Source: a virus. Taken from it: a stretch of DNA of 64,000 bases. Of the stretch, positions 1-64,000 are shown piece after piece. The position numbers and the translations under genes were made by a program. Below the pieces are notes generated by a model that was not told the DNA's origin, made no database searches, and saw only the letters and a program-made list of their open reading frames with translations. The stretch lies in the IMG/VR virus record IMGVR_UViG_3300045988_081376; one strand, given 5' to 3'. Position 1 is the stretch's first letter. The number at the start of each line of letters is the position of its first letter.

Positions 1-90
1 CCCGCAAAGCTCCGAAGCGACGCGGCGCTTCATTTTTTTCTGCTCGCGCAGTCTCCGCAGCCGAACGGCGTATACCGGCATTTGGTCCAT
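1..90 (-). CDS. XRE-type HTH protein, N-terminal fragment (CDS continues beyond left edge)
   Basis: ATG at 90 behind GGGAGGAAGG. Reads MDQMPVYAVRLRRLREQKKMKRRVASELCG, a typical opening of HTH_3 regulators. Absent from the ORF track because it runs off the window. Confidence 0.3.
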   Translation of the reverse strand, partial: MDQMPVYAVRLRRLREQKKMKRRVASELCG

Positions 91-136
91 CGCGCCTTCC
101 TCCCGAAGCATTTTTTATTTACCGACATTGGGCGCT

Positions 137-376
137 TCATATCAGATTCTTCGCCTCATTCAGCGCCGCCAGATAGCCGTCCCAATATCGCAGGTCTGCG
201 TATCGGTCGCAAATCGTCGGGTCATTTTTCTGCATCTGCGCATAGCGGATCGCCTTTTGCAGCCGATTGAGCGCCGCCGCGCGGAATTGGTCCTGCTGCT
301 TTTGGATTTCCTCTCGTTTCGCCTTGCCGATCACCTCCGGCATCAGCCGGTCTTTTGCGTATTCGCTCATAGGCAT
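137..376 (-). CDS. hypothetical protein
   Basis: ORF 137..442. Likely start is MPMSEY at 376 behind GGGAGG, with a short overlap of the upstream gene end. Confidence 0.4.
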   Translation of the reverse strand: MPMSEYAKDRLMPEVIGKAKREEIQKQQDQFRAAALNRLQKAIRYAQMQKNDPTICDRYADLRYWDGYLAALNEAKNLI

Positions 377-711
377 CGTTCTGCCGCCTCCCGTCTCTTG
401 TAATTTCTCAGCGCCCTTTCGCTGCAGCCCAGCGCTCTGCACATTTCCGCATTTGTGAGTTTCAGCGTCAGCAGCTCACGCAATGTCTGTGAATCGTATC
501 GGCTCGGACGCCCCACCGTCTTTTTCTCTGATCTCCTTCTGCCCATGCAGTCCACGCAATGAGCATACGGGCAATGGTTCACGCAGTAGTCGATCTGCTC
601 CTGCGTGCTGTGCGTTTCAATGGGTCTTGCCTCCACTGCCTTCGCATCTTCGCTCTCCCACGGAGCGACGGCGTGGATGATCAGCGTGTGCACTTCATAG
701 CTCCCCACCAT
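367..711 (-). CDS. small DNA-binding protein (Cys/His cluster plus C-terminal HTH-like segment)
   Basis: CVNHCPYAHCVDC cluster followed by LRELLTLKLTNAEMCRALGCSERALRNY. Confidence 0.45.
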   Translation of the reverse strand: MVGSYEVHTLIIHAVAPWESEDAKAVEARPIETHSTQEQIDYCVNHCPYAHCVDCMGRRRSEKKTVGRPSRYDSQTLRELLTLKLTNAEMCRALGCSERALRNYKRREAAERCL

Positions 712-730
712 GCGTCTGCACCTCCTTCTG

Positions 731-1261
731 TCAGAAAACCTCCTGCACGGTGATTCCTCTGTTTTCCTGCATCAGTTTTACCTTGATGCGATAATCCTTG
801 TTTTTTCTTGTCCTCTCGCTCTTCACGTCTTCCACGACGAAGTGCCACGCTCCGTCTTTCGCTCGCGCTTCGTAGGAAAAGTCGGCTATGTATACCACCT
901 TTCCGCTCAGGTCGCCTTCCGGCGTGATAAAGCTTTCTTTCAGCGTGAATTGCGGCTGGATCTTCATTTCGCGGATCTCACCTGCCCTGAGCATCAGCAT
1001 CAGCTCATCGTACCGGCTCGCCTCCCGTGCGCTGTCAAACGTCCGCACATCGCCGTTTGGCATGATCCGTTCTGTCGGGCGGTTATGAAATTTTCGTTCA
1101 CTCTTTTTTTTAGGCTTTTCTTTTGCCTTTTGTGCGCTCTGCACCAGCTCTACGGCGGCGCGGGCGGCGCGGTTCACGTTCTGCCGCTTGATCTCGGCAT
1201 TGATTTGCTCACGGTACTTTTCAGGAAGATCGCTCACGCTGTCAAACCGGCATCCGCTCAT
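731..1261 (-). CDS. DUF1064-family phage protein (putative nuclease)
   Basis: FDSAREASRYDELMLMLRAGEIREMKIQPQF ... YIADFSY ... VEDVK pattern typical of DUF1064. Sits directly after the DnaC-like gene. Confidence 0.6.
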   Translation of the reverse strand: MSGCRFDSVSDLPEKYREQINAEIKRQNVNRAARAAVELVQSAQKAKEKPKKKSERKFHNRPTERIMPNGDVRTFDSAREASRYDELMLMLRAGEIREMKIQPQFTLKESFITPEGDLSGKVVYIADFSYEARAKDGAWHFVVEDVKSERTRKNKDYRIKVKLMQENRGITVQEVF

Positions 1262-1264
1262 GTC

Positions 1265-2101
1265 TTACGCGCCTCCTTCAAGGATTTCTTTCATGCGCCG
1301 CATTTTTTCGTTTGCAGCCTTTTGGCGAAAGCTCTCGCCCTTGAATGCAACAGGGACGCACAGCTCAAGGATTCTCTCGTAAATGCGCCGGTAGTCCATG
1401 TTTTTGGGTTTGCATAGCTCTTCAAGCGTCAGGTTCGTCGTGACGATCAGCGGCTTTTTCGCCTTGTATCGCTCGTCGATCACCATGTAGACCGTCTCCA
1501 TCGCGTATTCGGTACTACGCTCCACATCAAGGTCGTCGATGACGACCAGCGGGTAATAGTGCATCTGGTCAATAATCTCCTGCTTATCCCATCCCGCGTT
1601 CAGGATGCGGGGGAAACTCGTCACCATCGCCGGCGTTCCGCGGTCGATCAGGTAATTGGCAATGCAAGCCGCCGCGTAGGTCTTTCCGGTGCCGGTGTTG
1701 CCCCACAGAAGAAGTCCGCTGTTCTGCTCCTGCATCTCCTTCCAGTGCTCGGCGTAGCGTCTGCATTTCAAAAGTCCATCCGTCATTTCAGCGGAATCGA
1801 AGCGGCACGCCGTCAGGCTCTTGTCGCGGATTCCGTCGGCGCGCAGCGCCTCGATGCGCAGCCGCTTTTCCTCTCGCTCTCGCTCTTCCTTCCCGCGGAG
1901 ATACTCCTGATTTGTGCAGTCGCAGCAGCACCCGACGACCTGCGGCGTCTTTGCCGCCCCGTGGAGCATTACGCGGCACTGCTTCGGCTTGCCGCACTTT
2001 CCGCAGTGCAGCAGACCGTCTCGCAGGAAGTCCCCCTCTTCCGGTACAGCCAGCGCCGCCGATCGGCGCGCCAGCGTAGTGAAAATATCGTCCAGCATCA
2101 C
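1265..2101 (-). CDS. DnaC/IstB-like AAA+ helicase loader
   Basis: Walker A GNTGTGKTY, Walker B LVVIDDLD, N-terminal CxxC cluster. 4-nt overlap with the replisome organizer. Confidence 0.85.
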   Translation of the reverse strand: MMLDDIFTTLARRSAALAVPEEGDFLRDGLLHCGKCGKPKQCRVMLHGAAKTPQVVGCCCDCTNQEYLRGKEEREREEKRLRIEALRADGIRDKSLTACRFDSAEMTDGLLKCRRYAEHWKEMQEQNSGLLLWGNTGTGKTYAAACIANYLIDRGTPAMVTSFPRILNAGWDKQEIIDQMHYYPLVVIDDLDVERSTEYAMETVYMVIDERYKAKKPLIVTTNLTLEELCKPKNMDYRRIYERILELCVPVAFKGESFRQKAANEKMRRMKEILEGGA

Positions 2102-2991
2102 AAACTCCCGCTCATATCTCCGTAGTCGTAGGTGAACCCGCCGCCGTCAGGGCTATTGTTTCCGTTGGCTCTGTCCGCATAGTTCCCGTCTAAAACCTTC
2201 GCCATGTTCGCATCCCTGATGAGCCAGTCGAAATTCGCCATGAAATTTCGCTTGTTCCCGCCGTTGAGGAAGGTGCTCTGCGCCGCCAGCGTGAAAAGGC
2301 GCTCAAAGTCTTCCAGCTCATACCCGCTTGCGAACCGAGCCTTGATTGCTCTTTTCCGTGCCTCGCTCATGACGGTGCATTTTGTCATTTTCGGGCAAAG
2401 ATCGTTATACAGCTTCCGAACCTTTGCGTAAGGGATGCGCTCAGCTTCTTCCTGCTGGGGAGTTGCCGCCGCTTCGGGGGCAACGAGTTCTTCTGAACGT
2501 AGTGAAGAAGAACTATTATCTTTCTCTATCTCTTTCTCTATCTCTTTCTCTCCGTAACGATGTTCGCACAATGTCTTCACATCGTTCGCACAATGTGACG
2601 GTTCTTTTAATTTCGCCCTCGCTCGGGATTCCCTCATTCTCTTGGCGGACGAACCCTCACTTCCTACATTTTTCACTGCATACGGAAGGAAAAACGTTAC
2701 ATCATCCGAAGTCTCCGCCAAGCCACAGGAAAGAAGATAGTTGATCGTCACCTCCACATTGGCTGGTTCCTCGTCCAGCTCCAGCGCCAATTCATCGGCA
2801 AAACTGTCATCAAGACCAGACCACTGCAAAATACCGTCATGCTTCATGGCGATGAGCTGCATTTTCAGGTAGATGATGAGGTAGGTATCTCCGCCCGCCA
2901 GTTTTCTAAGCTTTTTGATGCGTTTTGAAGTGAAAAAGTCATCATAGAGCCTCAGCCAAAAATACCGATTTTCCTGCGCCATTTTTCGCAC
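2098..2991 (-). CDS. phage replisome organizer / DnaD-like replication initiator
   Basis: N-terminus NRYFWLRLYDDFFTSKRIKKLRKLAGGDTYLIIYLKMQL matches the replisome-organizer N-terminal signature. DnaD-like C-terminal part. Internal direct repeats. Confidence 0.75.
   Translation of the reverse strand: MRKMAQENRYFWLRLYDDFFTSKRIKKLRKLAGGDTYLIIYLKMQLIAMKHDGILQWSGLDDSFADELALELDEEPANVEVTINYLLSCGLAETSDDVTFFLPYAVKNVGSEGSSAKRMRESRARAKLKEPSHCANDVKTLCEHRYGEKEIEKEIEKDNSSSSLRSEELVAPEAAATPQQEEAERIPYAKVRKLYNDLCPKMTKCTVMSEARKRAIKARFASGYELEDFERLFTLAAQSTFLNGGNKRNFMANFDWLIRDANMAKVLDGNYADRANGNNSPDGGGFTYDYGDMSGSL
2517..2596. repeat. iteron-like direct repeats inside the replisome-organizer gene (candidate ori)
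   Basis: TATCTCTTTCTC at 2527-2538 and 2539-2550, plus a partial copy at 2517-2526. GTTCGCACAATGT at 2562-2574 and 2584-2596. Confidence 0.45.
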
Positions 2992-3008
2992 TCCTTTTCT
3001 CCGTCCTC

Positions 3009-3503
3009 CTAAATCGTCGGCACGTAGTCATATTCAGCGTTTTCCTGCTCCTGCTGCTCCCACGGCAGCGTTCCGCCGTCTTCCGCCGGCGCAGGGTGTT
3101 CCTCTGCATAAAATTCTTCTTTGCGAGGGGCGGATTCGGCGGAGGGGCGCGGTGCGGACAGAATGTCCAGCACCGCCGCCAGAAGGCTTTGAGATGAGAT
3201 CGTGTCGGCGCGAAGCTCGGACCAAATCTTTTCCTCACCGTCGCGCGTTCGGTATTTCCTCTGCGACCACACGCCGTCGATGCTCACCACGTCGCCCTTC
3301 TCCAGTGCGCAGGCGACTCGGGTGGTTTCATCGTTTCCAATTGCAAGAATATTCATGAATTCGCCGCGCGAATAGCACACGCCGAATTGCACTTTTGGCT
3401 CTCCCTTGGCGGTCTCTCCGACCTTGACCTCACGAGAGAGTTTGCCCCAGAGGTGCATCGGACGAGAACCGTCCGATGCTGCCTTTCCAACCATGATCCC
3501 CAT
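3009..3503 (-). CDS. ssb: single-stranded DNA-binding protein (OB fold)
   Basis: GDVVSIDGVWSQRKYRTRDGEEKIWSEL OB-fold core and an acidic C-terminal tail. Lies between RecT and the replisome organizer. Confidence 0.6.
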   Translation of the reverse strand: MGIMVGKAASDGSRPMHLWGKLSREVKVGETAKGEPKVQFGVCYSRGEFMNILAIGNDETTRVACALEKGDVVSIDGVWSQRKYRTRDGEEKIWSELRADTISSQSLLAAVLDILSAPRPSAESAPRKEEFYAEEHPAPAEDGGTLPWEQQEQENAEYDYVPTI

Positions 3504-3517
3504 TTTGCGCGCCCTCC

Positions 3518-4516
3518 TTAATCATCAAAGAAGCTCTGCGCGTAATCGCCCGTATTCGCGTCTGAGACGCGCTGTGCGGCGTTTTCTTTTTGTGAGGGTA
3601 ATTTCACATCCGAGCCAGCAGGTGCTCTCACAGCGCCCTCCGTGGCTTCCTGCGTGGCGTTTTCAGAATCCGCCGCCGTTTCGACCACCTCCCCGGTCGT
3701 CGGGATCACGCGCTCGGGCATCTGGAAGTCGGGGATCACGCCGCTGTCTTCGCTTTGGCTGTCGCTGGCAAACGCCGTCTTTACCTCGGGAGAAAGCGGT
3801 GCATAGCCGCTGTTAAGCAGCTGTCGAATGACCGTCTTGCGGCACATCTTGTCCTGCCCGCCGTTCGGGTCGTACCAGGGCGAGCCGTTCAGCAGTTTTT
3901 CAACGTCCTTCGGGTTCATGCTGCCGCTCTGCATTTCGAGAAATTTTTCAAGGTGAAATGCCTTGGAATATCGGTCCGCGTGACGCAAAAGCCTGTCCAT
4001 GGGCCAATATTCATAGCGGAACATGGAATTTTTTAATTCGAAATACCCATAGTAGCCGATAACGGGCTTGCTCTGCCGCTCTTCATCGCTTTCATACTTG
4101 GCGAGGTTCACAATGGGCTTGCCCGTCCGGCGATCCCTTCCTTCGATCTCTCCCTCACGGACTTCCACGCAGTCGATGTCTGCATAAAATCCCGTGGACA
4201 TTGCAAGTTGAATGTAGCCCTTGTACGAAAGTAGGTAGGTAGCGGTGGTCCCATAGGGCACAACATAGTAGCCGTTTCCAAAAATCAGTCCCATTCCCTC
4301 GCCCCGGAGAGCCGCCGCCACAATGGTGCTAGGTTCGCAGTTCTTCAGCTGATCGCTGGCGCTTACAGCGGAAATCAGCGTCGATGTAATCCGCGCAACC
4401 GCTCTTTCGTCGCGGAGTGATTTCAACATCATGTTCTGCATCGCCGCCGACGTAATAGCGGCTGAAAACGTCTGCTTTTGAGCTATCTGCGGGGCAAAAC
4501 TATTGTTAACTTTCAT
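3518..4516 (-). CDS. recT: RecT-family single-strand annealing recombinase
   Basis: N-terminal half (ALRGEGMGLIFGNGYYVVPYG..SYKGYIQLA) resembles the RecT family. Neighbours are a YqaJ exonuclease and DUF1351. Confidence 0.8.
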   Translation of the reverse strand: MKVNNSFAPQIAQKQTFSAAITSAAMQNMMLKSLRDERAVARITSTLISAVSASDQLKNCEPSTIVAAALRGEGMGLIFGNGYYVVPYGTTATYLLSYKGYIQLAMSTGFYADIDCVEVREGEIEGRDRRTGKPIVNLAKYESDEERQSKPVIGYYGYFELKNSMFRYEYWPMDRLLRHADRYSKAFHLEKFLEMQSGSMNPKDVEKLLNGSPWYDPNGGQDKMCRKTVIRQLLNSGYAPLSPEVKTAFASDSQSEDSGVIPDFQMPERVIPTTGEVVETAADSENATQEATEGAVRAPAGSDVKLPSQKENAAQRVSDANTGDYAQSFFDD

Positions 4517-4668
4517 TGTTAATTCCCTTTCTTTTGCTTGGTGTTGTTACTGTTTTTTCATCAGTCCAGCCTTTTCGCTTCCTCGAATAAAGAAGGTCGG
4601 CAGAGACACCCAGTTTTTCGGACCAAACGGAAACAGGGTAATTCTCACCGCCAAAGGATATTAGGCGA

Positions 4669-5154
4669 TTACTCGTTTCGGTTTTCGGATTGCCGTTTTG
4701 CCGTTTCCCACCGGCAATTCTCCGGACAGTAGTTGCCGTTCACATCAATACGGTCTATGGTCAAATCGTCCCGGTAGCCATTGGCAAGCGCCCAATCCCG
4801 GAACGCTTCAAAACCGTTCCGCCATTCTTCGCAGACCGTAATCCCTCGCCCTCCGTAATGCGGATAGCATAAAACCCGCTCATTGAAGCACCTTGCCTTC
4901 ATGCTCTTCCAAGTGCGATATAGCCGCGATTCGCTCATCCCATGCTTTCTGTGCGCATCGCCCGAGGCGGCGGGAATCAAGCACCCGCACGACTTCGTAT
5001 CTCCGCTTCGCAAAGCATTTGTTTTGACAAGAGTCTCGTTTCCACAATCGCATTTGCACTTCCATAGAGTTTTTCGGTTCGGCGCGTGTCCTGCAAATTC
5101 AATGACCGTAAGTTTCCCAAAGCGCTGCTCGGTCAAATCCAATAAACGACCCAT
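4669..5154 (-). CDS. HNH/AP2-like homing-endonuclease-family protein, paralog 1 (short form)
   Basis: LTEQRFGKLTVIE..WKCKCDCGNE..SCGCL zinc module, YGGRGITVCEEW, and [17 protein letters not shown] degenerate HNH_3-like motif. Paralogs at 7300..7995 and 30465..31097. Confidence 0.6.
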   Translation of the reverse strand: MGRLLDLTEQRFGKLTVIEFAGHAPNRKTLWKCKCDCGNETLVKTNALRSGDTKSCGCLIPAASGDAHRKHGMSESRLYRTWKSMKARCFNERVLCYPHYGGRGITVCEEWRNGFEAFRDWALANGYRDDLTIDRIDVNGNYCPENCRWETAKRQSENRNE

Positions 5155-5160
5155 GTTGGC

Positions 5161-6060
5161 TTAATCCGCGCGTCCAAACTGGATGCCGTTTTCCTTCATG
5201 TACTGCTTCAAGCCGTTCAGCTGCTCCGCTGTGCCGCGCACGCGGAAGACCAGCTCGAACATCTTCGGTGTCTCTTCCGTCTGCTCCGTGTGCGCAGTCT
5301 CGCGCGGCTCCTCCGTTCTGGGCGGCTCTGCTATCTTCGGCGTTGGTGCTTCCGTTGTCCGCGCGGCGGCTAGCTTATTCGCCACGTCCTGCTCCTGCTC
5401 GCGGCGCATACGCTTGCGCGTTTCCTCGATTTCCTTGATCCGCAGCAGGTTTTCGTTTCGTTTCAGGCACGACGCCAAATCGTGCGTCCGGCGGAACTCG
5501 TCCAGCAGCGTGGTCTCGAACTCGCTGTGCAGCGCGCGCAGGCTCTCCACGGCGTTCGAACACTTGGCGATCTCGCAGATAATGTCCTTGCGCGCCTGTT
5601 CCTCGGAGTAAGTGGCATTCATCCAGCGCGGGTTGTAGATGGCGTCGAACGTCAGAAAATCGTTCATCTCGCCAATGCTCTGGTTGAAAAACGCGCGCAG
5701 CCGTTCGTTCTTCTCCGCTTTCTTCGCCTCGTCGAAGGCTTTGATCTGCCCGTCGAGGTTTGCGGCGCTCTCATCGCACAGCGCCATCAGGGCTTTGCAC
5801 TTTTCCTCGAACGGCTTATAGCTCTGCATCGCTGCTTCCTTTGCCATCTTGCGGCACTCGTCGATGCGGGCAGCCACCTTGCGGATCGTCGCGCGGTAGC
5901 TTTTAGCAGACGCGATCCCGTCCTCAGTGACGACCATCGTGCGGTACGGCGCAAGATTCTCGTCCAGCCATGCCTTGCACTCCTCGAAATTCGCCTGAAT
6001 ATCGAAATTGCGCAGCGGCGTCAGATCGGTCGAAATGCTGAATTCCATTGCTCCACTCAT
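5161..6060 (-). CDS. DUF1351-family protein (RecT-associated)
   Basis: MEFSISTDLTPLRNFDIQANFEECKAWLDENLAPY... then a K/E-rich coiled coil, as in DUF1351 proteins of Firmicutes siphophages. Confidence 0.55.
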   Translation of the reverse strand: MSGAMEFSISTDLTPLRNFDIQANFEECKAWLDENLAPYRTMVVTEDGIASAKSYRATIRKVAARIDECRKMAKEAAMQSYKPFEEKCKALMALCDESAANLDGQIKAFDEAKKAEKNERLRAFFNQSIGEMNDFLTFDAIYNPRWMNATYSEEQARKDIICEIAKCSNAVESLRALHSEFETTLLDEFRRTHDLASCLKRNENLLRIKEIEETRKRMRREQEQDVANKLAAARTTEAPTPKIAEPPRTEEPRETAHTEQTEETPKMFELVFRVRGTAEQLNGLKQYMKENGIQFGRAD

Positions 6061-6296
6061 GCTTTTCCCTCCTCGGCGTCATACTGCGTGATCTCGCGCA
6101 GAAGCGGCAGGATATGCGGCGCGATGCTGTTCTCCGGCACATCAGTTTCCAGCACAATGGCGCGGTTGTCTCCGCCCTTCGTCGGCGCGATCACCTTGTC
6201 GCCCGCCTTGAGCGGCAGGCTCGTGCGATAGGTGTAGGCCATGCCTGCATAGCCGCTGAGCTGCGGCTTGTAATATCGGACCGTCACATACATCAT
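6057..6296 (-). CDS. hypothetical protein
   Basis: ORF track. 4-nt overlaps with both neighbours in the same operon. Confidence 0.45.
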   Translation of the reverse strand: MMYVTVRYYKPQLSGYAGMAYTYRTSLPLKAGDKVIAPTKGGDNRAIVLETDVPENSIAPHILPLLREITQYDAEEGKA

Positions 6297-6643
6297 CGCT
6301 CACCGCCCTTTCTCGGCACGCGCGTCACCCTGACCGCAAACGAAATGCCCGGTCCCTGTGCTTCCGGTTCTTCCTTCTCTTCCTCGTGCTTAGTTTCCGA
6401 GCGCAGCCAGCGAGCGAAGTCCACAGCCCTGCAAATGTCCTGGTCTTCCTTCAGCTCATCGATTGCCTGCTCCGTTCGCAGGATCGTATCTGCGATAGAA
6501 AGCGCGTCGCACTCGGCAAATACGATGGTTCTTGCGTCTCCGTGCTCGCCCGCCTCATCCATCGACAGCAGCGCGCACTTGCAGACCATCTTGCTGATTT
6601 CCTCCTGTTTTTCGAGATCCCTTACCGTGATTTCCAATGCCAT
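6293..6643 (-). CDS. hypothetical protein
   Basis: ORF track. Translationally coupled to the downstream gene. Confidence 0.45.
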   Translation of the reverse strand: MALEITVRDLEKQEEISKMVCKCALLSMDEAGEHGDARTIVFAECDALSIADTILRTEQAIDELKEDQDICRAVDFARWLRSETKHEEEKEEPEAQGPGISFAVRVTRVPRKGGER

Positions 6644-6686
6644 TTTGTTGTTCTCCTTTTCAGTTTTTATCGTTCAGAGCCAACGC

Positions 6687-7343
6687 TCAGAGCGTCAAGA
6701 TTTGCGACGGCATCGTTCCGTTTTCCACGTGCCGCCAGAAAGCCTCTGCGCGAGGAAGGAAAAATTGAATATCTGATTCGCAATCGTTTCTCTCGAATTT
6801 GTAGGCGCGTAAGCTTGCATCACCATCAGCGTTCAGCAGGAGTGCCCAAACCACCGCAAATTCAAACTCACCGCAAAACATTTGCTCGAGTATCTGCGCA
6901 TAATATGTTTTTGGAATTTGTCTGTCCCACTTCTCCCAGTCATTTCTTCCGAGGCACGTCGCGGTCTTGCTCTCGTAAATGCCCTTTCGTCCGCTGGTCA
7001 ATTCAACCAGCTCGCCATCCGGGGTGCAGGACAAAAAACTGTATCTTCCGACCGGTCGCAAAATGGTAAAAGGCTCAAACGTCAATTCGTATTCCGGGTG
7101 CATAAGCCGGAACATCTCCCGCAGAGGTTCTTCTGCAACATTGCCGAATTGAACGCGCGGATTATCGCTTATGTCTTTCGGCGTAACGGCTCCTAACTTT
7201 TCTTTCCAGAGCTGGATTGGCGTCTTGAAGCCGGACACCCCCAAGACCGAACCAATATCGCTTGCTCCCAGCCCGTGAGATCGACCAATTAACCATTCCT
7301 TACGATTTGGGTACGTTGTTCTCGTTATCAACCTTCGGTTCAC
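6687..7343 (-). CDS. YqaJ/lambda-Exo-like exonuclease (RecT partner)
   Basis: GASDIGSVLGVSGFKTPIQLWKEKLG YqaJ signature. The longest ORF (to 7478) overlaps the upstream gene, so the start is probably GTG 7343 or TTG 7331 behind AAGGAGG. Confidence 0.75.
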   Translation of the reverse strand: MNRRLITRTTYPNRKEWLIGRSHGLGASDIGSVLGVSGFKTPIQLWKEKLGAVTPKDISDNPRVQFGNVAEEPLREMFRLMHPEYELTFEPFTILRPVGRYSFLSCTPDGELVELTSGRKGIYESKTATCLGRNDWEKWDRQIPKTYYAQILEQMFCGEFEFAVVWALLLNADGDASLRAYKFERNDCESDIQFFLPRAEAFWRHVENGTMPSQILTL

Positions 7344-7995
7344 CTCCTTTTTGGGGTGGGGCGAATACCGCTCGTTCCGCATCCCATCCACTACGAATCC
7401 GGTCGTATATCGTGTGGCTGGGAATTCCAGAAACCTTTGACCATGCGGCGATGGTCTTTTTTTCTCCCCGAATATCAAGAAAGTGATTTTTTTGCCTGTT
7501 ATTGCACTGCTCGGACTGCGTCGCCCAGCGGCAATTGTCGGGGCAGTAGTTCCCGTTTACATCAATACGGTCGATGGTGCATTGCCCGCGCGGCGCTTGC
7601 ACGTCATATCCAGCTCCTATAGCCCAATCCCGGAACGCCTCAAAACTCTCGCGCCATTCGTCGCACACCACAATCCCGCGTCCGCCATAAAGCGGGTATT
7701 CCTTACAGTGTTCGTTAAAACACCTCCGTTTCATCGCGTTCCATACGGTGTAAAGCCTTGTTCCGCTACCACCATGAGTTGTTTTCAACTCCGATAGCAT
7801 CTTGCTTACCCTCTGCCTGTGCAAACACCCGCAGCTCTCTGCTCGGCCAGCATTTAACTCGCCCGCGTTTGCTCTAACTTCCTTGCCGCAATCGCACCGG
7901 CACAACCACGCCGGGCGATTGTGTATCCGACCGTCTTGCCGAACGACCGTCAATCGCTCATACCGGCGTCCGGTTAGATCAATAAACTTAGGCAT
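7300..7995 (-). CDS. HNH/AP2-like homing-endonuclease-family protein, paralog 2 (long form with C-terminal HTH)
   Basis: Start MPKFIDLTGRRYERLTVV at 7995. [42 protein letters not shown]-terminal KKTIAAWSKVSGIPSHTIYDRIRSGW. Confidence 0.65.
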   Translation of the reverse strand: MPKFIDLTGRRYERLTVVRQDGRIHNRPAWLCRCDCGKEVRANAGELNAGRAESCGCLHRQRVSKMLSELKTTHGGSGTRLYTVWNAMKRRCFNEHCKEYPLYGGRGIVVCDEWRESFEAFRDWAIGAGYDVQAPRGQCTIDRIDVNGNYCPDNCRWATQSEQCNNRQKNHFLDIRGEKKTIAAWSKVSGIPSHTIYDRIRSGWDAERAVFAPPQKGGEPKVDNENNVPKS

Positions 7996-8749
7996 AGCCC
8001 AGCACTCCCTGCCACTTCCCCTGTTTCTCAAGCACGTCTCTCGCGTATTCGCTCGCGCCGCCGTGGCCGGTGTTGTAAGCTGTAAGCGCATCTGTCAGGT
8101 TGCCGCATCCGTAAACGCCAAGCAAATGTGTCAGCACTGCGCATCCTGTGCGGAAATTCCCTGCCGGGTCCATCAGGTCGGTTACGCCGATGCTTTCTGC
8201 CGTCTTCGACCACCAGCGCGGCTGGATCTGGCAGTAGCCATAGCTCTTCCCGCCGTCTCCGATCTCGTTCTTGAAGTGCGTTTCCCGCTCGATCAGCGCA
8301 AGCATCAGCGGATAGTCCACCGAAAACTCCTCGCAAGCTCCATATAGGGCTTCCTGTTCCTCGTAGCTCAGAGGAACGGCCTCGCTGAAAGGGAAAGGGA
8401 TGTATGCGTACTCTTCCGCCACCGCGCCATCCGAGAAAACAAGCGCGTCATCGATCATCAGAACCGGCTGTGCATCCTCAGAGGGGAGTGTCGGGCATTC
8501 CGCGCTTTCCGTTTCGACAGCGGTCTCGGTCATCCTGATGTCGTGAAGCAGCTCTCCCACAACCCAGACCGCAATCAGAATGTTGACCAGCAGCATCAGG
8601 AATGCCAGATAAGGAAGAAGAAACGTCACCGCGTCCTCCGCCTTCTGGATGCGGCGCTGTCTGCGAATCTTTTTCCGCCGCTCGCGGCGTTCCATCTGTG
8701 CGATACGTGCTTGACGCTCCTTCGAGCTTTCGTTCGTTTCGAAATTCAT
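7988..8749 (-). CDS. membrane-anchored lytic transglycosylase (SLT domain)
   Basis: TM segment FLLPYLAFLMLLVNILIAVWVV. LMLALIERETHF..YGYCQI..AYNTG SLT catalytic pattern. Confidence 0.7.
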   Translation of the reverse strand: MNFETNESSKERQARIAQMERRERRKKIRRQRRIQKAEDAVTFLLPYLAFLMLLVNILIAVWVVGELLHDIRMTETAVETESAECPTLPSEDAQPVLMIDDALVFSDGAVAEEYAYIPFPFSEAVPLSYEEQEALYGACEEFSVDYPLMLALIERETHFKNEIGDGGKSYGYCQIQPRWWSKTAESIGVTDLMDPAGNFRTGCAVLTHLLGVYGCGNLTDALTAYNTGHGGASEYARDVLEKQGKWQGVLGYA

Positions 8750-8767
8750 TTCGCGTGCTCCTTTTCT

Positions 8768-8821
8768 GCAAAAATAAAAGAGGGGCTGAGTCCCGAGATT
8801 TTCCCGGTTGCTCAGCCCCTC
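8768..8821 (-). terminator. intrinsic terminator inside the early leftward operon
   Basis: 11-bp stem GAGGGGCTGAG (8780-8790) / CTCAGCCCCTC (8811-8821). On the minus strand it is followed by TTTTATTTTT. Confidence 0.6.
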
Positions 8822-8857
8822 TTGGCTCTTCCGACCGCCCGCTTGCGGTCAGGTACG

Positions 8858-9019
8858 TTATTCGCTTTTCTGTTCGCCGAAGCGAAAGACCTTCTTGGCA
8901 TCCACGCCAACGATCTTCACGCCGAACGCCGTCCGCGTGATCTGCACATCCAACCCTGCCGCAAGACAAGCGTCGATTGCCTGCGCCTCTTTCGCGCCTA
9001 TGTAAGTCTTATCTGCCAT
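8858..9019 (-). CDS. hypothetical small protein
   Basis: MADKTYIGAKEAQAID... start at 9019 behind AAGGAG (ORF 8858..9082). Confidence 0.4.
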   Translation of the reverse strand: MADKTYIGAKEAQAIDACLAAGLDVQITRTAFGVKIVGVDAKKVFRFGEQKSE

Positions 9020-9065
9020 TCTTTCTCCTTTTTCCCATGTGCTTGTGCACAGTTCGTTTCCGCCG

Positions 9066-9290
9066 TCATACGCTTTCGCCATTCAGCCTTGTCATAAACT
9101 CCACAAACGGGAGCCTCGGGATCTTCACACGGTTTCCGATCAAAATCGTGGGAAACCGCAGCTGCTCCGGCGCTTTTTTCGCCGCAACGCGAATCGCGTG
9201 AGGGTCGCATTCCAAAATCTCCGCAGCCTCCGCCGGCGTCAAGTACGCCTTGTCCATATTTACAACATCTTTCAGTGTCATGGCCATCAC
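9066..9290 (-). CDS. excisionase-type HTH (HTH_17-like) DNA-binding protein
   Basis: YLTPAEAAEILECDPHAIRVAAKK...ILIGNRVKIPRLPFVEFM resembles MerR/Xis-type HTH proteins. Confidence 0.55.
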   Translation of the reverse strand: MMAMTLKDVVNMDKAYLTPAEAAEILECDPHAIRVAAKKAPEQLRFPTILIGNRVKIPRLPFVEFMTRLNGESV

Positions 9291-9294
9291 CCTT

Positions 9295-10065
9295 TCATCC
9301 TCCGCGTTCCTGCGTCAGCCGCACTACCTTGCGCCGCAGCACCGTTTCGAATATCGGACGCAGTTTCTGGTCGCGGGCAATAACGTGCAGTTTCGACACG
9401 CCTTTGCACTCACTGGATGATGCGCCCATCCGGCTCATGCGATTCCGCAGCAGCGTCTGCCGGCGCTCGAGGTCGACGTGCGCCAGTCGTTCTACCTCAT
9501 CGTAGATGTCGCGGCGGAACATCTGGTGATTCAGACCGAACTGCTCGATGGTGGTGTTAATTTCCTTCTGCGCCCGCTCCTGCCAACCGTCGCTCTCCAG
9601 CATCGGCGCGGCCATCACCGCAAGCGCACCATCGAAGCGGTTCTGCTTTTCCTCCACAGCTTTCAAGCGGCGTTCCTGCTCGATATTGATTTGCGCCTGT
9701 AAGGAAAACATTTCTACGGGTGAAAGCACCTTTTGTCCGTATCCTCCGGTCTTGCGGATGGAGGGGAGGACTTCGCTTGTCACCCATTTGCGGAACGGTT
9801 TGGCTTCCGGCTTGTCCGACCGAAGAATCACATTGTACAGGCCGCTCTCGTTGATAATGGTGGTTTCCTGCTCCCGGCCCAGTGAATCGGTGAGGGGGAT
9901 CTGATTCCGCTCATCTTCATCAAGCCGGTCTGCAACCTTGTGGGCGCTTCCAAGCCCCAGTACGTTGCACACGTCTTTCAGGACAAACCACGGTTCGCCG
10001 TCTCGCTCCACCGTGCGGACTGTATTCCCGTGGTAGTGGTAATCGAAAATCCTCATTTCATTCAT
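9295..10065 (-). CDS. Bro-N-domain antirepressor
   Basis: FDYHYHGNTVRTVERDGEPWFVLKDVCNVLGL...KPFRKWVTSEVLPSIRKTG Bro-N signature. The C-terminal domain is homologous to that of 34431..35243. Confidence 0.8.
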   Translation of the reverse strand: MNEMRIFDYHYHGNTVRTVERDGEPWFVLKDVCNVLGLGSAHKVADRLDEDERNQIPLTDSLGREQETTIINESGLYNVILRSDKPEAKPFRKWVTSEVLPSIRKTGGYGQKVLSPVEMFSLQAQINIEQERRLKAVEEKQNRFDGALAVMAAPMLESDGWQERAQKEINTTIEQFGLNHQMFRRDIYDEVERLAHVDLERRQTLLRNRMSRMGASSSECKGVSKLHVIARDQKLRPIFETVLRRKVVRLTQERGG

Positions 10066-10247
10066 GGCGTTCCCTTCTGCCCTTCCTCTCTGAAAAGCAA
10101 CTCATTGACATCGCACTTATACAGGCGCGCAATTTCTGGTAGTCTGGACGTGCGAGGGGATGTAATCCCCGTCTCCCACTGATAGAGAGTCATCGTACTG
10201 ACACCAAGCCTTTCTGCGGCCTCTTTTTGCGATAAGTCCGCCCGCAC
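10062..10247 (-). CDS. Cro-like XRE-family HTH repressor
   Basis: LSQKEAAERLGVSTMTLYQWETGITSP HTH_3 motif. GTG start. Divergent from the cI-like gene and first gene of the leftward operon. Confidence 0.7.
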   Translation of the reverse strand: MRADLSQKEAAERLGVSTMTLYQWETGITSPRTSRLPEIARLYKCDVNELLFREEGQKGTP

Positions 10248-10304
10248 TCGGCAGACCTTGAACCCGTTTGCGATAAAGCATCACCACTTTCTTCTTAGCA
10301 TCTT

Positions 10305-10330
10305 CTTAGTTTCGCTTGACATTTACTAAG
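10305..10330. promoter_or_regulatory. inverted repeat CTTAGT-N14-ACTAAG bracketing the -35 box (operator candidate)
   Basis: CTTAGT at 10305-10310 and ACTAAG at 10325-10330. Related tandem TCTTCTTAG x2 at 10290-10309. Confidence 0.4.
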
Positions 10331-10344
10331 TAAGGCTGTACAAT
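10316..10344 (+). promoter_or_regulatory. sigma-70-type promoter, rightward
   Basis: TTGACA (10316-10321), 17-nt spacer, TACAAT (10339-10344). Confidence 0.6.
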
Positions 10345-10390
10345 GCCTCTTGATAGAAATAAATAACAGCTTCACATAAGTAAACGTATC

Positions 10391-10425
10391 GCGAAGCATC
10401 CTTGCTTTTTGCTTCGCTTTTGCTT
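10391..10425 (+). terminator. terminator-like hairpin in the leader between the promoter and the cI-like gene
   Basis: GCGAAGCA (10391-10398) / TGCTTCGC (10410-10417) followed by TTTTGCTTTG. Confidence 0.4.
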
Positions 10426-10432
10426 TGTAATG

Positions 10433-10449
10433 CTAAGTATATCACTTAG
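10433..10449. promoter_or_regulatory. 17-bp palindrome CTAAGTATATCACTTAG (operator candidate)
   Basis: Half-sites CTAAGT/ACTTAG are the same hexamer family as the repeat at 10305-10330. Confidence 0.4.
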
Positions 10450-10521
10450 TTTTACGAAGTCAACGTTTGTTTTTGTTGTTGCGCCTATTTCTGCAATTCG
10501 CACAATACTAAGGGGTTCTAT

Positions 10522-10863
10522 ATGGATATTTCGACAATGCTTCATAGGGTCGATCTGCTTTTGCGCGCAAAGGGATTATCAAAAGCTGAATTTTATGGCA
10601 TGGTGCCAATCTCATCTTCTGCCGTTGCGCAGTGGAATATGGGGCGCACCAAACCGTCTCCGCCGAAAATCAAAAGGATGGCTGAAATATTAGATGTTGA
10701 CCCATCTTATCTCGGATTAGGTGATATAGATGGTGAAAAAAAAGAGCCTGCCGCCCAGGAGGGCAGCAAACTCAATGTGCTGGATCTCAGCGACTTGACG
10801 CCTGAGAATCGCGCAAAGGTGCGAGATTATTTTGATCTCGTCGCACGTTCTCAAGATAAGTAA
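10522..10863 (+). CDS. cI-like XRE-family HTH repressor
   Basis: LSKAEFYGMVPISSSAVAQWNMGRTKPSPPKIKRMAEIL HTH_3 motif. RBS AAGGGG. Divergent from the Cro-like gene. Confidence 0.7.
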   Translation: MDISTMLHRVDLLLRAKGLSKAEFYGMVPISSSAVAQWNMGRTKPSPPKIKRMAEILDVDPSYLGLGDIDGEKKEPAAQEGSKLNVLDLSDLTPENRAKVRDYFDLVARSQDK

Positions 10864-10985
10864 GCGCTTTTATTTTGTTTTCCGGTGTCATGCGCTCAAA
10901 CAGTTCATACACCTCTTTTTGCAGGCCGTCTATCGCATCCATTCTGTTCGCCCTTCTCCTTCTCTCATTCTGTGTTCCGTTAATA

Positions 10986-11024
10986 CCGGAGCCGCCGCAC
11001 CAGCCACGAAAGCGGCGGCTCCGG
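10986..11024 (+). terminator. strong GC hairpin downstream of the cI-like gene (possible terminator)
   Basis: 13-bp stem CCGGAGCCGCCGC / GCGGCGGCTCCGG. The T-run starts only about 10 nt later, so it is not canonical. Confidence 0.35.
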
Positions 11025-11216
11025 GCATAGCAGATTTTTGTTTCACCGTTGATCTGCTATGAGTCTATCGTAGCAAATTTATTCTCGACCGTCTATGAGA
11101 CAACCTTCCTATCCGTGCGCCATCATCTTCCTATTCGACACGGTCCGACTTTATTCGCTGAGCGAAAATGACGATGTGCGAAAAAGCGCAGCAAGCAGTA
11201 GAAAGGGGCTGAAACA

Positions 11217-11708
11217 ATGCCGGAATGCTTAGAAGAAAATATATCTGATGAAAGCTTGGCTTTGAAAGAAATATTGAGAGCCAAAAGAGACTTGCTGGGA
11301 TTATCGAACCAGGCGATAGCAGATGCCGCCGGTCTTTCCGTTCATACGGTCAACAATTACTTTTCCAGCCGCTCCAAGGCGACCAGCGCTTATGTCGTTC
11401 TCCGCATTGCAAAAGCGCTGAATTGTTCGATCGATAATGTTTGCGGAATAGAATCTGACGAAAATTCGTCCGATTCGTCAGAGGAAGTGGAATCCATCAA
11501 CGCTCAGCATCAGGATGAGATCATTGCCATGCAGGAACGCCAGATCAGCGATCTGCGCAAAGATAAAAGGGCGGGGCGGTTTGCTATTTATCTTTCGGTT
11601 GTCCTCTCCGTGATCGTCCTCATTTATTTCTTCCATTTTGATGTGCCAAATCCCAACTGGGGCTTTACAAAACTCATGAGGGATTTCTTTTTATGTTTTG
11701 CAAAATAG
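11217..11708 (+). CDS. membrane-anchored XRE-type HTH protein
   Basis: LSNQAIADAAGLSVHTVNNYFS HTH, acidic linker, C-terminal TM FAIYLSVVLSVIVLIYFFHF. Ends in TAG. Confidence 0.65.
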   Translation: MPECLEENISDESLALKEILRAKRDLLGLSNQAIADAAGLSVHTVNNYFSSRSKATSAYVVLRIAKALNCSIDNVCGIESDENSSDSSEEVESINAQHQDEIIAMQERQISDLRKDKRAGRFAIYLSVVLSVIVLIYFFHFDVPNPNWGFTKLMRDFFLCFAK

Positions 11709-11760
11709 AACATTCGTTCTCCGTCTCTTAACAGCCACGTTGTAGAAGGGTGATAGCAAT

Positions 11761-12897
11761 ATGAGGAAATGTATAAAATGCGGCACGGAACTGCCGGAAG
11801 GAGCCATCTTTTGCCACATTTGTGGGAAGAAACAGGTGCAGGAAAAGCGCCGCGGTCGAATGAGACAAAACGGGCAAGGCAACGCTTATCGGCGCGGGTC
11901 TACATGGACAGGACGTGCAACAGGATATTCTTATACCGTCGTAGACGAAAATGGTGATGCAAGGCTAATCCGGAAAAGACCCACGAAGGGCGGCTTTAAA
12001 ACAAAAACGGCAGCGCTGGAATGGGCGGCCGCACAGGATGTACAGCAGGTGAAGAAGGAGCCACCCACCCTATTGGAACTTTGGCAGGGATGGAGCGAGA
12101 ACGACTTGCTCACTCGCTCGAAGGACAAGCAGATCGCCTACAGAAAAGCACGCGAGCGCATTGAACCGATCATTGCAAGAAAAATAAGCGATCTGACTAT
12201 CGACGACTTACAGTCTACCGTCAACGCCGGAGCAAAATCGTATTACACCGCCCGAGACATGAAATCCCTGCTCTCTAATTTGTATCAAAGGGCGATGGCG
12301 AGCGGAGGAGGCAACGGATGGGTAACGGTGAATCTTTCCCGCTTCATCGTGCTTCCGGAGCTGGAAGAAAAAGTGCCAGAGCCGTTTACCGAGGATGAAG
12401 TCAGTGCCATGTGGAAAGCGTGGGATGAAGGAAATGTTTTCGTTGGATATATGCTGCTGATGATCTATACGTCAATGATGCCCGGAGAGCTGCTTTCGTG
12501 CAAAACCGATATGATCGACTATGACCGGCACGAAATTTACGGATGCGGTAAAAAGACAAAGAAACGAAAAGATACCCCTATTGTATTCCCTGAGTTCATC
12601 GAGCCGGTCCTGAAGGAATTAAGCAAAAAGTCCACCAGCAAAACAGGTAAAATATTCGGTGGAGATGAAGGAACCTTCTATTCGGCTTACCATTCCGCTA
12701 CAAGAGCGATCGGCGTGCGGGACTTAAACCCGTATTCCTGCCGTCACACAACGGCAACAGAGGCCGTCAAGAAAGGCGTGGAGCTTCCCGTCGTACAGCA
12801 GATCATGCGCCACTCTAAACTAGCATCGACGCAAAGATACATCCACGTCTCTACGGAAGCCGCGCATAAGGCCATCAATCAGCTGACAAAGCAATGA
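11761..12897 (+). CDS. int: tyrosine integrase with N-terminal zinc ribbon
   Basis: MRKCIKCGTELPEGAIFCHICGKK zinc ribbon. C-terminal catalytic region SCRHTTATEAV...IMRHSKLASTQRYIH (R..HxxR..Y). Confidence 0.9.
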   Translation: MRKCIKCGTELPEGAIFCHICGKKQVQEKRRGRMRQNGQGNAYRRGSTWTGRATGYSYTVVDENGDARLIRKRPTKGGFKTKTAALEWAAAQDVQQVKKEPPTLLELWQGWSENDLLTRSKDKQIAYRKARERIEPIIARKISDLTIDDLQSTVNAGAKSYYTARDMKSLLSNLYQRAMASGGGNGWVTVNLSRFIVLPELEEKVPEPFTEDEVSAMWKAWDEGNVFVGYMLLMIYTSMMPGELLSCKTDMIDYDRHEIYGCGKKTKKRKDTPIVFPEFIEPVLKELSKKSTSKTGKIFGGDEGTFYSAYHSATRAIGVRDLNPYSCRHTTATEAVKKGVELPVVQQIMRHSKLASTQRYIHVSTEAAHKAINQLTKQ

Positions 12898-12956
12898 GTT
12901 TGTAGCCCATTTCTCGTGGGATGTTACAGCGATCGTGTAGCCCATTTTGTAGCCCA
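12898..12956 (+). repeat. arm-type direct repeats TGTAGCCCA x3 (integrase-proximal arm of attP)
   Basis: Copies at 12901-12909, 12936-12944 and 12948-12956, all in the same orientation. Confidence 0.6.
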
Positions 12957-13025
12957 CAGAGCAAAATTAACCAAACCAAATCCAGCCAAAAGTTGCAAAA
13001 ACATGTTTCGTGAAAAATAAGAAAA

Positions 13026-13054
13026 AACCTTGGAACCATTGAGATTCCAAGGTT
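13026..13054 (-). terminator. intrinsic terminator immediately 3' of the tRNA-Ser fragment
   Basis: AACCTTGGAA / TTCCAAGGTT stem. On the minus strand it is followed by TTTTTCTTATTTTT. Confidence 0.6.
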
Positions 13055-13063
13055 TTTCTGATA

Positions 13064-13127
13064 TGGCGCGGAAGAGAGGATTTGAACCTCCGCGACGCTT
13101 TTTACACGTCCTACTCCCTTAGCAGGG
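13064..13127 (-). other. attP core: 3' part of a tRNA-Ser(GCU) (anticodon loop to CCA end), not a complete tRNA
   Basis: Minus strand reads CCCTGCTAAGGGAGTAGGACGTGTAAAAAGCGTCGCGGAGGTTCAAATCCTCTCTTCCGCGCCA. That is anticodon loop CTGCTAA, long variable arm, T arm, acceptor 3' strand and CCA. The sequence upstream cannot pair as the 5' half. Confidence 0.7.
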
Positions 13128-13164
13128 TAACAATAACCATTGATTTATCAATGTTTTTTGCCAT

Positions 13165-13186
13165 TTTGTAGCCCATTTGTAGCCCA
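13165..13186 (+). repeat. arm-type direct repeats TGTAGCCCA x2 (distal arm of attP)
   Basis: Copies at 13167-13175 and 13178-13186. Confidence 0.6.
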
Positions 13187-13227
13187 TAGATTCCGCCATT
13201 TTCCTTCTCACCACACTCCCCTACAAG

Positions 13228-13264
13228 TGAGAAAAGGCGAGGGAGTAATATATCTTACTCCCTC
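13228..13264 (-). terminator. intrinsic terminator ending the 22.4->13.3 kb leftward operon
   Basis: GAGGGAGTAA (13239-13248) / TTACTCCCTC (13255-13264). On the minus strand it is followed by GCCTTTTCTC. Confidence 0.55.
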
Positions 13265-13297
13265 ACTTTCCGGCATTTGAGCATAGTCATTTCTCTG

Positions 13298-13546
13298 TCA
13301 GCGGCGCTTACTGCGAACGTTCTCACCATCGATTTCCTTGAATTCCACCTTAGAAACGCGGAACCCATTTGGAACGATTACAGAATTTTTTCTGGCTGCA
13401 TCCCGTTCCGCCATCACGCGCTCGAACTCGAGTTTCAGTGCTGCAAAGCATTCTGCGCAAACTCCGAGTGATGGCGCGCGCCGAATGTTGTCATCCAGCG
13501 CAGACAGCACCGCGCGATCTCTTTCGTTGCATTTATCCGTCATCAT
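13298..13546 (-). CDS. hypothetical protein
   Basis: ORF track. Last gene of the operon and overlaps the upstream gene end. Confidence 0.4.
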   Translation of the reverse strand: MMTDKCNERDRAVLSALDDNIRRAPSLGVCAECFAALKLEFERVMAERDAARKNSVIVPNGFRVSKVEFKEIDGENVRSKRR

Positions 13547-14464
13547 TGTCTCCTATCACTATCTGGCCGTCAAGCTCGCCATCGCCTTTCGCTCCACCAT
13601 TCAACCACCATTCCATGACGGCCTCTCCGCTCGTGAAGTAAGTAGGCGGCTTATTCATGCCACGTCGCTCTCTTTCTTCGATCATTTTATTGAACGATCT
13701 GACATACTGTTCTCTGTATTTGGGCCAGCGCTCAAACTCTTCTGCCGCACGCGTATTCATTGGGCAGCCGATGCACCCGACGCGCTTGAAGCCCTCGTCG
13801 TACAATCCGCAATATGGCACATCATACTCCTTGATAAATTCCCAAACTTCGTCGTCCGTCCAGTCTATGATCGGGTTTAAGGTCGTTTTTGCTTTTTGAT
13901 AGCACTGCTCAACAAGGCGGCGTGTTTCGCCGTTATCGTTGTTTAGAACCACCCCCCCGCACGGTTGATAAAAAGGGGATTTCCCCTCGATATTCCAGAT
14001 ATTGTCTTAGCTTTAGTCGCAAAAGTTATCAAACCTTGATTTTTCTTCCGGTTCACGCTTTCATCCCATCGGACGCCGGTGATGGTAACTCTTCCCTTCC
14101 CTCCGGTTTCTTTCAGTTGCGCGCAGCAGTATCGCACAAGGCGCGTCGGCGGCATTAGCTTTTTGGGGATCAGCGTCCACATGGTAATAGGGTTTCCGTC
14201 TTTATCTTTTGGTACATCGCGTGAAACGTCGGGATAAACATCACGGATAAATTGAACGAGCTCCGGCGGGTCTACGCTCGTTACACGATAATGCGCATCG
14301 TATTTCACTCCTGCAAGGTCGCAGAGCTTTTTGACGACTACACTATCTTTTCCGCCGCTGAACGCCAGATAATACCCATCAGGCGGCTCGAAGTGCTTCA
14401 GGCGGTCGATTGCGATCTGAACCTTATCGACCGTTCCGAAGACGGTGTATTCGATCAGCGCCAT
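13533..14464 (-). pseudogene. PAPS-reductase-like PP-loop protein split by a frameshift in a G7 run (C7 on + strand, 13952-13958)
   Basis: ORF 13943..14464 carries the PP-loop FSGGKDS. ORF 13533..13952 carries the C-terminal NPIIDWTDDEVWEFI..GCIGCP part. The frames join seamlessly if the run were G8. Confidence 0.75.
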
Positions 14465-14467
14465 TCT

Positions 14468-14590
14468 TTACTCCTTCCTGTCTTCATAGCGGCACACGCC
14501 ATCAGTATCCGGCACCGGGCAATAGTCGGCACATACCGGGCAATCATCATTGACGCAAATTTCATCCATGCACCACTTACAATCAGGCAT
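14468..14590 (-). CDS. small Cys-rich protein (40 aa)
   Basis: MPDCKWCMDEICVNDDCPVCADYCPVPDTDGVCRYEDRKE. 8-nt overlap with the MazG-like gene end. Confidence 0.4.
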   Translation of the reverse strand: MPDCKWCMDEICVNDDCPVCADYCPVPDTDGVCRYEDRKE

Positions 14591-14870
14591 TTTTATCAAT
14601 CCTTTCCCGCAGCCGCCGAACCTTAAAGGCTCGCAGCTCCTCCACCGCGTCCTCGACCTTAAACTCGATTGCCATCTGGTCGAGCATGATCCCGACATCG
14701 GCGATCTCTTCGGCAATGTTAACAAGTGTGTCGCCGTCAATGCGTCCACGCAGGAATTTGCACAGCACGTCCTGCAACTCGGCCGTTTCTTCAAAAACCA
14801 TCGTGATTTGATTTTGACTGCCAAACACGCGCAGCGCGTCAAGAAATACCTTTCTCTCTTCTTCAGTCAT
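14583..14870 (-). CDS. MazG-like nucleotide pyrophosphohydrolase
   Basis: EETAELQDVL...IAEEIADVGIMLDQM EExxE/ExxD helix pattern. Start MTEEERK behind AGGAG. Confidence 0.7.
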   Translation of the reverse strand: MTEEERKVFLDALRVFGSQNQITMVFEETAELQDVLCKFLRGRIDGDTLVNIAEEIADVGIMLDQMAIEFKVEDAVEELRAFKVRRLRERIDKNA

Positions 14871-14914
14871 CGAATTTCTCCTGTTCAATTTTAATTATGC
14901 GCTCACCGCTGTCT

Positions 14915-15415
14915 TTACTCCTGGCGCGCCAGTTTTCTTTTCGCCCACCCCCGCAGGTTCCTCCATGGGTGAGCTTCTGCATAGTGTGCGCGCTCTCGTG
15001 CATTCAAAAGATCGTCATGCAGATTCTGCGCGCTTCTCATCCATTCGAAAAGGTCTTTCGTTTGCTGGTCTCTTTCCACCTTCATGGTAGCAATGCACGC
15101 GTTTGCCCGCCCAAGCGCCGCCTCGGTGTCAGCAAGCTTGTTTCGCAGCGCATCTGCGTCCGCTTTCAGGTTTGCGATCTCGTTCGCCTTGTTGATGGCT
15201 TCGCCGTTCATCTGGTCAAGCTGCTCGGTCAGGGTGGCGTTCTTTCGCTGCATTGCCGCCTTTAGGTTCGCATACTCGGCGATCAGATCATTCTTTTCGT
15301 CGATGCAGTTTTTCAGCTCGACGTTCTCTGCTTCAAGCGCCGCAGTTTTTTCCTGCGCGTCCTCCACCATCTTCGCCATCTGTTCTTTGGTGTACTTCTT
15401 CACATTGATGCTCAT
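14915..15415 (-). CDS. coiled-coil protein, unknown function
   Basis: Heptad-rich A/E/K/L/N sequence throughout. ORF track. Confidence 0.5.
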   Translation of the reverse strand: MSINVKKYTKEQMAKMVEDAQEKTAALEAENVELKNCIDEKNDLIAEYANLKAAMQRKNATLTEQLDQMNGEAINKANEIANLKADADALRNKLADTEAALGRANACIATMKVERDQQTKDLFEWMRSAQNLHDDLLNARERAHYAEAHPWRNLRGWAKRKLARQE

Positions 15416-15576
15416 AATTTGGCTCCTTTCATTCGCATCTGTTCTTCCCGTCCCCGGTCGCTCGTGATGCTCACGACCTTGCAGTCGCCGTATCGCTCGA
15501 TGTCCATGGCGATGCGCTCCTTGATTCCCTGCGCGTCAGCGGCGGAGCCGTTGGCTTTAATCGTGATCGTCAGCAT
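15412..15576 (-). CDS. small hypothetical protein (54 aa, below ORF-track cutoff)
   Basis: MLTITIKANGSAADAQGIKERIAMDIERYGDCKVV... ATGCTGA overlap upstream and ATGA overlap downstream. Confidence 0.35.
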   Translation of the reverse strand: MLTITIKANGSAADAQGIKERIAMDIERYGDCKVVSITSDRGREEQMRMKGAKL

Positions 15577-15824
15577 TTTGGGTCTCCATTGTCTTGAGCC
15601 TTATTCGTTTTTTCCCTCCACTCGATATATGCCTTTCTATTCATGCGGTATTCGTAGATCAGGCTCTCTGCTCGGAGGATATCCCTCCACTTATTACTTG
15701 CGGCTACCCAAGCCAACCCGGCGGCATAAACTGCCAATCCAAGAACGATTGCCACCAACGCAACGCCGCCAATAAGCATAAATGCCGCGCCAATATTCAC
15801 CATCACACTATCTATCATTCGCAT
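15570..15824 (-). CDS. small membrane protein (about two TM segments)
   Basis: VNIGAAFMLIGGVALVAIVLGLAVYAAGLAWVAA hydrophobic core. Confidence 0.5.
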   Translation of the reverse strand: MRMIDSVMVNIGAAFMLIGGVALVAIVLGLAVYAAGLAWVAASNKWRDILRAESLIYEYRMNRKAYIEWREKTNKAQDNGDPKC

Positions 15825-16093
15825 TCACCTCCGTCCTTCGGTTCGCCGTAGCTGCAAAAACCGTTCTTGCCAACATTGCGCCTATTGCATGGCGAATATC
15901 TGTTGTGGCACGTCAGCGTCCCCGGCTTCCCATACCTCTGGGTAAACTCGGACGGCAATGTGCTGTGCTTGCAGTCCTTGCACCGAGTAACGACCTCTGG
16001 AAAGGCCGTACTGTCCCGCAGCTTTTTCGCCACAAAGGTCGCCCCGCAATTTTCCGCGAAGGCGGCGGCCGTATCAGCGTCGATTAAGCGCAT
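15815..16093 (-). CDS. Cys-rich hypothetical protein
   Basis: Start MRLIDADTAAAF at 16093, then CKDCKH and CHNRYSPC clusters. Confidence 0.45.
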   Translation of the reverse strand: MRLIDADTAAAFAENCGATFVAKKLRDSTAFPEVVTRCKDCKHSTLPSEFTQRYGKPGTLTCHNRYSPCNRRNVGKNGFCSYGEPKDGGECE

Positions 16094-16358
16094 TGCTGTC
16101 ACCTCCGTCCATCTTCGCCCCACATGCGGGGCAGTAATTGTTCTTGCGGTTGTTCCACATATCGCAGCACGTTGATACATACCCCTCGGCAACAGTCGTT
16201 CCGCTTCGATAGTGCGTTACCCACCGCCCATGCACTACCGGCGCAACGTCGGCAGCGGGGATACTGTTGATTTCCTGCGTGCAGATTTCTGGATTTTCGT
16301 ACCGACGTGTGATTAAATCAATCACAGCTTCTCGCTTAATGTATTCACCCATTGTCAT
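16074..16358 (-). CDS. hypothetical protein with C-terminal zinc ribbon
   Basis: Start MTMGEYIKREAV (ATGA overlap). ...VHGRW...CCDMW...YCPACGAKMDG. Confidence 0.5.
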   Translation of the reverse strand: MTMGEYIKREAVIDLITRRYENPEICTQEINSIPAADVAPVVHGRWVTHYRSGTTVAEGYVSTCCDMWNNRKNNYCPACGAKMDGGDSNALNRR

Positions 16359-16855
16359 ACCTCCTCCACATAGCACCAGCTCTGCGGCGCGCGCTTGATG
16401 TCATATGGCGCTGCGCCGAATCTCGTATTGCGTAGACCTGTAAACTCGCTCAGTTCGCGCGGCGTGTCGTAGATTTTTAGGTTGGAGATATGCCAGCCGT
16501 AACCGACATTTTCGCCGAGGTAGTTTCCGAACTCTTCTGAGGTTAAGCAAGTATCTTTGAGCCGATTGTCGAGCTGCTTCCCGCTATCGTCCCAGAATCC
16601 GCAGATGTTCACACGGGTAATTGCGTCGCAGATAAACTCCCCGATGACCTTGCCGCCGCCGTAAAACTGTGGCCTTGGATAGTCCGTCGCAATGAAGTCC
16701 TCGTGCGGATATTTGGGCAGCGTGCAGTAGATATAGCACTTAAACGGCGTTTTCAGCTTTGGGCGCGTCTTGCGCACTTCAATCGTCTTTTCACCGCTGG
16801 CGATCTTCTCCACCCACTTCGGGCGGATGCTCAACATAACAGCTTTACTCATCAC
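16355..16855 (-). CDS. ASCH (PUA-like) domain protein
   Basis: MLSIRPKWVEKIASGEKTIEVRKTRPK is the typical ASCH N-terminal beta-barrel motif. Confidence 0.7.
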   Translation of the reverse strand: MMSKAVMLSIRPKWVEKIASGEKTIEVRKTRPKLKTPFKCYIYCTLPKYPHEDFIATDYPRPQFYGGGKVIGEFICDAITRVNICGFWDDSGKQLDNRLKDTCLTSEEFGNYLGENVGYGWHISNLKIYDTPRELSEFTGLRNTRFGAAPYDIKRAPQSWCYVEEV

Positions 16856-17199
16856 TCCACCTCCTGCATCCAGAACTCGCGGTGGCAGTCAGAGCACAAC
16901 CGGTTTGAACAATTCCCGTATCTGATTCTGCAATCAGCGGAAATGCGTTTTGGGCATACCGCCAAGTACCCAAATGTGTCAATTTCCGTCTCCGGATACT
17001 GCTCCAGAAACACGCTCTGCCGCGTCTTGAGCGGGTGCTCCTTCGACCACTGCTCAACGGCAGCAATGATTTTCTCGTACTCTTCATCGGGTGCGCTGGT
17101 GCCAAGGCCACATCCAGCTCTTTTAAGTGGGCAGCCCTCGCAATGCTTGCATAAGTTGCACATTCTCTTCCGTTCTCTCAAAAATTCTAATGCGTCCAT
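16852..17199 (-). CDS. Cys-rich hypothetical protein
   Basis: Start MDALEFLRERKRMCNLCKHCEGC behind GGAGG. The N-terminal 45 nt are duplicated at 17487-17564. Confidence 0.5.
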   Translation of the reverse strand: MDALEFLRERKRMCNLCKHCEGCPLKRAGCGLGTSAPDEEYEKIIAAVEQWSKEHPLKTRQSVFLEQYPETEIDTFGYLAVCPKRISADCRIRYGNCSNRLCSDCHREFWMQEVE

Positions 17200-17238
17200 A
17201 ATAGTTACCTCCAATTTTTGTTTTGTTAATTGGATTAG

Positions 17239-17427
17239 TTACAAGAGCATGAGCTCTTCAAGAGATAGTTCATTTCGCGCAACTGCCAAAACCTGTCTGT
17301 CTGTTAAGCCGTACTTATCTCTCAACGGCACTAAAATTGCGCACATGTTCTTCTTAGTAAAAAGCACTTCTCCAGATGTAAGCTTTCTGTAAGCCTTCTG
17401 AATTTCCACAGCTGCTTCTAACTGCAT
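17239..17427 (-). CDS. hypothetical small protein
   Basis: ORF track. Confidence 0.4.
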   Translation of the reverse strand: MQLEAAVEIQKAYRKLTSGEVLFTKKNMCAILVPLRDKYGLTDRQVLAVARNELSLEELMLL

Positions 17428-17599
17428 AATTTAGTAATCTCCTTTCAGTTGATGGATTGATGAAATGATCCGTGCAGCGCACCTTGTCAAGAATCAGTTC
17501 TCTTGTTCCACTCTTTGACAGCAGATTCTTTCGTGCGCCCTCTTAAAAATTCTAAAGCGTCCATCTTTACCTCCCTAAAATTTAAAGCTCTCTCTGAGC

Positions 17600-17755
17600 T
17601 TATTCCCGTTGATATCCGCCTCCGCCGTAAAGTAGCGGTGCGCTCGTTGATGTATACGATTCTGCCGTGTACGGTTTGAGCTTTTCGAAACCGCAAATGC
17701 CGCTCGCGCCCTCAAAGGCTGCGGGTGTCCAGCTGTATGTGTCTCCGGTGTTCAT
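17600..17755 (-). CDS. hypothetical small protein (51 aa)
   Basis: MNTGDTYSWTPAAFEGASGICGF... ATGA overlap with the upstream gene stop. Confidence 0.3.
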   Translation of the reverse strand: MNTGDTYSWTPAAFEGASGICGFEKLKPYTAESYTSTSAPLLYGGGGYQRE

Positions 17756-18423
17756 GCGTCCTCCCTTATGTCCCCTCCCCATTGCTCCGCCATAGCTTTA
17801 GCGATGCCGGGGAAGGTCTTTGCGAGGTTTTTTGCTCTATCTGTGGTAAACATGCCTTTGTGCTGTGCCCCATGCTTATGGCTGTAACTGCCACTCGGAC
17901 ACCATGTTGCTACCGGTTCAACGATGTTTGTCGGCTCCAACGGCTGGACACCACGCTCCCACAGCAAGGTTTTTTTGCTAAACGGGTGCCCGTATTGATA
18001 GGGCTGTATGGCTTGGGTTGGCTCTGGATACTCAAAGACTTTACTCGGCGTCGGATTCTCAATCACAACTTTTTCGCAATCCGCTGCCCAAATAGCTAAA
18101 AACAGCGCTTTGCCGCACAAGCCCTCATAATACCGCTTGATATTGAGCTTACCGCCCCTATATAAGTGCCGCGCTCCGGCGTTGCTTGTCTTAGTGCAGG
18201 GAGGGAAAGCAATAATCATATCCCACCGTCCCACATCATGGGTCTGTCCATCCATAGTGGTCACTTGCCCCCCCTCGATGGCCTTGAGCGCATCGCCTAA
18301 GATATGCCACTCCGGGTGTCCGCCGGACGGCTCCTGAATGTCACAGGAATATGCCTCATGTCCCAATGCCCGGAACGCTTTGCAAACTTCCTGCGATTCC
18401 TCGCAGGCAACTAAAACCTTCAT
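17752..18423 (-). CDS. DNA (cytosine-5) methyltransferase-like protein
   Basis: FPPCT (motif IV-like), VIENP (motif VI-like) and a C-terminal FPGIAKAMAEQW. The N-terminus VLVACEESQ replaces the usual FxGxG, so activity is uncertain. Confidence 0.45.
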   Translation of the reverse strand: MKVLVACEESQEVCKAFRALGHEAYSCDIQEPSGGHPEWHILGDALKAIEGGQVTTMDGQTHDVGRWDMIIAFPPCTKTSNAGARHLYRGGKLNIKRYYEGLCGKALFLAIWAADCEKVVIENPTPSKVFEYPEPTQAIQPYQYGHPFSKKTLLWERGVQPLEPTNIVEPVATWCPSGSYSHKHGAQHKGMFTTDRAKNLAKTFPGIAKAMAEQWGGDIREDA

Positions 18424-18424
18424 C

Positions 18425-19504
18425 TCAATACCTCACTCCGATAAAATCCAGCACTCGGCCATAGCCGAGGCCCTTTTCATTTGGCTTCCACATCCCGTCA
18501 GCAGGATCGTAAGCCCCGCCGCCGATGCAGAACTCATAGTGCTTCGGATGCGTGTGCTTCATGCGCTCGAATCGGTTCTCGCCCTTTTCGAGATGTGCGC
18601 CAAATGCGCAGAACATACAGCCTGTGCGCTGGCAACCCGTGCAATGCAGCTTGCAGTCGATCAGCGTTTTGGTGTAGTCGTTCTCGCCGTCACTGGCCAC
18701 AATGTCACCGTAGACACTTGCGATAGGGATTTGCCGGTCTACGATAAACCGTAATACGTCCTGCTCCGTCCAGAAACTCATGGGCTTAGATAAGGGACGC
18801 CTTCCTTCAAAGGCGTTGCAGCCGGTTTCGCGCCATTTTTGCATACGCAGAAGACTTTCCTCCGCCATTGTTGCCGTCGTGGGCTTGACATCCGCTCGGT
18901 GCTCATAGCTCTTTGACGGGGACTTTTTCATAATTCCACAGCACTTGTCTGATATGAGAAATGGAGCCGAAAGCAAATACTCCCACTTTTCACAGTTGTA
19001 CATACTCTTTTCCCCATCGGCGCGTAAGACTTCCCCTCGCAATAGCTTCATACTTCGGCTATCTGGTGAACGCCGCGCGGTTTCTATCCTGTGCGCTACG
19101 TCTTTACCGATGATGCTGTACCCGTACTTCGTCACCACCTGCCGAATGTTCATCTTCGGGCGTAGACGGTGAAGGTTTACGGTCACGCGGGGAAACTCCC
19201 TCCGCAGCCAGTCGGCGTACTCATTGACGAACTTCTGTATCTCCGGGTACTCCAGCCCTGTGTTCACAAACACCAAGTGCAGCTCCCACGGCGGTGCCCT
19301 GAAACTCGACAGGTAACGCGCCGCCAAGTATGCCAGCACCGCGCTATCCTTTCCACCGGAAAAACTGACATAGCACCTCCCGCCCCATGCGGTGTACCAC
19401 TGGTCGAGCTTTTCGTAAGTCAGGATTTCTTTGTCTTCCAGATCGAGTGCTAAGAGCTGTTTCGCCGCCTCTTTCGGAATCGGCTGATTGCTATACTCTT
19501 CCAT
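18425..19504 (-). CDS. PAPS-reductase-like PP-loop protein with C-terminal Cys cluster
   Basis: SFSGGKDSAVLAYLAARY PP-loop. C-terminal CTGCQRTGCMFCAFG cluster. Confidence 0.8.
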   Translation of the reverse strand: MEEYSNQPIPKEAAKQLLALDLEDKEILTYEKLDQWYTAWGGRCYVSFSGGKDSAVLAYLAARYLSSFRAPPWELHLVFVNTGLEYPEIQKFVNEYADWLRREFPRVTVNLHRLRPKMNIRQVVTKYGYSIIGKDVAHRIETARRSPDSRSMKLLRGEVLRADGEKSMYNCEKWEYLLSAPFLISDKCCGIMKKSPSKSYEHRADVKPTTATMAEESLLRMQKWRETGCNAFEGRRPLSKPMSFWTEQDVLRFIVDRQIPIASVYGDIVASDGENDYTKTLIDCKLHCTGCQRTGCMFCAFGAHLEKGENRFERMKHTHPKHYEFCIGGGAYDPADGMWKPNEKGLGYGRVLDFIGVRY

Positions 19505-19745
19505 CGCGCACCTCGCATTCTCCGAACAACTCCCGGAACGTCTGCCCGGTCAGGTCTTCCAGCGCAAGCAGCCCTCTGATAGTCGCATCAATATCGCCCT
19601 TGATAAAGCGCGAAATGTTGCTCTGGTGGATGCCGGTCGCCGCGCCGAGCGTCGTCTGGTTGTAGTCAGTCTTTTCAAGCGCCGCCTTGAGCGCCGGATA
19701 CACGCAGCGCTCCCACGGGGTTTTGCTCATAACAAATCGGCTCAT
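19491..19745 (-). CDS. small HTH protein
   Basis: Start MSRFVMSK (ATGA overlap). TTLGAATGIHQSNISRFIKGD HTH-like. Confidence 0.5.
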   Translation of the reverse strand: MSRFVMSKTPWERCVYPALKAALEKTDYNQTTLGAATGIHQSNISRFIKGDIDATIRGLLALEDLTGQTFRELFGECEVRDGRV

Positions 19746-19975
19746 GATGGTTCTCTCCCAAAATATTTTTCGTATTCCTCGTTGCTCCACTCCGTCCACA
19801 CGGAGACGAACCGGCGCTTTTTCTTCGGGTCTTTCCGCACGGCGGAAACGGAGTGCGATACTTGGCTGATATCCACGCCACACCTTTTTGCCAGCTCGGA
19901 TGGGGAATCTGCGACGCAGGTCACGATGCCCGCGTGCTTATAATCAAGCGCGAGATATAACTGCCTGCGTATCAT
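19742..19975 (-). CDS. hypothetical protein
   Basis: ORF track. Coupled to the downstream gene. Confidence 0.45.
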   Translation of the reverse strand: MIRRQLYLALDYKHAGIVTCVADSPSELAKRCGVDISQVSHSVSAVRKDPKKKRRFVSVWTEWSNEEYEKYFGREPS

Positions 19976-19987
19976 CTTTTTCGCTCC

Positions 19988-20182
19988 TCATTTCAGTCGT
20001 TGATAGCGGCGCGTCTTGAAATGGCGCGCGCCTAAGTAATCGTCTTTCTCCTGTGTCTGGCGTGCTTCTTCTTGCTTCGTCGTGTTGTGCTTGGCAATGT
20101 CCGCCTGATAGTACGGGCACTTGTTGTAGCAGCCGGGATACCGCGTCGGCGGTAAGCAGGATTGGCAGTGCTCAAAGCTCAT
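19988..20182 (-). CDS. small Cys-rich hypothetical protein
   Basis: ORF track. CQSC...CYNKCPYY. Confidence 0.4.
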   Translation of the reverse strand: MSFEHCQSCLPPTRYPGCYNKCPYYQADIAKHNTTKQEEARQTQEKDDYLGARHFKTRRYQRLK

Positions 20183-20415
20183 CTCACACCCTCCGTTTTC
20201 ACAAAATGCAAAACCATGTCATACCCCTGATCGGTTTCGATGATGTCCCACGAGTGTCCTTCACTAAGTTCATGACCGTCTCGGATCTCGATCCGCCGAT
20301 CTTTGCTGTCGCCATCGGCATCGCTGTTTTTATATTTCAAGTACGGATAATGCGTCTGCGAGCAGCCGACCAGCAGCACCGTAACCGTCGCCGCAGCGAT
20401 TAGGATTCGTTTCAT
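20179..20415 (-). CDS. phage lipoprotein
   Basis: MKRILIAAATVTVLLVGC signal peptide with lipobox behind AAGGAGAGGG. Confidence 0.6.
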   Translation of the reverse strand: MKRILIAAATVTVLLVGCSQTHYPYLKYKNSDADGDSKDRRIEIRDGHELSEGHSWDIIETDQGYDMVLHFVKTEGVR

Positions 20416-21016
20416 TTCCCTCTCCTTCATTCCGCGGCGGGCGCGGCAGCGGCTGGTAGATCGTTTGTGTGTTTCTCATCCACGGTGTCAGCCAGACGCA
20501 CCACATCACATCCATCAGGGGACTGCCGCTATCGCCGTCCCCTCGTTCCTTAAAGAAGAAATCGGGGCGCCACGTCAGGGGAAGTATGTAGCTCGGCGGG
20601 ATCTCTTCAAAAAGTGCCATTCTCTTCGCCGCGTGCCAATACTGTGACTTGAGCAGCATCGCAAAGGGCTTTTGAATTTCCGCTGCACGGCGAATAAAAT
20701 CCTCCGCCAGCGAAAACGGCGGGTTCGTGATGATCCAATCAAAGCTTGTGAGAATTCTTTTGAAAATACCGGGGCTTAAAAAGTCGAACCCTTCGGATAT
20801 ATCCGTTCCGAATGAGCTGCCATATCCGCACGCCCTGATCACGTCCAGCATATCCCCCTCGCCCGCCGCAGGCTCCCAAATGGTCGTATTTTTCGGCAGG
20901 TTCAGAAATTGAAGAAGGGCGACCGTCGCCTCCGGCGGCGTCGGGTAAAAGTCGGCCTGTCTGCGCCCTCTCGCGCTGTTGCCGCCAGCTATCCTGCTCG
21001 CATTCAAGCTATCCAT
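20330..21016 (-). CDS. N6-adenine-type DNA methyltransferase (NPPF class)
   Basis: ADFYPTPP, WEPAAGEGDM (SAM site) and ITNPPF motifs. ATG at 21016 behind GGGAGG. The 3' end overlaps the lipoprotein gene by 86 nt. Confidence 0.8.
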   Translation of the reverse strand: MDSLNASRIAGGNSARGRRQADFYPTPPEATVALLQFLNLPKNTTIWEPAAGEGDMLDVIRACGYGSSFGTDISEGFDFLSPGIFKRILTSFDWIITNPPFSLAEDFIRRAAEIQKPFAMLLKSQYWHAAKRMALFEEIPPSYILPLTWRPDFFFKERGDGDSGSPLMDVMWCVWLTPWMRNTQTIYQPLPRPPRNEGEGNETNPNRCGDGYGAAGRLLADALSVLEI

Positions 21017-21018
21017 AT

Positions 21019-21702
21019 TCAACCTCCCGCAAACAAACTGATCTGCGCTGTGTGTTCCGCAAAGCGCTTTTCCTGCGCCTGAAAATAGTGAGGGTCGATC
21101 TCGCACCCAACAAAATCAAAGCCAAGATCATAGGCGGCTATGCGGCTGCTGCCGCTGCCCAAGTGGGTGTCCAGTATCTTGTCTCCCGGTTTGGCGTACT
21201 TCTGCAAAATCCATGTGTACAAAGCCACTGGCTTTTGCGTTGGATGAATTCGCACTTCGTTCAGCGCCTTGTTTCCCTGCTGTGTTGTGCCGTCCCTGAT
21301 GCTTTTCCCTTGAAACATCCCGTTCCACATATAGCGGAATATCCGAACGCTGTCATGAACGTTTGTCGCCGCGATCTCGCAGTCCGAAAAGGAGCTACTG
21401 TCGTTGCACTTATCCCAAACGATACGCCCCGGTGGAAACACGACGTCGAAGTAATTGCAGCCCCAGACAATGTACTTTTTCGCCACGCGCGCCAGTTCGA
21501 AAAAATAGTCAATTCCCGGAACATCCCACTTCGGTGATATGGGATAGTCTCGATGTACGCCAATGGGGCTGATCTTACAGCCATAATAGCCACGCCGCTC
21601 CGGACCGCTGAAATATGGAGGGTCTACCACAGCCAGATCGAACGCCTTGTCCGGTGTCGCCCGCATATACTCCATGCAGTCCGTGTTATATGCTACGTTC
21701 AA
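21019..21702 (-). CDS. N4/N6 DNA methyltransferase (DPPY class)
   Basis: VVDPPY, IHPTQKPVAL and DTHLGSGSS motifs. Confidence 0.85.
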   Translation of the reverse strand: MNVAYNTDCMEYMRATPDKAFDLAVVDPPYFSGPERRGYYGCKISPIGVHRDYPISPKWDVPGIDYFFELARVAKKYIVWGCNYFDVVFPPGRIVWDKCNDSSSFSDCEIAATNVHDSVRIFRYMWNGMFQGKSIRDGTTQQGNKALNEVRIHPTQKPVALYTWILQKYAKPGDKILDTHLGSGSSRIAAYDLGFDFVGCEIDPHYFQAQEKRFAEHTAQISLFAGG

Positions 21703-21992
21703 CCCTGCTTCCCTCCTTCAATCACAGTAAACGCTTCCCGGCGCATGACCGCTACGCGAGACCTCTTCTGTTCCAAATACTCTTTCTGCGCTTTATACTT
21801 CGCCGGTAGGCGAAATTTTTCACACGATTTTCGCCATTGGCTCCGCTTCGTATAGTCCCTATCGAACCATTTGCACTCATCACAGCAGTAACACACGTCC
21901 TCCACGTCCTTGACCTCTCCCGGCGTGAAGTATGCGCTGAATAACTCGCAGTTATAGAGACAGTTATTGCAGGCACACCCATAGCAGCTCAT
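21699..21992 (-). CDS. Cys-rich hypothetical protein
   Basis: MSCYGCACNNCLYNCE...CYCCDEC. Confidence 0.45.
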   Translation of the reverse strand: MSCYGCACNNCLYNCELFSAYFTPGEVKDVEDVCYCCDECKWFDRDYTKRSQWRKSCEKFRLPAKYKAQKEYLEQKRSRVAVMRREAFTVIEGGKQG

Positions 21993-22366
21993 TCCGCATC
22001 TCCATCGCTATCGGCGGTGAGATTTTCAAGAACCGACTCGACACTCATGTTGTAGAGCATGGTCTTAATCAGTTCCGCCGTCTCGCCGAGTTTGTCAATA
22101 TCCTTTGCTCCGTAAGTCCACCGCGCAGTGAAAGTCACCATCGGCGCGCCTGTCGGACCATAGAAGAAACAGGCATCCACGCTGTCACAGTAGAGGTAAC
22201 TGTTTTTTCGTGGTGTGCTCGCCTTCCCTCCAAAACGTGTCATAGCGTGCTCTGCCATCGTTGCGGGAGGTGTGGCGACGATGTGTCCATCCATGTTTGA
22301 TGATCTGGCCGCGCGATGAAGCATGGATTTCTGCTGCTCTTTTGTGAACATATCGCTCAACTCCAT
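21989..22366 (-). CDS. hypothetical protein (first gene of the leftward modification operon)
   Basis: ORF track. Preceded by the conserved promoter box at 22387-22422. Confidence 0.45.
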   Translation of the reverse strand: MELSDMFTKEQQKSMLHRAARSSNMDGHIVATPPATMAEHAMTRFGGKASTPRKNSYLYCDSVDACFFYGPTGAPMVTFTARWTYGAKDIDKLGETAELIKTMLYNMSVESVLENLTADSDGDAE

Positions 22367-22386
22367 TCTGTTGGTTGTCTGATTTC

Positions 22387-22422
22387 ATTGTATAAGCTCC
22401 CCCCAAACGAATTTTTGCCGCC
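22387..22422 (-). promoter_or_regulatory. conserved promoter box, copy 3 (GGCGGCAAAAATTCGTTTGG ... TACAAT)
   Basis: Minus strand reads GGCGGCAAAAATTCGTTTGGGGGGAGCTTATACAAT. The first 20 nt are identical to 28071-28090. Confidence 0.55.
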
Positions 22423-22821
22423 TCTGCACCGCCTGCGTACCCGCGCTTTATCTCCCGTCAGCATCCTTGTTTCGTCCTTACTGCCTCCCCTGCACGTCGC
22501 CGGACACTACGGTGCGAAGCGCCCGCGCAAAATTTTAAAATAGAGACATCACGCGCGAAGCGTTTTTATAAATTTTTTTCGGAAGGCCTTTTTGTTTTTT
22601 GGATTTTTCGCCACGCTTTCAAAACCACCCCCCCTATGTCTTGTTGACCTCACCAATACGTTAAGGCGGTGAACGTGTGTGGGGAAGGGAGAGTTATGGG
22701 GCTTGTGCGCCTGAGAAAGTCGCTTCGAATCGTAAACCACCCCCGCCCAGCCGGAGACGATCGCACCCGCCCAGCAGACCCGGACGAGGCCGCGCAGGCC
22801 CGCGGAAAGACGCCAAAAGCC

Positions 22822-22872
22822 GGTAACTGTTTCACTTATTGATAATAAGCACAACAGTTACCGCCATTTTTT
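22822..22872 (+). terminator. long compound hairpin with T-run (terminator-like, no upstream + strand gene)
   Basis: GGTAACTGTT (22822-31) / AACAGTTACC (22853-62) enclosing the CTTATT-GAT-AATAAG palindrome, then GCCATTTTTTG. Confidence 0.4.
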
Positions 22873-22887
22873 GTTGCATTTGCAACA
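22872..22887. repeat. 16-bp palindrome TGTTGCA-TT-TGCAACA, copy 1
   Basis: Identical 18-nt TGTTGCATTTGCAACAGT recurs at 23012-23029. Confidence 0.6.
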
Positions 22888-23011
22888 GTCGTTCGTCAAC
22901 CTGCACAACGAGTGAGCGGCACGGCTCTCGCCCGACCTTCCGAGATAGTAAACACTTGTTGACTATCAATCACAGTTAACCTTTCTGCCGTTCCGCTCTC
23001 TTCGCTCAATG

Positions 23012-23027
23012 TGTTGCATTTGCAACA
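23012..23027. repeat. 16-bp palindrome TGTTGCA-TT-TGCAACA, copy 2
   Basis: 140 bp from copy 1, same orientation. Confidence 0.6.
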
Positions 23028-23211
23028 GTTCGCAGCCCTCACCCATGAACAAGCCGGGTTTGGCGACTCTTCCACCCCTCCCCGTTTTTTTGCTCTTTTT
23101 GCCTGTATTTGAAAACAAAGAATAATATAGTGTACTGAAAACGGGCGCGGGATAAACGCGCGCGCGTACAGCCTCAGGGCTTTTCCCAGTGCTCGCATAC
23201 GGCAGGGCATG

Positions 23212-23438
23212 AGAAAAACCCGCTGGGGCGTTCCCTGCGGGCTGTGGCGGTGGTTTATGGCGTTGTGGTTGGGTTAGATGATGTATAGCGTGCCGTTAAC
23301 GTCAAGGCTTACGCCCTCTTGCTGCATGTCCTGCTTGATCTAGCGGCAAAGCTCGACGACTTCGGCGGCGTGTTCCTGCACGGCTTCCGGCGTGGCGGCG
23401 CTGTAAACGATCGTTACACCCTCGCCGACATGGCAGTT
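23212..23438 (-). ncRNA. candidate small RNA (about 225 nt) defined by an extended -10 promoter and an intrinsic terminator
   Basis: Minus-strand TGGTATAAT at 23453-23445. Terminator CCCGCAGGG-AACGC-CCCAGCGGG (23241-23219) followed by TTTTTCTC. No credible ORF with an RBS in between. Confidence 0.4.
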
Positions 23439-23533
23439 CAAACAATTATACCACTCATATTTTGTACACTTCGCGCAAATCGAGAATAAAATAATCGTCT
23501 GACAGTCGCCGACTGGTTGCCGATTGGTCGGCC

Positions 23534-23573
23534 GGATACATGACGGATACAACCTGTATACATGATGGATACA
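23534..23573. repeat. four phased heptamers (GGATACA x3, GTATACA x1) at 11-bp spacing
   Basis: GGATACA-tgac-GGATACA-acct-GTATACA-tgat-GGATACA. Also readable as two 17-mers at 23536-23552 and 23558-23574. Confidence 0.55.
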
Positions 23574-23590
23574 AGGCAAAGCGCCGGGGA

Positions 23591-24301
23591 TTACTCCCCA
23601 GCGCTTTTATTTTTTGGCTTGTTCCAGCCCTCCCGCTCGAATATTTCCGCCCAGGTTGTCGGCGTTCCGTCTTCGTGCCACACATACGCGGGCTTTGGCT
23701 CTTCCGTTTTCTTTTTCGGGGCGGGGTATGGGGCTTCCTTTGGCTTTTCGATCTGCAAGGGCTTGTGCATGTTCCCGCTTAATCTGATAATTTTTTCCGT
23801 TTCATCTGCTCCGATCTTGACCCATTTATCAACAAAATCGTTGATGCTGACGGACTTTTTCCCGGCCGCGACCGCCGCCGCTTCGTAAATCTCACTTTTC
23901 ACGCTGCAAGCGGTTCGCCCGTTTTCGGCTTCCGGCACGTTCTGAGCGCTTTTTTCTTCCTCCGAGGTTAGACATACTACCCCACCCGCTAAAATCGCTC
24001 CTGCGGCTTCCTGTGTCGATTCTGTGGCATTTTCTGCGGCGGGTGTCGGTTGCCATTTCTCCCGCTTTGTGTCGTAGCCGCGCGCCTCTGCGATTTGCGG
24101 CAATGAGTTATCGAGCGTCAGCGCCAACCCGCTGCGCTGCTCCACCGCTTCCAGAATATAGCGGTTTACGCTTTGACCGTCAGCGGCGGCAGCTTCTTTA
24201 ATTCTTTCTCGGCTCCCTTTGGGGACAACAACAGAAATTCTTTCATAATTCTCTTTGTTGTACTTATTCGGGTCCCATGAACTATTTTCTTTTTTTGGCA
24301 C
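23591..24301 (-). CDS. ribbon-helix-helix (Arc/CopG-like) regulator with long C-terminal extension
   Basis: YERISVVVPKGSRERIKEAAAADGQSVNRYILEAVEQ RHH motif. GTG start behind AGGAGG. Divergent from the operator array. Confidence 0.65.
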   Translation of the reverse strand: MPKKENSSWDPNKYNKENYERISVVVPKGSRERIKEAAAADGQSVNRYILEAVEQRSGLALTLDNSLPQIAEARGYDTKREKWQPTPAAENATESTQEAAGAILAGGVVCLTSEEEKSAQNVPEAENGRTACSVKSEIYEAAAVAAGKKSVSINDFVDKWVKIGADETEKIIRLSGNMHKPLQIEKPKEAPYPAPKKKTEEPKPAYVWHEDGTPTTWAEIFEREGWNKPKNKSAGE

Positions 24302-24320
24302 AGTGTCGCCTCCTTTCTTC

Positions 24321-24351
24321 CGAATATACTATATGTAAACTGCTCAGTTTG
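24321..24351 (-). promoter_or_regulatory. leftward promoter for the RHH gene
   Basis: Minus strand reads TTGCAA, 17-nt spacer, TAGTAT. Confidence 0.45.
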
Positions 24352-24376
24352 CAAGCTTTTCCTAGAAAAAACATTT

Positions 24377-24562
24377 AATTGCACAATTATCTTGAATCGC
24401 AATTGTGCAATTTGCTAAATCGGTTGTAATTGCGCAATTTATATTGACAATTGTGCAATTACGGTTTATTATAGGCACATAAAGCAATTGAGCAATTTAC
24501 CACAAGGGATAACGCTTACATTACAGGAGGAATGAAAATGACAGTAAAGGAATTGTGCAATT
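24377..24562. promoter_or_regulatory. array of six 12-bp operators AATTG-NN-CAATT
   Basis: 24377-88 (AATTGCACAATT), 24401-12, 24428-39 (AATTGCGCAATT), 24449-60, 24486-97 (AATTGAGCAATT) and 24551-62. Unlabelled copies are AATTGTGCAATT. Confidence 0.7.
24444..24472 (+). promoter_or_regulatory. rightward promoter of the accessory module
   Basis: TTGACA (24444-49), 17-nt spacer, TATTAT (24467-72). The -35 overlaps operator 4. Confidence 0.6.
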
Positions 24563-24756
24563 TGATTAAGTTCTACCCCGACGACGATAGAAAGATGGGA
24601 ATCTACATTTCAGCCGACGGAGCAACAAAGGACTTCGACCCGGCCGTTGCAATTGAGTTAGCCGCCTATGGCGATTTCGTCATCTCCGAAATTGGCATAA
24701 GTTCGAGAGGCGCAGAAATCGAGATCAAGCGCGAATTTGTAAAGGCCATCACCTGA
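24532..24756 (+). CDS. small protein, family A (paralog of 35270..35485)
   Basis: Shares TVK.L.N.I.F, AAYGDFV and the E(I/L)..K..FVKA C-terminus with 35270..35485. RBS AGGAGG. Confidence 0.55.
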   Translation: MKMTVKELCNLIKFYPDDDRKMGIYISADGATKDFDPAVAIELAAYGDFVISEIGISSRGAEIEIKREFVKAIT

Positions 24757-24830
24757 TCGGCGCTGCTTCTGGGCGGTTGAGCATATCAGCCGCACCCCAC
24801 GAAATCAAAACCAAAAAAGGAGAAATAACC

Positions 24831-24980
24831 ATGCTTCCCATCAAGAACATTCTTGACAGCCTGCGCGATGATGTTTTATCCGGCAAGATCACGCTTCACG
24901 AGGCAGCCGAGGAACTGCACGAAAGCGGATGGATGAACTTCATCGACGAGGACGCGGCCCGCCGCCTTCTCAAACTGTGA
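24831..24980 (+). CDS. hypothetical small protein
   Basis: MLPIKNILDSLRDD... behind AAAGGAG. Confidence 0.4.
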   Translation: MLPIKNILDSLRDDVLSGKITLHEAAEELHESGWMNFIDEDAARRLLKL

Positions 24981-25017
24981 CCAGAAATTTAAAACCATAA
25001 AACGGAGGATCTCAACC

Positions 25018-26301
25018 ATGAAAACCACTTCCATTAAATTCTTTTACAACGGTATCAAGCTCAACGGCGAGAACAAGCTTTTAAAGTGCTTCTACAGCAT
25101 CGATAACAGCACCGCCGAGTCCGGCCCCTGCGTCACCATCTACGCCCGCGATTATTCCGATCTTCCGCGCGACGTGTTCCCCGTCGAGAATGACACAGAT
25201 ATTTATACCGACTATTTCGACAGCGACCGCGCCACCCTCACGCCCGCGCACCCGCTTTATAAGTATGCCCGCGCCGCCGCCATCAAGGCCGATCTGCGCG
25301 ACTCTGTGCCCTACCTCGAGAAGCTGGAGCGCACGCTGAACAGCGGCAAGCTTGCCCCCTGGCAGAACGCCGATACCCTGAAAATTGACGTGGAAAGCCG
25401 CCGCGCGAAGGTCGAGCAGTACCGCGCCGAGCTGGAACAGCTCCCGAAGACTCACCCTACCGCCGCCGACCTCGCCGAGATCGACGCCATGAAGACCGCC
25501 GCCGAGAACGCCCGCCGCGCCCGTGAACAGGCTGAACAGCTCGAAGCGCGTGAAAAGATGCTGCGCCAGCGCGCCGAGGGTCGCGCCTATATCGAAGGGA
25601 TCGCCCAGCAGCACCCGATCACCGAGGGCGCGCCCTATGTGGAAATTCCCTTTTCTGAAAATCCCGCCTTTTATGCCTTCAACGACCAGACCGACAAAAC
25701 CGGCGAACCCCTGCGCCTTTCCGTCGCCGCTGCGGAAATCGTCCTGAAGCATTTTGATGAACAGGCCGCCGCCGAGAATCGCGGCTATGACAAGACCGAT
25801 TTTGTCATTCATTACATCGACGACAACGGCGAGCCGTCCACCTATTCCGGCCGCTACGATCTCGGCGACAACGACGGCATGATCGCCCATATCCGCAGTT
25901 TTGGCGAGTTCCTGCGCGACAAGGGGAATCTTGGAAATGGCAATCCCAGCGACGAAGATAAAGAAGCCGGAGCCGCTATTGTCGAGTTTTCCGACATGCT
26001 CGAAGGATACACCGCCGGCGGGCACGTCGTCTCCGTTGATTTCGCCCCGTGGCTGGATGACTACGCCCGCCGCAAGGCAGAACAGCAAGCCGCCGAAGAA
26101 CAGGCCGCCCGCGCGAGCTTCGAAGAGACGCTCGCAATGCTCGAAATGCTCACAGACGAGCAGCTGGAAGCCGCCATTTTCAGTATTGACCCGAACGACA
26201 CCGAGAACGCCGACATCGCCCGCTTTTTCTTCCAGCAGCTCGCCAAGCGCGACAAGTCCCACGCCGTCGAGGTGCTGCGCCGCTGGAACTCTCAAAACTG
26301 A
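25018..26301 (+). CDS. large acidic protein, unknown function
   Basis: 427 aa with a good RBS (GGAGG). D/E-rich blocks flank a central coiled coil. The antisense 511-aa ORF is a shadow. Confidence 0.6.
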   Translation: MKTTSIKFFYNGIKLNGENKLLKCFYSIDNSTAESGPCVTIYARDYSDLPRDVFPVENDTDIYTDYFDSDRATLTPAHPLYKYARAAAIKADLRDSVPYLEKLERTLNSGKLAPWQNADTLKIDVESRRAKVEQYRAELEQLPKTHPTAADLAEIDAMKTAAENARRAREQAEQLEAREKMLRQRAEGRAYIEGIAQQHPITEGAPYVEIPFSENPAFYAFNDQTDKTGEPLRLSVAAAEIVLKHFDEQAAAENRGYDKTDFVIHYIDDNGEPSTYSGRYDLGDNDGMIAHIRSFGEFLRDKGNLGNGNPSDEDKEAGAAIVEFSDMLEGYTAGGHVVSVDFAPWLDDYARRKAEQQAAEEQAARASFEETLAMLEMLTDEQLEAAIFSIDPNDTENADIARFFFQQLAKRDKSHAVEVLRRWNSQN

Positions 26302-26364
26302 ACAGCGGCACACGATCAACTGAACAGCCCAGCCCCGGAGGTCACGAGGGCAGAAAGGACACCT

Positions 26365-26631
26365 ATGAAAGCTAAACTGAACGATGCGCAGGCCCGCGCA
26401 TATATCGCGGGCGAATCGAGCGAACCCGTGCAGGAGATTGAGCGTAAACACATTCTCCGCCTTGTGTCCGCTTTGCAGGAGGCTGCAGAGCGTCCCGGCA
26501 TGAACCTCGCAAACCTGTGCAAAACCGCCGACCGCTATGTGGAAAATCATCAGAACACAGAAAACCGGCAGGAGCTTTCCTTGCTGATTGCGGCCCGTGA
26601 CGCCATCAAATCCCAATCAAATGAACAATGA
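26365..26631 (+). CDS. hypothetical protein
   Basis: ORF track. RBS-like GAAAGGA upstream. Confidence 0.45.
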   Translation: MKAKLNDAQARAYIAGESSEPVQEIERKHILRLVSALQEAAERPGMNLANLCKTADRYVENHQNTENRQELSLLIAARDAIKSQSNEQ

Positions 26632-26689
26632 TTCGATGAAATCGAATCTGGTCCAGGAACCGCAAGAGTGCGAAAGGAGATCACCCCCC

Positions 26690-26905
26690 ATGTTTATGGT
26701 TTACTTCAAAGGCCCCAGAGACAAACAGCATAAGCCCATGAGCCTGAACACCGGCGAGCTGTTTAATCGCCTCGTTTATGCGCCCGTCTATGATGACGAC
26801 CTCCTCCCCGCCGTCAAGTCGTGGATCGACCTGAACAAGAAGCGCGCCCCCGATTGCTCCATTCAGTGCCGCATCCCCGGCACATCGAAAGTCATTTACG
26901 CCTGA
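26690..26905 (+). CDS. hypothetical protein
   Basis: MFMVYFKGPRDKQHKP... behind AAAGGAG. Confidence 0.4.
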   Translation: MFMVYFKGPRDKQHKPMSLNTGELFNRLVYAPVYDDDLLPAVKSWIDLNKKRAPDCSIQCRIPGTSKVIYA

Positions 26906-26943
26906 ACATCCCCCACAAAACCGCCCGGAAAGGAGCCCCCGTC

Positions 26944-27036
26944 ATGACCACTTTTTTCATCTTTGTTGGCGTCTCGACCACCGTCTACCACCTCATGCGC
27001 GTTCTTATCTATATCGACACCGGCGAAAAATGGTAA
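26944..27036 (+). CDS. 30-aa hydrophobic peptide
   Basis: MTTFFIFVGVSTTVYHLMRVLIYIDTGEKW behind AAAGGAG. Confidence 0.3.
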   Translation: MTTFFIFVGVSTTVYHLMRVLIYIDTGEKW

Positions 27037-27073
27037 GGCGGCAAAAACTCCCCTTGGAGTATCGGCATATAAT
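27037..27073 (+). promoter_or_regulatory. conserved promoter box, copy 1 (GGCGGCAAAAA ... TATAAT)
   Basis: GGCGGCAAAAACTCCCCTTGGAGTATCGGCATATAAT. Confidence 0.5.
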
Positions 27074-27109
27074 GAAAGCAGAATCTGAACAGAAAAGGAG
27101 AATATCGCC

Positions 27110-27823
27110 ATGCTGACCACTGAGCAGACCCTCGAGCGCGTTTTGCGCATCGCCCGCAGCCTCCCGGAAACGGAACGGCAGTATTTTGATTTTGCCCAGA
27201 AGCACCCGGTCGATTGCGGTAAGAATCACTCGGCAATCGGCGTCCAGTTGTCCGCCCTCGTCATCGACCTGCGCGAAACCATCGCCACCGAGGAAGAATG
27301 CAAGCGCGGACGTGCCGCCCCGTATGCCGCCGCCAAGCGCATCTGCAAGCGCACCGTCGACCGCAACAGCCACCGCCCCAGCACGCAGGGCGCGTGGATC
27401 GACTCCGAAGGCAAGCAATGCCTCTGCGACGGCATGACCGGCGTTCGCCTGAACAGCCCCTTCAAATTGGCCGTAGCCCCTGAGCCTGAATGTGGCGAGC
27501 GATTCGACCTCGACGCCGTGATCCGTCCCATTCGTCTGAACAGCATCGCCCTGAAATCTCTGCCCGCCGAGGTTCGCGCCAAAATCAAATCCGACCGCGC
27601 CGAATACAAAGCGAGCGGTCGGTCTAAATACGAGTCGTTCGTTTCGACGTATGACTTCGGCGTGGGTCTTCCGTTGGTCAACGCGGAATATCTCCTTGAT
27701 CTGCTCGAGCTTTTTCCTGATTGCGAAATCTACGCGCACGATAATCCGCTCTACCCCATTTACTTCAAAAGCGTCTCCAGTGAAGCCGTCCTTTGCCCCA
27801 TCCGCAAAAGCGAAAAGGGCTGA
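27110..27823 (+). CDS. hypothetical protein with a sliding-clamp-like C-terminal motif
   Basis: LVNAEYLLDLLELFPD...PIYFKS..EAVLCPIR is reminiscent of the DnaN domain III motifs (NAKYLLD... / ...MPMR). Weak. Confidence 0.5.
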   Translation: MLTTEQTLERVLRIARSLPETERQYFDFAQKHPVDCGKNHSAIGVQLSALVIDLRETIATEEECKRGRAAPYAAAKRICKRTVDRNSHRPSTQGAWIDSEGKQCLCDGMTGVRLNSPFKLAVAPEPECGERFDLDAVIRPIRLNSIALKSLPAEVRAKIKSDRAEYKASGRSKYESFVSTYDFGVGLPLVNAEYLLDLLELFPDCEIYAHDNPLYPIYFKSVSSEAVLCPIRKSEKG

Positions 27824-27841
27824 ACGGAACAGGAGTGCGTC

Positions 27842-28066
27842 ATGACCTACGACGTTTTTGATGCGGGCTATTCCCCGCCAGATCCGCGAAACCCCGGCCG
27901 CTATCTCGGCAGCGTCGAGATTCCCACCGCCCGTGAGGGAGTCCCGAACCGCGCCGCGCTCCGCTTTCTCGACCACCTCGACCGGACGCGCCGCAATGCC
28001 TACAGTGCCCGTTTCAATCTCGTGTCCCCCGCCGAGCGAAAAATCTACAAAAACTTTTTCGTGTGA
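27842..28066 (+). CDS. hypothetical protein
   Basis: ORF track. Confidence 0.4.
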   Translation: MTYDVFDAGYSPPDPRNPGRYLGSVEIPTAREGVPNRAALRFLDHLDRTRRNAYSARFNLVSPAERKIYKNFFV

Positions 28067-28070
28067 ACAG

Positions 28071-28106
28071 GGCGGCAAAAATTCGTTTGGAGCCACTGCG
28101 TATAAT
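28071..28106 (+). promoter_or_regulatory. conserved promoter box, copy 2 (GGCGGCAAAAATTCGTTTGG ... TATAAT)
   Basis: GGCGGCAAAAATTCGTTTGGAGCCACTGCGTATAAT. Confidence 0.55.
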
Positions 28107-28111
28107 AATAC

Positions 28112-28347
28112 TTGAGGGCGGGAGATCAAACCCTCCCATGAGCGCGCGGCAGACATACGGGTGCGCCGGGTCTGCGCCGTGCAATAGTCCCGACGTCGCG
28201 CCGCCCTCGCTCCATGGCCTCCTTTCTGTTATATAAGCCCTTCCGTAAGAAAGGCTGCGCTGGTGTTGCGAGTGAATCCGTCTCCGGCGTCCCGCGGGCA
28301 GTTCGCGCAGGAACGGTGGTTGAGGTGCGGGAACGCACCTCAACCAC
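28112..28347 (+). ncRNA. ORF-free, highly structured leader or ncRNA upstream of the HNH gene
   Basis: Long-range pair GAGGGCGG (28114-21) / CCGCCCTC (28201-08) with several internal GC helices. Ends in a 14-bp GGAA-tetraloop hairpin at 28316-28347. Confidence 0.4.
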
Positions 28348-28372
28348 GAGCTGAGAATGAAAGTGGTTTTGT

Positions 28373-28912
28373 ATGGAAGAAATCTGGAAGGAAATCGAAG
28401 GGTTCCGTGGGAAATACTTCGTGAGCAATTGGGGGCGTGTCAAAAATAAAGCCGGTCGAATTATCAGCCAGCACGCTCGAAAAAGCAGATATAACTATGT
28501 TGAAGTAGAACTGTGGCTGGACACCGTCAGGCATTTGTGCAAAGTGCATCGTTTAGTGGCAAAAGCATTCGTTGAAAATCCGTGTCATTATCCAGAGGTC
28601 AATCACAAAGACGAAAACCATCTCAACAACCGAGCCGATAATTTAGAATGGTGCGACCATCTATATAATTGCAGATACGGGACGAGGGGAGCTCGCATAG
28701 GTGCAAAGCTTTCTCGATCGGTCATCCAGTTGAAAAACGGGGAAATCGTCGCCGTATGGGACAGTGTTAGAGCCGCTGAAAAAGCAGGGTACACCCGCGC
28801 AAGCATCGTAAGATGCTGTAACGGAGAATATTCGCACCATAAGGGATACCAATGGGAATTCTTTAATGCGGGCATAGCTCAGCTAAGAAGAGCGCACGAG
28901 CCATATTCGTGA
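28373..28912 (+). CDS. HNH homing endonuclease (NUMOD4-like N-terminus plus HNH_3)
   Basis: WKEIEGFRGKYFVSNWGRV, then VHRLVAKAF..EVNHKDENHLNNRADNLEW. The 3' end runs into the first tRNA-like gene. Confidence 0.8.
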   Translation: MEEIWKEIEGFRGKYFVSNWGRVKNKAGRIISQHARKSRYNYVEVELWLDTVRHLCKVHRLVAKAFVENPCHYPEVNHKDENHLNNRADNLEWCDHLYNCRYGTRGARIGAKLSRSVIQLKNGEIVAVWDSVRAAEKAGYTRASIVRCCNGEYSHHKGYQWEFFNAGIAQLRRAHEPYS

Positions 28913-28941
28913 GGTCGTGGGGGCGGAACCCACTGCCCGCA
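28868..28941 (+). tRNA. tRNA-like gene, anticodon CAU, non-canonical loops
   Basis: Perfect stems: GCGGGCA/TGCCCGC, GCTC/GAGC, CACGA/TCGTG, GTGGG/CCCAC. But the D-loop AGCTAAGAA lacks GG, the T-loop is GGCGGAA, the anticodon loop is GCCATAT (C33), and no CCA is encoded. Confidence 0.45.
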
Positions 28942-29240
28942 AAATCAAATGAAAGGGGCGAGTTATCGAATGTATTTTTACGAGCCTTCTTGCGCTGCGA
29001 TCAGGCTCATCGCGCAAATACTCGCCCTTGCGGTCTACTTGATCTCCCACCCGATCATGCCCGCAGAATCGTATCAGCGCCCCGCGCAGGCGCACAAGTG
29101 CGGTGATGGAAGACTCTATACCACGGGGTTTATCTAGTGCCGATTTGTGGGTGGGAATTGTGAAATGCAACTAATAGGGCGTTCTATCGGAGCGAGGATT
29201 GAGCGAAAGACTCCCCTCGCCGCCCTCGTTCCGATATATG

Positions 29241-29316
29241 CGGCGGTAGCTCAGCAGGCAGAGCATCAGACTTCCAATCTGAGGGTCGCGGGTTCGAGAC
29301 CCGTCCGCCGCTCCAC
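29241..29316 (+). tRNA. tRNA-Gly(UCC)
   Basis: GCGGCGG acceptor, GCTC-AGCAGGCA-GAGC, TCAGA-CTTCCAA-TCTGA, GCGGG-TTCGAGA-CCCGT, U73, encoded CCA. Confidence 0.9.
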
Positions 29317-29435
29317 GCGCCACTTTGGTGGGCGCTTCATGGTTTTTCTCCTCGCTATAAAAAGGCTCCAGCGGGCGGCAAATCGCTGGATCGGATGAAA
29401 AGCCCCGACGGCGGGAGGAAATGCCCGCCATATAT

Positions 29436-29539
29436 GGAGACGTGACAGAACGGCAATGTAAGATCCGCTCCGGGCAGTTAGGTGGGACATCTCCCGGTAG
29501 CGAAACCACCGTGCGGGGTTCGAGTCCCCGCCGTCTCCA
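29436..29539 (+). tRNA. 104-nt tRNA-like element, anticodon not assignable
   Basis: GGAGACG/CGTCTCC acceptor, ACA-GAACGGCAA-TGT D arm, CGGGG-TTCGAGT-CCCCG T arm. The centre forms crossing helices instead of an anticodon arm. Confidence 0.35.
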
Positions 29540-29630
29540 CAAAAGCGCCCCTTGCGGAGTTGGTGGCGCTATACAAGTAAAGGAAACCGACGCCAGATCG
29601 CCCGCCATGGCGTAAACAAGGCGGGGATTT

Positions 29631-29709
29631 GCATCCGTAGCTCAGAGGGGCAGAGCGTCGAGGAATTTCACGCCTCTAAATGTCGCCGGTTCGAGTCCGG
29701 CCGGATGCA
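29631..29709 (+). tRNA. tRNA-Glu(UUC)-like, 79 nt, expanded anticodon arm
   Basis: GCATCCG/CGGATGC acceptor with canonical D and T arms (GCCGG-TTCGAGT-CCGGC). Anticodon arm is GAGG-AATTTCACG-CCTC, i.e. a 9-nt loop, or ATTTCAC closed by A.G. Confidence 0.5.
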
Positions 29710-29920
29710 CTAATTCGACGTGGACGCCGCGAGTGGATAGCGTTTTAGCGGAGCAGCCGCCTGGCCGATGCGAAGTCCTGAAGTAAGGCCCTCAAGTGCC
29801 GATGTTGTAATTGCGCCTATGGTTCTCTGGCTAAAGCGGCACACGGATAGAACCCGACAGCCGGGAAAGACCGGCACAGGACCCCGCGCACCTCTCAACG
29901 ATGTGTCCCAGCGGGGACAT

Positions 29921-29995
29921 ACAGGCGTAGCCAAATGGTAAGGCATGGGACTTTGACTCCCAGATATGCAGGTTCGACCCCTGCCGCTTGCACCA
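29921..29995 (+). tRNA. tRNA-Gln(UUG)
   Basis: GCCAAATGGTAAGGC D arm, TGGGA-CTTTGAC-TCCCA, GCAGG-TTCGACC-CCTGC, A1.C72 mismatch, encoded CCA. Confidence 0.85.
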
Positions 29996-30026
29996 TCCAA
30001 ATTTTCACGAAAGGAGGCCCATCCCA

Positions 30027-30302
30027 ATGACCAAACCCGAGTTGATCGACAAGCTTGCCGAGGAAGCCGGCACCACCAAGGCGCAGGCTGAGCGCGATCT
30101 CACCGCCCTGTATTCCATCATCACTGCCGCCCTGGTTGGCGGCGATAGCGTCGCCATCCCTGGTATCGGCAAGTTCGAAGTCAAGGAGCGCGCCGAGCGC
30201 AAGGGGCGCAACCCCTCGACCGGCGAAAGCGTCATCATCCCCGCGAGCAAGGCCGTCACCTTCAAGGCGGCCAAAACGCTCAAGGACGCCGTTCGCGGCT
30301 GA
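30027..30302 (+). CDS. HU/IHF-family DNA-binding protein
   Basis: MTKPELIDKLAEEAG.TKAQAE..L......I..AL..GD.V...G.GKFEVKERAERKGRNP.TGE...IPA....FKA.K.LKDAV is a full-length HU pattern. RBS AAGGAGG. Confidence 0.9.
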   Translation: MTKPELIDKLAEEAGTTKAQAERDLTALYSIITAALVGGDSVAIPGIGKFEVKERAERKGRNPSTGESVIIPASKAVTFKAAKTLKDAVRG

Positions 30303-30317
30303 TCTCTAAACGGAAAC

Positions 30318-30355
30318 GCCCCGAGCGCGCACAAAGCCGCTCGGGGCTTGCCCTT
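30318..30355 (+). terminator. hairpin terminator after the HU gene
   Basis: GCCCCGAGCG / CGCTCGGGGC followed by TTGCCCTT (weak T-run). Confidence 0.45.
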
Positions 30356-30378
30356 AAAATCGAAATTTTTAGTATATC

Positions 30379-30402
30379 AGAAAATCCAATTTTGGATTTT
30401 CT
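30379..30402. promoter_or_regulatory. 24-bp perfect palindrome AGAAAATCCAA-TT-TTGGATTTTCT
   Basis: 11-bp arms. Lies just downstream of a weak TTGCCC-N16/17-TAGTAT promoter and upstream of 30465..32184. Confidence 0.5.
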
Positions 30403-30464
30403 AATACGCTAAGACATAAGGAAAACGAGGCAAAGACTTCACCCCAACAGAAGGAGGAACCCCC

Positions 30465-31097
30465 ATGCCATCTGCCATCAACTTAACCGGCCAGCGGTTC
30501 GGACATCTTCGAGTAATCAGACCCATGAAAACACGTTCATATGGAAGTTTAAAATGGCTTTGCGTATGCGACTGTGGAAAGGAAACCATTGTCGCCGGCG
30601 GGCATCTGCGGTCAGGGCATACAAAGTCCTGCGGGTGTCAAAGAAATGCAATAAATCCTATGAAGACACACGGCGAATCGAAAACGCGCTTGTATAACGT
30701 TTGGCTTCTCATGCGGAGAAGATGCTCCAACCCAAAAGCCAAAGAATATGCTCGATACGGCGGTAGAGGTATCGCTGTTTGCGAAGAATGGCAGAACAGT
30801 TTCGAAGCGTTCCGCGACTGGGCGCTTGCAAACGGGTATAATAAAAATGCCGCCTATGGTGAATGCACCCTCGACCGCATTGATGTGAACGGGAACTACT
30901 GTCCAGAGAATTGCCGATGGGCCAATGAATTGGTTCAGGCAAACAATCGGCGTTCAAATCGCGTATTTGAAATTAACGGGCAAGCAAAAACGTTAGCAGA
31001 ATGGTGTCGGATGACCGGCGCTTGCGATTCGACAGTTCGCCGCAGAATTGCCCGTGGGGTTCGGGTAGAAAATCTATTCAAGAAAGGGCGGGTTTAA
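30465..31097 (+). CDS. HNH/AP2-like homing-endonuclease-family protein, paralog 3 (long form)
   Basis: [57 protein letters not shown]-terminal [25 protein letters not shown]. Confidence 0.7.
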
Positions 31098-31098
31098 A

Positions 31099-32184
31099 AT
31101 GTCTTATTATTTTGATAGCGCAAGCACGGAAGAAGTTTCAAGCGTTGCGTGGGAAGCCATGAAGCAAGCCCCATTTGGCAACCCATCCAGCCTGCACAGT
31201 GAAGGATGGCGCGCAAGAGAATCTTTGGAGCGTAGCCGCGCTCAAATTTTATCATTATTAGGCGCTGGCAATAACTATGAACTTTATTTCACCAGCGGAG
31301 CAACGGAGGCGTGTAATACCGCTATTCATTCCATGCAAAAAGCTGTCGGAATTTCAGAAACTTATGCGTCGCCTTTTGAACATCATGCGATATTGGAATG
31401 CGTTTCTGGGCGGGTTCTTCCAAATGATAAAGTCGCAAACACGGGTGCTTATGCGCAGATGCTCGCCAATAACGAGACTGGAGAGATTTACGATATTGCG
31501 GCCCTGCGGGGGAGTTTTTCAGGACTTCTTGCCTGCGATATAACAAGCGCCGTTGCACACATCCCCATCAACCTTCTGGATTTCAATGTGGATTACGCTA
31601 TGTTCGGCGGTCATAAATTTGGAACTCCAAAAGGCATCGGCGCTCTGATCGTCCGCGATGGCGCTCCCGTTACCCCCATGATCTGCGGCGGCAATCAGGA
31701 ACGCGGAATGCGCGGCGGAACCGAGAGCGTTGCCCTCGCCTGCGCTATGGCAGCCGCCCTTGAAAAGCGCTGCGAAACCATGTATGATGACATTGCCCGC
31801 ATCGCAGAGCTGCGCGACGAGTTCATTACCGAAATTCTCCGTCTCGTGCCGGATGCCTACATCAACGGCCCTTGGGTCATCTGCGACGCATCGCGCCGCC
31901 TGCCCAATAACGCCAACATCAGCTTTCTCGGCGTGGAATCGCAGTCCCTTGTGCTCGCCCTGTCTCGTAAGGGGCTGTGCGCCTCCAGCGGCAGCGCCTG
32001 CACCAGCGGCAGCCTTGAAGGAAGCTACGTTCTCCGCGCCATGGGGCTTTCCGAAGAGCGCGCCCGCTCCGCCGTCCGCTTCTCCCTCCCGTATCGCATT
32101 ACGCAAGGCGAGCTGAAGCAGGCGGTTGAGATCGTCGTGAGTACCGTTTCCGAGCTGCGCGCACTCTCTCCCGCTTGCCCCTGA
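31099..32184 (+). CDS. NifS/IscS-type cysteine desulfurase (class V aminotransferase fold)
   Basis: FGNPSSLHSEG, FTSGATEACN, PLP lysine in GGHKFGTPKGIGALIV, RGGTES, catalytic Cys loop ASSGSACTSG, and RFSL near the C-terminus. Confidence 0.85.
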   Translation: MSYYFDSASTEEVSSVAWEAMKQAPFGNPSSLHSEGWRARESLERSRAQILSLLGAGNNYELYFTSGATEACNTAIHSMQKAVGISETYASPFEHHAILECVSGRVLPNDKVANTGAYAQMLANNETGEIYDIAALRGSFSGLLACDITSAVAHIPINLLDFNVDYAMFGGHKFGTPKGIGALIVRDGAPVTPMICGGNQERGMRGGTESVALACAMAAALEKRCETMYDDIARIAELRDEFITEILRLVPDAYINGPWVICDASRRLPNNANISFLGVESQSLVLALSRKGLCASSGSACTSGSLEGSYVLRAMGLSEERARSAVRFSLPYRITQGELKQAVEIVVSTVSELRALSPACP

Positions 32185-32213
32185 TATCGAAATTTTCAAA
32201 GGAGTTTTTTGCC

Positions 32214-32504
32214 ATGAAAATTCTTGACCCCGGCGCCGTGCTGCGCTATAAGGCCCTCAAAGAATCCGCCAATCATCTCGCGGTCGCCCCCTTTATCAAG
32301 ATCGTTTCCCTCGACCCGTGCGAGGAACGCGAGACCGCCGGCATCGGCCTTGAGTTCCCCAACAACTGCGCAATGATGAACCCCGGCGTTCGCAACGCCG
32401 TTTCGTTCCTTTTCGCCCAATGCGACACCGTGCAGATGAACCGCACCGACGCAGGTATTTCCCTCGTCTTCACCATTTTCAATGTCTGGAAGGAGGAACC
32501 GTAA
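32214..32504 (+). CDS. hypothetical protein
   Basis: MKILDPGAVLRYK... behind AAAGGAG. Confidence 0.45.
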   Translation: MKILDPGAVLRYKALKESANHLAVAPFIKIVSLDPCEERETAGIGLEFPNNCAMMNPGVRNAVSFLFAQCDTVQMNRTDAGISLVFTIFNVWKEEP

Positions 32505-32719
32505 TGCCGAACCTGAAAGCCAACGTGATCCCCCGCCTTTATATCGTCCGCGCCGCCAGCCCCAAGAATCCCGCCCTTGTCTATATGGATATGGTCGAGG
32601 CGGAATCGCCGCAGAAGGCGAAAATGCTCTCCAAATTTTACGGCGATCCCAAACTCACCATTCTGAGCGCCGACCCCGCGCCGGCAGAAAGCGAATCAGG
32701 TGCTTCCCATGCAGAGTGA
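32504..32719 (+). CDS. hypothetical protein
   Basis: MPNLKANVIPRLYIV... behind AAGGAGG. TAATG junction with the upstream gene. Confidence 0.45.
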   Translation: MPNLKANVIPRLYIVRAASPKNPALVYMDMVEAESPQKAKMLSKFYGDPKLTILSADPAPAESESGASHAE

Positions 32720-33005
32720 AGTCGAGCAGATGAAGCGCCTTGCCGACAATATCTGGAAGTACATCGAGCCGAAGGTCGATAAGAAGATCGAGCCATATTT
32801 CAAGGTCATCCGCGCTACCGTCACCTCCGCCGCATCCGGCGGTCTGATGGGCGTGCAGTTTCCCTTCGATGAATCCCCGATCTCCATTCCCTATGTCACC
32901 TCCATGGCGTCCTCGAGAGTGGGCGACAGCGTATGGGTCGCCATCCCCTATTCGAAGATGCAGAACGCCTTCGTTATCGCCTCTTCCCTCTTCAAGAATC
33001 TGTGA
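32709..33005 (+). CDS. small OB-fold-like protein resembling baseplate-spike/DUF2577-type phage proteins
   Basis: ATVTSAASGGLMGVQF...ISIPYV...RVGDSVWVAIPY..MQNAFVI pattern. Weak. Confidence 0.4.
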   Translation: MQSEVEQMKRLADNIWKYIEPKVDKKIEPYFKVIRATVTSAASGGLMGVQFPFDESPISIPYVTSMASSRVGDSVWVAIPYSKMQNAFVIASSLFKNL

Positions 33006-33010
33006 AATTG

Positions 33011-33047
33011 AGAAGACCATTTCCCCGACTCGGGAAAATGGTCTTCT
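33011..33047 (+). terminator. 16-bp hairpin terminator
   Basis: AGAAGACCATTTCCCC / GGGAAAATGGTCTTCT with one mismatch. Its 3' side overlaps the next promoter. Confidence 0.5.
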
Positions 33048-33076
33048 TGACTTTATCTGCCGAAGCATCCTATAAT
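33047..33076 (+). promoter_or_regulatory. strong sigma-70-type promoter for the zinc-ribbon gene
   Basis: TTGACT (33047-52), 18-nt spacer, TATAAT (33071-76). Confidence 0.6.
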
Positions 33077-33106
33077 TGCCCTATCATCTACAGGAGGGAA
33101 AACAAT

Positions 33107-33688
33107 ATGGCTCTGATTCAATGCACCGAATGCGGCCACACCGTCAGTGACCGCGCGGAAATCTGCCCCGGCTGTGGCTGCCCGGTCAAGCTCATCTTGC
33201 AGGATATTGAGCAGCAAAAAGCCGAAGCCGCCGCAAGCCTCGAGGAAAAGCGTTCCGCCGCCGAAGAGAAGCGCGAGCGCGATGGCTGCATCTTTGACAT
33301 CTCAGATGTTTACGCCCCCGGCGGCGTCAAGCTAAGCTGCCACTTCTGCGGCGGCTCTGCCACCGTCCCAAAGTCAGACTTTTACTCGGCGACTTCCAAC
33401 TGCTGCACGCCGAAATGTGAGATCAAATGTCCCTCCTGCCGCCGCACACATCGCCGCGGCGTCCCCATCTATACCGCGTCCATGCAGGAAGTCCGCGCCC
33501 CCGAGGAGGAAAAGCCGATTCTCTGCCCGCATTGCGGCTCGGGAGATTTCGACATCGTAAAGGAGGGCTTTGCCGCCGGCAAGGCTGCCGTCGGCGGCTT
33601 TCTGCTCGGCCCTCTCGGCGTTCTTGCAGGTGCGTCCGGCAGCAACAATATCCAGCGCATCTGCCGCCGCTGCGGTACGCGCTTCTGA
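33107..33688 (+). CDS. multi-zinc-ribbon protein with a Gly-rich hydrophobic C-terminal segment
   Basis: CTECGH..CPGCGC, CHFCGG, CPSC, CPHCGS and CRRCG pairs. GKAAVGGFLLGPLGVLAGASG segment. Confidence 0.6.
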   Translation: MALIQCTECGHTVSDRAEICPGCGCPVKLILQDIEQQKAEAAASLEEKRSAAEEKRERDGCIFDISDVYAPGGVKLSCHFCGGSATVPKSDFYSATSNCCTPKCEIKCPSCRRTHRRGVPIYTASMQEVRAPEEEKPILCPHCGSGDFDIVKEGFAAGKAAVGGFLLGPLGVLAGASGSNNIQRICRRCGTRF

Positions 33689-33693
33689 TAATC

Positions 33694-33722
33694 AAAAAGC
33701 CGCCCGTTTTGGGCGGCTTTTT
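33694..33722. terminator. bidirectional intrinsic terminator
   Basis: AAAAAGCCGCCC-GTTTT-GGGCGGCTTTTT between convergent genes. Confidence 0.75.
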
Positions 33723-34014
33723 ATAATGTAGTTTTCGCTACAATTACGCATAGAATAAAAACAAACGCAATTATTCCAAGAAACACGGTATAATCATTTG
33801 GCTTATATTCACCTCTCGGATTATATGGCCTTGGCGGTCTCTTCATTTCGAAACAGTTCCGGTGGTTTCCGTGCCTATTTCTCTGGCAAAAACTATTTTT
33901 TGCGCAATCTGCGCATCGTCTTGCGCCGTTAGGTGCAGGCGGGTGAGTCTTCTGCGCCCAATATCGGTTGAACTCTCTTCGTGCGTTATTCCGAAATCGT
34001 TGCCCGTATTCCAC
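33721..34014 (-). CDS. small basic Cys-rich protein with C-terminal TM anchor
   Basis: ORF 33721..34023. Probable GTG start at 34014 behind GAAAGGG. C-terminus FLGIIAFVFILCVIVA. AT-richer than its surroundings. Ends at the bidirectional terminator. Confidence 0.4.
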   Translation of the reverse strand: MEYGQRFRNNARREFNRYWAQKTHPPAPNGARRCADCAKNSFCQRNRHGNHRNCFEMKRPPRPYNPRGEYKPNDYTVFLGIIAFVFILCVIVAKTTL

Positions 34015-34060
34015 AGTTTTCACCCTTTCATTTTTTGCATTTTAATTTTGATATTTTCGC

Positions 34061-34101
34061 TTGACATTGTGGCTAACAACATCTATAATGTAGTTAACCA
34101 C
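34061..34101 (+). promoter_or_regulatory. consensus promoter flanked by an inverted repeat
   Basis: TTGACA (34061-66), 17-nt spacer, TATAAT (34084-89). GTGGCTAAC (34069-77) / GTTAACCAC (34093-101) bracket the -10. Confidence 0.65.
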
Positions 34102-34121
34102 CAGAAAGGAGGTTTTAACGG

Positions 34122-34298
34122 GTGGAACAAAAAAGCCGTGCCGAGTATTATCGAGAGCGACGAAAGAAATTAAAACAACTTGTTTTTATGGTCGATAAGG
34201 AAAAAGCCGAGAAACTCGACAAAATCCTTTCCGATCGTGAAGAGAGTAGAATCGAATGGTTTCGCCGCAAACTTGATGAAGAAATCGGAGATAAATAA
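34122..34298 (+). CDS. 58-aa RHH-like small regulator (below ORF-track cutoff)
   Basis: GTG start behind AAAGGAGG. MEQKSRAEYYRERRKKLKQLVFMVDKEKAEKLDKILSDREESRIEWFRRKLDEEIGDK has a beta-strand-then-helix pattern. Confidence 0.45.
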   Translation: MEQKSRAEYYRERRKKLKQLVFMVDKEKAEKLDKILSDREESRIEWFRRKLDEEIGDK

Positions 34299-34430
34299 AG
34301 AAATGGCCCCCTCTTTGAGCTTTAGTTTGCAGACCTAACGCAAAGAAGGAGCCTCCCAGAGGAAACCTCATGGTAAATTTATTATACTGCGTCGAATTTC
34401 CTCTGTCAAATTGAATTTGTGGAGGACTTT

Positions 34431-35243
34431 ATGAACGAATTGACTATCATTAACAACACGCAGGTTCTCGTCAAGGAATTCTCCGGCCAGCGCGTCGTCA
34501 CCTTCAAGGAGATCGACGCCGTGCATGGCAGACCGGACGGGACAGCCCGCAAGCGGTTCAATGACAACCGCGAACACTTTATCGAGGGCGAAGATTTCTT
34601 CAAAATAACGCCGTCCGAATTTCGGACGGCGATCGGAGAGATGGATGCCCGCCAGCAGAATGACGTCACCCTCATCACAGAATCCGGCTATCTCATGCTG
34701 GTAAAATCCTTTACCGACGATCTCGCGTGGAAAGTCCAGCGCGAACTTGTCAACGGATATTTCCGAGCCAAGGCGGCCAACTCTCAGTTTGCTTCCCTCT
34801 CTCCCCAGCTTCAGGCTCTTATCAGTATTGAGATGCGCCAGCAGGAGCAGGAGCGCCGTATGGACGAGCTTTCCAGCCGCTTCGAGCAGAACGCAAAGCG
34901 CATGGACAATCTCGCCGCCGCTTGGTCTGCCCCGCTTGCATCGGGAGACAACTGGCAGGAATCCGCCAACCGCGCGATCAATGCCATCGTGCAGCATTTC
35001 GGACTCAATCACCAGAAATTCCGCCACGACATTTACGAGGAACTGGAGCGCGCCGCGGGCGCAGACCTCCAGCAGCGTCTCACCCGCCTGCAAAACAGAA
35101 TGGCGGCATCCGGAGCCACGGCCACGCAGCGCAGAGCTGTCAATAAACTCACCATCGTTTCGCAGGATCGGAAACTGCGCGCCATCTTTGAAAGCATCCT
35201 GCGCTGCCGCGTCACCGAACTGAACGCAGCGCGCATCGACTGA
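34431..35243 (+). CDS. ORF6N/KilA-N-type antirepressor (second antirepressor)
   Basis: QVLVKEFSGQRVVTFKEIDAVHGRPDGTARKRFNDNREHFIEGEDFF ORF6N pattern. The C-terminal 90 aa are homologous to those of 9295..10065. Confidence 0.8.
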   Translation: MNELTIINNTQVLVKEFSGQRVVTFKEIDAVHGRPDGTARKRFNDNREHFIEGEDFFKITPSEFRTAIGEMDARQQNDVTLITESGYLMLVKSFTDDLAWKVQRELVNGYFRAKAANSQFASLSPQLQALISIEMRQQEQERRMDELSSRFEQNAKRMDNLAAAWSAPLASGDNWQESANRAINAIVQHFGLNHQKFRHDIYEELERAAGADLQQRLTRLQNRMAASGATATQRRAVNKLTIVSQDRKLRAIFESILRCRVTELNAARID

Positions 35244-35269
35244 ATTTGAGTTTATAAGGAGAAAATACT

Positions 35270-35485
35270 ATGTTTACGGTAAAAAGTCTTGCAAATAGCA
35301 TTGAGTTTGGCGGCGGTGTTGCCGAAAAAGTTTACCTCGCCAGCGGCGGCTCTGCAAGCGAGCTGAATACGCTCGACCCTCTGGCAATGGCCGCGTATGG
35401 TGATTTTGTCGTCGATTACATTCATGTTTCCGAATGTGGCGTTGAGCTGGTGCTGAAACAGGATTTTGTCAAGGCTGGGGCATAA
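35270..35485 (+). CDS. small protein, family A (paralog of 24532..24756)
   Basis: MFTVKSLANSIEF...AAYGDFVVDYIHVSECGVELVLKQDFVKA. Confidence 0.5.
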   Translation: MFTVKSLANSIEFGGGVAEKVYLASGGSASELNTLDPLAMAAYGDFVVDYIHVSECGVELVLKQDFVKAGA

Positions 35486-35535
35486 CGCCCCGGCCAATCC
35501 AGCCCGTCCCCACCCCCGCTTGAAAGGAGCCGACC

Positions 35536-36540
35536 ATGCCCGTCACCTCTGCCGCCGAGCGGCGTTTTCTCAAGAGTTCCGACCTCTGGCTGCGCAACTG
35601 CCAGTCTACCGGCATCGCGCCCAAAACGCTGACCGACTACTCCCATATCATTACCTCGTTCTATGATTTTTTCGTGTCCTCCGATCTCTTTCGTGATGAC
35701 CCGACCTTTACCACCATTCAGGCGTATCGGGACGCGCTGTTAGATCGTGGCTGTGCCGTCCGCACGGTGCATCAGCATCTGGTCGTCCTGCGCGCGTTCT
35801 TTACCTTTGCCAGCTCTCCCGACCTTGGCGGCGAGCAGTTCTATTCGTCAAATCCCGTCTCCCTGATGCTCTTCCCCGCCATGCGGAAGATCGACGCCCG
35901 CCCCTACGATCTCCTGCTCACCGATGAACAGGTCATGCACCTCTGGCGCAATACCCCCGTTGTCACCACGCACCCGGAGAACTGGCCGCGCAATTACGCC
36001 ATTGTCGTTTTGCTTCTCTCTACCGAGCTGCGCAATTCCGAGCTGCGCACCCTCTCGCTTGCCGACCTCGATTTCCAGTCCGAGCAGATCACTGTTGACC
36101 ACGGAAAGGGCGATAAATTTCGCACGGTCGATTTCCCCCTCATCGCGCAGACCGCCGTCCGCGCCTATCTCGCCTCCGGCATCCGCCCGCAGGATGTGCC
36201 CGCGTCCGCGCCCCTTTTCGGCACCATGCGTTCCGGCGCGTGGAGGGTCGGCACGCAGCAGTGGCTTTCCGGCGTGGTCGAGCGGCACGTCTTCGCCGTC
36301 ACCGGCGTTCACAATATCCGCTCGCATGATCTGCGCCATGTCGGCGCTCGTATCGACCTGAACTCCGGCATGGACCATTACGCCCTGCAAGCAAAGCTTG
36401 GGCACGCAAACCCGCAGACCACGCAGATTTATTCCGGCAAGCTTATGGCGCGTGCCGGACGCGGCAGCGCGAGGAGAGTCATCGCCGAGCGCGACTATCA
36501 GGCGCAGCGCAATCTTGACCGCCTCGCCGCCGCAAATTGA
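35536..36540 (+). CDS. XerC/D-like tyrosine recombinase (integrase 2)
   Basis: N-terminal SAM-like core-binding domain, ELRNSELRTLSL, HDLRHVGA, LGHANPQTTQIYS (R..HxxR..H..Y). Confidence 0.9.
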   Translation: MPVTSAAERRFLKSSDLWLRNCQSTGIAPKTLTDYSHIITSFYDFFVSSDLFRDDPTFTTIQAYRDALLDRGCAVRTVHQHLVVLRAFFTFASSPDLGGEQFYSSNPVSLMLFPAMRKIDARPYDLLLTDEQVMHLWRNTPVVTTHPENWPRNYAIVVLLLSTELRNSELRTLSLADLDFQSEQITVDHGKGDKFRTVDFPLIAQTAVRAYLASGIRPQDVPASAPLFGTMRSGAWRVGTQQWLSGVVERHVFAVTGVHNIRSHDLRHVGARIDLNSGMDHYALQAKLGHANPQTTQIYSGKLMARAGRGSARRVIAERDYQAQRNLDRLAAAN

Positions 36541-36554
36541 CAAAATTGCAAACG

Positions 36555-36585
36555 AAACGCACGGAAGATCGTCCTCCGTGCGTTT
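36555..36585. terminator. bidirectional terminator between integrase 2 and the lysis cassette
   Basis: AAACGCACGGA / TCCGTGCGTTT with A- and T-tracts on both sides. Confidence 0.65.
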
Positions 36586-36602
36586 CTTGTTTAAAATCTT
36601 GC

Positions 36603-36977
36603 TTAAATCGGCGGGCTGTTTTCGCTGATGTCGTCCGCTTCGGAAAATCCGCAGGCTTTGGCGGCGGCGTATACAATGCCCTCTCCGTCCGCGCCGGTGT
36701 TTTCCTCCATGTTCTTTTTCACCACGCGCCCCAGAACCGCTCCAAGCGCCGTGCCGATCGGCGTAAAAACCACCGTGTAGCACGCCAGCGCCCCCGTATA
36801 TCTCGCCTCGATGCTCCACTTGGCGAGCAGAAACCCTCCTGCAAGCCCTGCGGCGAGCAGTGCGACGAGATAGAGGGCGAGCCTATTGGTGAACCCGAGC
36901 GACTTTAGGTGCGCTCTCAGCGCGTCTGAGTGGCTTTTGCAGCGGTTTCTTCTTTTGCCCCTCATATCGCCCTGCAT
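36603..36977 (-). CDS. membrane protein at the end of the lysis cassette (holin-like or lysis accessory)
   Basis: Two hydrophobic helices, LALYLVALLAAGLAGGFLL and ACYTVVFTPIGTALGAVLG. Directly downstream of the endolysin. Confidence 0.5.
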   Translation of the reverse strand: MQGDMRGKRRNRCKSHSDALRAHLKSLGFTNRLALYLVALLAAGLAGGFLLAKWSIEARYTGALACYTVVFTPIGTALGAVLGRVVKKNMEENTGADGEGIVYAAAKACGFSEADDISENSPPI

Positions 36978-36980
36978 GGC

Positions 36981-37646
36981 TTACGCCTTTCCCATCAGCT
37001 TGGCAAAGCGGTACAGCAGCGTCGCCATCTGCTCGCGCGTCAGCAGGTCTTCCCACATATAGTTGGGCTGCCCGTCAGGCAGCGGCGTACCGCCCGTGAC
37101 GATCCCGTTTTTCACGGCCCACTCGCGCGCCTCCTTGCTCCACTTGGAACTGTCGTTGTCTTGCAGCTCCGCTCGGTATTCACGCATCATCTCCTTGAAC
37201 TTCTGAATGTCCATCTCGTCATCCTCCTCGTATCGCGGCATCGTGGGTGGCAGCTTGCCCGCGCGCACCATCGTGCCGCTGTATTTTTTGTGCTCGTCCC
37301 ATTGGAAATGCGGCCGGTCGGGAAATCCCTTCCAGTCCCCGCCCCATGTAAAGCCCATTCGCTTGCCGATCTTCGCGCACTGGGCAAAGAAATCGAGATC
37401 GTCGTATTCGTGCCCGCGCACATTCTTGCAGATGTCGAACGCAAGCCCCTGCCCGTGGAACGTTGTATACGGCGTTTTGGCGTAGCCTTTCTGGTAGAGC
37501 GTCTTCTGGTAAGCGTCGTCGCGCATCGTCTGCGTGATCTTCACATTCAGCCCTTCCGCCCTGCACAGCGCAACAAAGATCGTCGCGTTTTGTGCCACAT
37601 CCGGCCGCAGGTCGCTGATTTTGCTCGAGTTAACCATTTTCCTCAC
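36981..37646 (-). CDS. endolysin, M15 (VanY-type) peptidase with C-terminal wall-binding-like segment
   Basis: FHGQGLAFD and GGDW..DRPHFQW zinc-ligand motifs. C-terminal LTREQMATLLYRFAKL is SLH-like. Confidence 0.85.
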   Translation of the reverse strand: MRKMVNSSKISDLRPDVAQNATIFVALCRAEGLNVKITQTMRDDAYQKTLYQKGYAKTPYTTFHGQGLAFDICKNVRGHEYDDLDFFAQCAKIGKRMGFTWGGDWKGFPDRPHFQWDEHKKYSGTMVRAGKLPPTMPRYEEDDEMDIQKFKEMMREYRAELQDNDSSKWSKEAREWAVKNGIVTGGTPLPDGQPNYMWEDLLTREQMATLLYRFAKLMGKA

Positions 37647-37833
37647 CCTTCGCGCTGCCTGCCGCGTTCTGCGTTCCGAAATAGAACGCGATCACCATGA
37701 GGTACACGGTGTTGAATTCCTGTGTCACCTTCGTCTGTACCGTCAGCACGCAGAAGGTCGCCGTCAGCGCAATGGTCACGAGCGACTTCACGCTCAAAAG
37801 GTTCGCCACTCTCTTCGTCAATACTTCTTTCAT
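37630..37833 (-). CDS. holin (two TM segments)
   Basis: SLVTIALTATFCVLTV and FNTVYLMVIAFYFG helices with a charged C-terminus. Overlaps the endolysin start. Confidence 0.65.
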   Translation of the reverse strand: MKEVLTKRVANLLSVKSLVTIALTATFCVLTVQTKVTQEFNTVYLMVIAFYFGTQNAAGSAKGEENG

Positions 37834-37862
37834 TTGAATTTCTCCTTTTATTGCAAAGGTTT

Positions 37863-38636
37863 TTAAGTTTCTGCAACCACAATGTAATTATATAGCAGCT
37901 TGTCAAAACAACTCCAAGCAGATGTCCATCCCACCTGTATAGACCCAACTTGCGGGGTGATGAAAAAATTTTGGGAGACTGTTGAAATAACGTTGTAATT
38001 ATCATTAAGGAAATGAACTTCTGATGTGCTAACGAATTGGTCATAAATCCAAAGAAGAGTAACCGGCAATGAAGTCTGGCCTGAAACAACGTTTACGCTC
38101 CAGATAATGATCGCTTTTAATTTATCGGGTGCTATAAAATCACCGGGGGTTGGGATTGATAAAGATTGGGTAATAGACTTATTATCGATCGTTCCGAAAA
38201 GCGCTTTATAAGCCCCGTCTCCGACAAAATTCCCCAATACATCGAAAATGGAGACACCCTTTCTGATATTTCCGGGGACTAAGTTCCCATCTCCCTTCAC
38301 AGTTATCAGTCCTGTGGCGTAAGTGCCTTCCAGCATAGCCACCTGATCTGTGGTTCCCGGGACAATCGTTCTCCCCGCCCTTGTGCTCATCTGTAGGGTT
38401 CTGCTGTCTCCCTCGTTCAGGTAGCCGCCCTTTTCGATTTTTGATGTGATGAGTCCACCCGAAGAGACAGTCGGCGCGGCCAGCGTTCCGCCCGGCATGG
38501 GGTTCACCGTCACCTTACTCAGTCCATTATTCCCGCTGTCCGGCGTCACGATCTGCTGCTCCGTGCTCGGCGTCACGATCTTGCTTTGCAGCTTCAGCGA
38601 TGCACCGCCGCCCCCGCCATAAACTTCAACGCTCAT
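37863..38636 (-). CDS. tail fiber / receptor-binding-like protein
   Basis: Start MSVEVYGGGGG (ATGA overlap). IVTPSTEQQIVTPDSGNNGLSKVTVNPMP module shared with 54255..54848. AT-richer C-terminal part. Confidence 0.55.
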   Translation of the reverse strand: MSVEVYGGGGGASLKLQSKIVTPSTEQQIVTPDSGNNGLSKVTVNPMPGGTLAAPTVSSGGLITSKIEKGGYLNEGDSRTLQMSTRAGRTIVPGTTDQVAMLEGTYATGLITVKGDGNLVPGNIRKGVSIFDVLGNFVGDGAYKALFGTIDNKSITQSLSIPTPGDFIAPDKLKAIIIWSVNVVSGQTSLPVTLLWIYDQFVSTSEVHFLNDNYNVISTVSQNFFITPQVGSIQVGWTSAWSCFDKLLYNYIVVAET

Positions 38637-38992
38637 TTTCTCACCGCCTTTACAATGAGCGGAATGTTGACCAACGGCTGATCCCCGAGCGCCGTTACAA
38701 CGTTGCTGGTCGGGCTTCCGCAAATCTTCGCCGCCGCAAATGCGTCATATTGCGCCGAGGTTGCGGTCGGCGCCACGCTGATGACGATATCCCACGAAGC
38801 GCTCGGGTAGGCGGCTTCAAAACTGTACGTTTTCGTTCTCCACCCGGCGGCAGTCATCGTCACGTTGTCATAGCGCGTGCTGTCCGCCTTTTCCAGCGTG
38901 CTGCTCATGGCGTTCAGCTCGTTCGCGTCAATGTCCGGCGCGCTGCCGTTCTGCCATCCCGGATTCTTGTACTTTCCTTCCACAATAGGCAT
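38633..38992 (-). CDS. hypothetical tail-associated protein
   Basis: ORF track. Lies between the hub-like and fiber-like genes. Confidence 0.45.
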   Translation of the reverse strand: MPIVEGKYKNPGWQNGSAPDIDANELNAMSSTLEKADSTRYDNVTMTAAGWRTKTYSFEAAYPSASWDIVISVAPTATSAQYDAFAAAKICGSPTSNVVTALGDQPLVNIPLIVKAVRK

Positions 38993-39010
38993 TGTTCATT
39001 CCCCCTTTTT

Positions 39011-40285
39011 TCATGTCGGCCACTTGGTCAGCGTGGCGATTGGAAAGTCGTTCGTGCTCACTGCGTTGATGGTCATCTGCCCCGTCGCGCCCAGCGGACG
39101 GGAAAAACCCATGATAAGATGCCGCTCCACCGGCGACCCCGGCTTGTCGCTCCGCACGATCTCCACCAGCTCGTTTTCGTTCAGGTGGAACATTTGGCTG
39201 CACTGGATGCTCACGCTCTTTTGCAGCACCGTCGCGCGCTTGAGCTTCCATGCCGCGAGGTCTTGGCATTGCTGCACGGTGTAGTATCCGCTTGCGCTCT
39301 CTCGCTTGGTCTTTCGCCCGATGCTCGAGTAAATGTTCGTGTCGCTCTGCGGGTCCATGTTTGTCGCCCGTCCGGCGATCTGCGCGCCGCTGTCCAGCGC
39401 CTCGCCGACGATGATATAGTCGTTGTAGACCTCGGTGTTCTTCACCGTGTAGGTCGCGCCGAGAAACTGGACTTCCTCCTGCGAGAATTGCCACTGTACC
39501 GGCTTGCTCGTGTCCACAATGTCGTCCTGCGATGGGTCGAGCCGCAGCGCGCCGACCTGATCGTAGCCGATCCATGCGTTCACCATTCCCGCGCAGCCCA
39601 GCGCCACGTCTGCCATCGTTCCGCTTTCGCTGTCGATGCGCAGGGTGTACGGCGCGTTTGTGAGCAGTGCCGTGCCGCCGCCCGGCAGCGCCTGCGATTT
39701 GCCGTTGTAATATTCGGTGAATACGGGCGGCACGGGGTCGAGCTGGTATCCGTTCCCGCGGTCGAGCTTCAGCAGCGCCGAGATCGGCGCGTAGATGTTC
39801 GTCCCGGCCTTGACCTCGTAGATGCTTTCCAGATTCCCGAAAAGCGTCCCGTCCAGATTTGCCCACTTGTCCACAAGGTTGTAGTGCGCCGTCCGGCTTT
39901 TTGGCATCAGCTCTTCGTCCGGCGTTTCGATCAGGAAAACGCCCTGCTGGATGTAATACTCCGATCCGTCCGAAAGGATCAGCCCCTCATCGATGGCGAT
40001 CTGCGTCCCGAACCACACGCCGTTTACGTTGTAGTCAAACGCGTGGTCCAGGTTCGAGAGCGTCACGTCTGCCGACCTGCGCCGCCCGTTCTGAAGGTTT
40101 ACCGTGATACTCCCCCCTTGCAGGAATGCGCCGTTCCTGCGCCCCAGGGGGTTGTTGTCGATAGCAAATGCCGTCGAGCCGTCCGGCTGCAAAAACCGCA
40201 GACGCGCAAGCTTGATGTAAGGCTTTCTCAGCATCTTCATGTAGTCGTTCAAACGCTCTGCGTGCGTTGTTAACTGTGTAGGCAT
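39011..40285 (-). CDS. tail-associated hub (Tal-like) protein
   Basis: About 425 aa, second gene after the tape measure, which is the usual Tal position. No lytic domain seen. Confidence 0.5.
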   Translation of the reverse strand: MPTQLTTHAERLNDYMKMLRKPYIKLARLRFLQPDGSTAFAIDNNPLGRRNGAFLQGGSITVNLQNGRRRSADVTLSNLDHAFDYNVNGVWFGTQIAIDEGLILSDGSEYYIQQGVFLIETPDEELMPKSRTAHYNLVDKWANLDGTLFGNLESIYEVKAGTNIYAPISALLKLDRGNGYQLDPVPPVFTEYYNGKSQALPGGGTALLTNAPYTLRIDSESGTMADVALGCAGMVNAWIGYDQVGALRLDPSQDDIVDTSKPVQWQFSQEEVQFLGATYTVKNTEVYNDYIIVGEALDSGAQIAGRATNMDPQSDTNIYSSIGRKTKRESASGYYTVQQCQDLAAWKLKRATVLQKSVSIQCSQMFHLNENELVEIVRSDKPGSPVERHLIMGFSRPLGATGQMTINAVSTNDFPIATLTKWPT

Positions 40286-40303
40286 TTTCCTTTCCACCTC
40301 CTG

Positions 40304-42385
40304 TCATACCGTTGGCATCAGGGGGTCGCCCGGCAGCAGAATAATGCGCGCCGACTCTGCGTCTGCCGTTTCTACCCACGGCAGCGACACGACCTGTGCT
40401 TGCTCTCTCGTCCCGTCCGCTGTGCTCATGCTCACCGCGTCGCTTGTCCGGATCTTCCAGATGTCGCCCTTTCGGTTTTTGAGAAACAGCGTCCTCTGCG
40501 TTACGCTCAGCGCATAGATGCGGTCGCGCAGCTCCGTCGTGTCGCTGTAATTGCCCTCTCGGTCGATGCTTCCGATCAGGCTTGTCAGCGTTCCGCTTCG
40601 GTAGTTCGCGGACGACGGCTGCACCGTCGGGTACGGTGTGAAGTTTTGCAGCACTCCCGGCTGGTTGTTGTTGCCGATCGCCCCGCTCGTCAGGTTCTTT
40701 CCAAAGCGGAAAATCCCGCTCGGTCGGTATGTCCCCTCCGCGTCCTCCGCGCATTCCAGCACCGTCCAGTCCCAGAATACCGGCGTGATCTCCTCGCTGA
40801 TGATCGGCGCAGTCGTGTAGGTGTCCGTGCCGATGCCGAACATATAGTATCGCACCGGGACTTGTGATTTTGCCCCGCAGTCCACGATTGCCAGCTTGTC
40901 GAGCGTCACGTCTGCGATGCGTTTGAGCGTCTGCGCACCCGTTTCGTATCTGTAAATGGAAAATCCTTTCAACCCACTGCCAAATACGCCGTTCAGGTTT
41001 CCTGCCTGCAACCAGTCTTTGAAGTTTGCCAGCAGCAGCGTCTTTTCGTCAAAGATGGGGGTAAACTCTCCGTCTCCGAAAAGGAGCTCCATCTGCTGCG
41101 CCGTCAGGTTTTGTTCGCTCACCCACAAATATTTCGTTACCTGCTCCCCTGTTACCACCAGCCCTGTGATCGTCACGTCGCCAATGAGGGAGGGTTCCGC
41201 CCACTGCGTCACTTCCTCGCCCGTCGACTCGCGCGGATAAAGACCGGCTCTCGGATAAAGCCCCACGTTTGGATAAAGGCCGTTCGCTCGGTTTGCCTGT
41301 CGGAAATAGACGGTTTCCGGCGTCAAAGCTACAAGGAATTCTGTCCCAAATCGCAGCGTGTCGTTGTTCTGGTAAATCACGGTGTTCCCGCCCCTGATCG
41401 TCAGGGAGTCTTCTGCCGCGTCGAACGAAATGTCGACCTGATCCGTTTTCACCGTCAGGAACGTCGCCGCCTGTGCAATTTTCCCCCTCCATACCACCAT
41501 CCATGGCGTCTCGTAGTGCATCGCCTGTCCGGTCACGTTATCCCACGTGACCGTGCTTCCGGCTGGGAGCTTCAGCTTCCCGCCGCTTATTTCGTAATTC
41601 CCGTCCGCTCTTCCCATAATGCTTGCAAGGCGCGGCCATGTAATATAAACGCCGCTCACGCCTTTTGCGCAGCATACCTGCACCGCCGCCGTTGAGGATG
41701 CCGTGGCATAACTCACCGCGAAATAGACCCACCCGGTATCAGCCTGAACGCCGTTTTCGGTTTGTGCTTGCAGCCGTACACCATAGGTCGTTCCGCTGAA
41801 AAGTCCGTCATATTTGAATTGCAGTTCGCCCGTTCCGTAGATGCGTTCCGTGTCATAGAGAGGATCGTCTTCTGACCCCTTCGCGCACAGTTTCCATCTC
41901 ACCCAGTTCAGCGTATCTCCCTGTTCCTGTGAATACTTGCCTGTAAAGGTGTATTCCTTCGCAGAAAGCGGAGCGGGAATATCCGTGATCGATAGTGTCG
42001 GGTCGGCTCGCGTGACGAATGCACTTGCGCTCATTTGCGTCACGCTGTCGCTTACGCCCCAATACTGCGTGATGACGAGCTTGTAGTTTTCTCCGTTCTT
42101 GATGCCCGCGCCCGAAAGCGCGCTTGCAGGAATCGTGTAACTGAAAAGCTGCGTCTCTCCCGCAAAATTCGTCCCGTAAAACGGGCACCCGTCGGTGCGC
42201 TTTCCTGTCGTATAGAGCTGTGTGCTTGCCTCATTGTTCCGATAGATCGTGATAGAAAATGCCGTCAGTGCGCTCGTTCCGTTCACCTGCCACGTCACCG
42301 TCAGCGCCTTCGTCACGTCCACCACGCCGTTGCCCAGCTCGCCCCACAGCGAAGGGGAAATGTTCGTCGGCTGATAGATCGCCAT
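40304..42385 (-). CDS. tail structural protein in the Dit position
   Basis: Start MAIYQPTNISP behind GGGAGGAAG, immediately after the tape measure. Beta-rich. Confidence 0.5.
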   Translation of the reverse strand: MAIYQPTNISPSLWGELGNGVVDVTKALTVTWQVNGTSALTAFSITIYRNNEASTQLYTTGKRTDGCPFYGTNFAGETQLFSYTIPASALSGAGIKNGENYKLVITQYWGVSDSVTQMSASAFVTRADPTLSITDIPAPLSAKEYTFTGKYSQEQGDTLNWVRWKLCAKGSEDDPLYDTERIYGTGELQFKYDGLFSGTTYGVRLQAQTENGVQADTGWVYFAVSYATASSTAAVQVCCAKGVSGVYITWPRLASIMGRADGNYEISGGKLKLPAGSTVTWDNVTGQAMHYETPWMVVWRGKIAQAATFLTVKTDQVDISFDAAEDSLTIRGGNTVIYQNNDTLRFGTEFLVALTPETVYFRQANRANGLYPNVGLYPRAGLYPRESTGEEVTQWAEPSLIGDVTITGLVVTGEQVTKYLWVSEQNLTAQQMELLFGDGEFTPIFDEKTLLLANFKDWLQAGNLNGVFGSGLKGFSIYRYETGAQTLKRIADVTLDKLAIVDCGAKSQVPVRYYMFGIGTDTYTTAPIISEEITPVFWDWTVLECAEDAEGTYRPSGIFRFGKNLTSGAIGNNNQPGVLQNFTPYPTVQPSSANYRSGTLTSLIGSIDREGNYSDTTELRDRIYALSVTQRTLFLKNRKGDIWKIRTSDAVSMSTADGTREQAQVVSLPWVETADAESARIILLPGDPLMPTV

Positions 42386-42399
42386 GCTTTCTTCCTCCC

Positions 42400-45300
42400 T
42401 CACATATTGTTGTAGTTTCCAAGGCTTCCGCCCAGCTGCGTCATTCGGAGCAAAACTTCTTCAAACGAAAGCGACCTTGCGTCCTGCGCGCTGATGCGCA
42501 CTCCGTTTACGGTATAAGAGGTGTTCGTCACGTTGGAATTCGTCACCGTCCCGCCCGCCGTCACCGGCGTTCTGTCCGTAGCACCGTATAGGAATCCAAG
42601 CTCGCTCATGCGCTTCTGGAATGTCGCATCTGCCGCCGGGGAAAGGAGTTTTTCCGTCAGGCTCGGCGGCAGCACCGTCTCCGGTCTGTCGGTCGCCTTG
42701 ATGCCGCCCGTTCCGTTGAGCCATCCTCCCTGGTCGTATACGTCGTATCTCCCCGTGTAGCTCTCCGTGGTCATGCTTTGGTCGATCAGCGCCGACTGGT
42801 ACGACCCGTCAGGGTTTACCGCCGTGATCTGATACGTTCCCGCCGCCGTCACTACCCAGTCGCCCACATTAAGTCCCGGAGGGGCGCTGCCGTTGCTTCG
42901 CACTTTGGCGATCCTGCGGGACGGGCTCGGCGTCCCGTAATTGTATTCTCCGTTGTAATTGCCGGTCGTCTGGTTTTTGTCTACAAGCTTAGATTCATAG
43001 CTCCCGTCCGGGCGTACCCCCGTGATCTCGTAGGTCCCGCCGCCCGTAACCACGCGGTCGCCCACTCCCAGACCGCCGGGTGCGCTTCCGTTGGCAAGCA
43101 CCTTAACGAGTCGGTTTGCCGTTTGCTCCACGCGGTCGCCGAACATGCTCAGGTCGATACCCAGCGCTTCGAAGAGGTCGCGGTTTTTGAGGATCTGCTC
43201 TCTCAGCGCCGGTGTCGCGTTTTCTGCAATGTCCTTGAGAATGTCGTTGATCTCGCGCACTGGGTCGTTGAGCGAATCCATGATGCGATTCCACGCGTTT
43301 TCCAGCGCATCATAGTGAGCGTTGATCTGCTTCTTTTTGGCTTCCAGCGCCGCGATCTCCGCGTCCCTCTGCAGCTTTTTGTTGTAGTCCGCAAGATCGT
43401 CCTTTGCCTTCTCCAGCGCGTCCTGCGCGCTCTTGAGGGCGTCCTCGGCGCTCTTTACATTTTTCTCATCCGCGATCCATTCCCACTGGTTTGTCTTTGC
43501 GTTGTAGGTGCGCACGGTTCGCTCGTTGCGCGCCTCAAGCAGCGCCTTCTGCTTTTCGAGCAGGTCGTTCTGCCTTTCCGTGATGGCCGCGCGCTTTTCC
43601 TCAATGGCGAGCGCCGTGTCCTCGGCTTCGTTCTTTTCCTTCAGCGCGTCGATCTGTGCTTGGATCGCGTCCAGCTCTGCGTCTCGGTTTTTCTTCGCCT
43701 CGTCCAGCTTCTTCTGCACCGCGCTGTCCAGCTCGGAGAGAAGGCTCTTTTGCAGCTCTGCGATTTTCTCCTGCCAGTCGTACCATTCAGCGGAAAGGGC
43801 GTTGATCTCGTCCTGACTTGCGCCGATGGAACGCATGTATTCCGCCTGCCGGTGCAGCGCGTTCTGGATGGCCTTGATCTTCTCCACCTGCTCGCCCACG
43901 CTCTTGCCCTGCTTTTCCATCAGGGTAAGCTCACTCTTGAGCAGTGAAACATTTTCCTTGTGCGCCTCAAGCTGCTTGTCCGTCTGGCTCTTGGCGCTTC
44001 TGGAGGAAGGCTTTCCTCCGCTCGGGCTTCCTCCGCTTGGGATTCCGCTGGATTCCGGCGTGTAGAAATTGGTCAGGCTGCCCCATAGGGCGTTCATGTA
44101 GTTCTGCTTCGCCATGCGCATGGCGTCTTGGCTGGTCTTTGCCTTTCCCGCCATCATCAGCCCGTTTGCCGCCGCGCGGATCTGATTGCTCATGCTGTTC
44201 TCGTCCATGCCGAAAACGGCGGCGACCGCGCTTGCCGCATAGCCCGCCTGCGTCGCCAGTGTCCGCAGTGCCGCGATCTGCTGCGAGAAGTTCAGGTTCT
44301 GGTTGTTTGCCGCGATCTCGGCTTGAACAAGGTTGTATAAGTTGTCCTTAGCCTTTCCTGTTTCCGCGGCTTCTTTCAGAAGGCCATCAACATAGTTGTT
44401 AATGTAACCGACAGCCCCATCATAAGCTTTCTCCATGTTCAGAAGGGCGTTGTACATCGCCTTCTGCTCATCGGTTGCTTTGTCATACCCGATGATGTCA
44501 ATAGCGGCCGCTAAGCGGATCGCCTCCGAGCGTGCCCGTTCAAAGCCCTTGATGCTCTCATCGGAGACCTTCTTGTTCTTTTGCAGCTCGGATGTGTAGT
44601 TTTGCAGCTCGCCAGTCAGCAGACGGTAGTAGTCGCCATCGGTAGTAATTGTGGTGCTCGGCGTGGAAACGAGTTTCCCCTTCACACGCTGCTGGCTGTA
44701 TGTAGTCGTGACGCGCGAAGCGTTGTCAAGCTGATCCTGCGCCTTTTGTTTTTTCAGCTCCTTGTAGTTTTCGATCTGGTTCTGAAGCTCGGCATTTTCT
44801 CGTTCAAGAGCATCCCGCTCCGCAAGGATCTCAGTCGTTCGCTCGTTCCATGGGATATTATTGATTTCTTCCAGTCTGCTCTTGTTGTCGTCCAGTTTTT
44901 TACTATTGGACTGAATGTCTGCATTTAGGTCATCAATAGACTTCCTCGTATCTTCTGTCGCATCCAAAAGAATCTTTAAGGTTGCCGCCGCCGCAGCGAT
45001 TCCGAGTATCCACGGATTAAGTGTTGCGACGTTCAGAGCAACAGCCGCCTTTTTTACTGCGCTCGCAGCTCCTGCAATTCCGTAAAGCCCCGCGGCAACC
45101 GCGCCAAATGTCACAACCGCTCTTCCGAAATCCGTGTTTAGCAGATTTACCGTTGCGATCAACCCATCCAAAGAGACTTTGATTTGATCGGTCTCAACGA
45201 GGTTGGAAACGAATTCAGCCCAGCTGTTTTTCAGAATATTGGTCTTGCGCGTCCAGCTGTCCAGCGCGTTCTCAACTTCTTTGTCTGCGCTTCCGATGGC

Positions 45301-46428
45301 ATTCCCGTAGTCAGCCAGCATGGACTCGTACATGTCCCAGTTCTGGATCAGCGCGAGCAGCTGCGAGGTGCGCAGTTTGCCGCCGATGTCGCTGACCATT
45401 TCCATCAGCTTCTGCTCGGTCAGCAGCCCGTCCTTCATGCTCTGCGCAAGACCGCCGATGGCCTTCATCGGGTCGATGACTTCGCCGGTCGCCTGCGCCG
45501 CATCGTAGGCATCCTTTGCGTAAATCTTGATGACATCGCGCAAGCCCGCGATCTCGCCGGTCGTCCACGTCACGCCCTCGTCGATCTCCGTCTTGGTGTC
45601 ACCCACGATGTTGAGAACCAAAGCGCGGAACGCGCGGGCGGCCTCCGTGCCGCTTCTCTGCGTTACCGCCGTGATCGTACCGATGGCAGCGGTCAGCTCG
45701 TCGATGCCGACGTGCGCCTGTGCCGCGACGGGCGCCACCGTGCCAAGTCCTTCCGCAATCTTGGATAATGAGGTGGCGTACCTGTTGTCGATCTCGTTCG
45801 AGCCGTCCAGCACCTTGCTCAGTGCTTCGATGTTGCCCTTGTACTGGTACGCCGCATCCACGGAAAGAAGGAACTGCTGCGCCGTCTCTGCATTGGTGTC
45901 GCCCACGAGCTTTGTCTTTGTCGCAAGCTCGGCAAGGTCTGCCGCCTGACTTCCGTAACCCGCGCGGGCAAATGCCGAAACGGAGCTGAGATATTCGTCC
46001 GCGGCTTCTCCGTAAGCGGAAGCGACCTTATAAGCCTTCTCGCTCAGTGCGTCCAGCTCCGCCGCCGTCGCCCCTGTCACCTTGCGCACGGTCACAAGCT
46101 CGTCGTCGACCTTCTTCATCATGTCCAGCGCATCGCGGAACGCGCCCAGCGTCTTGCTGACCATCGTGCCCATGACCTGCCAGACGAGCATCTTCTTATA
46201 GATATTGCCGAAACTATCTCCCAACAGGTCGTTTGCCACAGTCACCTTTTTTGTGGATACCGCCGCCTTTTCCGCCGCCGTGCTGACCTCTTTCAGTTCC
46301 CTTGTGGCATTCCCCGCACCCATCTTCACGGGTGTTGCGCTGATTCCGGCAACCTCGCGTTTGACTTTCTCTACCTCGATGTGTACCTGCAAAAAATCAG
46401 GAACGCCCTTAAAAAGTACCTGTGCCAT
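42400..46428 (-). CDS. tail tape measure protein
   Basis: 1342 aa. TP901-type core (IDELTAAIGTITAVTQRSGTEAARAFRALVLNI), TM segments, long coiled coils. Confidence 0.9.
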   Translation of the reverse strand: MAQVLFKGVPDFLQVHIEVEKVKREVAGISATPVKMGAGNATRELKEVSTAAEKAAVSTKKVTVANDLLGDSFGNIYKKMLVWQVMGTMVSKTLGAFRDALDMMKKVDDELVTVRKVTGATAAELDALSEKAYKVASAYGEAADEYLSSVSAFARAGYGSQAADLAELATKTKLVGDTNAETAQQFLLSVDAAYQYKGNIEALSKVLDGSNEIDNRYATSLSKIAEGLGTVAPVAAQAHVGIDELTAAIGTITAVTQRSGTEAARAFRALVLNIVGDTKTEIDEGVTWTTGEIAGLRDVIKIYAKDAYDAAQATGEVIDPMKAIGGLAQSMKDGLLTEQKLMEMVSDIGGKLRTSQLLALIQNWDMYESMLADYGNAIGSADKEVENALDSWTRKTNILKNSWAEFVSNLVETDQIKVSLDGLIATVNLLNTDFGRAVVTFGAVAAGLYGIAGAASAVKKAAVALNVATLNPWILGIAAAAATLKILLDATEDTRKSIDDLNADIQSNSKKLDDNKSRLEEINNIPWNERTTEILAERDALERENAELQNQIENYKELKKQKAQDQLDNASRVTTTYSQQRVKGKLVSTPSTTITTDGDYYRLLTGELQNYTSELQKNKKVSDESIKGFERARSEAIRLAAAIDIIGYDKATDEQKAMYNALLNMEKAYDGAVGYINNYVDGLLKEAAETGKAKDNLYNLVQAEIAANNQNLNFSQQIAALRTLATQAGYAASAVAAVFGMDENSMSNQIRAAANGLMMAGKAKTSQDAMRMAKQNYMNALWGSLTNFYTPESSGIPSGGSPSGGKPSSRSAKSQTDKQLEAHKENVSLLKSELTLMEKQGKSVGEQVEKIKAIQNALHRQAEYMRSIGASQDEINALSAEWYDWQEKIAELQKSLLSELDSAVQKKLDEAKKNRDAELDAIQAQIDALKEKNEAEDTALAIEEKRAAITERQNDLLEKQKALLEARNERTVRTYNAKTNQWEWIADEKNVKSAEDALKSAQDALEKAKDDLADYNKKLQRDAEIAALEAKKKQINAHYDALENAWNRIMDSLNDPVREINDILKDIAENATPALREQILKNRDLFEALGIDLSMFGDRVEQTANRLVKVLANGSAPGGLGVGDRVVTGGGTYEITGVRPDGSYESKLVDKNQTTGNYNGEYNYGTPSPSRRIAKVRSNGSAPPGLNVGDWVVTAAGTYQITAVNPDGSYQSALIDQSMTTESYTGRYDVYDQGGWLNGTGGIKATDRPETVLPPSLTEKLLSPAADATFQKRMSELGFLYGATDRTPVTAGGTVTNSNVTNTSYTVNGVRISAQDARSLSFEEVLLRMTQLGGSLGNYNNM

Positions 46429-46445
46429 TCATCCACCGCCTATCG

Positions 46446-47024
46446 TCAGTCTGAAAATCCCTCGTCGCCGTCTCGTGTCGTGCTGAATAGATCCGCCGCG
46501 GCCTCGAGCGTGCCGTCTGCTGCGTTGATGCCGTCCACCAGCGCCCGCTCCGCGCGCCCCTCCTCGATCATTTCACCGAGGAAATTGGTAAAGAACGGCC
46601 TCTTGGGCGGCTTCCTGCGCCAGTCATAATCAGGATTCCTGTTCTCAATGCGCCCAATCAGTGCGTCACCGTCCAGCTGCGCTTCCGGCTCCACCTGCTC
46701 GCTTTCTCCGCTCGGAAGGTAGACCATCCGCACGCCGTTATCTCTCATGTCAAAGCGCGCATTTGCATCAATGTCTGCAAGTCCGCCATATTCGCCGCGC
46801 CTCACATACTCTTTTGGTGTAAATTTCTCGTATACGTCCCCTTGCACGTGCTCGGCAAGGCACGCTGACATTTCTTCCTTGAGCACCGGCATCGCGTTTT
46901 TCATTGCCGCGCGGAGTTTGCCCTCGATCTGGGCGATGTCCTCGTCCAGCCCCGTCACGCTCGCCGAAAGTGAAATATTCATGCGTCTTCGCCTCCTGCC
47001 GTTTCGGCGTTTTGCAAGCGCCAA
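46446..47024 (-). CDS. hypothetical protein (between tail tube and tape measure)
   Basis: ORF track. Occupies the chaperone position, but no slippery site or extension frame was found. Confidence 0.4.
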   Translation of the reverse strand: MALAKRRNGRRRRRMNISLSASVTGLDEDIAQIEGKLRAAMKNAMPVLKEEMSACLAEHVQGDVYEKFTPKEYVRRGEYGGLADIDANARFDMRDNGVRMVYLPSGESEQVEPEAQLDGDALIGRIENRNPDYDWRRKPPKRPFFTNFLGEMIEEGRAERALVDGINAADGTLEAAADLFSTTRDGDEGFSD

Positions 47025-47053
47025 GGCGCGATCTCCCTCGTGCCCTCGCGCTC

Positions 47054-47081
47054 GCCCCCTCTTGCGAGGGGGCTTTTGTTT
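47054..47081 (+). terminator. hairpin with T-run on the + (antisense) side, just after the tail tube gene
   Basis: GCCCCCTC-TTGC-GAGGGGGC followed by TTTTGTTT. On the coding (minus) strand the run is an upstream A-tract. Confidence 0.45.
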
Positions 47082-48206
47082 TCATTCGCTCGTTACCACG
47101 AGATTCGCCGTGCAGGAGAACTGCGCAGCTCCCTTTGCGGGATAGGTAACGGTGATCTTTCCGGTGCTTCCAGCGGTCGCGCCCGCCGTGATCACGCCGT
47201 CCGGCGAAACGCTCGTGCCACTCGGGCCGCCCGTCAGCTCGTACTTCACCTGATTGGCGGGAACGATGTCGACGAGCTGTCCGTTTGCCATCACGAACTT
47301 GGCGTTTACCTTTGCCGTGCCGCTCGTGGGCACCGTCACCACGCCGCCCACGATGGCAAGACCCTTGATGTCGGCTCCCGCCTCATCAGGGACGTAGAGG
47401 TAGTGCGCCAGCACGCTTTCGCCGCAGTTGTCGCAGGTGCCGGAAACCACGTCCTCGTCCGCGGTCAGGGCCTGTCCGGTGTAGCTCGTGGTGTCAGGCG
47501 TCGTCTGGTCGCCCACAATGCCGCCGCCGTCTCCGTTGAGCTTCAGCGTCGGCACGATGGCGTACAGCCAACCGACGCGCGTGCCGCCGTTGCTCTCGCT
47601 GTTCGCGTTGGCGTAAACGGCCATTTGCAGCGTAAAGTGCAGCACCTTCGGGTTCATCATCGAGGTGATGGTGCCGAGCTGTGCGCTCGCCTTGTTGACG
47701 AAGTACCACACCTTGTACTGCTCGCCGCTCTTCGCGGTGAATCCGGTCACGGTGCCGTCCGCAGTAATGGGATAGGGGATGCCGTCCTGCGCGATCAGCG
47801 AGCTTTCGCCCACGGTCTGCACGTAGCACAGCACCTTGCTCATGCCCACCTGTGCGACCGGTGCGCCGGAGGCAACGTCCACCTTCAGTACCGTTCCCTC
47901 AGCAGTCACCACCTGGCAGACGGGCGCGGGCGCGTTATAGCGCAGCGTGCCGCCCACCTGCGCCATCTTCATGGCGAGGTTGAATGCAGCGGAGATGCCG
48001 TTCACGGTCACGGCGCTGTCGCTGCCCAGCATCGTGGCGATGGCGTTACCCAGTCCCGCGCGGATCTCGCCCATCGTCAGGCTCGTCTGGAAGTTCGCGG
48101 TCTGGAACTTGTTGTCATAGAAAAGGATCTGTCCGGTCTTCGGGTCTGCGCCAATGCCGAGGCACGTTCCCTTGAGGTAAAGTTTCGGATCGGTAAACTG
48201 GATCAT
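47082..48206 (-). CDS. putative major tail protein with C-terminal Ig-like (Big_2-type) domain
   Basis: Position upstream of the tape measure. C-terminal VSPDGVITAGATAGSTGKITVTY Ig-like pattern. Confidence 0.55.
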   Translation of the reverse strand: MIQFTDPKLYLKGTCLGIGADPKTGQILFYDNKFQTANFQTSLTMGEIRAGLGNAIATMLGSDSAVTVNGISAAFNLAMKMAQVGGTLRYNAPAPVCQVVTAEGTVLKVDVASGAPVAQVGMSKVLCYVQTVGESSLIAQDGIPYPITADGTVTGFTAKSGEQYKVWYFVNKASAQLGTITSMMNPKVLHFTLQMAVYANANSESNGGTRVGWLYAIVPTLKLNGDGGGIVGDQTTPDTTSYTGQALTADEDVVSGTCDNCGESVLAHYLYVPDEAGADIKGLAIVGGVVTVPTSGTAKVNAKFVMANGQLVDIVPANQVKYELTGGPSGTSVSPDGVITAGATAGSTGKITVTYPAKGAAQFSCTANLVVTSE

Positions 48207-48239
48207 ACTCTCAACTCCTTTGAAATTTGTCGTCTGTTG

Positions 48240-49079
48240 TTATCCTTGCGCCTGCTGCTCGGCAACGGCTTTCGCGCCCGCGCCGCCTGCAAAGCGGTCG
48301 AGTGCGATCAGGGCGCCGCTGCTCTGCTGCATTCTGCTGAAAAACGGGCTGGGATACGGGTTTCCGCCCGTCCACTTTGCGCCGTTCGCTTCGCTTACGC
48401 CGCACAGAAGGTATCCCAGCACACGCGCGTAAGCGTCCTTGCGGTCCATCAGTTTCTTAATGGGCCATTCCATAATGGTTTTCTCGTCCTCGTGGCTCAG
48501 TGCCGCCACGGTGCTGAAAAGCTCTCCGAAATCGCCGCTCAGTTTCGCGCTCTTCTGTTCTGCAATGTCGCGCTCCGCCTCCACAAGCTCCGGATTCGCG
48601 TCTGTGCTCACCAGCTCCACGCCGTTTTGTGCCGCAATGATCTCCCGCAGTCTCGAAAACTGCACCGGCGTGATGCTCTGCATCGTTTCTCCGTCCTGCG
48701 AGAACTCCACCGCCAGCAGCGTCGACGGATCTCTTTCATCCACCCGCAGTCGAAACCGTTTCAGCGCCTGTTCCGCTTCCTCGTCCGCCCGCCCAAGCCG
48801 CAGGGCGAGTGACAGGAGCAGGAGCGAGCGCGCAAACAGCCCCGTCGGCAGTCCATCGCTGTCTTTGGTTACAGCCTCGTAGTCCATTGCGTAGTACGCG
48901 CTGAGCAGCGGCACGGAGAGATATCTTACAGGGAGCGTCTGCTGCATCAGCTCGAGCGCCGGCCGCGCCAGCATAAATTCATCCCATCTGGATACAGAAA
49001 TCGGGTATAGGGTAATGCCGTCCGTTTCGATCTTGCTGTACGTCCGCACGGCTTTTTTGATAGCAAGAGAAAGTTCCAC
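48240..49079 (-). CDS. hypothetical structural-module protein
   Basis: ORF track. Confidence 0.45.
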   Translation of the reverse strand: MELSLAIKKAVRTYSKIETDGITLYPISVSRWDEFMLARPALELMQQTLPVRYLSVPLLSAYYAMDYEAVTKDSDGLPTGLFARSLLLLSLALRLGRADEEAEQALKRFRLRVDERDPSTLLAVEFSQDGETMQSITPVQFSRLREIIAAQNGVELVSTDANPELVEAERDIAEQKSAKLSGDFGELFSTVAALSHEDEKTIMEWPIKKLMDRKDAYARVLGYLLCGVSEANGAKWTGGNPYPSPFFSRMQQSSGALIALDRFAGGAGAKAVAEQQAQG

Positions 49080-49115
49080 TTTTTTATTTTCTCCTTCCTC
49101 GCGTATCCGGAATTT

Positions 49116-49424
49116 TTATAAGGCGATTCCCGCCTGTGCAAAGAAGGCGATGATTGCAGCGCCCGCCAGAAGCCAGATGACCTTATCCACCATGTTCTCC
49201 CAGCGCTCGGCAGGTCTCCCCTCCACCACCGTCATCTTCTTGTCGATCTTGTCGACTTTTTCCGAAATGTTTTTCTGCTCCTCCGCCATCAGTTTCACGC
49301 TTGTGGTCAGTTCATTCATCGCCTTTTGTTCCTCTTCCACCGCATCCATGCGGTGCTTGAGCGACTTGATCTCGTGCTCGTGGCCTTCCAGCGCAACGGC
49401 TACATCCTGCAATTCCATGCTCAT
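49116..49424 (-). CDS. XhlA-like coiled-coil protein with C-terminal TM
   Basis: N-terminal coiled coil (EHEIKSLKHRMDAVEEEQKAMNEL) and C-terminal VIWLLAGAAIIAFFAQAGIAL. Confidence 0.5.
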   Translation of the reverse strand: MSMELQDVAVALEGHEHEIKSLKHRMDAVEEEQKAMNELTTSVKLMAEEQKNISEKVDKIDKKMTVVEGRPAERWENMVDKVIWLLAGAAIIAFFAQAGIAL

Positions 49425-49457
49425 GTGGCTGTCCTCCGTGATCGTATTTCTTCTATC

Positions 49458-50162
49458 TCAAAAAGCGGTCACGGCGCCGGACTCTGCATCGTCGCTCTCC
49501 GCCCATTGGATGCTCATTCTGACCTCGCGTCCCACCAGTGTGCCCGTTTGGTCGTAAATTGACCTGCTCCCATTGTCTCCATGCGCCATGCGAGAAAAAT
49601 CACATACGCCGATGCCCGTCATGTTTACGCCGTGCAATGCCTCGATGATGCACTGCTCGATGTCGTATGCGCGGGAATATGCGTCCGTCCTCGTCGTCGT
49701 CTCCTGATTCGCGTTGCAGGTGATGATGAATGTCACGCCGATGCGCGCTTTGTAGGGGTTCTCCGCAAAAACGCGCCCCAGAAAGCATCGGATCGTCGTC
49801 TGCGCCTCGGTCTGCGCCTGCCCGTCAAAGCGCTGTGCGTAGAGCCGGTAGCCCTTCTGGTGCTTTTTCCTCATCTCTGCGCTGTCCACCACGGGCTGTT
49901 CGCCGTCAAAAAGCATACTGCGCTTTTCCGCCGCCGTTGGCAGCGAGTTTGCGAGCGGTCTCGCCCCGTCATACCACAGGTACTTGGAAAGCCGCACGCG
50001 CGGCCTTGCGTTATCATCCCGCGGCATATATCCTGCCGCATCGGGCAGATCGAGCAGGTAAAGGAGCAGCTTCTTCGGCAGCTCCTCCGCTCCCTTGAAT
50101 GTCAGGTACGAAGGGTGTACGCGCTCGTATGGGTAGGTCGCGCTTTCAAAGTTCGCGTTCAT
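49458..50162 (-). CDS. hypothetical head-tail joining / tail completion-region protein
   Basis: ORF track. Position only. Confidence 0.4.
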   Translation of the reverse strand: MNANFESATYPYERVHPSYLTFKGAEELPKKLLLYLLDLPDAAGYMPRDDNARPRVRLSKYLWYDGARPLANSLPTAAEKRSMLFDGEQPVVDSAEMRKKHQKGYRLYAQRFDGQAQTEAQTTIRCFLGRVFAENPYKARIGVTFIITCNANQETTTRTDAYSRAYDIEQCIIEALHGVNMTGIGVCDFSRMAHGDNGSRSIYDQTGTLVGREVRMSIQWAESDDAESGAVTAF

Positions 50163-50716
50163 TTTCCTTCACGCTTCTTTCGAAATGCTTCCAACTCATC
50201 CCTGATCTCGCCGGTCCGCTCGGCCAGCTTCTGCACCGCCTCCGGCGTCATGCTCTGCATTGCCATCTGCTGCATCCTCGAAACAGGGTCGTTCATTCCC
50301 TGAAGCATCGCGTACACCTCTGCGTTGAATCGCTTTTCCAGCTCCTTGTAGTCGGCGATCAGGTTGTTTGCCCTTTCGCTGGTCGGGCCGCCGCGCGCCT
50401 TCATCGCTTTCAGCTGTCCGAGGATGTGTCCGCCCGCCCAGCGGTCGTAGTCGTCTGCCGCCAGCAGGAACTTCGTTCCCTCCGCCGGTTCGATCTCCTG
50501 CATCAGATAGAGCTTTACCAGCGCGCCCATCATGTAGCGGCTCTTGCGCTCTCCGTTTTCCTTGAAGAACGGAAGAACGGTGTCGTCCGTCAGCCGGATC
50601 TCCATGCGTTCAAAGCAGTCCGATGCGCAGGCGCGCAGAAATTCCATCTTTTCCATCAGCGGCACATAGTCGCGCGCCGCCGCCATCATTTCGTCTGTCA
50701 GCTTTCTGAATTCCAT
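50159..50716 (-). CDS. hypothetical protein
   Basis: ORF track. ATGA overlap with the downstream gene. Confidence 0.45.
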   Translation of the reverse strand: MEFRKLTDEMMAAARDYVPLMEKMEFLRACASDCFERMEIRLTDDTVLPFFKENGERKSRYMMGALVKLYLMQEIEPAEGTKFLLAADDYDRWAGGHILGQLKAMKARGGPTSERANNLIADYKELEKRFNAEVYAMLQGMNDPVSRMQQMAMQSMTPEAVQKLAERTGEIRDELEAFRKKREGK

Positions 50717-50738
50717 AATGTAAACTCCTTTCAGATCG

Positions 50739-50918
50739 TTATGGATTTTTGCGTTCTCTCATCGGGCATCGCGCCCCGTCGGGCGATACCTCGCACCGCC
50801 CCGTGTCGGGACAGAAAAACTGATGCGCGCACCAATCACTTTCGCTGTTGTGCTCGTCCGCGCAGCAATGCAGACTCACATCTCCGATCTTTCGGTAAGC
50901 GTATGGGCAGTGCTCCAT
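50739..50918 (-). CDS. small Cys-rich protein
   Basis: MEHCPYAYRKIGDVSLHCCADEH... Confidence 0.4.
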   Translation of the reverse strand: MEHCPYAYRKIGDVSLHCCADEHNSESDWCAHQFFCPDTGRCEVSPDGARCPMRERKNP

Positions 50919-50919
50919 T

Positions 50920-52239
50920 TTAGATTCCCTCCAGTCGGATGCTTGCGCTCGCGCTTGCATTGCCGCATTTTGCCGTCACCGTCAGCGGCGTTTCGCTGCC
51001 GCCCCAGTTCTGTATCGTCACCTGATTCCCGAGCACTGCGGCGGTATAAGCGTCCTCGCTCGCACCGGAAATTTCCCATGTCACGGCGTCGTCTTTCTTT
51101 TCTCCGCCTTCGTAGCAGGCTGCCCGCAGCGTTGCCGCGTCGTAAGCGCCGATTATTTCGGGCGGCTCGGTGAGGAATCTGACCTCTGCGCCGCTCTTTT
51201 CATCTGCAACGGTCAGTGTGATCTTGCTTTCGATCTCCGGGTTCTGTGCCAGCCGCGCTGTGATCGTGCAGCTTCCAGCGCCCACAGCGGTCACAAGTCC
51301 GCCCGCATCCACGCTCGCCACCGTTTCGTCGCTCGTCTCCCAGAAATACGAAACCGGATGCTTTTCGTCTCCGCCCGCCACCGCTTCGCCGCAGCGGATG
51401 GATTCTGCCGCCATCTGCGCGGTTCCCCCCGCGCGCAGCACCGTCGCGCCGGAGATTCGGATTTCCCACGAAAAGGTTTTCCCGCCCGCAACTCTGCGTG
51501 CAAGGTCGTCTATCGTTTCGTCCGGTTCCTGAATGCGCGCCGCAAAATACAAAAGATGCGTGCTCTCGTCTTCGCCGGTGAATTCCTGCGTCACGTCGCT
51601 GTATCCTGTGATTTGGAACGCCCTGCGCCCCAGGATCAATCGGCTGTTCTGATCCAGCTCATCCGTCTCAGGGTTCTTCTGGCAGATGATGTTGAAGTAT
51701 CCCTGCATGATGAGCGAAACGCCCTGAAAGTCGTTTGCCGTCGCCATCGCCTGCTGTTTTTCCACAAGGATGGGTTCCTTGCGCACCCTGCCGTACCAGT
51801 CCAGATGGTTCCATGTTGCGTTGCATCGGCGCATGATGCCGCTTCCTGCCACGCTTGAAAGGTTGGATGGGTTCGTCGCAAGCCACGTTGACCCCATTGT
51901 TTCGATCTTTGCTCCCTCTGGGATGTAGTCGACACCGCGGTCTGCCAGCAGGTATTCCTTCTGGTCATCCGTCTTTCTTGTCAGGCTTGCACCCTGCTTG
52001 ATCGTATCGCTGATGCGCATTTTCTGCCCGCGCCATGCGTAAAAGTCGCCCGGCACCAGCCCCTGCACCTGCGCGTCCACAAAATCGGTCGCGTACTTCG
52101 CGCGCTCTGCGTAAAAGAGCGCCGCCGCGTCGCCGCCGTATTGCTTTTGCCGGCCGCTGTATTGCTTCGGCGCATTGGTGCGGCGTACCGCCGTGCCGCC
52201 GAGCAGCGTCACGTTTCGGATGACGTCGTTCTCGCTCAT
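50920..52239 (-). CDS. structural protein with Ig-like (Big_2) domains
   Basis: ETVASVDAGGLVTAVGAGSCTITA Big_2 pattern in the C-terminal third. Confidence 0.55.
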   Translation of the reverse strand: MSENDVIRNVTLLGGTAVRRTNAPKQYSGRQKQYGGDAAALFYAERAKYATDFVDAQVQGLVPGDFYAWRGQKMRISDTIKQGASLTRKTDDQKEYLLADRGVDYIPEGAKIETMGSTWLATNPSNLSSVAGSGIMRRCNATWNHLDWYGRVRKEPILVEKQQAMATANDFQGVSLIMQGYFNIICQKNPETDELDQNSRLILGRRAFQITGYSDVTQEFTGEDESTHLLYFAARIQEPDETIDDLARRVAGGKTFSWEIRISGATVLRAGGTAQMAAESIRCGEAVAGGDEKHPVSYFWETSDETVASVDAGGLVTAVGAGSCTITARLAQNPEIESKITLTVADEKSGAEVRFLTEPPEIIGAYDAATLRAACYEGGEKKDDAVTWEISGASEDAYTAAVLGNQVTIQNWGGSETPLTVTAKCGNASASASIRLEGI

Positions 52240-52949
52240 ACAAATCCCTCCCTGCGGTTCCCTGCGCGGAAAGCGTTGTAGTACGCGCAGTCTTGTTCGT
52301 ATTTGCGCAGCTCTTCATTGAGAAGACTTCGGTTTGCCATCTTTTTCTTCACGCTTTTTTCCATGTATTGCGGCTCGTTCGGCGCTTCAAAACTCCTGTC
52401 GTGCGCCTTGGCAACGTCAGCCAGCCAGTCGCGGAAGAAATGTTCGTCCCACGTGCTCGCCACGCACAGCCCGAGGATGCGCTTTTGCGTCGCCGTCAGT
52501 TCATTTGCAAAGGCGCCGTCTCGGTAAAAATCCATCGAATATTCCACGCCTGCCGCGTCCTGTGCCGCAAATGTCACGATCCCCGTTTCCGCGTCGTAGC
52601 TCGCGCCGTGATACGTTGTTTCTACCGCCTCGCCGCTGTCGAGCCATTCAATCTTCACGCAGGAAAAAACGCTGTAGCCGGTCTTCCCAGTCGCCACCTG
52701 CGTTTCCTCCATCGTGCTTTCGCCGGTCGATACCCAACTTGCTTCATCCCACGAAGGGAGCGTCATATCCAGCTCCAACCACTGCCTGATCTCGGGAGGG
52801 CGGTTGAAGATGGGGATCGCATTTTTCATGTAAAGCGCCATTTTTCGGAAAAACCGCGCAGGGTTTTCCTGCGCCAGCTCGATCAGCCGCACATCGTTAA
52901 TATCCGTCATTGCGTTTTCGCCGATGATCTCGCTCCACTTCGTTCCCAT
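52236..52949 (-). CDS. hypothetical protein
   Basis: ORF track. ATGA overlap with the downstream gene. Confidence 0.45.
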   Translation of the reverse strand: MGTKWSEIIGENAMTDINDVRLIELAQENPARFFRKMALYMKNAIPIFNRPPEIRQWLELDMTLPSWDEASWVSTGESTMEETQVATGKTGYSVFSCVKIEWLDSGEAVETTYHGASYDAETGIVTFAAQDAAGVEYSMDFYRDGAFANELTATQKRILGLCVASTWDEHFFRDWLADVAKAHDRSFEAPNEPQYMEKSVKKKMANRSLLNEELRKYEQDCAYYNAFRAGNRREGFV

Positions 52950-52953
52950 CGTG

Positions 52954-53097
52954 TTATCCTTTCTTGCTGTGCCCCTTTTCGCAGCCCCAGCAGACCATCC
53001 GTCCCTCCGGTATGATCTCTCCGCAGCAGACGCAGCGGTTATCCGCTTCCGGAATCCAGCGTTCCTCCGCGCAGCAGTTCATATCCCGCTCACTCAT
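52954..53097 (-). CDS. 47-aa zinc-ribbon peptide (below ORF-track cutoff)
   Basis: MSERDMNCCAEERWIPEADNRCVCCGEIIPEGRMVCWGCEKGHSKKG. Preceded by a tandem ATGAGTGAGCG duplication. Confidence 0.35.
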   Translation of the reverse strand: MSERDMNCCAEERWIPEADNRCVCCGEIIPEGRMVCWGCEKGHSKKG

Positions 53098-53102
53098 AGC
53101 GC

Positions 53103-53279
53103 TCACTCATTCCCGCTCTCCGCGTCCGTCGCCACCCCATACCGCTCAAACATTGCGCGGATGGCGGGATTGCGCAGCAGCTTTTTCCGCTGGCCTTGGT
53201 TGAGGTCGTTGTAGACCGCTTGCAGTGCGGCCTTGACCTCCGTGTTGTACGCAATCACGCGCTCTCGCAGATCGCTCAT
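53103..53279 (-). CDS. 58-aa hypothetical protein (below ORF-track cutoff)
   Basis: MSDLRERVIAYNTEVKAALQAVYNDLNQGQRKKLL... ATGA overlap with the upstream gene. Confidence 0.35.
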   Translation of the reverse strand: MSDLRERVIAYNTEVKAALQAVYNDLNQGQRKKLLRNPAIRAMFERYGVATDAESGNE

Positions 53280-53461
53280 GCCGTCACCCCCGACAGCAGC
53301 GCCTCCATTGCTTCGCGCAACTCGGCGTTGTCCTGCTCCAGCGCGGCAATGCGTTCCTCGGGCGAAGGTTCGGGCGCGGGCTGTTCTGCCGCCAGCTTTT
53401 CCAGCTCCGCGATTTCCTCAACGGTTAGATCGCGGTAGATGCCATTTTCACAAATTCTCAT
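53276..53461 (-). CDS. small fiber-associated protein
   Basis: MRICENGIYRDLTVEEIAELEKL... is a common short ORF after fiber genes in Firmicutes phages. ATGA overlap. Confidence 0.45.
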   Translation of the reverse strand: MRICENGIYRDLTVEEIAELEKLAAEQPAPEPSPEERIAALEQDNAELREAMEALLSGVTA

Positions 53462-54204
53462 GCTCTCACTCCCCAAATTTCATATTTGCAACCGACGGCC
53501 ATGTTACCATCTCCCATCATGACCCCGATGTGCACATTGTTGATTAAATGGTTGAGTGGGTCTTTTCCGTATACGTTTTCTGTAGGGGTATAATGTCTGT
53601 GAACCCCCATTAGCACTTGGCAGTCTGCTGACTGCCAATTAATACCAGCTACTTCCCAAAACAGCATTGGCATTGTTTTCTCACGAAGCACATACCATAG
53701 ATTCACCTTTGGATTTTCTTTGCCAAAAAACACTTCAACGGAGTACGAATCGTAATCGTTATAGCTAGCCCAACATCTCGCTGAAACGTTCATGCAAGAT
53801 GCTTTGGTGACATCGATATCTCCTCTAACAAGGATTTGCGCGCTTTTGAGTGAAAACGGAAGGCCATTGTTGTCTTTGGTGATCTCCAGGATTGCAGTCT
53901 CCTGCATCTCACCGGATGCAATCAACTCCCACGTCTCGCCCCCCGCCATCTCCACCGGCTCCCACTTGGTCGGCTTGCCGTCGGTGTCCACCGCCGTGAT
54001 TTTGGCGATTTGGCCGGGCGTTGCACCCGTGATGCCGAGGGAGAGGTCGGAGCCGATGTACGTTCCCTCGATCTGCTCTCCTGCCGCATTATGTGCGGTA
54101 GCGCCAGCAAGAAGCGTCTGCGGTGTCACGCTGTCTTTTGTCAGGTCAAGCCTCGTAACGCCGTCAACAACGACCTTATTAACAGATTTCATTCCGCCTG
54201 CCAT
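53458..54204 (-). CDS. fiber/decoration-like protein sharing an N-terminal module with 54255..54848
   Basis: VNKVVVDGVTRLDLTKDSVTPQTLLAGATAHNAAGEQIEGT. AT-richer C-terminal half. Confidence 0.5.
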   Translation of the reverse strand: MAGGMKSVNKVVVDGVTRLDLTKDSVTPQTLLAGATAHNAAGEQIEGTYIGSDLSLGITGATPGQIAKITAVDTDGKPTKWEPVEMAGGETWELIASGEMQETAILEITKDNNGLPFSLKSAQILVRGDIDVTKASCMNVSARCWASYNDYDSYSVEVFFGKENPKVNLWYVLREKTMPMLFWEVAGINWQSADCQVLMGVHRHYTPTENVYGKDPLNHLINNVHIGVMMGDGNMAVGCKYEIWGVRA

Positions 54205-54254
54205 TCCGTTCCCGCCCTTCCTTTAATATTGAATCAAAAACCCGCATCTTCTTG

Positions 54255-54848
54255 TCACGCCGCTGTGCCAATAGTCAGCGTCACTCCACCAGCATCATTG
54301 TCAGTCTCCGTCATGGGGATTGGGTTAACCGTCACCTGCGACAAGCAGTTGTAGTTGGCATCCGGCAGAACCTCCTGCTTTTCAAAGGTTGGAGTCACAG
54401 TCTTTGCTTGTGGCTTCATCCCCTCTGAACCGCTCATCGCCCCCTCAACACCGAGCACCGTCACGCCTTCGCGGATGTTGGAGGGGATCAGCTTCGCAGC
54501 CTCTGCCGCCGCGATCTGCGCCTTGCCGCTGCCATCGTTGTAGCCCATCGGGACGGGCACCGGAGTATTGACATCTACGATGTCCAGCTCCGAGCCGTTG
54601 TTATTCGGCATCGTACCGGTCAGCTTCTTGCCGCCAACATAGGCTACCTTGCCGTTCAGGATCTCCGCCGCAGTCGCGGTACCGTCGCTGGTATCGGCGT
54701 CAAAGGTGTTCGTACCGACAATAGGTGCGCCCGACTTGTCGTGCGCCTTGATTCCCTTTGCCAGTTTGTCGGGAGTGATATCGTCCTGTGTCAGATCAAA
54801 TTTCGTCACACCACCGACGATCAGTTTGTTTACATACTGATTAGCCAT
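54255..54848 (-). CDS. fiber/decoration-like protein
   Basis: VNKLIVGGVTKFDLTQDDITPDKLAKGIKAHDKSGAPIVGT N-module. C-terminal LSQVTVNPIP module shared with 37863..38636. Confidence 0.5.
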   Translation of the reverse strand: MANQYVNKLIVGGVTKFDLTQDDITPDKLAKGIKAHDKSGAPIVGTNTFDADTSDGTATAAEILNGKVAYVGGKKLTGTMPNNNGSELDIVDVNTPVPVPMGYNDGSGKAQIAAAEAAKLIPSNIREGVTVLGVEGAMSGSEGMKPQAKTVTPTFEKQEVLPDANYNCLSQVTVNPIPMTETDNDAGGVTLTIGTAA

Positions 54849-55470
54849 CTTGCATCTCTCCTAATATAAACGTGATCCCCCCCGCAGTGTTAGACACTTC
54901 GTAAGTGGGGATTTTGGATACCGTTACATCGTCCAACATGAGTTTGTTCTTTGTTTGTATCACCACAGCGTTTTCCAGCTGAGGCTTCACATCGTATGGG
55001 CCTTTGTATTCCTCTCCGCTTCCCGCTCGAACGCTTGCGGCTTCTACAATTACCATGACTGTAGTTATATTCCGCGCGCCTGTTTCCTGTGCTTTGCTGT
55101 CTTTTCCCTTTTCGCTCATCCCGCTTTGCGGCAGGATGGCGCGGCTCAGGCTCGCGCTGAGCCTGACCGCTTCGCCTTTTCCGCCGATTACCTTCCCGTC
55201 GCGGAAGGAAACGCGCGCCTGCACCTCCTGCGGTCTGCTTGCCATCGAAAAGGTCTGCTTCTGCGTCAATGGCATATACCAGTACCCATCCTGATACTGT
55301 ACGCCGCCATCCGGCCATGTTCTTATGATCTTGCCAATGGTGACTTCCACGCAGACGCACATCTCGCTAGTGATGAGCGTCCCGTCCAGCGCTGCAATTT
55401 TCAGTTTTACAGGGTACGAATCCCCCTGCATCATGCTCACCACGCGATATCCCCCTCTTTCTTTTGGCAC
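54841..55470 (-). CDS. hypothetical head-module protein
   Basis: ORF track. Confidence 0.45.
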   Translation of the reverse strand: MPKERGGYRVVSMMQGDSYPVKLKIAALDGTLITSEMCVCVEVTIGKIIRTWPDGGVQYQDGYWYMPLTQKQTFSMASRPQEVQARVSFRDGKVIGGKGEAVRLSASLSRAILPQSGMSEKGKDSKAQETGARNITTVMVIVEAASVRAGSGEEYKGPYDVKPQLENAVVIQTKNKLMLDDVTVSKIPTYEVSNTAGGITFILGEMQDG

Positions 55471-55488
55471 GTCCGCTTGCGTTTCGCG

Positions 55489-56337
55489 TTATCTCGCGTC
55501 GCGCGCGTTCATTTCTTCGATGATGTGGATAAAGTCGCCGCGCTCGTGTCCCTCGCGTCGGCTCAGGTCGTTCAGTTTGACCGCGCGCTCGCGCGTCACA
55601 TAGGGGCTGCCTGCGGCAAATGCGTCCGCGTAGCGCTGCGCCACCATCTGCTTGTGCCCTTCGCACAGCGCGGGATACAGTTCAAGCAGTTCGTCGCCCA
55701 GCTCCACCATCTTGGCAAACGCCTTGCGGTCGAGCACCTCGCCCTCCTTGTAGTCCACGCCCAGCGTTTCTCGTTCCTCGTCGGTCAGGCCATTCACCAC
55801 GATCAGCCAGCGGTCTTCAAGGAACTTTCTGTTCATGCTCGTCAGGATGCGGCTCAGGTCGTTCTTGGGCACATAAAAGCTGCCCGTCTTGCCAACGATG
55901 CTGCCATACATTCCTCCGTCGCCAAACTGCACGGTGTTGTCGTCTGCCACCTCTGCCATCCAGAGGAACTGTACCTTCTGCGCATCCGCGCCATACTGCA
56001 CGATCTGCGTCATCGCCTGCGGCGCATTTTTCATCGCCTCTGCCACGGCGCTCGCCGCCGCCTGACGCGCGATCTCTGCCACTTCTTCCTCGGTGTAGAG
56101 TTTCTGCGCAACGGCTTCCTTCTCCACCGTCACGCTCTCGCCCTTCATCGCCGGTTCCGGCTCCGTCAGGGGCGTTTCGCTGCCGCCGTCACTGATGACG
56201 GTCGCTTCGTCCGCCGGGACTTCAAAGGCCGTTCCGTCTTCCGCCGCGCCCACGATGCCCTCCGTACCGACCTCGCTCTCCTGCTCAATGATCTTCGCGG
56301 CCTGCTCCGCCGCGCTCTTAGTCGTCTTCTTGCCCAT
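55489..56337 (-). CDS. hypothetical head-module protein
   Basis: Start MGKKTTKS behind AAGGAG. Confidence 0.45.
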   Translation of the reverse strand: MGKKTTKSAAEQAAKIIEQESEVGTEGIVGAAEDGTAFEVPADEATVISDGGSETPLTEPEPAMKGESVTVEKEAVAQKLYTEEEVAEIARQAAASAVAEAMKNAPQAMTQIVQYGADAQKVQFLWMAEVADDNTVQFGDGGMYGSIVGKTGSFYVPKNDLSRILTSMNRKFLEDRWLIVVNGLTDEERETLGVDYKEGEVLDRKAFAKMVELGDELLELYPALCEGHKQMVAQRYADAFAAGSPYVTRERAVKLNDLSRREGHERGDFIHIIEEMNARDAR

Positions 56338-56490
56338 CGTTTTATCTCCTTTCAGAATAATGGTATTCATCTCCCCGCTTAAAGGCAGGGGATTTCCGTT
56401 TGGAGCGGCGAGACGGTATCGAGCCGTCACGCGTCCGCGATGTTGCCTATAGCCACCGCTTTCGCTGCTGCATCAGCACGCCGCGTATGG

Positions 56491-56520
56491 GCGGGAGGGT
56501 TTGCCCCTCCCGCTTTTCGC
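56491..56520 (+). terminator. hairpin after the major capsid gene with its T-run on the + (antisense) side
   Basis: GCGGGAGGG-GTTTG-CCCTCCCGC followed by TTTTCGCC. Confidence 0.4.
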
Positions 56521-56525
56521 CGTTA

Positions 56526-57749
56526 TCAGGAAACAGTGATGTGGGCAATCTTGCTGGAGAACGTGGCCACCGTGTCGAGCGCGATGGTGACGTTCATTCC
56601 AATCTCGAAGTCCGCGGACTTCGTGGGGTCCATCTCAATGGTGATGGGCGTTCCCGCCGTGTAGCCGATGGTCATCGGCTTTCTGCCGCTCGAGGACATC
56701 ATGTAGATGTCGGTATCGGAGAGCAGCGTCTCGGGCGCAGTGTTCTGCGTGCCGGGGACGATCACATCCTGCATCGGCATCAGGCGAACCGCCATGAACT
56801 CGCCGAGATAGCCGCTGCGGGTGTAGTCCGCGCCGAGCAGCGTTGCGATGGCGGCGTCCATGTTCACGTTCGTAGAGCCGGTCACATTCGTCGGCAGCAC
56901 CTTGGAGAGTGCCACCATGCTTCCGGTCGCAAACAGGCTGGAAATGCGCGTTGCGTTCAGCGCAGATACCTTGTTTGCCGCCTTCACCCAGTTCTGGGTG
57001 TCGAACGTGTAGTTCAGGTTCGCGGGGATCAGGGAAGCGTCGCCCTTGGCGATGTTCATTGCCTGATTCCACATGCCCATGGTCTTGGCGTACATGCCGG
57101 CGGCGATATTCGCAAAGAAGTCACCGAAGTCCATGTTGTTGCCGACCAGCTGAATCCACTTCGCCGTGATCCAGCAGCTCTTGGGCTGCGGGTTCAGTGC
57201 GTAATCACGGCTGTAGAAGCGGTTGCGCGGCACGCTGCGCGAAGCGCCCCAGCTCGAATCCTGAAATACAGGAATGTCGTTGCTGCCGATGCTGACCATG
57301 TACGTCTGACCGAAGTCGACCTCCACGGTATCGGCAAACAGACTGACGGCCTCGGAGTAGACCGCCGGAAGAATGGGGCGCAGGATCTCCATATAGATTC
57401 CCTGCTGCACACGGTAGAACGCCTCGTTTCCGTAGAAACGTCCGCCGTCGCGCTTGAAATCCTCCCAGCTCTTCGGGGCGTTCTCGCCGGTCTGTGCGCA
57501 GGCGATCTTCGCCGCGTACAGCATGTGGTCGCGCTGGAACTTGTCGTTAAGCTGCTTGTATCCCGCGTCGGTGGTCATGCGCTGCATCGCGGTGCCGCGT
57601 CCGTTCATTGCGGCAAGCATCTCGTTTCTGCCTTTGACCGAGTGCTCAAAAAAGAGGGTGCGGCCGGCCGCAATGATGTCCTCGCGTTCGTTGTTGCCGT
57701 GGACTTCGAAATTGTCCTTCGACACGCTGTTGAGAGTCAGTTTAGCCAT
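56526..57749 (-). CDS. major capsid protein
   Basis: 407 aa, downstream of the portal and scaffold-like genes, followed by a strong hairpin. Call is by position and size. Confidence 0.65.
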   Translation of the reverse strand: MAKLTLNSVSKDNFEVHGNNEREDIIAAGRTLFFEHSVKGRNEMLAAMNGRGTAMQRMTTDAGYKQLNDKFQRDHMLYAAKIACAQTGENAPKSWEDFKRDGGRFYGNEAFYRVQQGIYMEILRPILPAVYSEAVSLFADTVEVDFGQTYMVSIGSNDIPVFQDSSWGASRSVPRNRFYSRDYALNPQPKSCWITAKWIQLVGNNMDFGDFFANIAAGMYAKTMGMWNQAMNIAKGDASLIPANLNYTFDTQNWVKAANKVSALNATRISSLFATGSMVALSKVLPTNVTGSTNVNMDAAIATLLGADYTRSGYLGEFMAVRLMPMQDVIVPGTQNTAPETLLSDTDIYMMSSSGRKPMTIGYTAGTPITIEMDPTKSADFEIGMNVTIALDTVATFSSKIAHITVS

Positions 57750-57779
57750 TTTCTATTCACTCCTTCCTTGCTTTTCCGC

Positions 57780-58376
57780 TTAGCCGCCTGCTGCGACGCT
57801 CACCTTGCAGGCAGCCAGATCGTAATAGCCGAAGCTTGCGGTCGTGCCCTCGGTGAACTTGCCGCTGCCGCGCAGCTTGAAATAGATCGAACCGGCCTTG
57901 GTGGGTGCCGACGCAGTGGGAACCAGAAGGCCGTTTGCGATGGTGAAGAACGTGTTCTCGCCGATGGCGGTGGAAAGATTGCCTTCGCCAAAGCGATAGA
58001 CGTGCTTGTTGTCAAACACGATTTCGGTAAAGGTTCCGTCGCGTCCGGCGGGGATGCCGAGACCCAGCGTTTCAGTGCCGATGGCGTAGAGCTGTCCGTT
58101 CTTTCCGGCAAGGTGCTGCACCTCATAGGTGTTGGCGGCATACACAGGCGTGTCCACGTTGGCCGCAGCACCGGCGGCGTTCATATACCATGCGTTCTCG
58201 TTCTTGATGCCGGTGAACCCGGCACACGGGAGCTGCTCACCTCTCACGCACAGCAGTCCTGCCGAGCAGTCCGCGTCCGCGCTGGAGGCCTGATAGCGTC
58301 CCGTGATGTTGCAAAGCTCGTTGAACTCGTTGTTCGTGATACGGGCTTCAAATGCAGTTTTAGCGATATAAGACAT
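57780..58376 (-). CDS. head decoration / auxiliary capsid protein (putative)
   Basis: Beta-rich 198-aa ORF immediately upstream of the capsid gene. Confidence 0.4.
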   Translation of the reverse strand: MSYIAKTAFEARITNNEFNELCNITGRYQASSADADCSAGLLCVRGEQLPCAGFTGIKNENAWYMNAAGAAANVDTPVYAANTYEVQHLAGKNGQLYAIGTETLGLGIPAGRDGTFTEIVFDNKHVYRFGEGNLSTAIGENTFFTIANGLLVPTASAPTKAGSIYFKLRGSGKFTEGTTASFGYYDLAACKVSVAAGG

Positions 58377-58394
58377 TCTTGTTCACTCCTTCCT

Positions 58395-59780
58395 TTAGTT
58401 GCCCTGCGGGGTCGTCTCGATGCCCCACTTTTCAAGCAGACTTGCAACGCCCTCGCGCTGCTCTCCGCTGTTCAGTCGTTCGCCGATGAAGCGGGTCTTC
58501 TTTGCGTTTGCGCGCCGTTCGTCTGCTGCCATCACCGCAGCACCGCACACGGCAAGCACCGCGTCGCGCACCAGTTTCTCGCCGATCCAGTTGCCGTCCT
58601 TGTCGAGACTGTTGGCGTAAACGCCCGCCTCCACATCGGCAGAAACGGCGGCGAGCGCATCCTCGCCGATCTTGTCCTCGCGGTTGCGGTTGAAGGCGTT
58701 CAGCGTCTCGGTTAGGGCAGCCTTTGCGGCGTTCATGCGGCGCTTGTTCTCCGTCTCCTGCATGGCCGCGAGCTGGTTGGTTGCGCTTTCCAGCTGCGCG
58801 CGCAGTGCATTGATGTCAGTGTTCTTGTCGCGGATGGACGCGCAGGCGTGCTCGCAGATGTCGCACACATCCACGCTCTCTTCGTTCTCCGCGTCGAAGT
58901 GGAAGGCTGCCGTCAGGTAGCACGGCTTGATGCGGCTTGCCACGACTTCCCCGTTGTCTTCACTGTTGAAAACATAGGTGAAAGCCGCGCCGGTCTGGTC
59001 GATCAGTCCAACGCGCAGGCCGTCTTCGCTCAGCGCCACGATCTTGTAGCCCTCGAACTTCGGAGCGAGCTGTTCCGCTGCTTTCTTGTTCATGCTTCTT
59101 TTCACTCCTTTTTTAGGGTTTTGTTTGGTTTGCGGCTTTCCGTCGTTCAGCGATGCCGCCCGCAGTTTCAGCGTTTTGAATTCTTCCTGCATGGCCTTGA
59201 GCGCCGCAATGCGCGCGCTCTGGATCGCCGGGGAAACGTCATCCCCCAGAATCGTAACGCCGATGCCCGTCCACTCGGTAAATACCGCGTAGCCGTCTTC
59301 CTCATGCTCCTTTTCTACCAAGGTCTCCGACGACACGTCCATGCGCCCTGCCCGCACGATCTTGTCCACCAGTTCCTTGGCGTAGAAAGAGTAGAGCTTT
59401 CCCTTCGCCATGATCCATGTATGACCATCCCTTTCCACAAGGGTAAAGTCCTTCGGGTCGTCGGAAAGCGTTCCGACGATTCGCTCCGCCGTCCCATCGG
59501 TGAAGCTGTAGTATTTTTCTCCCGTGCTCTGGTCAATGCGCTCGGCCATATTGTGTCCGTCGCCGACCTTTGGCCCGATGTAAGCGCACAGGATGGGCTG
59601 CCCCACAAATGTCAGGTAATACCGCTCGAGATTGCGGTAGTCCCACTTGTTCCGGTTCCTTCCGTCGCGCATCAGCCACAGCTCAACGCCGAATTCATAC
59701 GGGCCGAGCTTTTGCATTACGCGCAGCTCTCCGGAATATTTCACTCGATCAGGCGGTCGTTCTCTTGTTCTGAATGGCAT
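58395..59780 (-). CDS. putative prohead protease/scaffold fusion
   Basis: Globular N-terminal half and coiled-coil C-terminal half (ALRAQLESATNQLAAMQETENKRR). Lies between portal and capsid. Confidence 0.45.
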   Translation of the reverse strand: MPFRTRERPPDRVKYSGELRVMQKLGPYEFGVELWLMRDGRNRNKWDYRNLERYYLTFVGQPILCAYIGPKVGDGHNMAERIDQSTGEKYYSFTDGTAERIVGTLSDDPKDFTLVERDGHTWIMAKGKLYSFYAKELVDKIVRAGRMDVSSETLVEKEHEEDGYAVFTEWTGIGVTILGDDVSPAIQSARIAALKAMQEEFKTLKLRAASLNDGKPQTKQNPKKGVKRSMNKKAAEQLAPKFEGYKIVALSEDGLRVGLIDQTGAAFTYVFNSEDNGEVVASRIKPCYLTAAFHFDAENEESVDVCDICEHACASIRDKNTDINALRAQLESATNQLAAMQETENKRRMNAAKAALTETLNAFNRNREDKIGEDALAAVSADVEAGVYANSLDKDGNWIGEKLVRDAVLAVCGAAVMAADERRANAKKTRFIGERLNSGEQREGVASLLEKWGIETTPQGN

Positions 59781-59783
59781 TTT

Positions 59784-60326
59784 TTATTCCCCCTCGTTCT
59801 CAAACAGCGTCCGTACCCAATTGTCATAGCTCGTGGCGCTGCCGTCAGTCGCGTCGAACATCTCCCATGCGTACAGGAACGTCTCGTAGCTCTCGCTGTT
59901 CTGCATTTGCAGGTTCTCGAATGCCCTGCCCAGCGGGTAAAGCCCCTGCTCGTCCGAAACGCGCACACATTCCTTGAGCGCCGTCTCAATGCGGTCAAGC
60001 ATTCGGATGATCTCTTCAAAAACGTCATCAAGATTTGCAGGCCGCGCCCGGTATTCCTCTGTTGCCGGATATTCCTGCATCAGATGCCGCTGGTGCAGAA
60101 TATCTCCGATCGTATCGAAGCGCTTCGGCTGTTCATGCGCCAGCGCGTGGATCGCGTTCGATAAGTTCATCAGGCCGAACTCGATCAGCACCCACTCCTT
60201 GAGCGTGTCCAGTCCGCGCGCCGCGTCCTGATAGGCTCTCGTTGCGTTCCGCGCCGCGTCGCGCAGCGGCGCATATCGCGCATCATCGTATGTAAAGATT
60301 TCTCTTGCCTTTGCCATCGTCTTCAT
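59784..60326 (-). CDS. hypothetical helical protein
   Basis: ORF track. Confidence 0.4.
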   Translation of the reverse strand: MKTMAKAREIFTYDDARYAPLRDAARNATRAYQDAARGLDTLKEWVLIEFGLMNLSNAIHALAHEQPKRFDTIGDILHQRHLMQEYPATEEYRARPANLDDVFEEIIRMLDRIETALKECVRVSDEQGLYPLGRAFENLQMQNSESYETFLYAWEMFDATDGSATSYDNWVRTLFENEGE

Positions 60327-60334
60327 CTCCTTTT

Positions 60335-62113
60335 TCAGCCGTTTGCGTCAATCCCTGCCTCGGCGCCCTCGCTTGTCTTCTTCCCCTCCGCGTCCGGCCT
60401 TCCGCCGGGGTTTGCGTCATGCGCTGCTTGCGGCGGCAGTCTGCTGTCCCCCTGCTTCGCCGAATACGTCGAAACGAGCGGGATTCGAAGATCCAGCACG
60501 CCGCTTTCGCTGATCGCGTGCGAGAGTGTCAGGTCGTCCACTACGCTCATATCATGCAATGCAAGGTAAATGACCGTCTGCGGCAGGATGCCGAGCGTCA
60601 TTCCTTCCTTGGCTGCTTTCAGCGTGTCTGCGTCTTCCGCAACATTGCCGAAGAGTGAAAACCTCCAGTTGTATTTCAGGTTCATGCCCTCGAAGATGCT
60701 TTGCATCATCCGTTCGTAGCAGCGGTAAATCTGCTCTGCGAATTTGCTTTCGATCTGTAGGCTGATATTTGCAACGCCCGCTCGTGGCTCGTCGCTCGTC
60801 GGGATCAGAGCCGAAAGTCCTGCCTTTGCCATCGTGTAGCCATAACCCGCAGAAGAAATTTTCGTTGCGCTCGGCGCTTCTGCAAGTTGGTGCATTTTGA
60901 TGTTCTGCACAGGTGCCGTGAACCATCCGATGCCGCTCGTGTTGCTGTCGGAAAGCATCTGATACCACAGGTATTCAAAGAGCCTCCGACCTGCATCAGA
61001 TAGCCGGTAATCGTCCTCGATGGCGGTCTGATCGTTTTTCTGCTTGTAGGGAATTTCTCCCGTGAAGAGTGAGATCAGCGGGTTTTGCACCAGCTCCAAC
61101 TGGATCTGTTCGTACTGCGCAATTTGCAGCAGCGATAAAAACAGTCCCGTCAATGGGGAGACCGCCGTCGTATTGGCGTCGTCAATCTCAAAGGTGAAAA
61201 TCTTGTCCACGGGCAGCGTCACCCAGTAGAACCACTTCCCGTTCTGGTAGTAGACTTCCGGTTCTCCCGCAAGCCCCTGCGGGTTATCCTGTACGATCTG
61301 CCGGAATCTTCCCATGTCTACAGTTGCCTTCTCCGCGTAGACATATTTTTTCCCAACGCCCTTTGGCGCTCTGTCCGTCACCATCGAGAAGGTGTCAAGA
61401 TACGGCTCAAAGAGGTCGCCAAACTGCTCCGGGAAGCACCCCGGGCGTAGGAAGTAGAAAAGGTTGAAGGCGACCGTGTACTTGCTCACGCTGTTGAATC
61501 CGACGATCTTCGTCCAGTCGGACGGTAGCTGCTGCATAAAGGCGTAGTCCACCTTGTTGTGCGGCTTGTCCACGCTGATGCGCGGATAGTAGAAGACCTT
61601 CCCCTCCTGCACTGCCTGACCGGCAAGCTTGTGCGCCGTGGTTTTCGGGTCCAGCTTGCGCCGCAGCTTTTCCAGCAGCTTCCATTCCCGCCAGAAGTCA
61701 TCGTTTTTCGCCGCGTCCTTTTCCGTGAACTCCGGCACGATGTAGCTGTGATATGTCAGCAGATCCTGATACATCTTGCGCGTGTGGAAAAGCGGATACG
61801 CGGTGTATTCCAGCGCGTGCTCCACCTGCCGCAGTCCCCGCTCGTTGGCAAGCGGGCTTGTCAGCATTTCCGCCACCTTGTTCTTTGAAAACTCATTCGG
61901 CAGCGAAGAGATCGCCTGCACGCGGCGGTTCTGGATGTAAGGGTCGTTTCGGTAATACTGCGCCCCCGTCGTGCGCGAAAACGCGCTCATCAGGCTGCTC
62001 ATCGGCATTCCGCCATATTGCTCCGAAAGCTTTTTGAAGCGTCCGAAAATGTCGGAATATGACGAATACTGCACGTCCTGCAATTCAGTTGTCAGATTCA
62101 GCTTTTCCTCCAT
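60335..62113 (-). CDS. portal protein
   Basis: 592 aa, second gene after the large terminase. Call is by size and position. Confidence 0.6.
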   Translation of the reverse strand: MEEKLNLTTELQDVQYSSYSDIFGRFKKLSEQYGGMPMSSLMSAFSRTTGAQYYRNDPYIQNRRVQAISSLPNEFSKNKVAEMLTSPLANERGLRQVEHALEYTAYPLFHTRKMYQDLLTYHSYIVPEFTEKDAAKNDDFWREWKLLEKLRRKLDPKTTAHKLAGQAVQEGKVFYYPRISVDKPHNKVDYAFMQQLPSDWTKIVGFNSVSKYTVAFNLFYFLRPGCFPEQFGDLFEPYLDTFSMVTDRAPKGVGKKYVYAEKATVDMGRFRQIVQDNPQGLAGEPEVYYQNGKWFYWVTLPVDKIFTFEIDDANTTAVSPLTGLFLSLLQIAQYEQIQLELVQNPLISLFTGEIPYKQKNDQTAIEDDYRLSDAGRRLFEYLWYQMLSDSNTSGIGWFTAPVQNIKMHQLAEAPSATKISSAGYGYTMAKAGLSALIPTSDEPRAGVANISLQIESKFAEQIYRCYERMMQSIFEGMNLKYNWRFSLFGNVAEDADTLKAAKEGMTLGILPQTVIYLALHDMSVVDDLTLSHAISESGVLDLRIPLVSTYSAKQGDSRLPPQAAHDANPGGRPDAEGKKTSEGAEAGIDANG

Positions 62114-62447
62114 TTTCCGTCCCCTCGTTCAGTTTTTCCTGTTCCTCCCGCAGCGCATCCTCCAGATTGTCGATCAGCTCGTTCATGCGCTCTTTCGACT
62201 TTTCCTGTGCTTTCGCCGCCGCTTCCGCCAGCAGTACAAGGATGGAATCTTTCAGCCACGCCCTGTCTCGCTCGGTAAGGTGTTCGGTATCCGCGCCCTT
62301 GATCTCTGCACACGGCATGTTTTTTGGCTTTGTCCGGCGATAGATCAGGATATATTCCGCCGTGATGCGGGAGAATCGCTCGTCCGCCGCCCGCCTTACG
62401 GTTTCCGCACTCACCGGCGCTGCAAACAGTCTGTAATTTACCGCCAT
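62085..62447 (-). CDS. hypothetical protein between terminase and portal
   Basis: ORF track. Confidence 0.4.
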   Translation of the reverse strand: MAVNYRLFAAPVSAETVRRAADERFSRITAEYILIYRRTKPKNMPCAEIKGADTEHLTERDRAWLKDSILVLLAEAAAKAQEKSKERMNELIDNLEDALREEQEKLNEGTENGGKAESDN

Positions 62448-62448
62448 G

Positions 62449-64000
62449 TCAGTAGATCCTTCCTCCGCGCCTTTCGGTCACGGTGCGCCCCATCGCCCTT
62501 CCGGCGATGCCTGCACCAACCGTTCCGCCGTTTTCAAATTTTTTCAGCTCTTCCGCCCAGTCGCTCTTCTTCCGGCTGTTGATCTCATTGAGCAGTTCCT
62601 CTCGCTCGATGATCTGCGCAAGCCGCAGCGCGTATTTAAGCGCCGACCAGCTGTCGCGCTGTATCGCCTTGGAAATGCGCTTTTCGCTCATTCCCGCGCC
62701 GCTTGGCACAAGCTTCAGGTTCTGGATCTGCCCACTCAGCTCGCGGCACTTCTGGTACGGCAGTGCGATCTGGTAGTCTCGGTCGTCGTCCTTGATGCGG
62801 TGCGCCCGTTTATATGCTTCCACGCCCTCGTTGGCGTTCAGCGTCAGCAGCTCTACATTGTGGTGCTCAAATTCCGTCTGTGCGTATTTCAGCATCTCAA
62901 AGTCCGGGTCGGTTACGCCCGTGCCGCCCGCTTTGATCGGGTAGATCACTGGGATAGCGTCCGGCAGCTCCGCCGAGACGTAGGCTGCGTGTCCTCGGAT
63001 GCACAGCGGCGGAAGCCCGTCTCCAAGGTCGGTCATCAGGTCTTCCAGCACGCCGCGCCCGTACTGCCATGAGTCAATGGCGATATAAGTCTGGCTGCCG
63101 TCATAGCAGAAACGGTGCCAGATCCCTTTCAGTCGCCGCGCCTGGGCTTTGCTCTGGTCGGGCGGCGGCCAGTCGTCAACATAAGCGAGCTGTTTCAGGA
63201 ATCGGTCGCGCTTGAGATATTCTTTCTGCCGCGTCAGTTTCAGCACCACGCAGGCGCATTTCGCGTTTTTCGAGCTGTCTTCGTAGGATACGTCGTAGCC
63301 GACGACGTAGATCACGTCCTCCGGGTCGAGCATCGGGCGCGCCGCCTTGCAGCAGTGCTCCGTTTCCATCAGGTTCAGCCGTTGACTGTCTGTCAACACT
63401 TCGTCCGACAGCACCGGGAATTCGTCCGCCCCCGTGTAGCGCGATTCCATCTCTCGCATCCACTTTTCTACCGTCAGCTCATCCTTGAGTCCCATCGCCC
63501 ACTCATAGGGGCGCATCTGCATCAATACGATGCTCTCCCATGAAATGTCCATGGCAAAGGCGCTTTCGCCTTCCGCCATTTTCTTCATCACCTTGCAGCG
63601 TGTCTGAAAAGCGTGGTTCTGCTTTCGTCCCGCGCTTGTGATGGCGTGCTTTTTATAGCCCACGAAATTGCGGTCCGGTTCTCCCTTGACGTTGTGCCAC
63701 AGTCGCACCGCAGGAAGAACAACGGTCGAGTACTCTCCATAATCGAACGCGGGCGCTTCCTCCTGCGCGTATTCTTCCGCCGTCACGTCATGCAGGTTGT
63801 CGCCGCGCATTGCCGAGATATAAAATGCGCTTCCGCAGTCAGTCTCGATCTTGAAGTCGTCCTTACTTTCCGCCGTCACGCGCCAATGTCTTGCCAACAT
63901 CGGATAGTCGTGCTCGATCTGCCGGAAGGTCTTGCTGCCGATGGCAGCAAGCTGTCGGTACGACGGACCATAATACGCGCTCTGCGTCCCCGGCCAAACA
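62449..64000 (-). CDS. terL: terminase large subunit (5' end beyond the right edge)
   Basis: The frame stays open from 63900 to the window edge (…YGPSYRQLAAIGSKTFRQIEHDYPMLARHW…). Acidic nuclease-domain motifs VVGYDVSYEDSS. First gene of the late operon. Confidence 0.85.
   Translation of the reverse strand, partial: VWPGTQSAYYGPSYRQLAAIGSKTFRQIEHDYPMLARHWRVTAESKDDFKIETDCGSAFYISAMRGDNLHDVTAEEYAQEEAPAFDYGEYSTVVLPAVRLWHNVKGEPDRNFVGYKKHAITSAGRKQNHAFQTRCKVMKKMAEGESAFAMDISWESIVLMQMRPYEWAMGLKDELTVEKWMREMESRYTGADEFPVLSDEVLTDSQRLNLMETEHCCKAARPMLDPEDVIYVVGYDVSYEDSSKNAKCACVVLKLTRQKEYLKRDRFLKQLAYVDDWPPPDQSKAQARRLKGIWHRFCYDGSQTYIAIDSWQYGRGVLEDLMTDLGDGLPPLCIRGHAAYVSAELPDAIPVIYPIKAGGTGVTDPDFEMLKYAQTEFEHHNVELLTLNANEGVEAYKRAHRIKDDDRDYQIALPYQKCRELSGQIQNLKLVPSGAGMSEKRISKAIQRDSWSALKYALRLAQIIEREELLNEINSRKKSDWAEELKKFENGGTVGAGIAGRAMGRTVTERRGGRIY

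Follow-up and report, generated by a model that had tools for sequence, protein, structure and literature searches.

Organization of the tRNA island

The region described here lies within a 64,000-nucleotide stretch of viral DNA (IMG/VR record IMGVR_UViG_3300045988_081376), referred to below as the window. Positions 28868–29995 of its + strand hold a tRNA island composed of two ordinary tRNA genes and three odd tRNA-bodied RNAs, which we call candidates 1, 2, and 3. The ordinary genes, tRNA-Gly(UCC) (29240–29315, + strand) and tRNA-Gln(UUG) (29921–29995, + strand), were both called by ARAGORN, encode CCA, and score 68.6 and 60.5 bits, respectively, against the Rfam tRNA model RF00005. Each has a 5-bp anticodon stem, a 7-nt loop, U33, and a purine at position 37. 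The acceptor end of tRNA-Gln(UUG) carries A1.C72 with A73 in the window, and A1-U72 with G73 in the related L028 and L170. A sequence-only reading of this DNA had described five elements with their stems and loops, all of which are present in the sequence, and had regarded the Gly and Gln genes as textbook tRNAs; these identities stand, while the Gly boundaries given there (29241–29316) had to be corrected.

Standard tools recover the island only in part. With ARAGORN at default settings and the Rfam fast filters, only Gly-UCC, Gln-UUG, and an odd “Glu-UUC” were called. The RF00005 gathering score of 29 bits is reached by four of the five bodies, two of them with anomalies, and candidate 3 gives no match, in agreement with the earlier claim that the odd genes are not ordinary tRNAs. 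When both strands of the entire 64 kb were scanned under relaxed criteria for a 7-bp acceptor stem adjoining a 5-bp/7-nt hairpin, the island genes and only a few unconvincing additional matches were returned. A tmRNA was also considered and rejected: ARAGORN reported none at default and one implausible permuted call at a lowered threshold, and the Rfam tmRNA models scored 8–12.5 bits, compared with gathering scores of 47–84.

Upstream of the island lies a conserved non-coding leader (28068–28238, + strand) that is 95% identical to its counterparts in L028 and L170. It contains a TATAAT-like box at 28101–28106, and we consider the leader with this box a putative promoter. A consensus scan for promoters on the + strand found nothing convincing, and within the island it found neither promoter nor terminator consensus on that strand. 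This absence of internal signals, together with conserved leader hairpins that immediately precede every body (see below) and the abutment of an HNH reading frame, suggests that the island may form a single transcription unit. Gene order varies among close relatives, with breakpoints falling in tRNA T arms, so that the genes behave as cassettes.

Protein-coding genes around the island

An HNH homing-endonuclease gene (28373–28912, + strand; Pfam NUMOD4, HNH_3, and I-HmuI NUMOD-like; PHROG HNH endonuclease, E=4e-40) borders the island, and its reading frame extends 45 nt into candidate 1. The gene is absent from L028 and L170, which have about 90 nt in place of window positions 28238–28865, and is, judged from this comparison, a lineage-specific insertion. 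In L043, the HNH reading frame stops 3 nt before a tRNA-Thr. Between candidate 1 and tRNA-Gly, the open reading frame list contains a small hydrophobic ORF (28970–29137, + strand) of 55 amino acids counted from a conserved ATG. L028 shares this frame and the ATG at 28970 and lacks the upstream ATG; we treat the ORF as a putative coding sequence.

Directly downstream of the island is a gene for an HU-type DNA-binding protein (30028–30302, + strand; Pfam Bac_DNA_binding, E=5.6e-32), followed by a second HNH endonuclease gene (30465–31097, + strand; PHROG HNH endonuclease, E=1.5e-70) and an IscS/NifS-type cysteine desulfurase gene (31099–32184, + strand; Pfam Aminotran_5; PDB IscS, E=1e-51). The desulfurase matches the NCBIfam NifS and IscS models below their curated cut-offs and has both the PLP lysine motif (GGHKFG) and the catalytic cysteine loop (SSGSACTSGS). 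In all 33 of the 33 loci carrying this gene, it lies 0.4–3.2 kb downstream of the last tRNA on the same strand, and the island is upstream of HU and the desulfurase in each of them. The second HNH gene is an insertion between HU and the desulfurase; it is absent from L028, L168, and L170, where the desulfurase follows the last tRNA by about 400 nt rather than about 1100 nt.

Candidates 1 and 2 keep an anticodon triplet in altered arms

Candidate 1 (28868–28941, + strand) is a cloverleaf with the anticodon CAU. It scores 41.7 bits against RF00005 when searched alone and is lost to the Infernal filters in wider searches; its copy in L028 was called by ARAGORN as tRNA-Met(cat). The anticodon arm has a 5-bp stem and a 7-nt loop, GCCAUAU, with C33 instead of U33. 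The D loop (AGCUAAGAA) lacks G18G19, the T loop (GGCGGAA) lacks T54-Psi55-C56, and CCA is not encoded. These odd loops are conserved among relatives, the T loop varying only in L168 (GGUGGAA). Across the four close contigs from which alone candidate 1 is known, 97.6% of the pairs are maintained, with one compensatory change each in the acceptor, anticodon, and T stems. On this comparative evidence, candidate 1 is a real cloverleaf under selection, although a D-stem mismatch in L170 and an open 31–39 pair in L168 indicate that some constraint may have been relaxed.

Candidate 2 (29631–29709, + strand; RF00005 45.9 bits; called by ARAGORN as an 80-nt Glu-UUC) has a tRNA body whose D and T arms are canonical, including G18G19 and T54-Psi55-C56 at the elbow. 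Its centre, GUC-GAGGA-AUUUCAC-GCCUC-UAAAUGUC, presents a UUC triplet and can be drawn either as a 4-bp stem with a 9-nt loop or as a 7-nt loop closed by an A.G pair with extra nucleotides flanking it on both sides. Extra nucleotides are also present at the base of the stem, and the variable region is 8 nt long; in the covariance-model alignment, the anticodon arm is passed over as a local insert of 20 nt. An expanded-anticodon frameshift suppressor, an otherwise canonical tRNA that reads a 4-base codon through one or two additional loop nucleotides, was considered for candidate 2: the 9-nt drawing would suit it, and the additions at the stem base and in the variable region depart from it. The loop UUUCAC (positions 33–38) is of the bacterial tRNA-Glu type. 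Five contigs agree throughout the centre, an invariance to which the pattern used in the search itself contributed, and differ in the D loop, T stem, and tail; the 3′ tail is ACUA in the window and ACCA in L028 and L168. Relatives with 8-nt loops exist as well, for example in L047. The sequence-only reading had drawn attention to the non-canonical D and T loops, C33, and missing CCA of the CAU gene and to the abnormal UUC arm of the 79-nt gene between canonical D and T arms, and the sequence bears it out on both.

These two genes could be working decoders, Met or Ile2-CAU and Glu-UUC, respectively, reshaped to escape host nucleases that attack the anticodon arm, which is the main idea of the sequence-only reading, with candidate 3 a separate matter. 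The reshaping would involve the anticodon stem-loops of both and, in candidate 1, also the elbow. Nuclease-insensitive decoding by candidates 1 and 2 is possible, because CAU and UUC are each followed by A37 within a 7-nt loop frame. Both bodies also pass the Rfam gathering score, the loop of candidate 2 has the Glu-like sequence noted above, and the isoacceptors would read A-ending codons that the phage uses (in a sample of the phage genes, GAA accounts for 50% of Glu codons). The syntenic cysteine desulfurase would fit this reading as a sulfur donor for s2U34 and s4U8, and it bears on the suggestion of the sequence-only reading that tRNAs with UUC and UUG belong to the 2-thio-U34 family targeted by anticodon nucleases. 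Documented defence nucleases cut the anticodon stem at positions 29–32 and 39–41, with tRNA-Met and tRNA-Ile(CAU) among their substrates (PMC13056530), and loop mutations in phage tRNAs have been proposed to block VapC-type cleavage (PMC10264068). The known evaders, however, carry point changes in an otherwise canonical arm, whereas candidate 1 lacks U33, G18G19, and T54-Psi55-C56, and candidate 2 has a stem 1–2 pairs longer with two non-Watson-Crick pairs, the 8-nt variable region, and a body devoid of the non-anticodon identity elements known for GluRS. Close relatives built on the same scaffold, moreover, have centres unable to decode. Overall, we consider it unlikely that escape from nucleases accounts for the two genes.

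Candidate 3 carries a pseudoknot in place of the anticodon domain

Candidate 3 (29436–29539, + strand) combines a tRNA-Ser-type body with an H-type pseudoknot. The body consists of the acceptor strand GGAGACG, a D arm with a 3-bp stem (UG-ACA-GAACGGCAA-UGU), and a T arm; the 7-bp acceptor stem stacks on a 6-bp T stem (or one with an extra C), the discriminator is A73, and G18G19 and T54-Psi55-C56 are present at the elbow. Ordinary phage tRNA-Ser genes share this D arm, and the acceptor stem matches theirs as well. The tail reads ACAA in the window and ACCA in L168, L170, and L037. A 7-nt anticodon loop is absent, and the pseudoknot occupies the place of the anticodon and variable arms, with helix S1 formed by 29467–74/29493–501 (one bulge) and helix S2 by 29481–85/29506–10. 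The crossing helices had been noticed from the sequence, at 29470–74/29493–97 and 29481–85/29506–10 and with no recognizable anticodon loop, exactly as we find them. A search of 116 nt around candidate 3 gave no RF00005 match even at E<=10, and the top Rfam match was mascRNA at 21.5 bits, below the gathering score of 42.5.

Covariation supports this fold. Pairing in the family amounts to 97.4%, with eight pairs changed on both sides, compared with 39–48% in controls with slid partners. Helix S2 covaries fully across three lineages, as GGUGG/CCACC, GCCUGU/ACAGGC, and GCCGUG(UGUG)/(CACA)CACGGC. Among four close relatives, eight of the nine variable sites are unpaired and the ninth changes A-U to G.U (Fisher p=0.011). 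The covariance model R1, run against 1.05 Mb of related loci, recovered seven strong members and five weaker matches that belong to a third subfamily (about 31–34 bits, E 9e-5 to 6e-4), plus two further 71-nt matches. Structure and covariation show that the pseudoknot occupies the anticodon domain and that candidate 3 cannot read a codon. It has the anatomy of a tRNA-like non-decoding RNA, with the acceptor/T body kept and a centre unable to pair with a codon. The sequence-only reading had raised four options, namely nuclease-resistant substitutes, decoys, expanded-loop decoders, and tRNA-shaped RNAs with another function. The last fits candidate 3, given the missing anticodon loop and the covarying pseudoknot, and the varied centres of the wider family agree with it.

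Two conventional assignments were rejected for candidate 3. As an intron-bearing tRNA, it received no call from ARAGORN -i at default. The Pro-GGG call obtained at a lowered threshold depends on an AGAU/AUCU stem, and neither the L037 group nor L170 conserves this stem. As a type II tRNA-Ser, it matches in acceptor and D arm, but its anticodon and variable arms are a single pseudoknot.

The Ser-like features raise the question of charging. SerRS does not read the anticodon, and aminoacyl-tRNAs serve outside translation in phage Mu, where Mom uses Gly-tRNA-Gly for DNA modification, and as substrates of Fem ligases. The odd RNAs might accordingly be anticodon-independent aminoacyl carriers, charged by SerRS in the case of candidate 3 or by another synthetase, whose amino acid is used outside translation. 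The acceptor of candidate 3 (GGAGA...), its C11-G24 pair, and the position of S2 where a long variable arm would sit fit this idea, as do the ACCA encoded by most relatives and the strong conservation of the acceptor-stem sequence; a phage enzyme using charged tRNA for DNA modification has also been documented (PMC13219725). Yet neither the 70 window ORFs compared with Pfam nor the island-adjacent genes yielded a domain of the Mom, GNAT, Fem, cyclodipeptide-synthase, or a similar type, and candidate 3 has A73 where tRNA-Ser usually has G73. We regard such a carrier function as very improbable.

Leader hairpins and a pseudoknotted spacer RNA

Several structured elements lie between the tRNA bodies. 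Two leader hairpins just 5′ of candidate 3 (29367–29432, + strand; CCAGCG..CGCUGG and GGCGGG-AGGAAAU-GCCCGCC) are kept in L028, L168, and L170 and weakly resemble IMES-4 (27.1 bits, against a gathering score of 48). The hairpin module 5′ of candidate 2 (29590–29630, + strand; CCCGCC-AUGGCGUAAACAA-GGCGGG-AUUU) is common to tRNA-Thr(CGU) leaders in more than 30 contigs, and its stem covaries between CCCGCC/GGCGGG and CCCACC/GGUGGG. A hairpin preceding tRNA-Gln (29882–29917, + strand) resembles the Rfam abiF motif, with which it shares CCUCUCAACGAUG, at 20.4 bits and E=1.3 (gathering score 37); it is 92% conserved in L002 and also occurs in L019, L027, and L028.

Between candidate 2 and this hairpin lies a spacer RNA of about 165 nt (29712–29878, + strand). 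It folds into six helices, of which P4 and P5 form a pseudoknot, and contains a 21-mer, GAUGCGAAGUCCUGAAGUAAG, that never varies. The RNA was found in 42 IMG/VR contigs and two MAG contigs, always beginning directly after a tRNA or tRNA-like 3′ end and closing with a hairpin before the next body. In 27 distinct versions, pairing amounts to 96.3% and 14 pairs are changed on both sides, a level reached by none of 500 shuffles. No Rfam family matched it in a search of the window. An HDV-like theta ribozyme was rejected, the window giving no Rfam HDV-type match and the helix order being unlike the HDV fold. The comparative data thus give good support for the spacer RNA as a candidate new class of structured RNA. 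Labels of MAG contigs, which read Clostridia, offer the only hint to a host.

A modular family in gut-phage contigs

Relatives of the three odd RNAs occur in more than 100 human-gut phage contigs. Because they are conserved and so widely represented, the odd RNAs look like members of a little-known class of tRNA-shaped RNAs. Across the family, the acceptor, D, and T arms are retained and the centre is swapped. The clearest example is a set of 86 distinct GCAGACG...CGUCUGC-ACCA genes from 270 loci, in which 39 different centres are set between D and T arms of canonical form. On this one type of body, relatives carry triloop or pentaloop arms, single-stranded Shine-Dalgarno-like centres, or two-hairpin forms, and many of these centres are unable to pair with a codon. 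Conservation is highest in the acceptor stem, the T stem, and CCA, which are all that the two-hairpin forms retain; G46-U47-C48 before the T stem is kept in the family sequences listed. One centre was found with up to nine scaffold variants, and the commonest centre of the GCAGACG group is more conserved than the body that carries it. No target of the centres was found within the window.

Such genes are easily overlooked. Many tRNA-shaped genes in the related loci receive no ARAGORN call; standard tRNA finders miss them or mislabel them as “tRNA-Glu”, “tRNA-Gly(ccc)”, or “tRNA-???”, and the Rfam fast filters can lose even a tRNA that scores 41.7 bits.

A proposed tRNA-punctuated non-coding RNA operon

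Taking these features together, we put at about even odds (a probability of roughly 0.5) the reading that the region is a tRNA-punctuated non-coding RNA operon, in which the tRNA body would serve as handle and the centre as effector. The operon would belong to a temperate, tailed gut phage and comprise three tRNA-bodied RNAs and the pseudoknotted RNA of about 165 nt besides two functional decoders, which read the A-ending codons GGA (Gly) and CAA (Gln). The odd RNAs keep the acceptor stem, U8, the D arm, the 46–48 “GUC” core, and the T arm. From this anatomy, and from the CCA present in most relatives, we infer cuts by RNase P and by RNase Z or an exonuclease, a CCA end, and a stable L-shape, so that the body would act as a handle for processing, stability, and CCA. 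Cuts at the bodies would also free the spacer RNA and the mRNAs of the HNH gene, the small ORF, and HU, and every upstream fragment would end in a protective hairpin. The anticodon domain would be an exchangeable module, filled by a pseudoknot in candidate 3, a Glu-like loop in candidate 2, and a rebuilt loop, accompanied by a rebuilt elbow, in candidate 1. As for what the centres do, we tentatively favour tRNA mimicry, in which they would bind host factors that recognize tRNA yet not serve them as productive substrates, with tRNA-cleaving or tRNA-modifying defence enzymes, or the ribosome, as possible targets.

Several observations were counted against this operon reading. Candidates 1 and 2 retain a plausible anticodon with A37. 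Furthermore, these two candidates, Gly-UCC, and Gln-UUG read only A-ending codons (AUA or AUG, GAA, GGA, and CAA), a set that fits ordinary codon supplementation. Also weighing against it are the strict sequence conservation of the GCAGACG acceptor stem, for which processing alone does not account, the share of ascertainment in the invariant centre of candidate 2, the few contigs and possible relaxation of candidate 1, and the failure to find a target of the centres within the window.

Another view grants the bodies their role in processing and denies the centres any. The odd genes would then be decaying tRNA duplicates, kept purely as RNase P/RNase Z punctuation, with functionless centres. 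The concentration of conservation in the acceptor stem, T stem, and CCA, down to the two-hairpin forms, agrees with this view, as do the change of CCA to CUA or CAA in the window lineage, the D-stem mismatch and open 31–39 pair in the relatives of candidate 1, and the position of the bodies beside mRNAs and a structured RNA. Decay is difficult to reconcile, however, with a candidate 3 pseudoknot that covaries fully in three lineages and whose stems stay constant among close relatives even as the loops change, with a compensatory change in the anticodon stem of candidate 1 and the conservation of its odd loops, or with the commonest GCAGACG centre being better conserved than its body. We therefore find punctuation by decayed tRNAs improbable.

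Returning to the operon reading, an extension to gut phages in general is more tentative. It is possible, though doubtful at present, that these phages carry modular tRNA-bodied effector RNAs co-transcribed with the RNA of about 165 nt and a dedicated desulfurase. The host tRNA machinery would process and CCA-end the constant body, while the centres (H-type pseudoknots, Shine-Dalgarno-like strands, mini-hairpins, and tRNA-Glu- or tRNA-Gly-like loops) would act on defence enzymes or the ribosome. The RNA of about 165 nt might be a self-processing element at tRNA 3′ ends.

Relation to known systems

Phage tRNAs are usually read as codon supplements or, lately, as replacements for tRNAs destroyed by defence systems. 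The present locus points to a third use, in which the tRNA body would be a chassis for non-decoding RNAs, conserved by covariation and distributed over more than 100 human-gut phage contigs. If the centres are effectors, such as decoys, sponges, or ribosome binders, nature would have its own version of the engineered tRNA scaffold, and phage–host conflict would gain a new layer.

Handles of this type are known from other settings. The MALAT1 3′ end is generated by RNase P, which cuts at the tRNA-like mascRNA, and foreign RNAs inserted into the anticodon arm of an engineered tRNA scaffold are stabilized by it. Like these, mitochondrial tRNA punctuation, and the tRNA domain of tmRNA, the RNAs described here combine an acceptor/T-arm handle with a non-decoding or foreign centre. 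None of the known examples is a bacteriophage family, however, and here the D arm and core are fully kept and the centres are diverse. In its layout, the island recalls the T4 tRNA region (SegB) and the T5 clusters, which are likewise tight tRNA clusters with free-standing HNH-type endonuclease genes at their edges and co-transcribed small stable RNAs, but here only two of the five bodies are ordinary, and a pseudoknotted RNA of about 165 nt is included.

Candidates 1 and 2 resemble nuclease-insensitive phage tRNAs (PMC10264068) in keeping the triplet while the anticodon arm departs from the canonical or host form. In the known cases, the arm keeps its usual 5-bp stem and 7-nt loop and carries point substitutions, whereas at this locus U33 is lost, the elbow is altered, the stem is longer and contains mismatches, or a pseudoknot replaces the arm. 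T5 tRNA-Lys acts against PARIS and T5 tRNA-Tyr against retrons, as described in part in bioRxiv 2023.03.15.532788.

Other structured RNAs of gut phages adjoin tRNAs, as theta ribozymes do (PMC10879173), and ROOL and GOLLD occur near tRNA islands (PMC12286853, PMC5737381). The spacer RNA shares their gut or prophage context and its position directly after a tRNA 3′ end, but the window search gave no Rfam HDV, ROOL, or GOLLD match for it. The neighbouring tRNAs also differ: only 4.5% of those associated with theta ribozymes encode CCA (PMC10879173), whereas the neighbours of the spacer RNA mostly do.

Among tRNAs themselves, candidate 3 comes closest to type II tRNAs (Ser, Leu, Tyr), tRNA-Sec, and allo-tRNAs. 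It has the 3-bp D stem, D loop, and GGAGA acceptor of tRNA-Ser, and its D and T arms are separated by additional nucleotides. It differs from type II tRNAs in having neither a 7-nt anticodon loop nor a separate variable-arm hairpin, the two being fused as a pseudoknot.

Detection and grading of the island elements

The island on the + strand (28868–29995) reads candidate 1, Gly, candidate 3, candidate 2, spacer RNA and Gln. The positions of its five tRNA-shaped elements in the sequence-only reading agree with the sequence, except that the coordinates of tRNA-Gly(UCC) are one base off from the ARAGORN call (29240–29315). ARAGORN at default settings and a whole-window Rfam scan called three tRNAs: Gly-UCC (68.6 bits, Rfam RF00005), Gln-UUG (29921–29995; 60.5 bits) and an 80-nt “Glu-UUC” at candidate 2 (29631–29709; 45.9 bits), in which the covariance model aligned the acceptor, D and T arms and skipped the anticodon arm as a 20-nt insert. 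Candidate 1, the CAU element (28868–28941), aligned end to end with RF00005 at 41.7 bits (gathering score, 29 bits) when a 91-nt stretch was searched alone, despite being absent from the whole-window and 1.4-kb Rfam searches. It was missed in the wide scans only because of the Infernal speed filters, which can thus hide deviant tRNAs. Candidate 3, the pseudoknot element (29436–29539), had no tRNA match at E ≤ 10 in a 116-nt Rfam search; its best Rfam match was the tRNA-like mascRNA, at 21.5 bits and below threshold.

The ARAGORN and Infernal scoring proposed with the sequence-only reading therefore returned only Gly and Gln as ordinary tRNAs, the rest being missed or anomalous. Since candidate 3 lacks a tRNA match and candidates 1 and 2 are anomalous, the five elements do not all fold as ordinary tRNAs under covariance models, the outcome named as counting against that reading. 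Its claim that three of the five break tRNA rules holds, but to different degrees: candidate 1 still forms a cloverleaf, albeit a deviant one; candidate 2 joins an abnormal arm to a tRNA body (acceptor, D and T arms); and in candidate 3 the centre, the part in the place of the anticodon arm, has nothing of a tRNA.

A pseudoknot replaces the anticodon arm of candidate 3

Comparison among lineages shows that candidate 3 carries a pseudoknot in place of an anticodon arm. The absence of an anticodon loop and the crossing helices, both noted earlier from the sequence, recur as the same architecture in three lineages, with helix S2 covarying. The four close copies differ at nine sites, eight of which lie in predicted single strands (Fisher p=0.011), while the ninth turns A10-U24 into G.U. 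The architecture is found with different sequences in a second lineage (loci L037, L039 and L040 of related gut phages) and a third (L003, L011, L014, L020 and L032). Helix S1 appears as GCU-CCGGG/CCCGG-N-AGC, GCUCGG/CC-N-GAGC or CUCCCG/CGGGAG, and the crossing helix S2 as GGUGG/CCACC, GCCUGU/ACAGGC or GCCGUG(UGUG)/(CACA)CACGGC. Across a seven-sequence alignment, 97.4% of cells pair and eight pairs are changed on both sides, with compensatory changes in three of the five S2 pairs. A covariance model, searched against 1.05 Mb of related loci, recovered seven strong members, five weaker matches from the third lineage (about 31–34 bits, E 9e-5 to 6e-4) and two further, putative matches of 71 nt.

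By its sequence features, the body of candidate 3 is of the tRNA-Ser type. Its D arm, UG-ACA-GAACGGNAA-UGU, equals that of ordinary phage tRNA-Ser(GCU/GGA) genes (L088, L097, L128), an identity seen after filtering, as the 14-base D-arm pattern gives mostly chance matches. Its acceptor stem GGAGACG resembles that of tRNA-Ser, A serves as the discriminator, and the 3′ tail is ACCA in L168, L170 and L037 and ACAA in the window and L028. Such a Ser-type body with CCA would suit an aminoacyl carrier independent of the anticodon, for which Mom offers a precedent (PMC13219725). We consider this role for the odd genes very improbable: a Pfam search of 70 window ORFs found no partner enzyme, that is, no tRNA-dependent transferase, RNA ligase, CCA-adding enzyme or similar.

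Readings of candidate 3 as a tRNA were rejected. An intron-bearing tRNA is not called by ARAGORN -i at default settings, and a low-threshold Pro-GGG model needs a non-conserved AGAU/AUCU helix. Tested for membership of type II tRNA-Ser, candidate 3 falls outside this class.

Candidates 1 and 2 retain triplets in abnormal arms

The oddities reported for candidate 1 are present, and its loops are kept in relatives (D loop AGYUAAGAA, anticodon loop RCCAUAU, T loop GGYGGAA). The element lacks G18G19 and T54-Psi55-C56, with GGCGGAA as its T loop; it keeps CAU and A37 and has C at position 33. Its helices are 97.6% paired by cell, against 29–48% in slid-partner controls, and each of three helices has one compensatory pair. 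Among relatives, pair 5-68 of the acceptor and pair 30-40 of the anticodon stem are G-C or A-U, and pair 50-64 of the T stem is U-A, U.G or C-G. A D-stem mismatch in one copy and an open 31-39 pair in another indicate that the constraint is not absolute. Conceivably, G15-Y16-U17 of the D loop pairs with G54-G55-Y56 of the T loop; the C/U changes seen would preserve this putative pairing through wobble. The same GGCGGAA T loop occurs in a tRNA-Val(UAC) of an unrelated phage contig (L045, 4686–4758), so it may recur in phage tRNAs.

Candidate 2 has a generic body (UA-GCUC-AG..GG..A-GAGC ... GUC-GCCGG-UUCGAGU-CCGGC). Its loop is closed by an A.G pair, the stem base has additional nucleotides and the variable region is 8 nt long; loop positions 33–38 read UUUCAC, as in the tRNA-Glu anticodon loop. 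In five contigs the 28-nt centre is identical, alongside variation in the D loop, a single T-stem pair and the tail; this invariance carries little weight because it was partly forced by the search pattern.

The retained triplets and A37 would fit a reading of candidates 1 and 2 as decoders insensitive to tRNA-cleaving nucleases. The tRNA set would read A-ending codons, and in the phage genes sampled GAA makes up 50% of Glu codons and GGA 26% of Gly codons. Precedents exist in nucleases with a cleavage site in the anticodon stem of CAU and UUU tRNAs (PMC13056530) and in loop-mutant phage tRNAs proposed to evade VapC-type enzymes (PMC10264068). However, all known cases show far smaller changes and the sister genes are unable to decode, and we regard such decoders as possible but unlikely.

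tRNA bodies with exchanged centres in related phages

Human-gut contigs of IMG/VR yielded four close relatives (L028, L168, L169 and L170; 92–96% identity). Relatives in the phage collection were unannotated human-faecal contigs only, and those in the genome collection were two phage-sized MAG contigs, labelled Clostridia and Staphylococcaceae. The gene order in L170 is candidate 1, Gly, candidate 3, Gln, candidate 2; in L168 the spacer RNA and Gln are absent, and two T arms are joined by a deletion. In L028, at the place of the window HNH gene (about 1150–1240), lies what looks like a sixth tRNA-like element, with acceptor GCCCCC/GGGGGC, T arm CCUGG-UGCAAGU-CCAG and an ACC end.

The 21-mer GAUGCGAAGUCCUGAAGUAAG, part of the spacer that lies 3′ of candidate 2, is present in 42 IMG/VR contigs and in two MAG contigs of phage size, and the loci that carry it are full of tRNA-shaped genes that ARAGORN misses or labels oddly. 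The largest group, marked by the acceptor GCAGACG/CGUCUGC with ACCA at the end, comprises, across 270 loci, at least 86 distinct genes with canonical D and T arms and at least 39 different centres. The commonest centre is a 13-nt mini-arm with an invariant GGAGGUAUG, resembling a Shine-Dalgarno sequence, in place of the anticodon arm. It is found across L003–L044 and L171–L270 (for example L015 3356–3423 and L003 8047–8115), in at least about 75 loci and up to nine body variants, and is more conserved than the body carrying it. Among the other centres are 4-bp stems capped by pentaloops, CAU loops that lack U33, an insert of 36 nt, and a loop resembling that of Gly-CCC with additional nucleotides on its flanks; forms with just two hairpins inside the acceptor stem also exist. 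A second scaffold in the same loci, with acceptor GGAAGCA, bears a 5-bp arm with a 3-nt loop. In the same family of loci, L047 (c3930–4005) and its relatives have tRNA-like genes with 8-nt anticodon loops U[GCU]UGACCG, labelled “tRNA-???(tgac)” by ARAGORN.

Across scaffold variants the acceptor stem, U8, D arm, GUC before the T stem, T arm and encoded CCA persist, and the centre is the changing part. The island RNAs are conserved by structure, and their bodies retain the parts used by tRNA-processing enzymes. That acceptor stem, T stem and CCA are universally kept would also be expected if the odd genes were pure punctuation or in decay, a reading that fits poorly with covarying centres and that we judge improbable.

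The closest known systems include phage tRNA clusters that contain homing endonucleases, phage tRNAs that evade nucleases, tRNA-like handles (mascRNA, the tmRNA tRNA-like domain and engineered tRNA scaffolds), and two kinds of structured RNA found directly beside phage tRNAs: theta ribozymes and ROOL/GOLLD (PMC10879173, PMC12286853). Full-text literature searching turned up no account of phage tRNA bodies whose centres are exchanged, which does not prove absence.

Several other identities were discarded. Neither ARAGORN nor Rfam models gave anything credible for a tmRNA. Permissive Rfam searches of centres and spacers for known aptamers, ribozymes and sRNAs gave sub-threshold hits only (mascRNA, IMES-4, abiF, snoZ168). 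For antisense action on phage transcripts, the longest complements of the three centres in the window were 9–11 nt, no longer than for shuffled sequences.

A structured spacer RNA and leader hairpins

Between candidate 2 and Gln lies a spacer RNA of ~165 nt (29712–29878, +) that contains the 21-mer noted above, which is invariant, and six covarying helices, among them a P4 x P5 pseudoknot. Among 27 distinct versions, 96.3% of cells pair and 14 pairs are changed on both sides; none of 500 shuffles reached the observed values, and slid controls reached at most 48%. Rfam scans of the window assigned it to no family. It always starts directly 3′ of the CCA of a tRNA or tRNA-like gene, an ordinary tRNA-Thr in 21 loci, and this placement makes it a candidate new structured RNA, possibly a processing element. 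An HDV-like or theta ribozyme was rejected, there being no Rfam match and a different helix order, as judged without the published theta descriptor. A 57-aa ORF (29768–29941) enters Gln and is broken by indels in relatives, and the covariation favours an RNA over a protein-coding reading.

A conserved hairpin lies within a few nucleotides 5′ of each body. That of Gln (29882–29917, +) recurs in L019, L027 and L028 and in L002, where its conservation is 92%. Its loop CCUCUCAACGAUG is also that of the Rfam abiF motif, which the hairpin matches at 20.4 bits, under the gathering score of 37; the hairpin could mimic an RNA linked to an abortive-infection system.

Proposed working of the island

We propose that the island is transcribed as a single unit. 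RNase P would cut each body at its 5′ end, RNase Z or exonucleases would form the 3′ end, and CCA would be retained or added. Stable L-shaped RNAs would result, and the spacer RNA and the mRNAs on either side would be freed, every upstream product ending in a hairpin. The centres could then act, most likely through tRNA mimicry towards host tRNA-binding factors. We assign this reading as a whole (one transcription unit, body-cut RNAs and mimic centres) a probability of about 0.5. A consensus scan found no + strand promoter or terminator within the island.

Genomic surroundings

The phage is tailed and temperate, with a G+C content of 55% and PHROGs matches to a tape-measure protein, portal, tail protein, integrase and anti-repressor; HNH, anti-repressor, integrase and structural genes neighbour the island. 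An attP remnant was rejected, as the bodies are complete cloverleaves, not 3′ tRNA fragments, and the integrase gene is 5.5 kb away. Two HNH homing-endonuclease genes are lineage-specific insertions at the island edges. The first (28373–28912, +) lies directly 5′ of candidate 1 and overlaps it by 45 nt; L028 and L170 lack this gene, and its homologue in L043 stops 3 nt before a tRNA-Thr. The second (30465–31097, +) is inserted 3′ of the HU gene (30028–30302), downstream of the island. Between candidate 1 and Gly, a 55-aa hydrophobic ORF (28970–29137, +) is a candidate gene for a small membrane protein; L028 retains its start codon and frame, although many amino acids differ.

In an IscS/NifS-type cysteine desulfurase (31099–32184, +) the PLP-lysine and catalytic-cysteine motifs are both intact. 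All 33 loci with the gene have it on the same strand 0.4–3.2 kb 3′ of the last island tRNA, usually with HU alone in between. The enzyme may be linked to tRNA thiolation (s2U34 or s4U8) or, because it also resembles DndA and SspA, to DNA sulfur modification. Pfam found a PAPS-reductase-domain protein in one of 40 upstream ORFs, upstream of 27.8 kb, and many related loci encode a protein of 372 aa resembling, on visual inspection, a fusion of a ParB-type nuclease with a methyltransferase; together with the desulfurase, these could point to DNA modification. Elsewhere in the window, a match to the Rfam gut-2 RNA motif lies at 8808–8855 (−), scoring 44.2 bits against a gathering score of 39.8.

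Follow-up and report, generated by a model that had tools for sequence, protein, structure and literature searches.

Cysteine desulfurases are the point at which sulfur enters Fe-S clusters, thio-cofactors and thiolated tRNA, and the locus described here raises the question of why a phage should carry a gene for one and where the sulfur it mobilizes might go. The gene lies at 31099..32184 (+ strand) of a 64,000-nt stretch of viral DNA (IMG/VR record IMGVR_UViG_3300045988_081376), which was analysed as a whole and is referred to below as the window. A preliminary description of this DNA saw in the gene an intact NifS/IscS-type desulfurase with a full catalytic set, and offered two outlets for its sulfur: thiolation of U34-family tRNAs, or a minimal route to DNA phosphorothioation by way of two PAPS-reductase-like proteins encoded by the same phage.

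A trimmed desulfurase with its core catalytic residues in place

The gene starts with ATG and encodes a protein of 361 aa that matches Pfam Aminotran_5 (PF00266; 3.2e-38, 132.1 bits, above the gathering cut-off of 21.5) as well as phrog_12787 (3.1e-75). Its closest solved structures by sequence are those of E. coli IscS and human NFS1 (E ~1e-51 in the PDB), and an AF2 model with a pTM of 0.81 resembles NFS1, IscS and NifS in Foldseek with a TMq of ~0.8. Alignment with IscS places the Schiff-base lysine, K173 (codon 31615-31617, + strand), at K206 and the persulfide-forming cysteine, C301 (codon 31999-32001, + strand), at C328, with H172 at H205, H95 at H104, D147 at D180, R327 at R354 and N125 at N155. 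K173 and H172 fall in the PLP-binding motif GGHKFGTPKG (31606..31635, + strand; aa 170-179), and C301 in the mobile catalytic loop SSGSACTSG (31984..32010, + strand; aa 296-304), so that the open reading frame and the two motifs are just as the preliminary description had them. The model has low pLDDT at residues 299-304, as would be expected of a flexible loop, and values below 50 at residues 87-94 and 97-116. Taken on sequence and model, the product is predicted to be a PLP enzyme of the NifS/IscS fold with both its Schiff-base lysine and its persulfide cysteine.

The claim of a full catalytic set did not survive closer inspection. The position of the glutamine that contacts PLP O3' in IscS (Q183) is occupied by Ser150 in the motif CDITSAV (31534..31554, + strand), which retains Asp147, the partner of PLP N1. 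A hypervariable stub at aa ~98-117 (31390..31449, + strand) stands in for ~28 canonical residues of the large domain, and alignments to IscS and NFS1 show that the gap, at about IscS 117-146, corresponds to one strand and one helix. Cys72 (codon 31312..31314, + strand; ATEAC-N) stands where canonical enzymes have the Asp of ATESDN. Scores also lie well below the equivalog cut-offs, at 278.7 bits against 530.75 for NifS (TIGR03402), 226.2 against 643.2 for IscS (TIGR02006) and 175.4 against 480 for DndA (TIGR03235), and the NifS and IscS models each align to the protein in two separate stretches.

These departures are shared by a set of 76 unique sequences of 345-374 aa, and the window protein belongs to this phage-specific short form, in which the other catalytic residues are kept at 100%. 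H95, N125, D147, H172, K173, T208, C301 and R327 are invariant in all 76, as is the GGHKFGTPKG motif. The position of IscS Q183 is Ala in 69 and Ser in seven, and Gln in none; Cys72 is likewise found in 76/76, at a site that is Asp in IscS, L043, P0140 and P0143. The strand-helix gap is common to clades A, B, C and L248, and members of clades B and C additionally lack the GGxQERGxR loop. With the PLP-O3' glutamine and ~28 residues missing, and in clades B and C this loop as well, activity or specificity could be altered. The median dN/dS of 0.25 over 457 pairs points to purifying selection, if loose for a housekeeping-type enzyme. Fold and residues uphold the assignment to the NifS/IscS class, but not to a standard NifS. 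As a natural minimal class-I desulfurase, the short form could inform studies of enzymology and partner specificity in this family.

A near-universal gene in a group of temperate gut phages

The window carries genes for portal, tape measure, RecT/RecE, DnaC/DnaD, Ant and two integrases, in keeping with the phage origin proposed earlier. The layout upstream of the tape-measure gene, where a lambda-like G/GT frameshift site was sought, is not lambda-like. The tyrosine integrase gene (35536..36540, + strand; phrog_1 1.3e-35) served as the anchor for the phage group: an alignment-based search recovered 80 relatives with integrase identities of 50-99%, while a single-sequence scan gave four loci. 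HU and the desulfurase are present in every sufficiently flanked locus among these 80 save L393 and L394, and the desulfurase is present in all syntenic loci anchored instead on the ORF6N-domain gene (34419..35243, + strand; Pfam ORF6N 1.9e-16), an anti-repressor-like gene that is syntenic in relatives and marks a lysogeny-control region downstream of the desulfurase. Perfect divergent promoter-like sites are found at 34061-34089 (+) and 34409-34381 (-).

In these loci the desulfurase gene has phage genes to either side, on contigs of 37-120 kb from many samples; it is a phage-encoded gene, not host DNA, and it is near-universal in this group of temperate human-gut phages of ~40-120 kb. The hosts are probably Oscillospiraceae, to which the group is tied by binning (one binned contig). 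In INPHARED we found no close DNA relative, and full-length protein matches reach at most 41% identity. Many of the INPHARED protein matches are to short contigs that bear a phage name but no annotation.

A conserved tRNA-HU-desulfurase block

Across the group the order is a tRNA cluster, then HU, then the desulfurase, near the integrase. In the window the cluster comprises three + strand genes called by ARAGORN: tRNA-Gly(UCC) at 29240..29315 (Rfam 68.6 bits), which the preliminary description had missed; an atypical tRNA-Glu(UUC) at 29631..29710 (80 nt, with the anticodon at position 37; Rfam 45.9 bits); and tRNA-Gln(UUG) at 29921..29995 (Rfam 60.5 bits). ARAGORN and Rfam agree on the Glu and Gln genes, both of which had been recognized beside the desulfurase. 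The HU-type DNA-binding protein of 91 aa follows at 30027..30302 (+ strand; Pfam Bac_DNA_binding 5.6e-32). Its mechanical ORF begins at 29988 and overlaps tRNA-Gln; the internal ATG that gives 91 aa is the start called in L001.

Between HU and the desulfurase the window has an ORF resembling HNH homing endonucleases (30465..31097, + strand; phrog_374 1.5e-70), whose stop lies 1 nt before the desulfurase ATG. This ORF occurs only in the window, in L001, L006 and L007, and in the 74% group; elsewhere the same slot holds MazF/PemK (clade B) or small ORFs (L002). It is an insert in a variable slot and not a conserved partner. No consensus promoter was found in the window between the tRNA genes and the desulfurase, nor was a promoter or terminator of the desulfurase's own detected.

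The block itself is far more stable. In 155 fetched loci HU precedes the desulfurase by less than 4.5 kb, same-strand tRNA genes lie within 6 kb upstream in 85 of 85 unique loci, and the tRNA-HU-desulfurase arrangement is intact across all clades, even where the integrase has moved. The placement of the gene just downstream of a phage tRNA cluster is therefore kept throughout, although this synteny counts as roughly one observation, as it was inherited from a single ancestor. A specific coupling to tRNAs of the s2U34 family, as had been suggested, is another matter. In a census of the 85 unique loci, tRNA-Gly is present in nearly all and Gln(UUG) in 55, but Glu(UUC) is present in only four and Lys in none; tRNAs for Met, Trp, Pro and Thr occur across clades, and the 21 loci of clade E/L248 have Gly, Met and Thr tRNAs, with Gln(UUG) in a single locus. 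The window moreover encodes no enzyme of the MnmA or ThiI type. The link to tRNA genes is architectural and not specific to s2U34 tRNAs.

A desulfurase without phage-encoded partners

A dedicated pathway might be expected to show itself through a scaffold, a thiouridylase or a modification enzyme. A tblastn search with IscU gave matches only in cellular-type loci (L042, L044, L045, L047, L048, L065, L069 and L078), and MnmA adjoins a desulfurase only in L046, which is also of cellular type; neither was ever found beside the desulfurase in the phage clades or the window. Scanning the window for the SGGxDS PP-loop motif returned the two PAPS-like ORFs and no MnmA, ThiI-type or other PP-loop enzyme. 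Its remaining large ORFs contain no domain of a DndD/SspC/BrxC-type ATPase, the sole credible Walker A among window ORFs of at least 150 aa being that of a DnaC-like loader, and the window yielded neither a radical-SAM protein nor any other obvious Fe-S enzyme. The desulfurase thus stands alone, with no phage-encoded scaffold, thiouridylase or complete phosphorothioation set.

We also considered, and rejected, a sulfur carrier or scaffold among the immediate neighbours. The downstream ORFs at 32175-32504, 32420-32719 and 32700-33005, in which such a protein was sought, have no NCBIfam match; the first and third have no PHROG match either, and the first also none in Pfam. On the other side is the variable slot next to HU.

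Where might the sulfur go?

We put at about even chances the proposal that this trimmed but catalytically competent desulfurase acts as an extra sulfur donor, raising or redirecting flux through the host sulfur relay during infection or lysogeny. By homology, the PLP on K173 would capture L-cysteine as an external aldimine; the sulfur would move to C301 in the mobile loop, giving an enzyme-bound persulfide and free alanine, and the persulfide would then be passed to host acceptors. Both the activity and the identity of the sink are things that we infer; as there is no phage-encoded partner, the enzyme probably feeds sulfur into host pathways. As the sink we would guess first at host tRNA thionucleoside synthesis (s4U8 or s2U34, via host ThiI or MnmA), with Fe-S assembly a close second. 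Thiolation would serve the phage tRNAs encoded upstream on the same strand, which may be co-transcribed with the desulfurase. Class-I desulfurases of Gram-positive bacteria pair directly with ThiI (NifZ) or MnmA (YrvO) (PMC5372745), and the efficiency of lambda infection shifts with the way IscS divides its sulfur between tRNA thiolation and Fe-S assembly (PMC3296357). Two observations run against a tRNA sink: the identities of the upstream tRNAs are not enriched for thiolated species, and the best HMM match of the enzyme is to NifS of the Fe-S type. Whatever the acceptor, since a streamlined desulfurase is near-universal and joined to the tRNA cluster in these abundant gut phages, our results suggest that control of sulfur trafficking in the host belongs to their normal biology and is not a sporadic add-on.

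Supply of Fe-S clusters, in which the desulfurase would deliver sulfur to the NifU/IscU or SUF scaffold of the host, keeping Fe-S enzymes going in infected cells or on prophage induction, is a possibility that we take seriously but consider unlikely on balance. The enzymes to benefit could be those of the host, or else Fe-S proteins of the phage, for instance the Cys-rich PAPS-reductase-like ones discussed below. The lead of NifS over IscS and DndA among the HMM scores is consistent with such a role, as is the fact that the nearest structures found by Foldseek, IscS and NFS1, are in ISC complexes; so too are the cysteine set of PAPS#1, one of these PAPS-reductase-like proteins, and a report, cited within PMC12839542 and PMC12914056, that DndA assembles the cluster of DndC. 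However, a scaffold gene occurs in no phage locus, an obvious Fe-S enzyme is lacking from the window, and for lambda in E. coli the Fe-S branch is not pro-viral but protects the host (PMC3296357).

It is tempting to speculate that the short form is instead a dedicated phage donor for tRNA thiolation, handing its persulfide straight to host ThiI or MnmA, although we hold this stronger form of the tRNA proposal to be rather unlikely. The cohesion of the block would then be due to delivery to ThiI or MnmA, the trimmed surface and Cys72 would represent a changed partner interface, and thiolation of the phage tRNAs might tune decoding or frameshifting as in lambda, or might confer resistance to tRNA-targeting defences. 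If true, the short form would be the first part of a tRNA sulfur-modification pathway to be encoded by a phage.

Virome surveys count cysteine desulfurases as auxiliary metabolic genes, and it could be imagined that the gene serves lysogenic conversion: expressed from the prophage, the enzyme would turn cysteine into alanine and persulfide or sulfide, to the benefit of the lysogen more than of phage replication, through stress protection, cysteine detoxification or gut sulfide production. The phage is temperate, as judged from its integrase, and the gene sits in an integrase-proximal, moron-rich region with variable inserts adjoining (HNH, MazF/PemK, IS605 TnpB). We nonetheless find this improbable: morons are normally sporadic, whereas the desulfurase is retained near-universally and in fixed synteny across 34-96% identity, and it has no detected promoter or terminator of its own. 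Furthermore, the mobile Cys loop of group-I enzymes, as opposed to those of group II, is associated with directed persulfide transfer and not with free sulfide.

More improbable still is that the protein has an altered chemistry and acts on a different substrate, such as selenocysteine or a persulfide carrier, or that it is a non-catalytic decoy titrating the partners of host IscS or NifS. The loss of Gln183 and of the strand-helix unit and the gain of Cys72, changes near or in the PLP site that are fixed in 76/76 short forms, would fit such a departure, as would the missing GGxQERGxR loop of clades B and C. There are precedents in an archaeal IscS that works with IscU while lacking the catalytic lysine (PDB 4HVK, 4EB5) and in a competitive-binding model (PMC3296357). 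But all residues for cysteine binding and C-S cleavage are invariant, and a pure decoy would have no need of them.

PAPS-reductase-like proteins and phosphorothioation

The remaining proposal involves two PAPS-reductase-like ORFs on the opposite strand. The first, PAPS#1 (18425..19504, - strand; 359 aa; phrog_424 6.5e-41), has an SGGKDS PP-loop and forms a cassette with a DNA methyltransferase gene directly downstream (17752..18423, - strand; phrog_757 8e-51). Its cysteines follow the pattern CC ... CxxxCxxC...CxxC, and this CC...CxxC type is, we presume from APS reductases, compatible with a 4Fe-4S site. The second, PAPS#2 (13533..14464, - strand; phrog_424 4.4e-18 over the N-terminal part), had been taken for a single PP-loop protein; it is in fact split by a frameshift, with a PP-loop half of 173 aa (14464->13943) that ends in a stop and a C-terminal GCIGCP half in another frame. 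The label DndC-like is apt for ~60-90 residues around the SGGKDS PP-loop and for nothing in the remainder of these proteins. Pfam PAPS_reduct covers only aa 44-100 of PAPS#1, and its matches to SspD (1.7e-7), BrxP (7e-7) and DndC (4e-3) span only aa 31-118; PAPS#2 matches BrxP at 2.5e-5, and there are no NCBIfam DndC matches.

Inheritance tells the same story. IMG/VR contains at least 599 close relatives of PAPS#1, of which the best 80 are mostly on contigs of 31-47 kb, and within 3 kb of these 80 no desulfurase gene occurs. The close relative L246 and also L248 retain the desulfurase but have no PAPS#1, and in the window 11.6 kb separates the two genes, which are on opposite strands. Five clade-E contigs do carry both. 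A 98%-identical copy of the window methyltransferase occurs in L106, whose desulfurase is only 52% identical. The PAPS#1 cassette is mobile and not co-conserved with the desulfurase, and the two are not linked in this lineage.

A pairing of this kind does exist, though not in the lineage of the window. In L043 and L260-L267 a phrog_424-like PP-loop gene (450 aa) directly adjoins a gene for a full-length desulfurase; in L043 the PP-loop gene overlaps the desulfurase start by 4 nt, and a C5 methyltransferase follows. The arrangement is found in 8 loci with desulfurase identities of 69-100%, and an adjacent desulfurase is absent for 64 of 72 relatives of the L043 PP-loop protein.

The minimal phosphorothioation route of the preliminary description, and with it a Dnd/Ssp/BREX-4 reading, was rejected: the HMM matches are confined to the PP-loop, co-inheritance is absent, as seen in L246 and L248, PAPS#2 is frameshifted, and the window lacks the DndD/SspC/BrxC-type ATPase found in every experimentally defined minimal PT set (PMC12914056). 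This removes an over-reading in which phage PAPS reductase genes and a desulfurase are together taken for a Dnd/Ssp/BREX-4-like system. That the desulfurase donates sulfur to the PAPS-reductase-like enzymes for some phosphorothioate-like modification of DNA or other nucleic acid, as the eight L043-type loci, the methyltransferase beside PAPS#1 and the five clade-E contigs might suggest, is the least probable role of all, given these same gaps together with the distance and opposite strand of PAPS#1, the 0/80 count and the many L043 PP-loop relatives that have no desulfurase beside them.

Comparison with known systems

In the literature we found no description of the short form, of its fixed active-site substitutions or of the tRNA-HU-desulfurase synteny, nor any experiments with cysteine desulfurases from phages or on what phrog_424-type PAPS-reductase-like proteins of phages do. 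The nearest phage family, phrog_12787, is a phage-borne class-V PLP enzyme to which no function has been assigned; its profile, with a length of 387, is of the full-length type.

NifS and IscS (TIGR03402, TIGR02006; PDB 1P3W, 3LVM, 1ECX and, for NFS1, 5WKP) share with the short form their fold (TMq ~0.8), the PLP lysine, the stacking histidine, the Asp to N1, the substrate-binding Arg and Asn, the SSGSACTS loop and the phosphate-binding Thr of the partner subunit. Relative to IscS, the short form has the ~28-residue deletion, Ser or Ala for Gln183, Cys for Asp79 and no C-terminal tail; unlike either enzyme it is phage-encoded, never adjoins IscU or NifU, and scores about half the equivalog values. 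The L043-type desulfurase differs from that of the window in being full length (376 aa), in keeping the glutamine (DAVQAV) and in adjoining a PP-loop gene, whose product is, like PAPS#1, of the phrog_424 type with CC...GCxxC cysteines.

DndA and SspA (TIGR03235, PADLOC PDLC02657/02759; PDB 3VAX, 6M4J) belong to the same enzyme class, but the window has no dndBCDE, sspBCD or brxPC neighbours. The PADLOC SspA and DndA models give 273 and 264 bits with the window desulfurase and 434 and 424 bits with the L043 protein; because an ordinary full-length NifS-like protein also matches them, and with higher scores, these models do not discriminate, and we discarded their matches as evidence. A further parallel is with YrvO-MnmA and NifZ-ThiI of B. 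subtilis (PMC5372745), which likewise involve class-I desulfurases, Gram-positive, apart from Fe-S scaffolds and linked to tRNA, with the difference that where those have an adjoining mnmA or thiI, the window desulfurase has HU and the tRNA genes themselves beside it.

The desulfurase and its fold

The open reading frame at 31099..32184 (+) is real, as the preliminary description had it, and encodes 361 amino acids; the motifs singled out in that description are in place: GGHKFGTPKG occupies residues 170-179 and contains K173, and SSGSACTSG occupies residues 296-304 and contains C301. The protein matches Pfam Aminotran_5 (3.2e-38), among solved structures E. coli IscS and human NFS1 come closest (about 1e-51), and an AlphaFold2 model built from 38 clade members (pTM 0.81) retrieves NFS1, IscS and NifS in Foldseek at a TMq of about 0.8. 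The catalytic set had been taken to be complete, which holds for K173 and C301 but not for IscS Q183, the residue that hydrogen-bonds PLP O3', whose equivalent is Ser150; in alignments, the protein also lacks ~28 residues that in IscS (~117-146) form a strand and a helix of the large domain. The stub in their place is short and hypervariable, with pLDDT <50 at residues 87-94 and 97-116. Relative to IscS, the phage protein further carries a 5-residue insertion, PWVIC, and lacks the C-terminal tail. NCBIfam equivalog models score about half their cut-offs or less (NifS 278.7/530.75, IscS 226.2/643.2, DndA 175.4/480), each match being broken into two stretches. To judge from its sequence, this is not a textbook NifS.

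A short-form subfamily

A protein search recovers a large clade of homologues of 351-368 aa at 51-96% identity, most of them on contigs that measure ~58-77 kb at the longest. In a 50%-identity representative library a single entry stands for the whole clade; next come other short forms, likewise found on contigs up to 58-77 kb, and beyond these ordinary NifS proteins of 375-400 aa at about 40% identity. Scans of IMG/VR with three queries (the desulfurase, the ORF6N gene and the integrase), together with local BLAST, yielded 155 loci with an HU gene <4.5 kb upstream of the desulfurase. Identity to the window desulfurase is 49-96% in clade A, 40-48% in clades E and L248, and 34-40% in clades B and C.

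Among 76 unique short-form proteins (345-374 aa), H95, N125, D147, H172, K173, T208, C301 and R327 are invariant, as is Cys72, where canonical enzymes have Asp. The Q183 position is Ala in 69 of the 76 and Ser in seven, and Gln in none; clades B and C further lack the GGxQERGxR loop. Clade D, on contigs of ~180-217 kb, and the type represented by locus L043 retain both the Gln and the complete segment, like cellular NifS, and are independent phage acquisitions; the short form is a phage-specific subfamily. Pairwise comparison within clade A and L248 gives a median dN/dS of 0.25, and the gene is therefore maintained as a protein. The two halves of the window desulfurase match different lineages: the N-terminal one (aa 1-190) shares 84% identity with the lineage of homologue P0002 but 43-50% with the remaining clade members, and the C-terminal one 85-95% with the P0003-type lineage but 61% with P0002. 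This pattern implies recombination within the gene, which is thus an intragenic mosaic.

Genomic setting

The window carries portal, tape measure, RecT/RecE, DnaC/DnaD and Ant genes, two integrases, several HNH homing endonucleases and several DNA methyltransferases, and is that of a temperate phage. The HNH-like genes (4669-5154 (-), 7300-8091 (-), 28373-28912 (+) and 30465-31097 (+)) comprise at least three phrog_374 paralogues resembling homing endonucleases and one phrog_59 HNH, and one appears to adjoin or fall within the RecE-like exonuclease region (6687-8091). A low-GC stretch at 10000-13000 (0.47-0.49 versus about 0.55) holds an HTH regulator (11217-11708) and the second tyrosine integrase (11761-12897), whose N-terminus carries a zinc ribbon, and may be a nested mobile element. 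The overlapping methyltransferase-like ORFs at 20330-21106 (-) and 21019-21702 (-), phrog_799 and phrog_23224, may be neighbouring genes in their own right or the two parts of a single DNA methyltransferase that has been split or frameshifted.

Among 80 relatives anchored on the integrase (35536..36540 (+); 50-99% identity), HU (30027..30302 (+) in the window) and the desulfurase are present wherever the flank is sufficient, except in loci L393 and L394, and the desulfurase is found in all syntenic loci anchored on the ORF6N gene (34419..35243 (+)). From the tRNA cluster through HU and a variable slot to the desulfurase, the gene order is conserved, even in clades B and C, whose integrase is on the opposite side. 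What fills the slot differs: in the window it is an HNH endonuclease gene (30465-31097 (+)) lying 1 nt before the desulfurase start, in clade B a gene resembling MazF/PemK, and in locus L002 small ORFs. In the clade B locus L052 (7008-11585), an IS605 OrfB/TnpB gene interrupts the tRNA cluster; the PemK/MazF-like toxin gene of the HU-desulfurase interval has overlapping stop/start codons, and an HTH gene follows. No consensus promoter was found directly upstream of the desulfurase; two divergent, perfect (12/12) sigma-70 consensus promoter-like sites, 34061-34089 (+) and 34409-34381 (-), lie ~2 kb downstream of it, just upstream of the ORF6N gene in the ORF6N/integrase region, and are probably a lysis-lysogeny switch. 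The sole host clue comes from binning: a 62-kb contig grouped with an uncultured Oscillospiraceae MAG carries a desulfurase copy of 96% identity.

The tRNA cluster

The Glu(UUC) and Gln(UUG) genes reported near the desulfurase are indeed there and, with Gly(UCC), make three tRNAs that precede it by 1.1-1.9 kb on its own strand. The tRNA-Glu(UUC) gene (29631-29710) is atypical, at 80 nt with its anticodon at position 37. Relatives have similar oddities (Glu(UUC) of 80-82 nt with the anticodon at 37, Phe(AAA) and Ile(AAU) calls for tRNAs with A34, and tRNA-like genes given a 2-nt 'anticodon' by ARAGORN), which recur at one position in many of them, such as L002 8219-8292, L015 5928-6002 and L026 7127-7203.

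Sequence for 3 kb or more upstream of the desulfurase is available in 85 unique loci, and in every one of these tRNA genes lie within 6 kb of it on that side. Their identities are Gln(UUG) 7, Glu(UUC) 4, Gly(UCC) 4 and Gly(CCC) 4 in A1 (60% identity or more, n=8); Gly(CCC) 28, Gln(UUG) 24 and Trp 16 in A2 (49-59%, n=29); Gly(UCC) 21, Met(CAU) 18, Thr(CGU) 16 and Gln(UUG) 1 in E/L248 (40-48%, n=21); and Met(CAU) 27, Gly(UCC) 24, Gln(UUG) 23 and Pro(UGG) 17 in B/C (below 40%, n=27). tRNA-Lys occurs in none of the 85. Since identities vary by clade and Lys is absent, it is the link to a tRNA cluster that is conserved and not one to the s2U34 family (Glu/Gln/Lys), for which the census offers no support. 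The window has no MnmA-like gene, and its PP-loop motifs are confined to two PAPS-reductase-like ORFs. As the synteny was inherited from one ancestor, it has suggestive value but does not amount to statistical proof.

In clade D the desulfurase also lies near a Thg1-like tRNA-repair gene and tRNAs, weak extra support for a tRNA role. On the ~217-kb contig of L082 (7588-19858; its kin are on ~180-217 kb contigs), the desulfurase, full-length and Gln-retaining, has ThyX on one side and a UvrD-like helicase on the other; the Thg1-like tRNA-His guanylyltransferase/tRNA-repair gene is 3 kb away, and six tRNA genes are at a distance of 5.5-9 kb.

PAPS-reductase-like genes and phosphorothioation

Both PAPS-reductase-like proteins had been called DndC-like. 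The first (18425..19504, -) is a phrog_424 protein (6.5e-41) that matches SspD, BrxP and DndC across the PP-loop and nowhere else, with no DndC match in NCBIfam; it has SGGKDS and a Cys-rich C-terminus, whose cysteine set (CC … CxxxCxxC…CxxC) is suggestive of an Fe-S or Zn site. The second (13533..14464, -) is frameshifted: its N-terminal 173 aa, with SGGKDS, reach a stop and its C-terminal part (…DEGFKRVGCIGCP…) is in another frame; the shift could be programmed, or the mark of a pseudogene or of a sequencing error.

The first gene shares a cassette with a methyltransferase (17752-18423, -) that is 98% identical in phage L106, whose desulfurase is only 52% identical, and the cassette is highly mobile. 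It is sporadic inside the phage group, occurring on five clade-E contigs, and the PAPS-like gene is absent from L248 and, across the equivalent region, from L246, a close relative of the window phage (HU 93%, ORF6N 96%); both keep the desulfurase. IMG/VR holds at least 599 close relatives of this gene; of the best 80, most are on 31-47 kb contigs and not one lies within 3 kb of a desulfurase. Minimal phosphorothioation sets defined by experiment are dndCD, sspBCD, or brxP plus brxC, each with any desulfurase (PMC12914056), and the window has no ATPase of the DndD/SspC/BrxC type. PADLOC matches to SspA/DndA were set aside as evidence, as the models do not discriminate: an ordinary NifS-like protein outscores the window desulfurase.

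A counter-lead comes from a different gut-phage lineage (L043, L260-L267). In L043 (8652-14225) a PP-loop gene (phrog_424-like, 450 aa) shares 4 nt with the start of a desulfurase gene of full length (376 aa), and a 248-aa ORF and a 633-aa C5 DNA methyltransferase come next; the PP-loop and desulfurase genes are adjacent in 8/8 loci of the lineage, and 64 of 72 relatives of the PP-loop protein have no adjacent desulfurase. The pair is a candidate sulfur-dependent nucleic-acid modification module.

Discussion

Cysteine desulfurases appear in papers on viral auxiliary genes, and PHROGs contains an unlabelled family for them, so the kind is already known. In the literature we found no description of a short-form subfamily with fixed active-site changes, of a near-universal desulfurase in a large gut-phage group, or of a fixed desulfurase position behind a tRNA cluster.

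IscU or MnmA follows the desulfurase only in cellular-type loci of the IMG/VR scan (L042, L044-L048, L065, L069, L078) and never in the phage clades; the phage enzyme therefore stands alone and, if active, requires host acceptors. The most likely reading, to which we give an even chance, is that of an active, trimmed class-I desulfurase, in which a persulfide would form on C301 and be transferred to host acceptors. As to the sink, we lean slightly and tentatively towards tRNA thiolation, with Fe-S supply nearly as likely. A lysogenic-conversion role is unlikely. Altered chemistry or a decoy role, set between the fixed active-site changes on one side and the invariant K173 and C301 on the other, is distinctly improbable, and a PP-loop or DNA-sulfur role in the window's lineage, where the cassette comes and goes while the desulfurase stays, least probable of all.

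For the active, trimmed desulfurase, the lean towards tRNA thiolation comes from the invariance of the tRNA-HU-desulfurase block and from two known systems: in Gram-positives desulfurase and thiolase pair directly (PMC5372745), and in lambda sulfur flux into tRNA thiolation favours the phage (PMC3296357).
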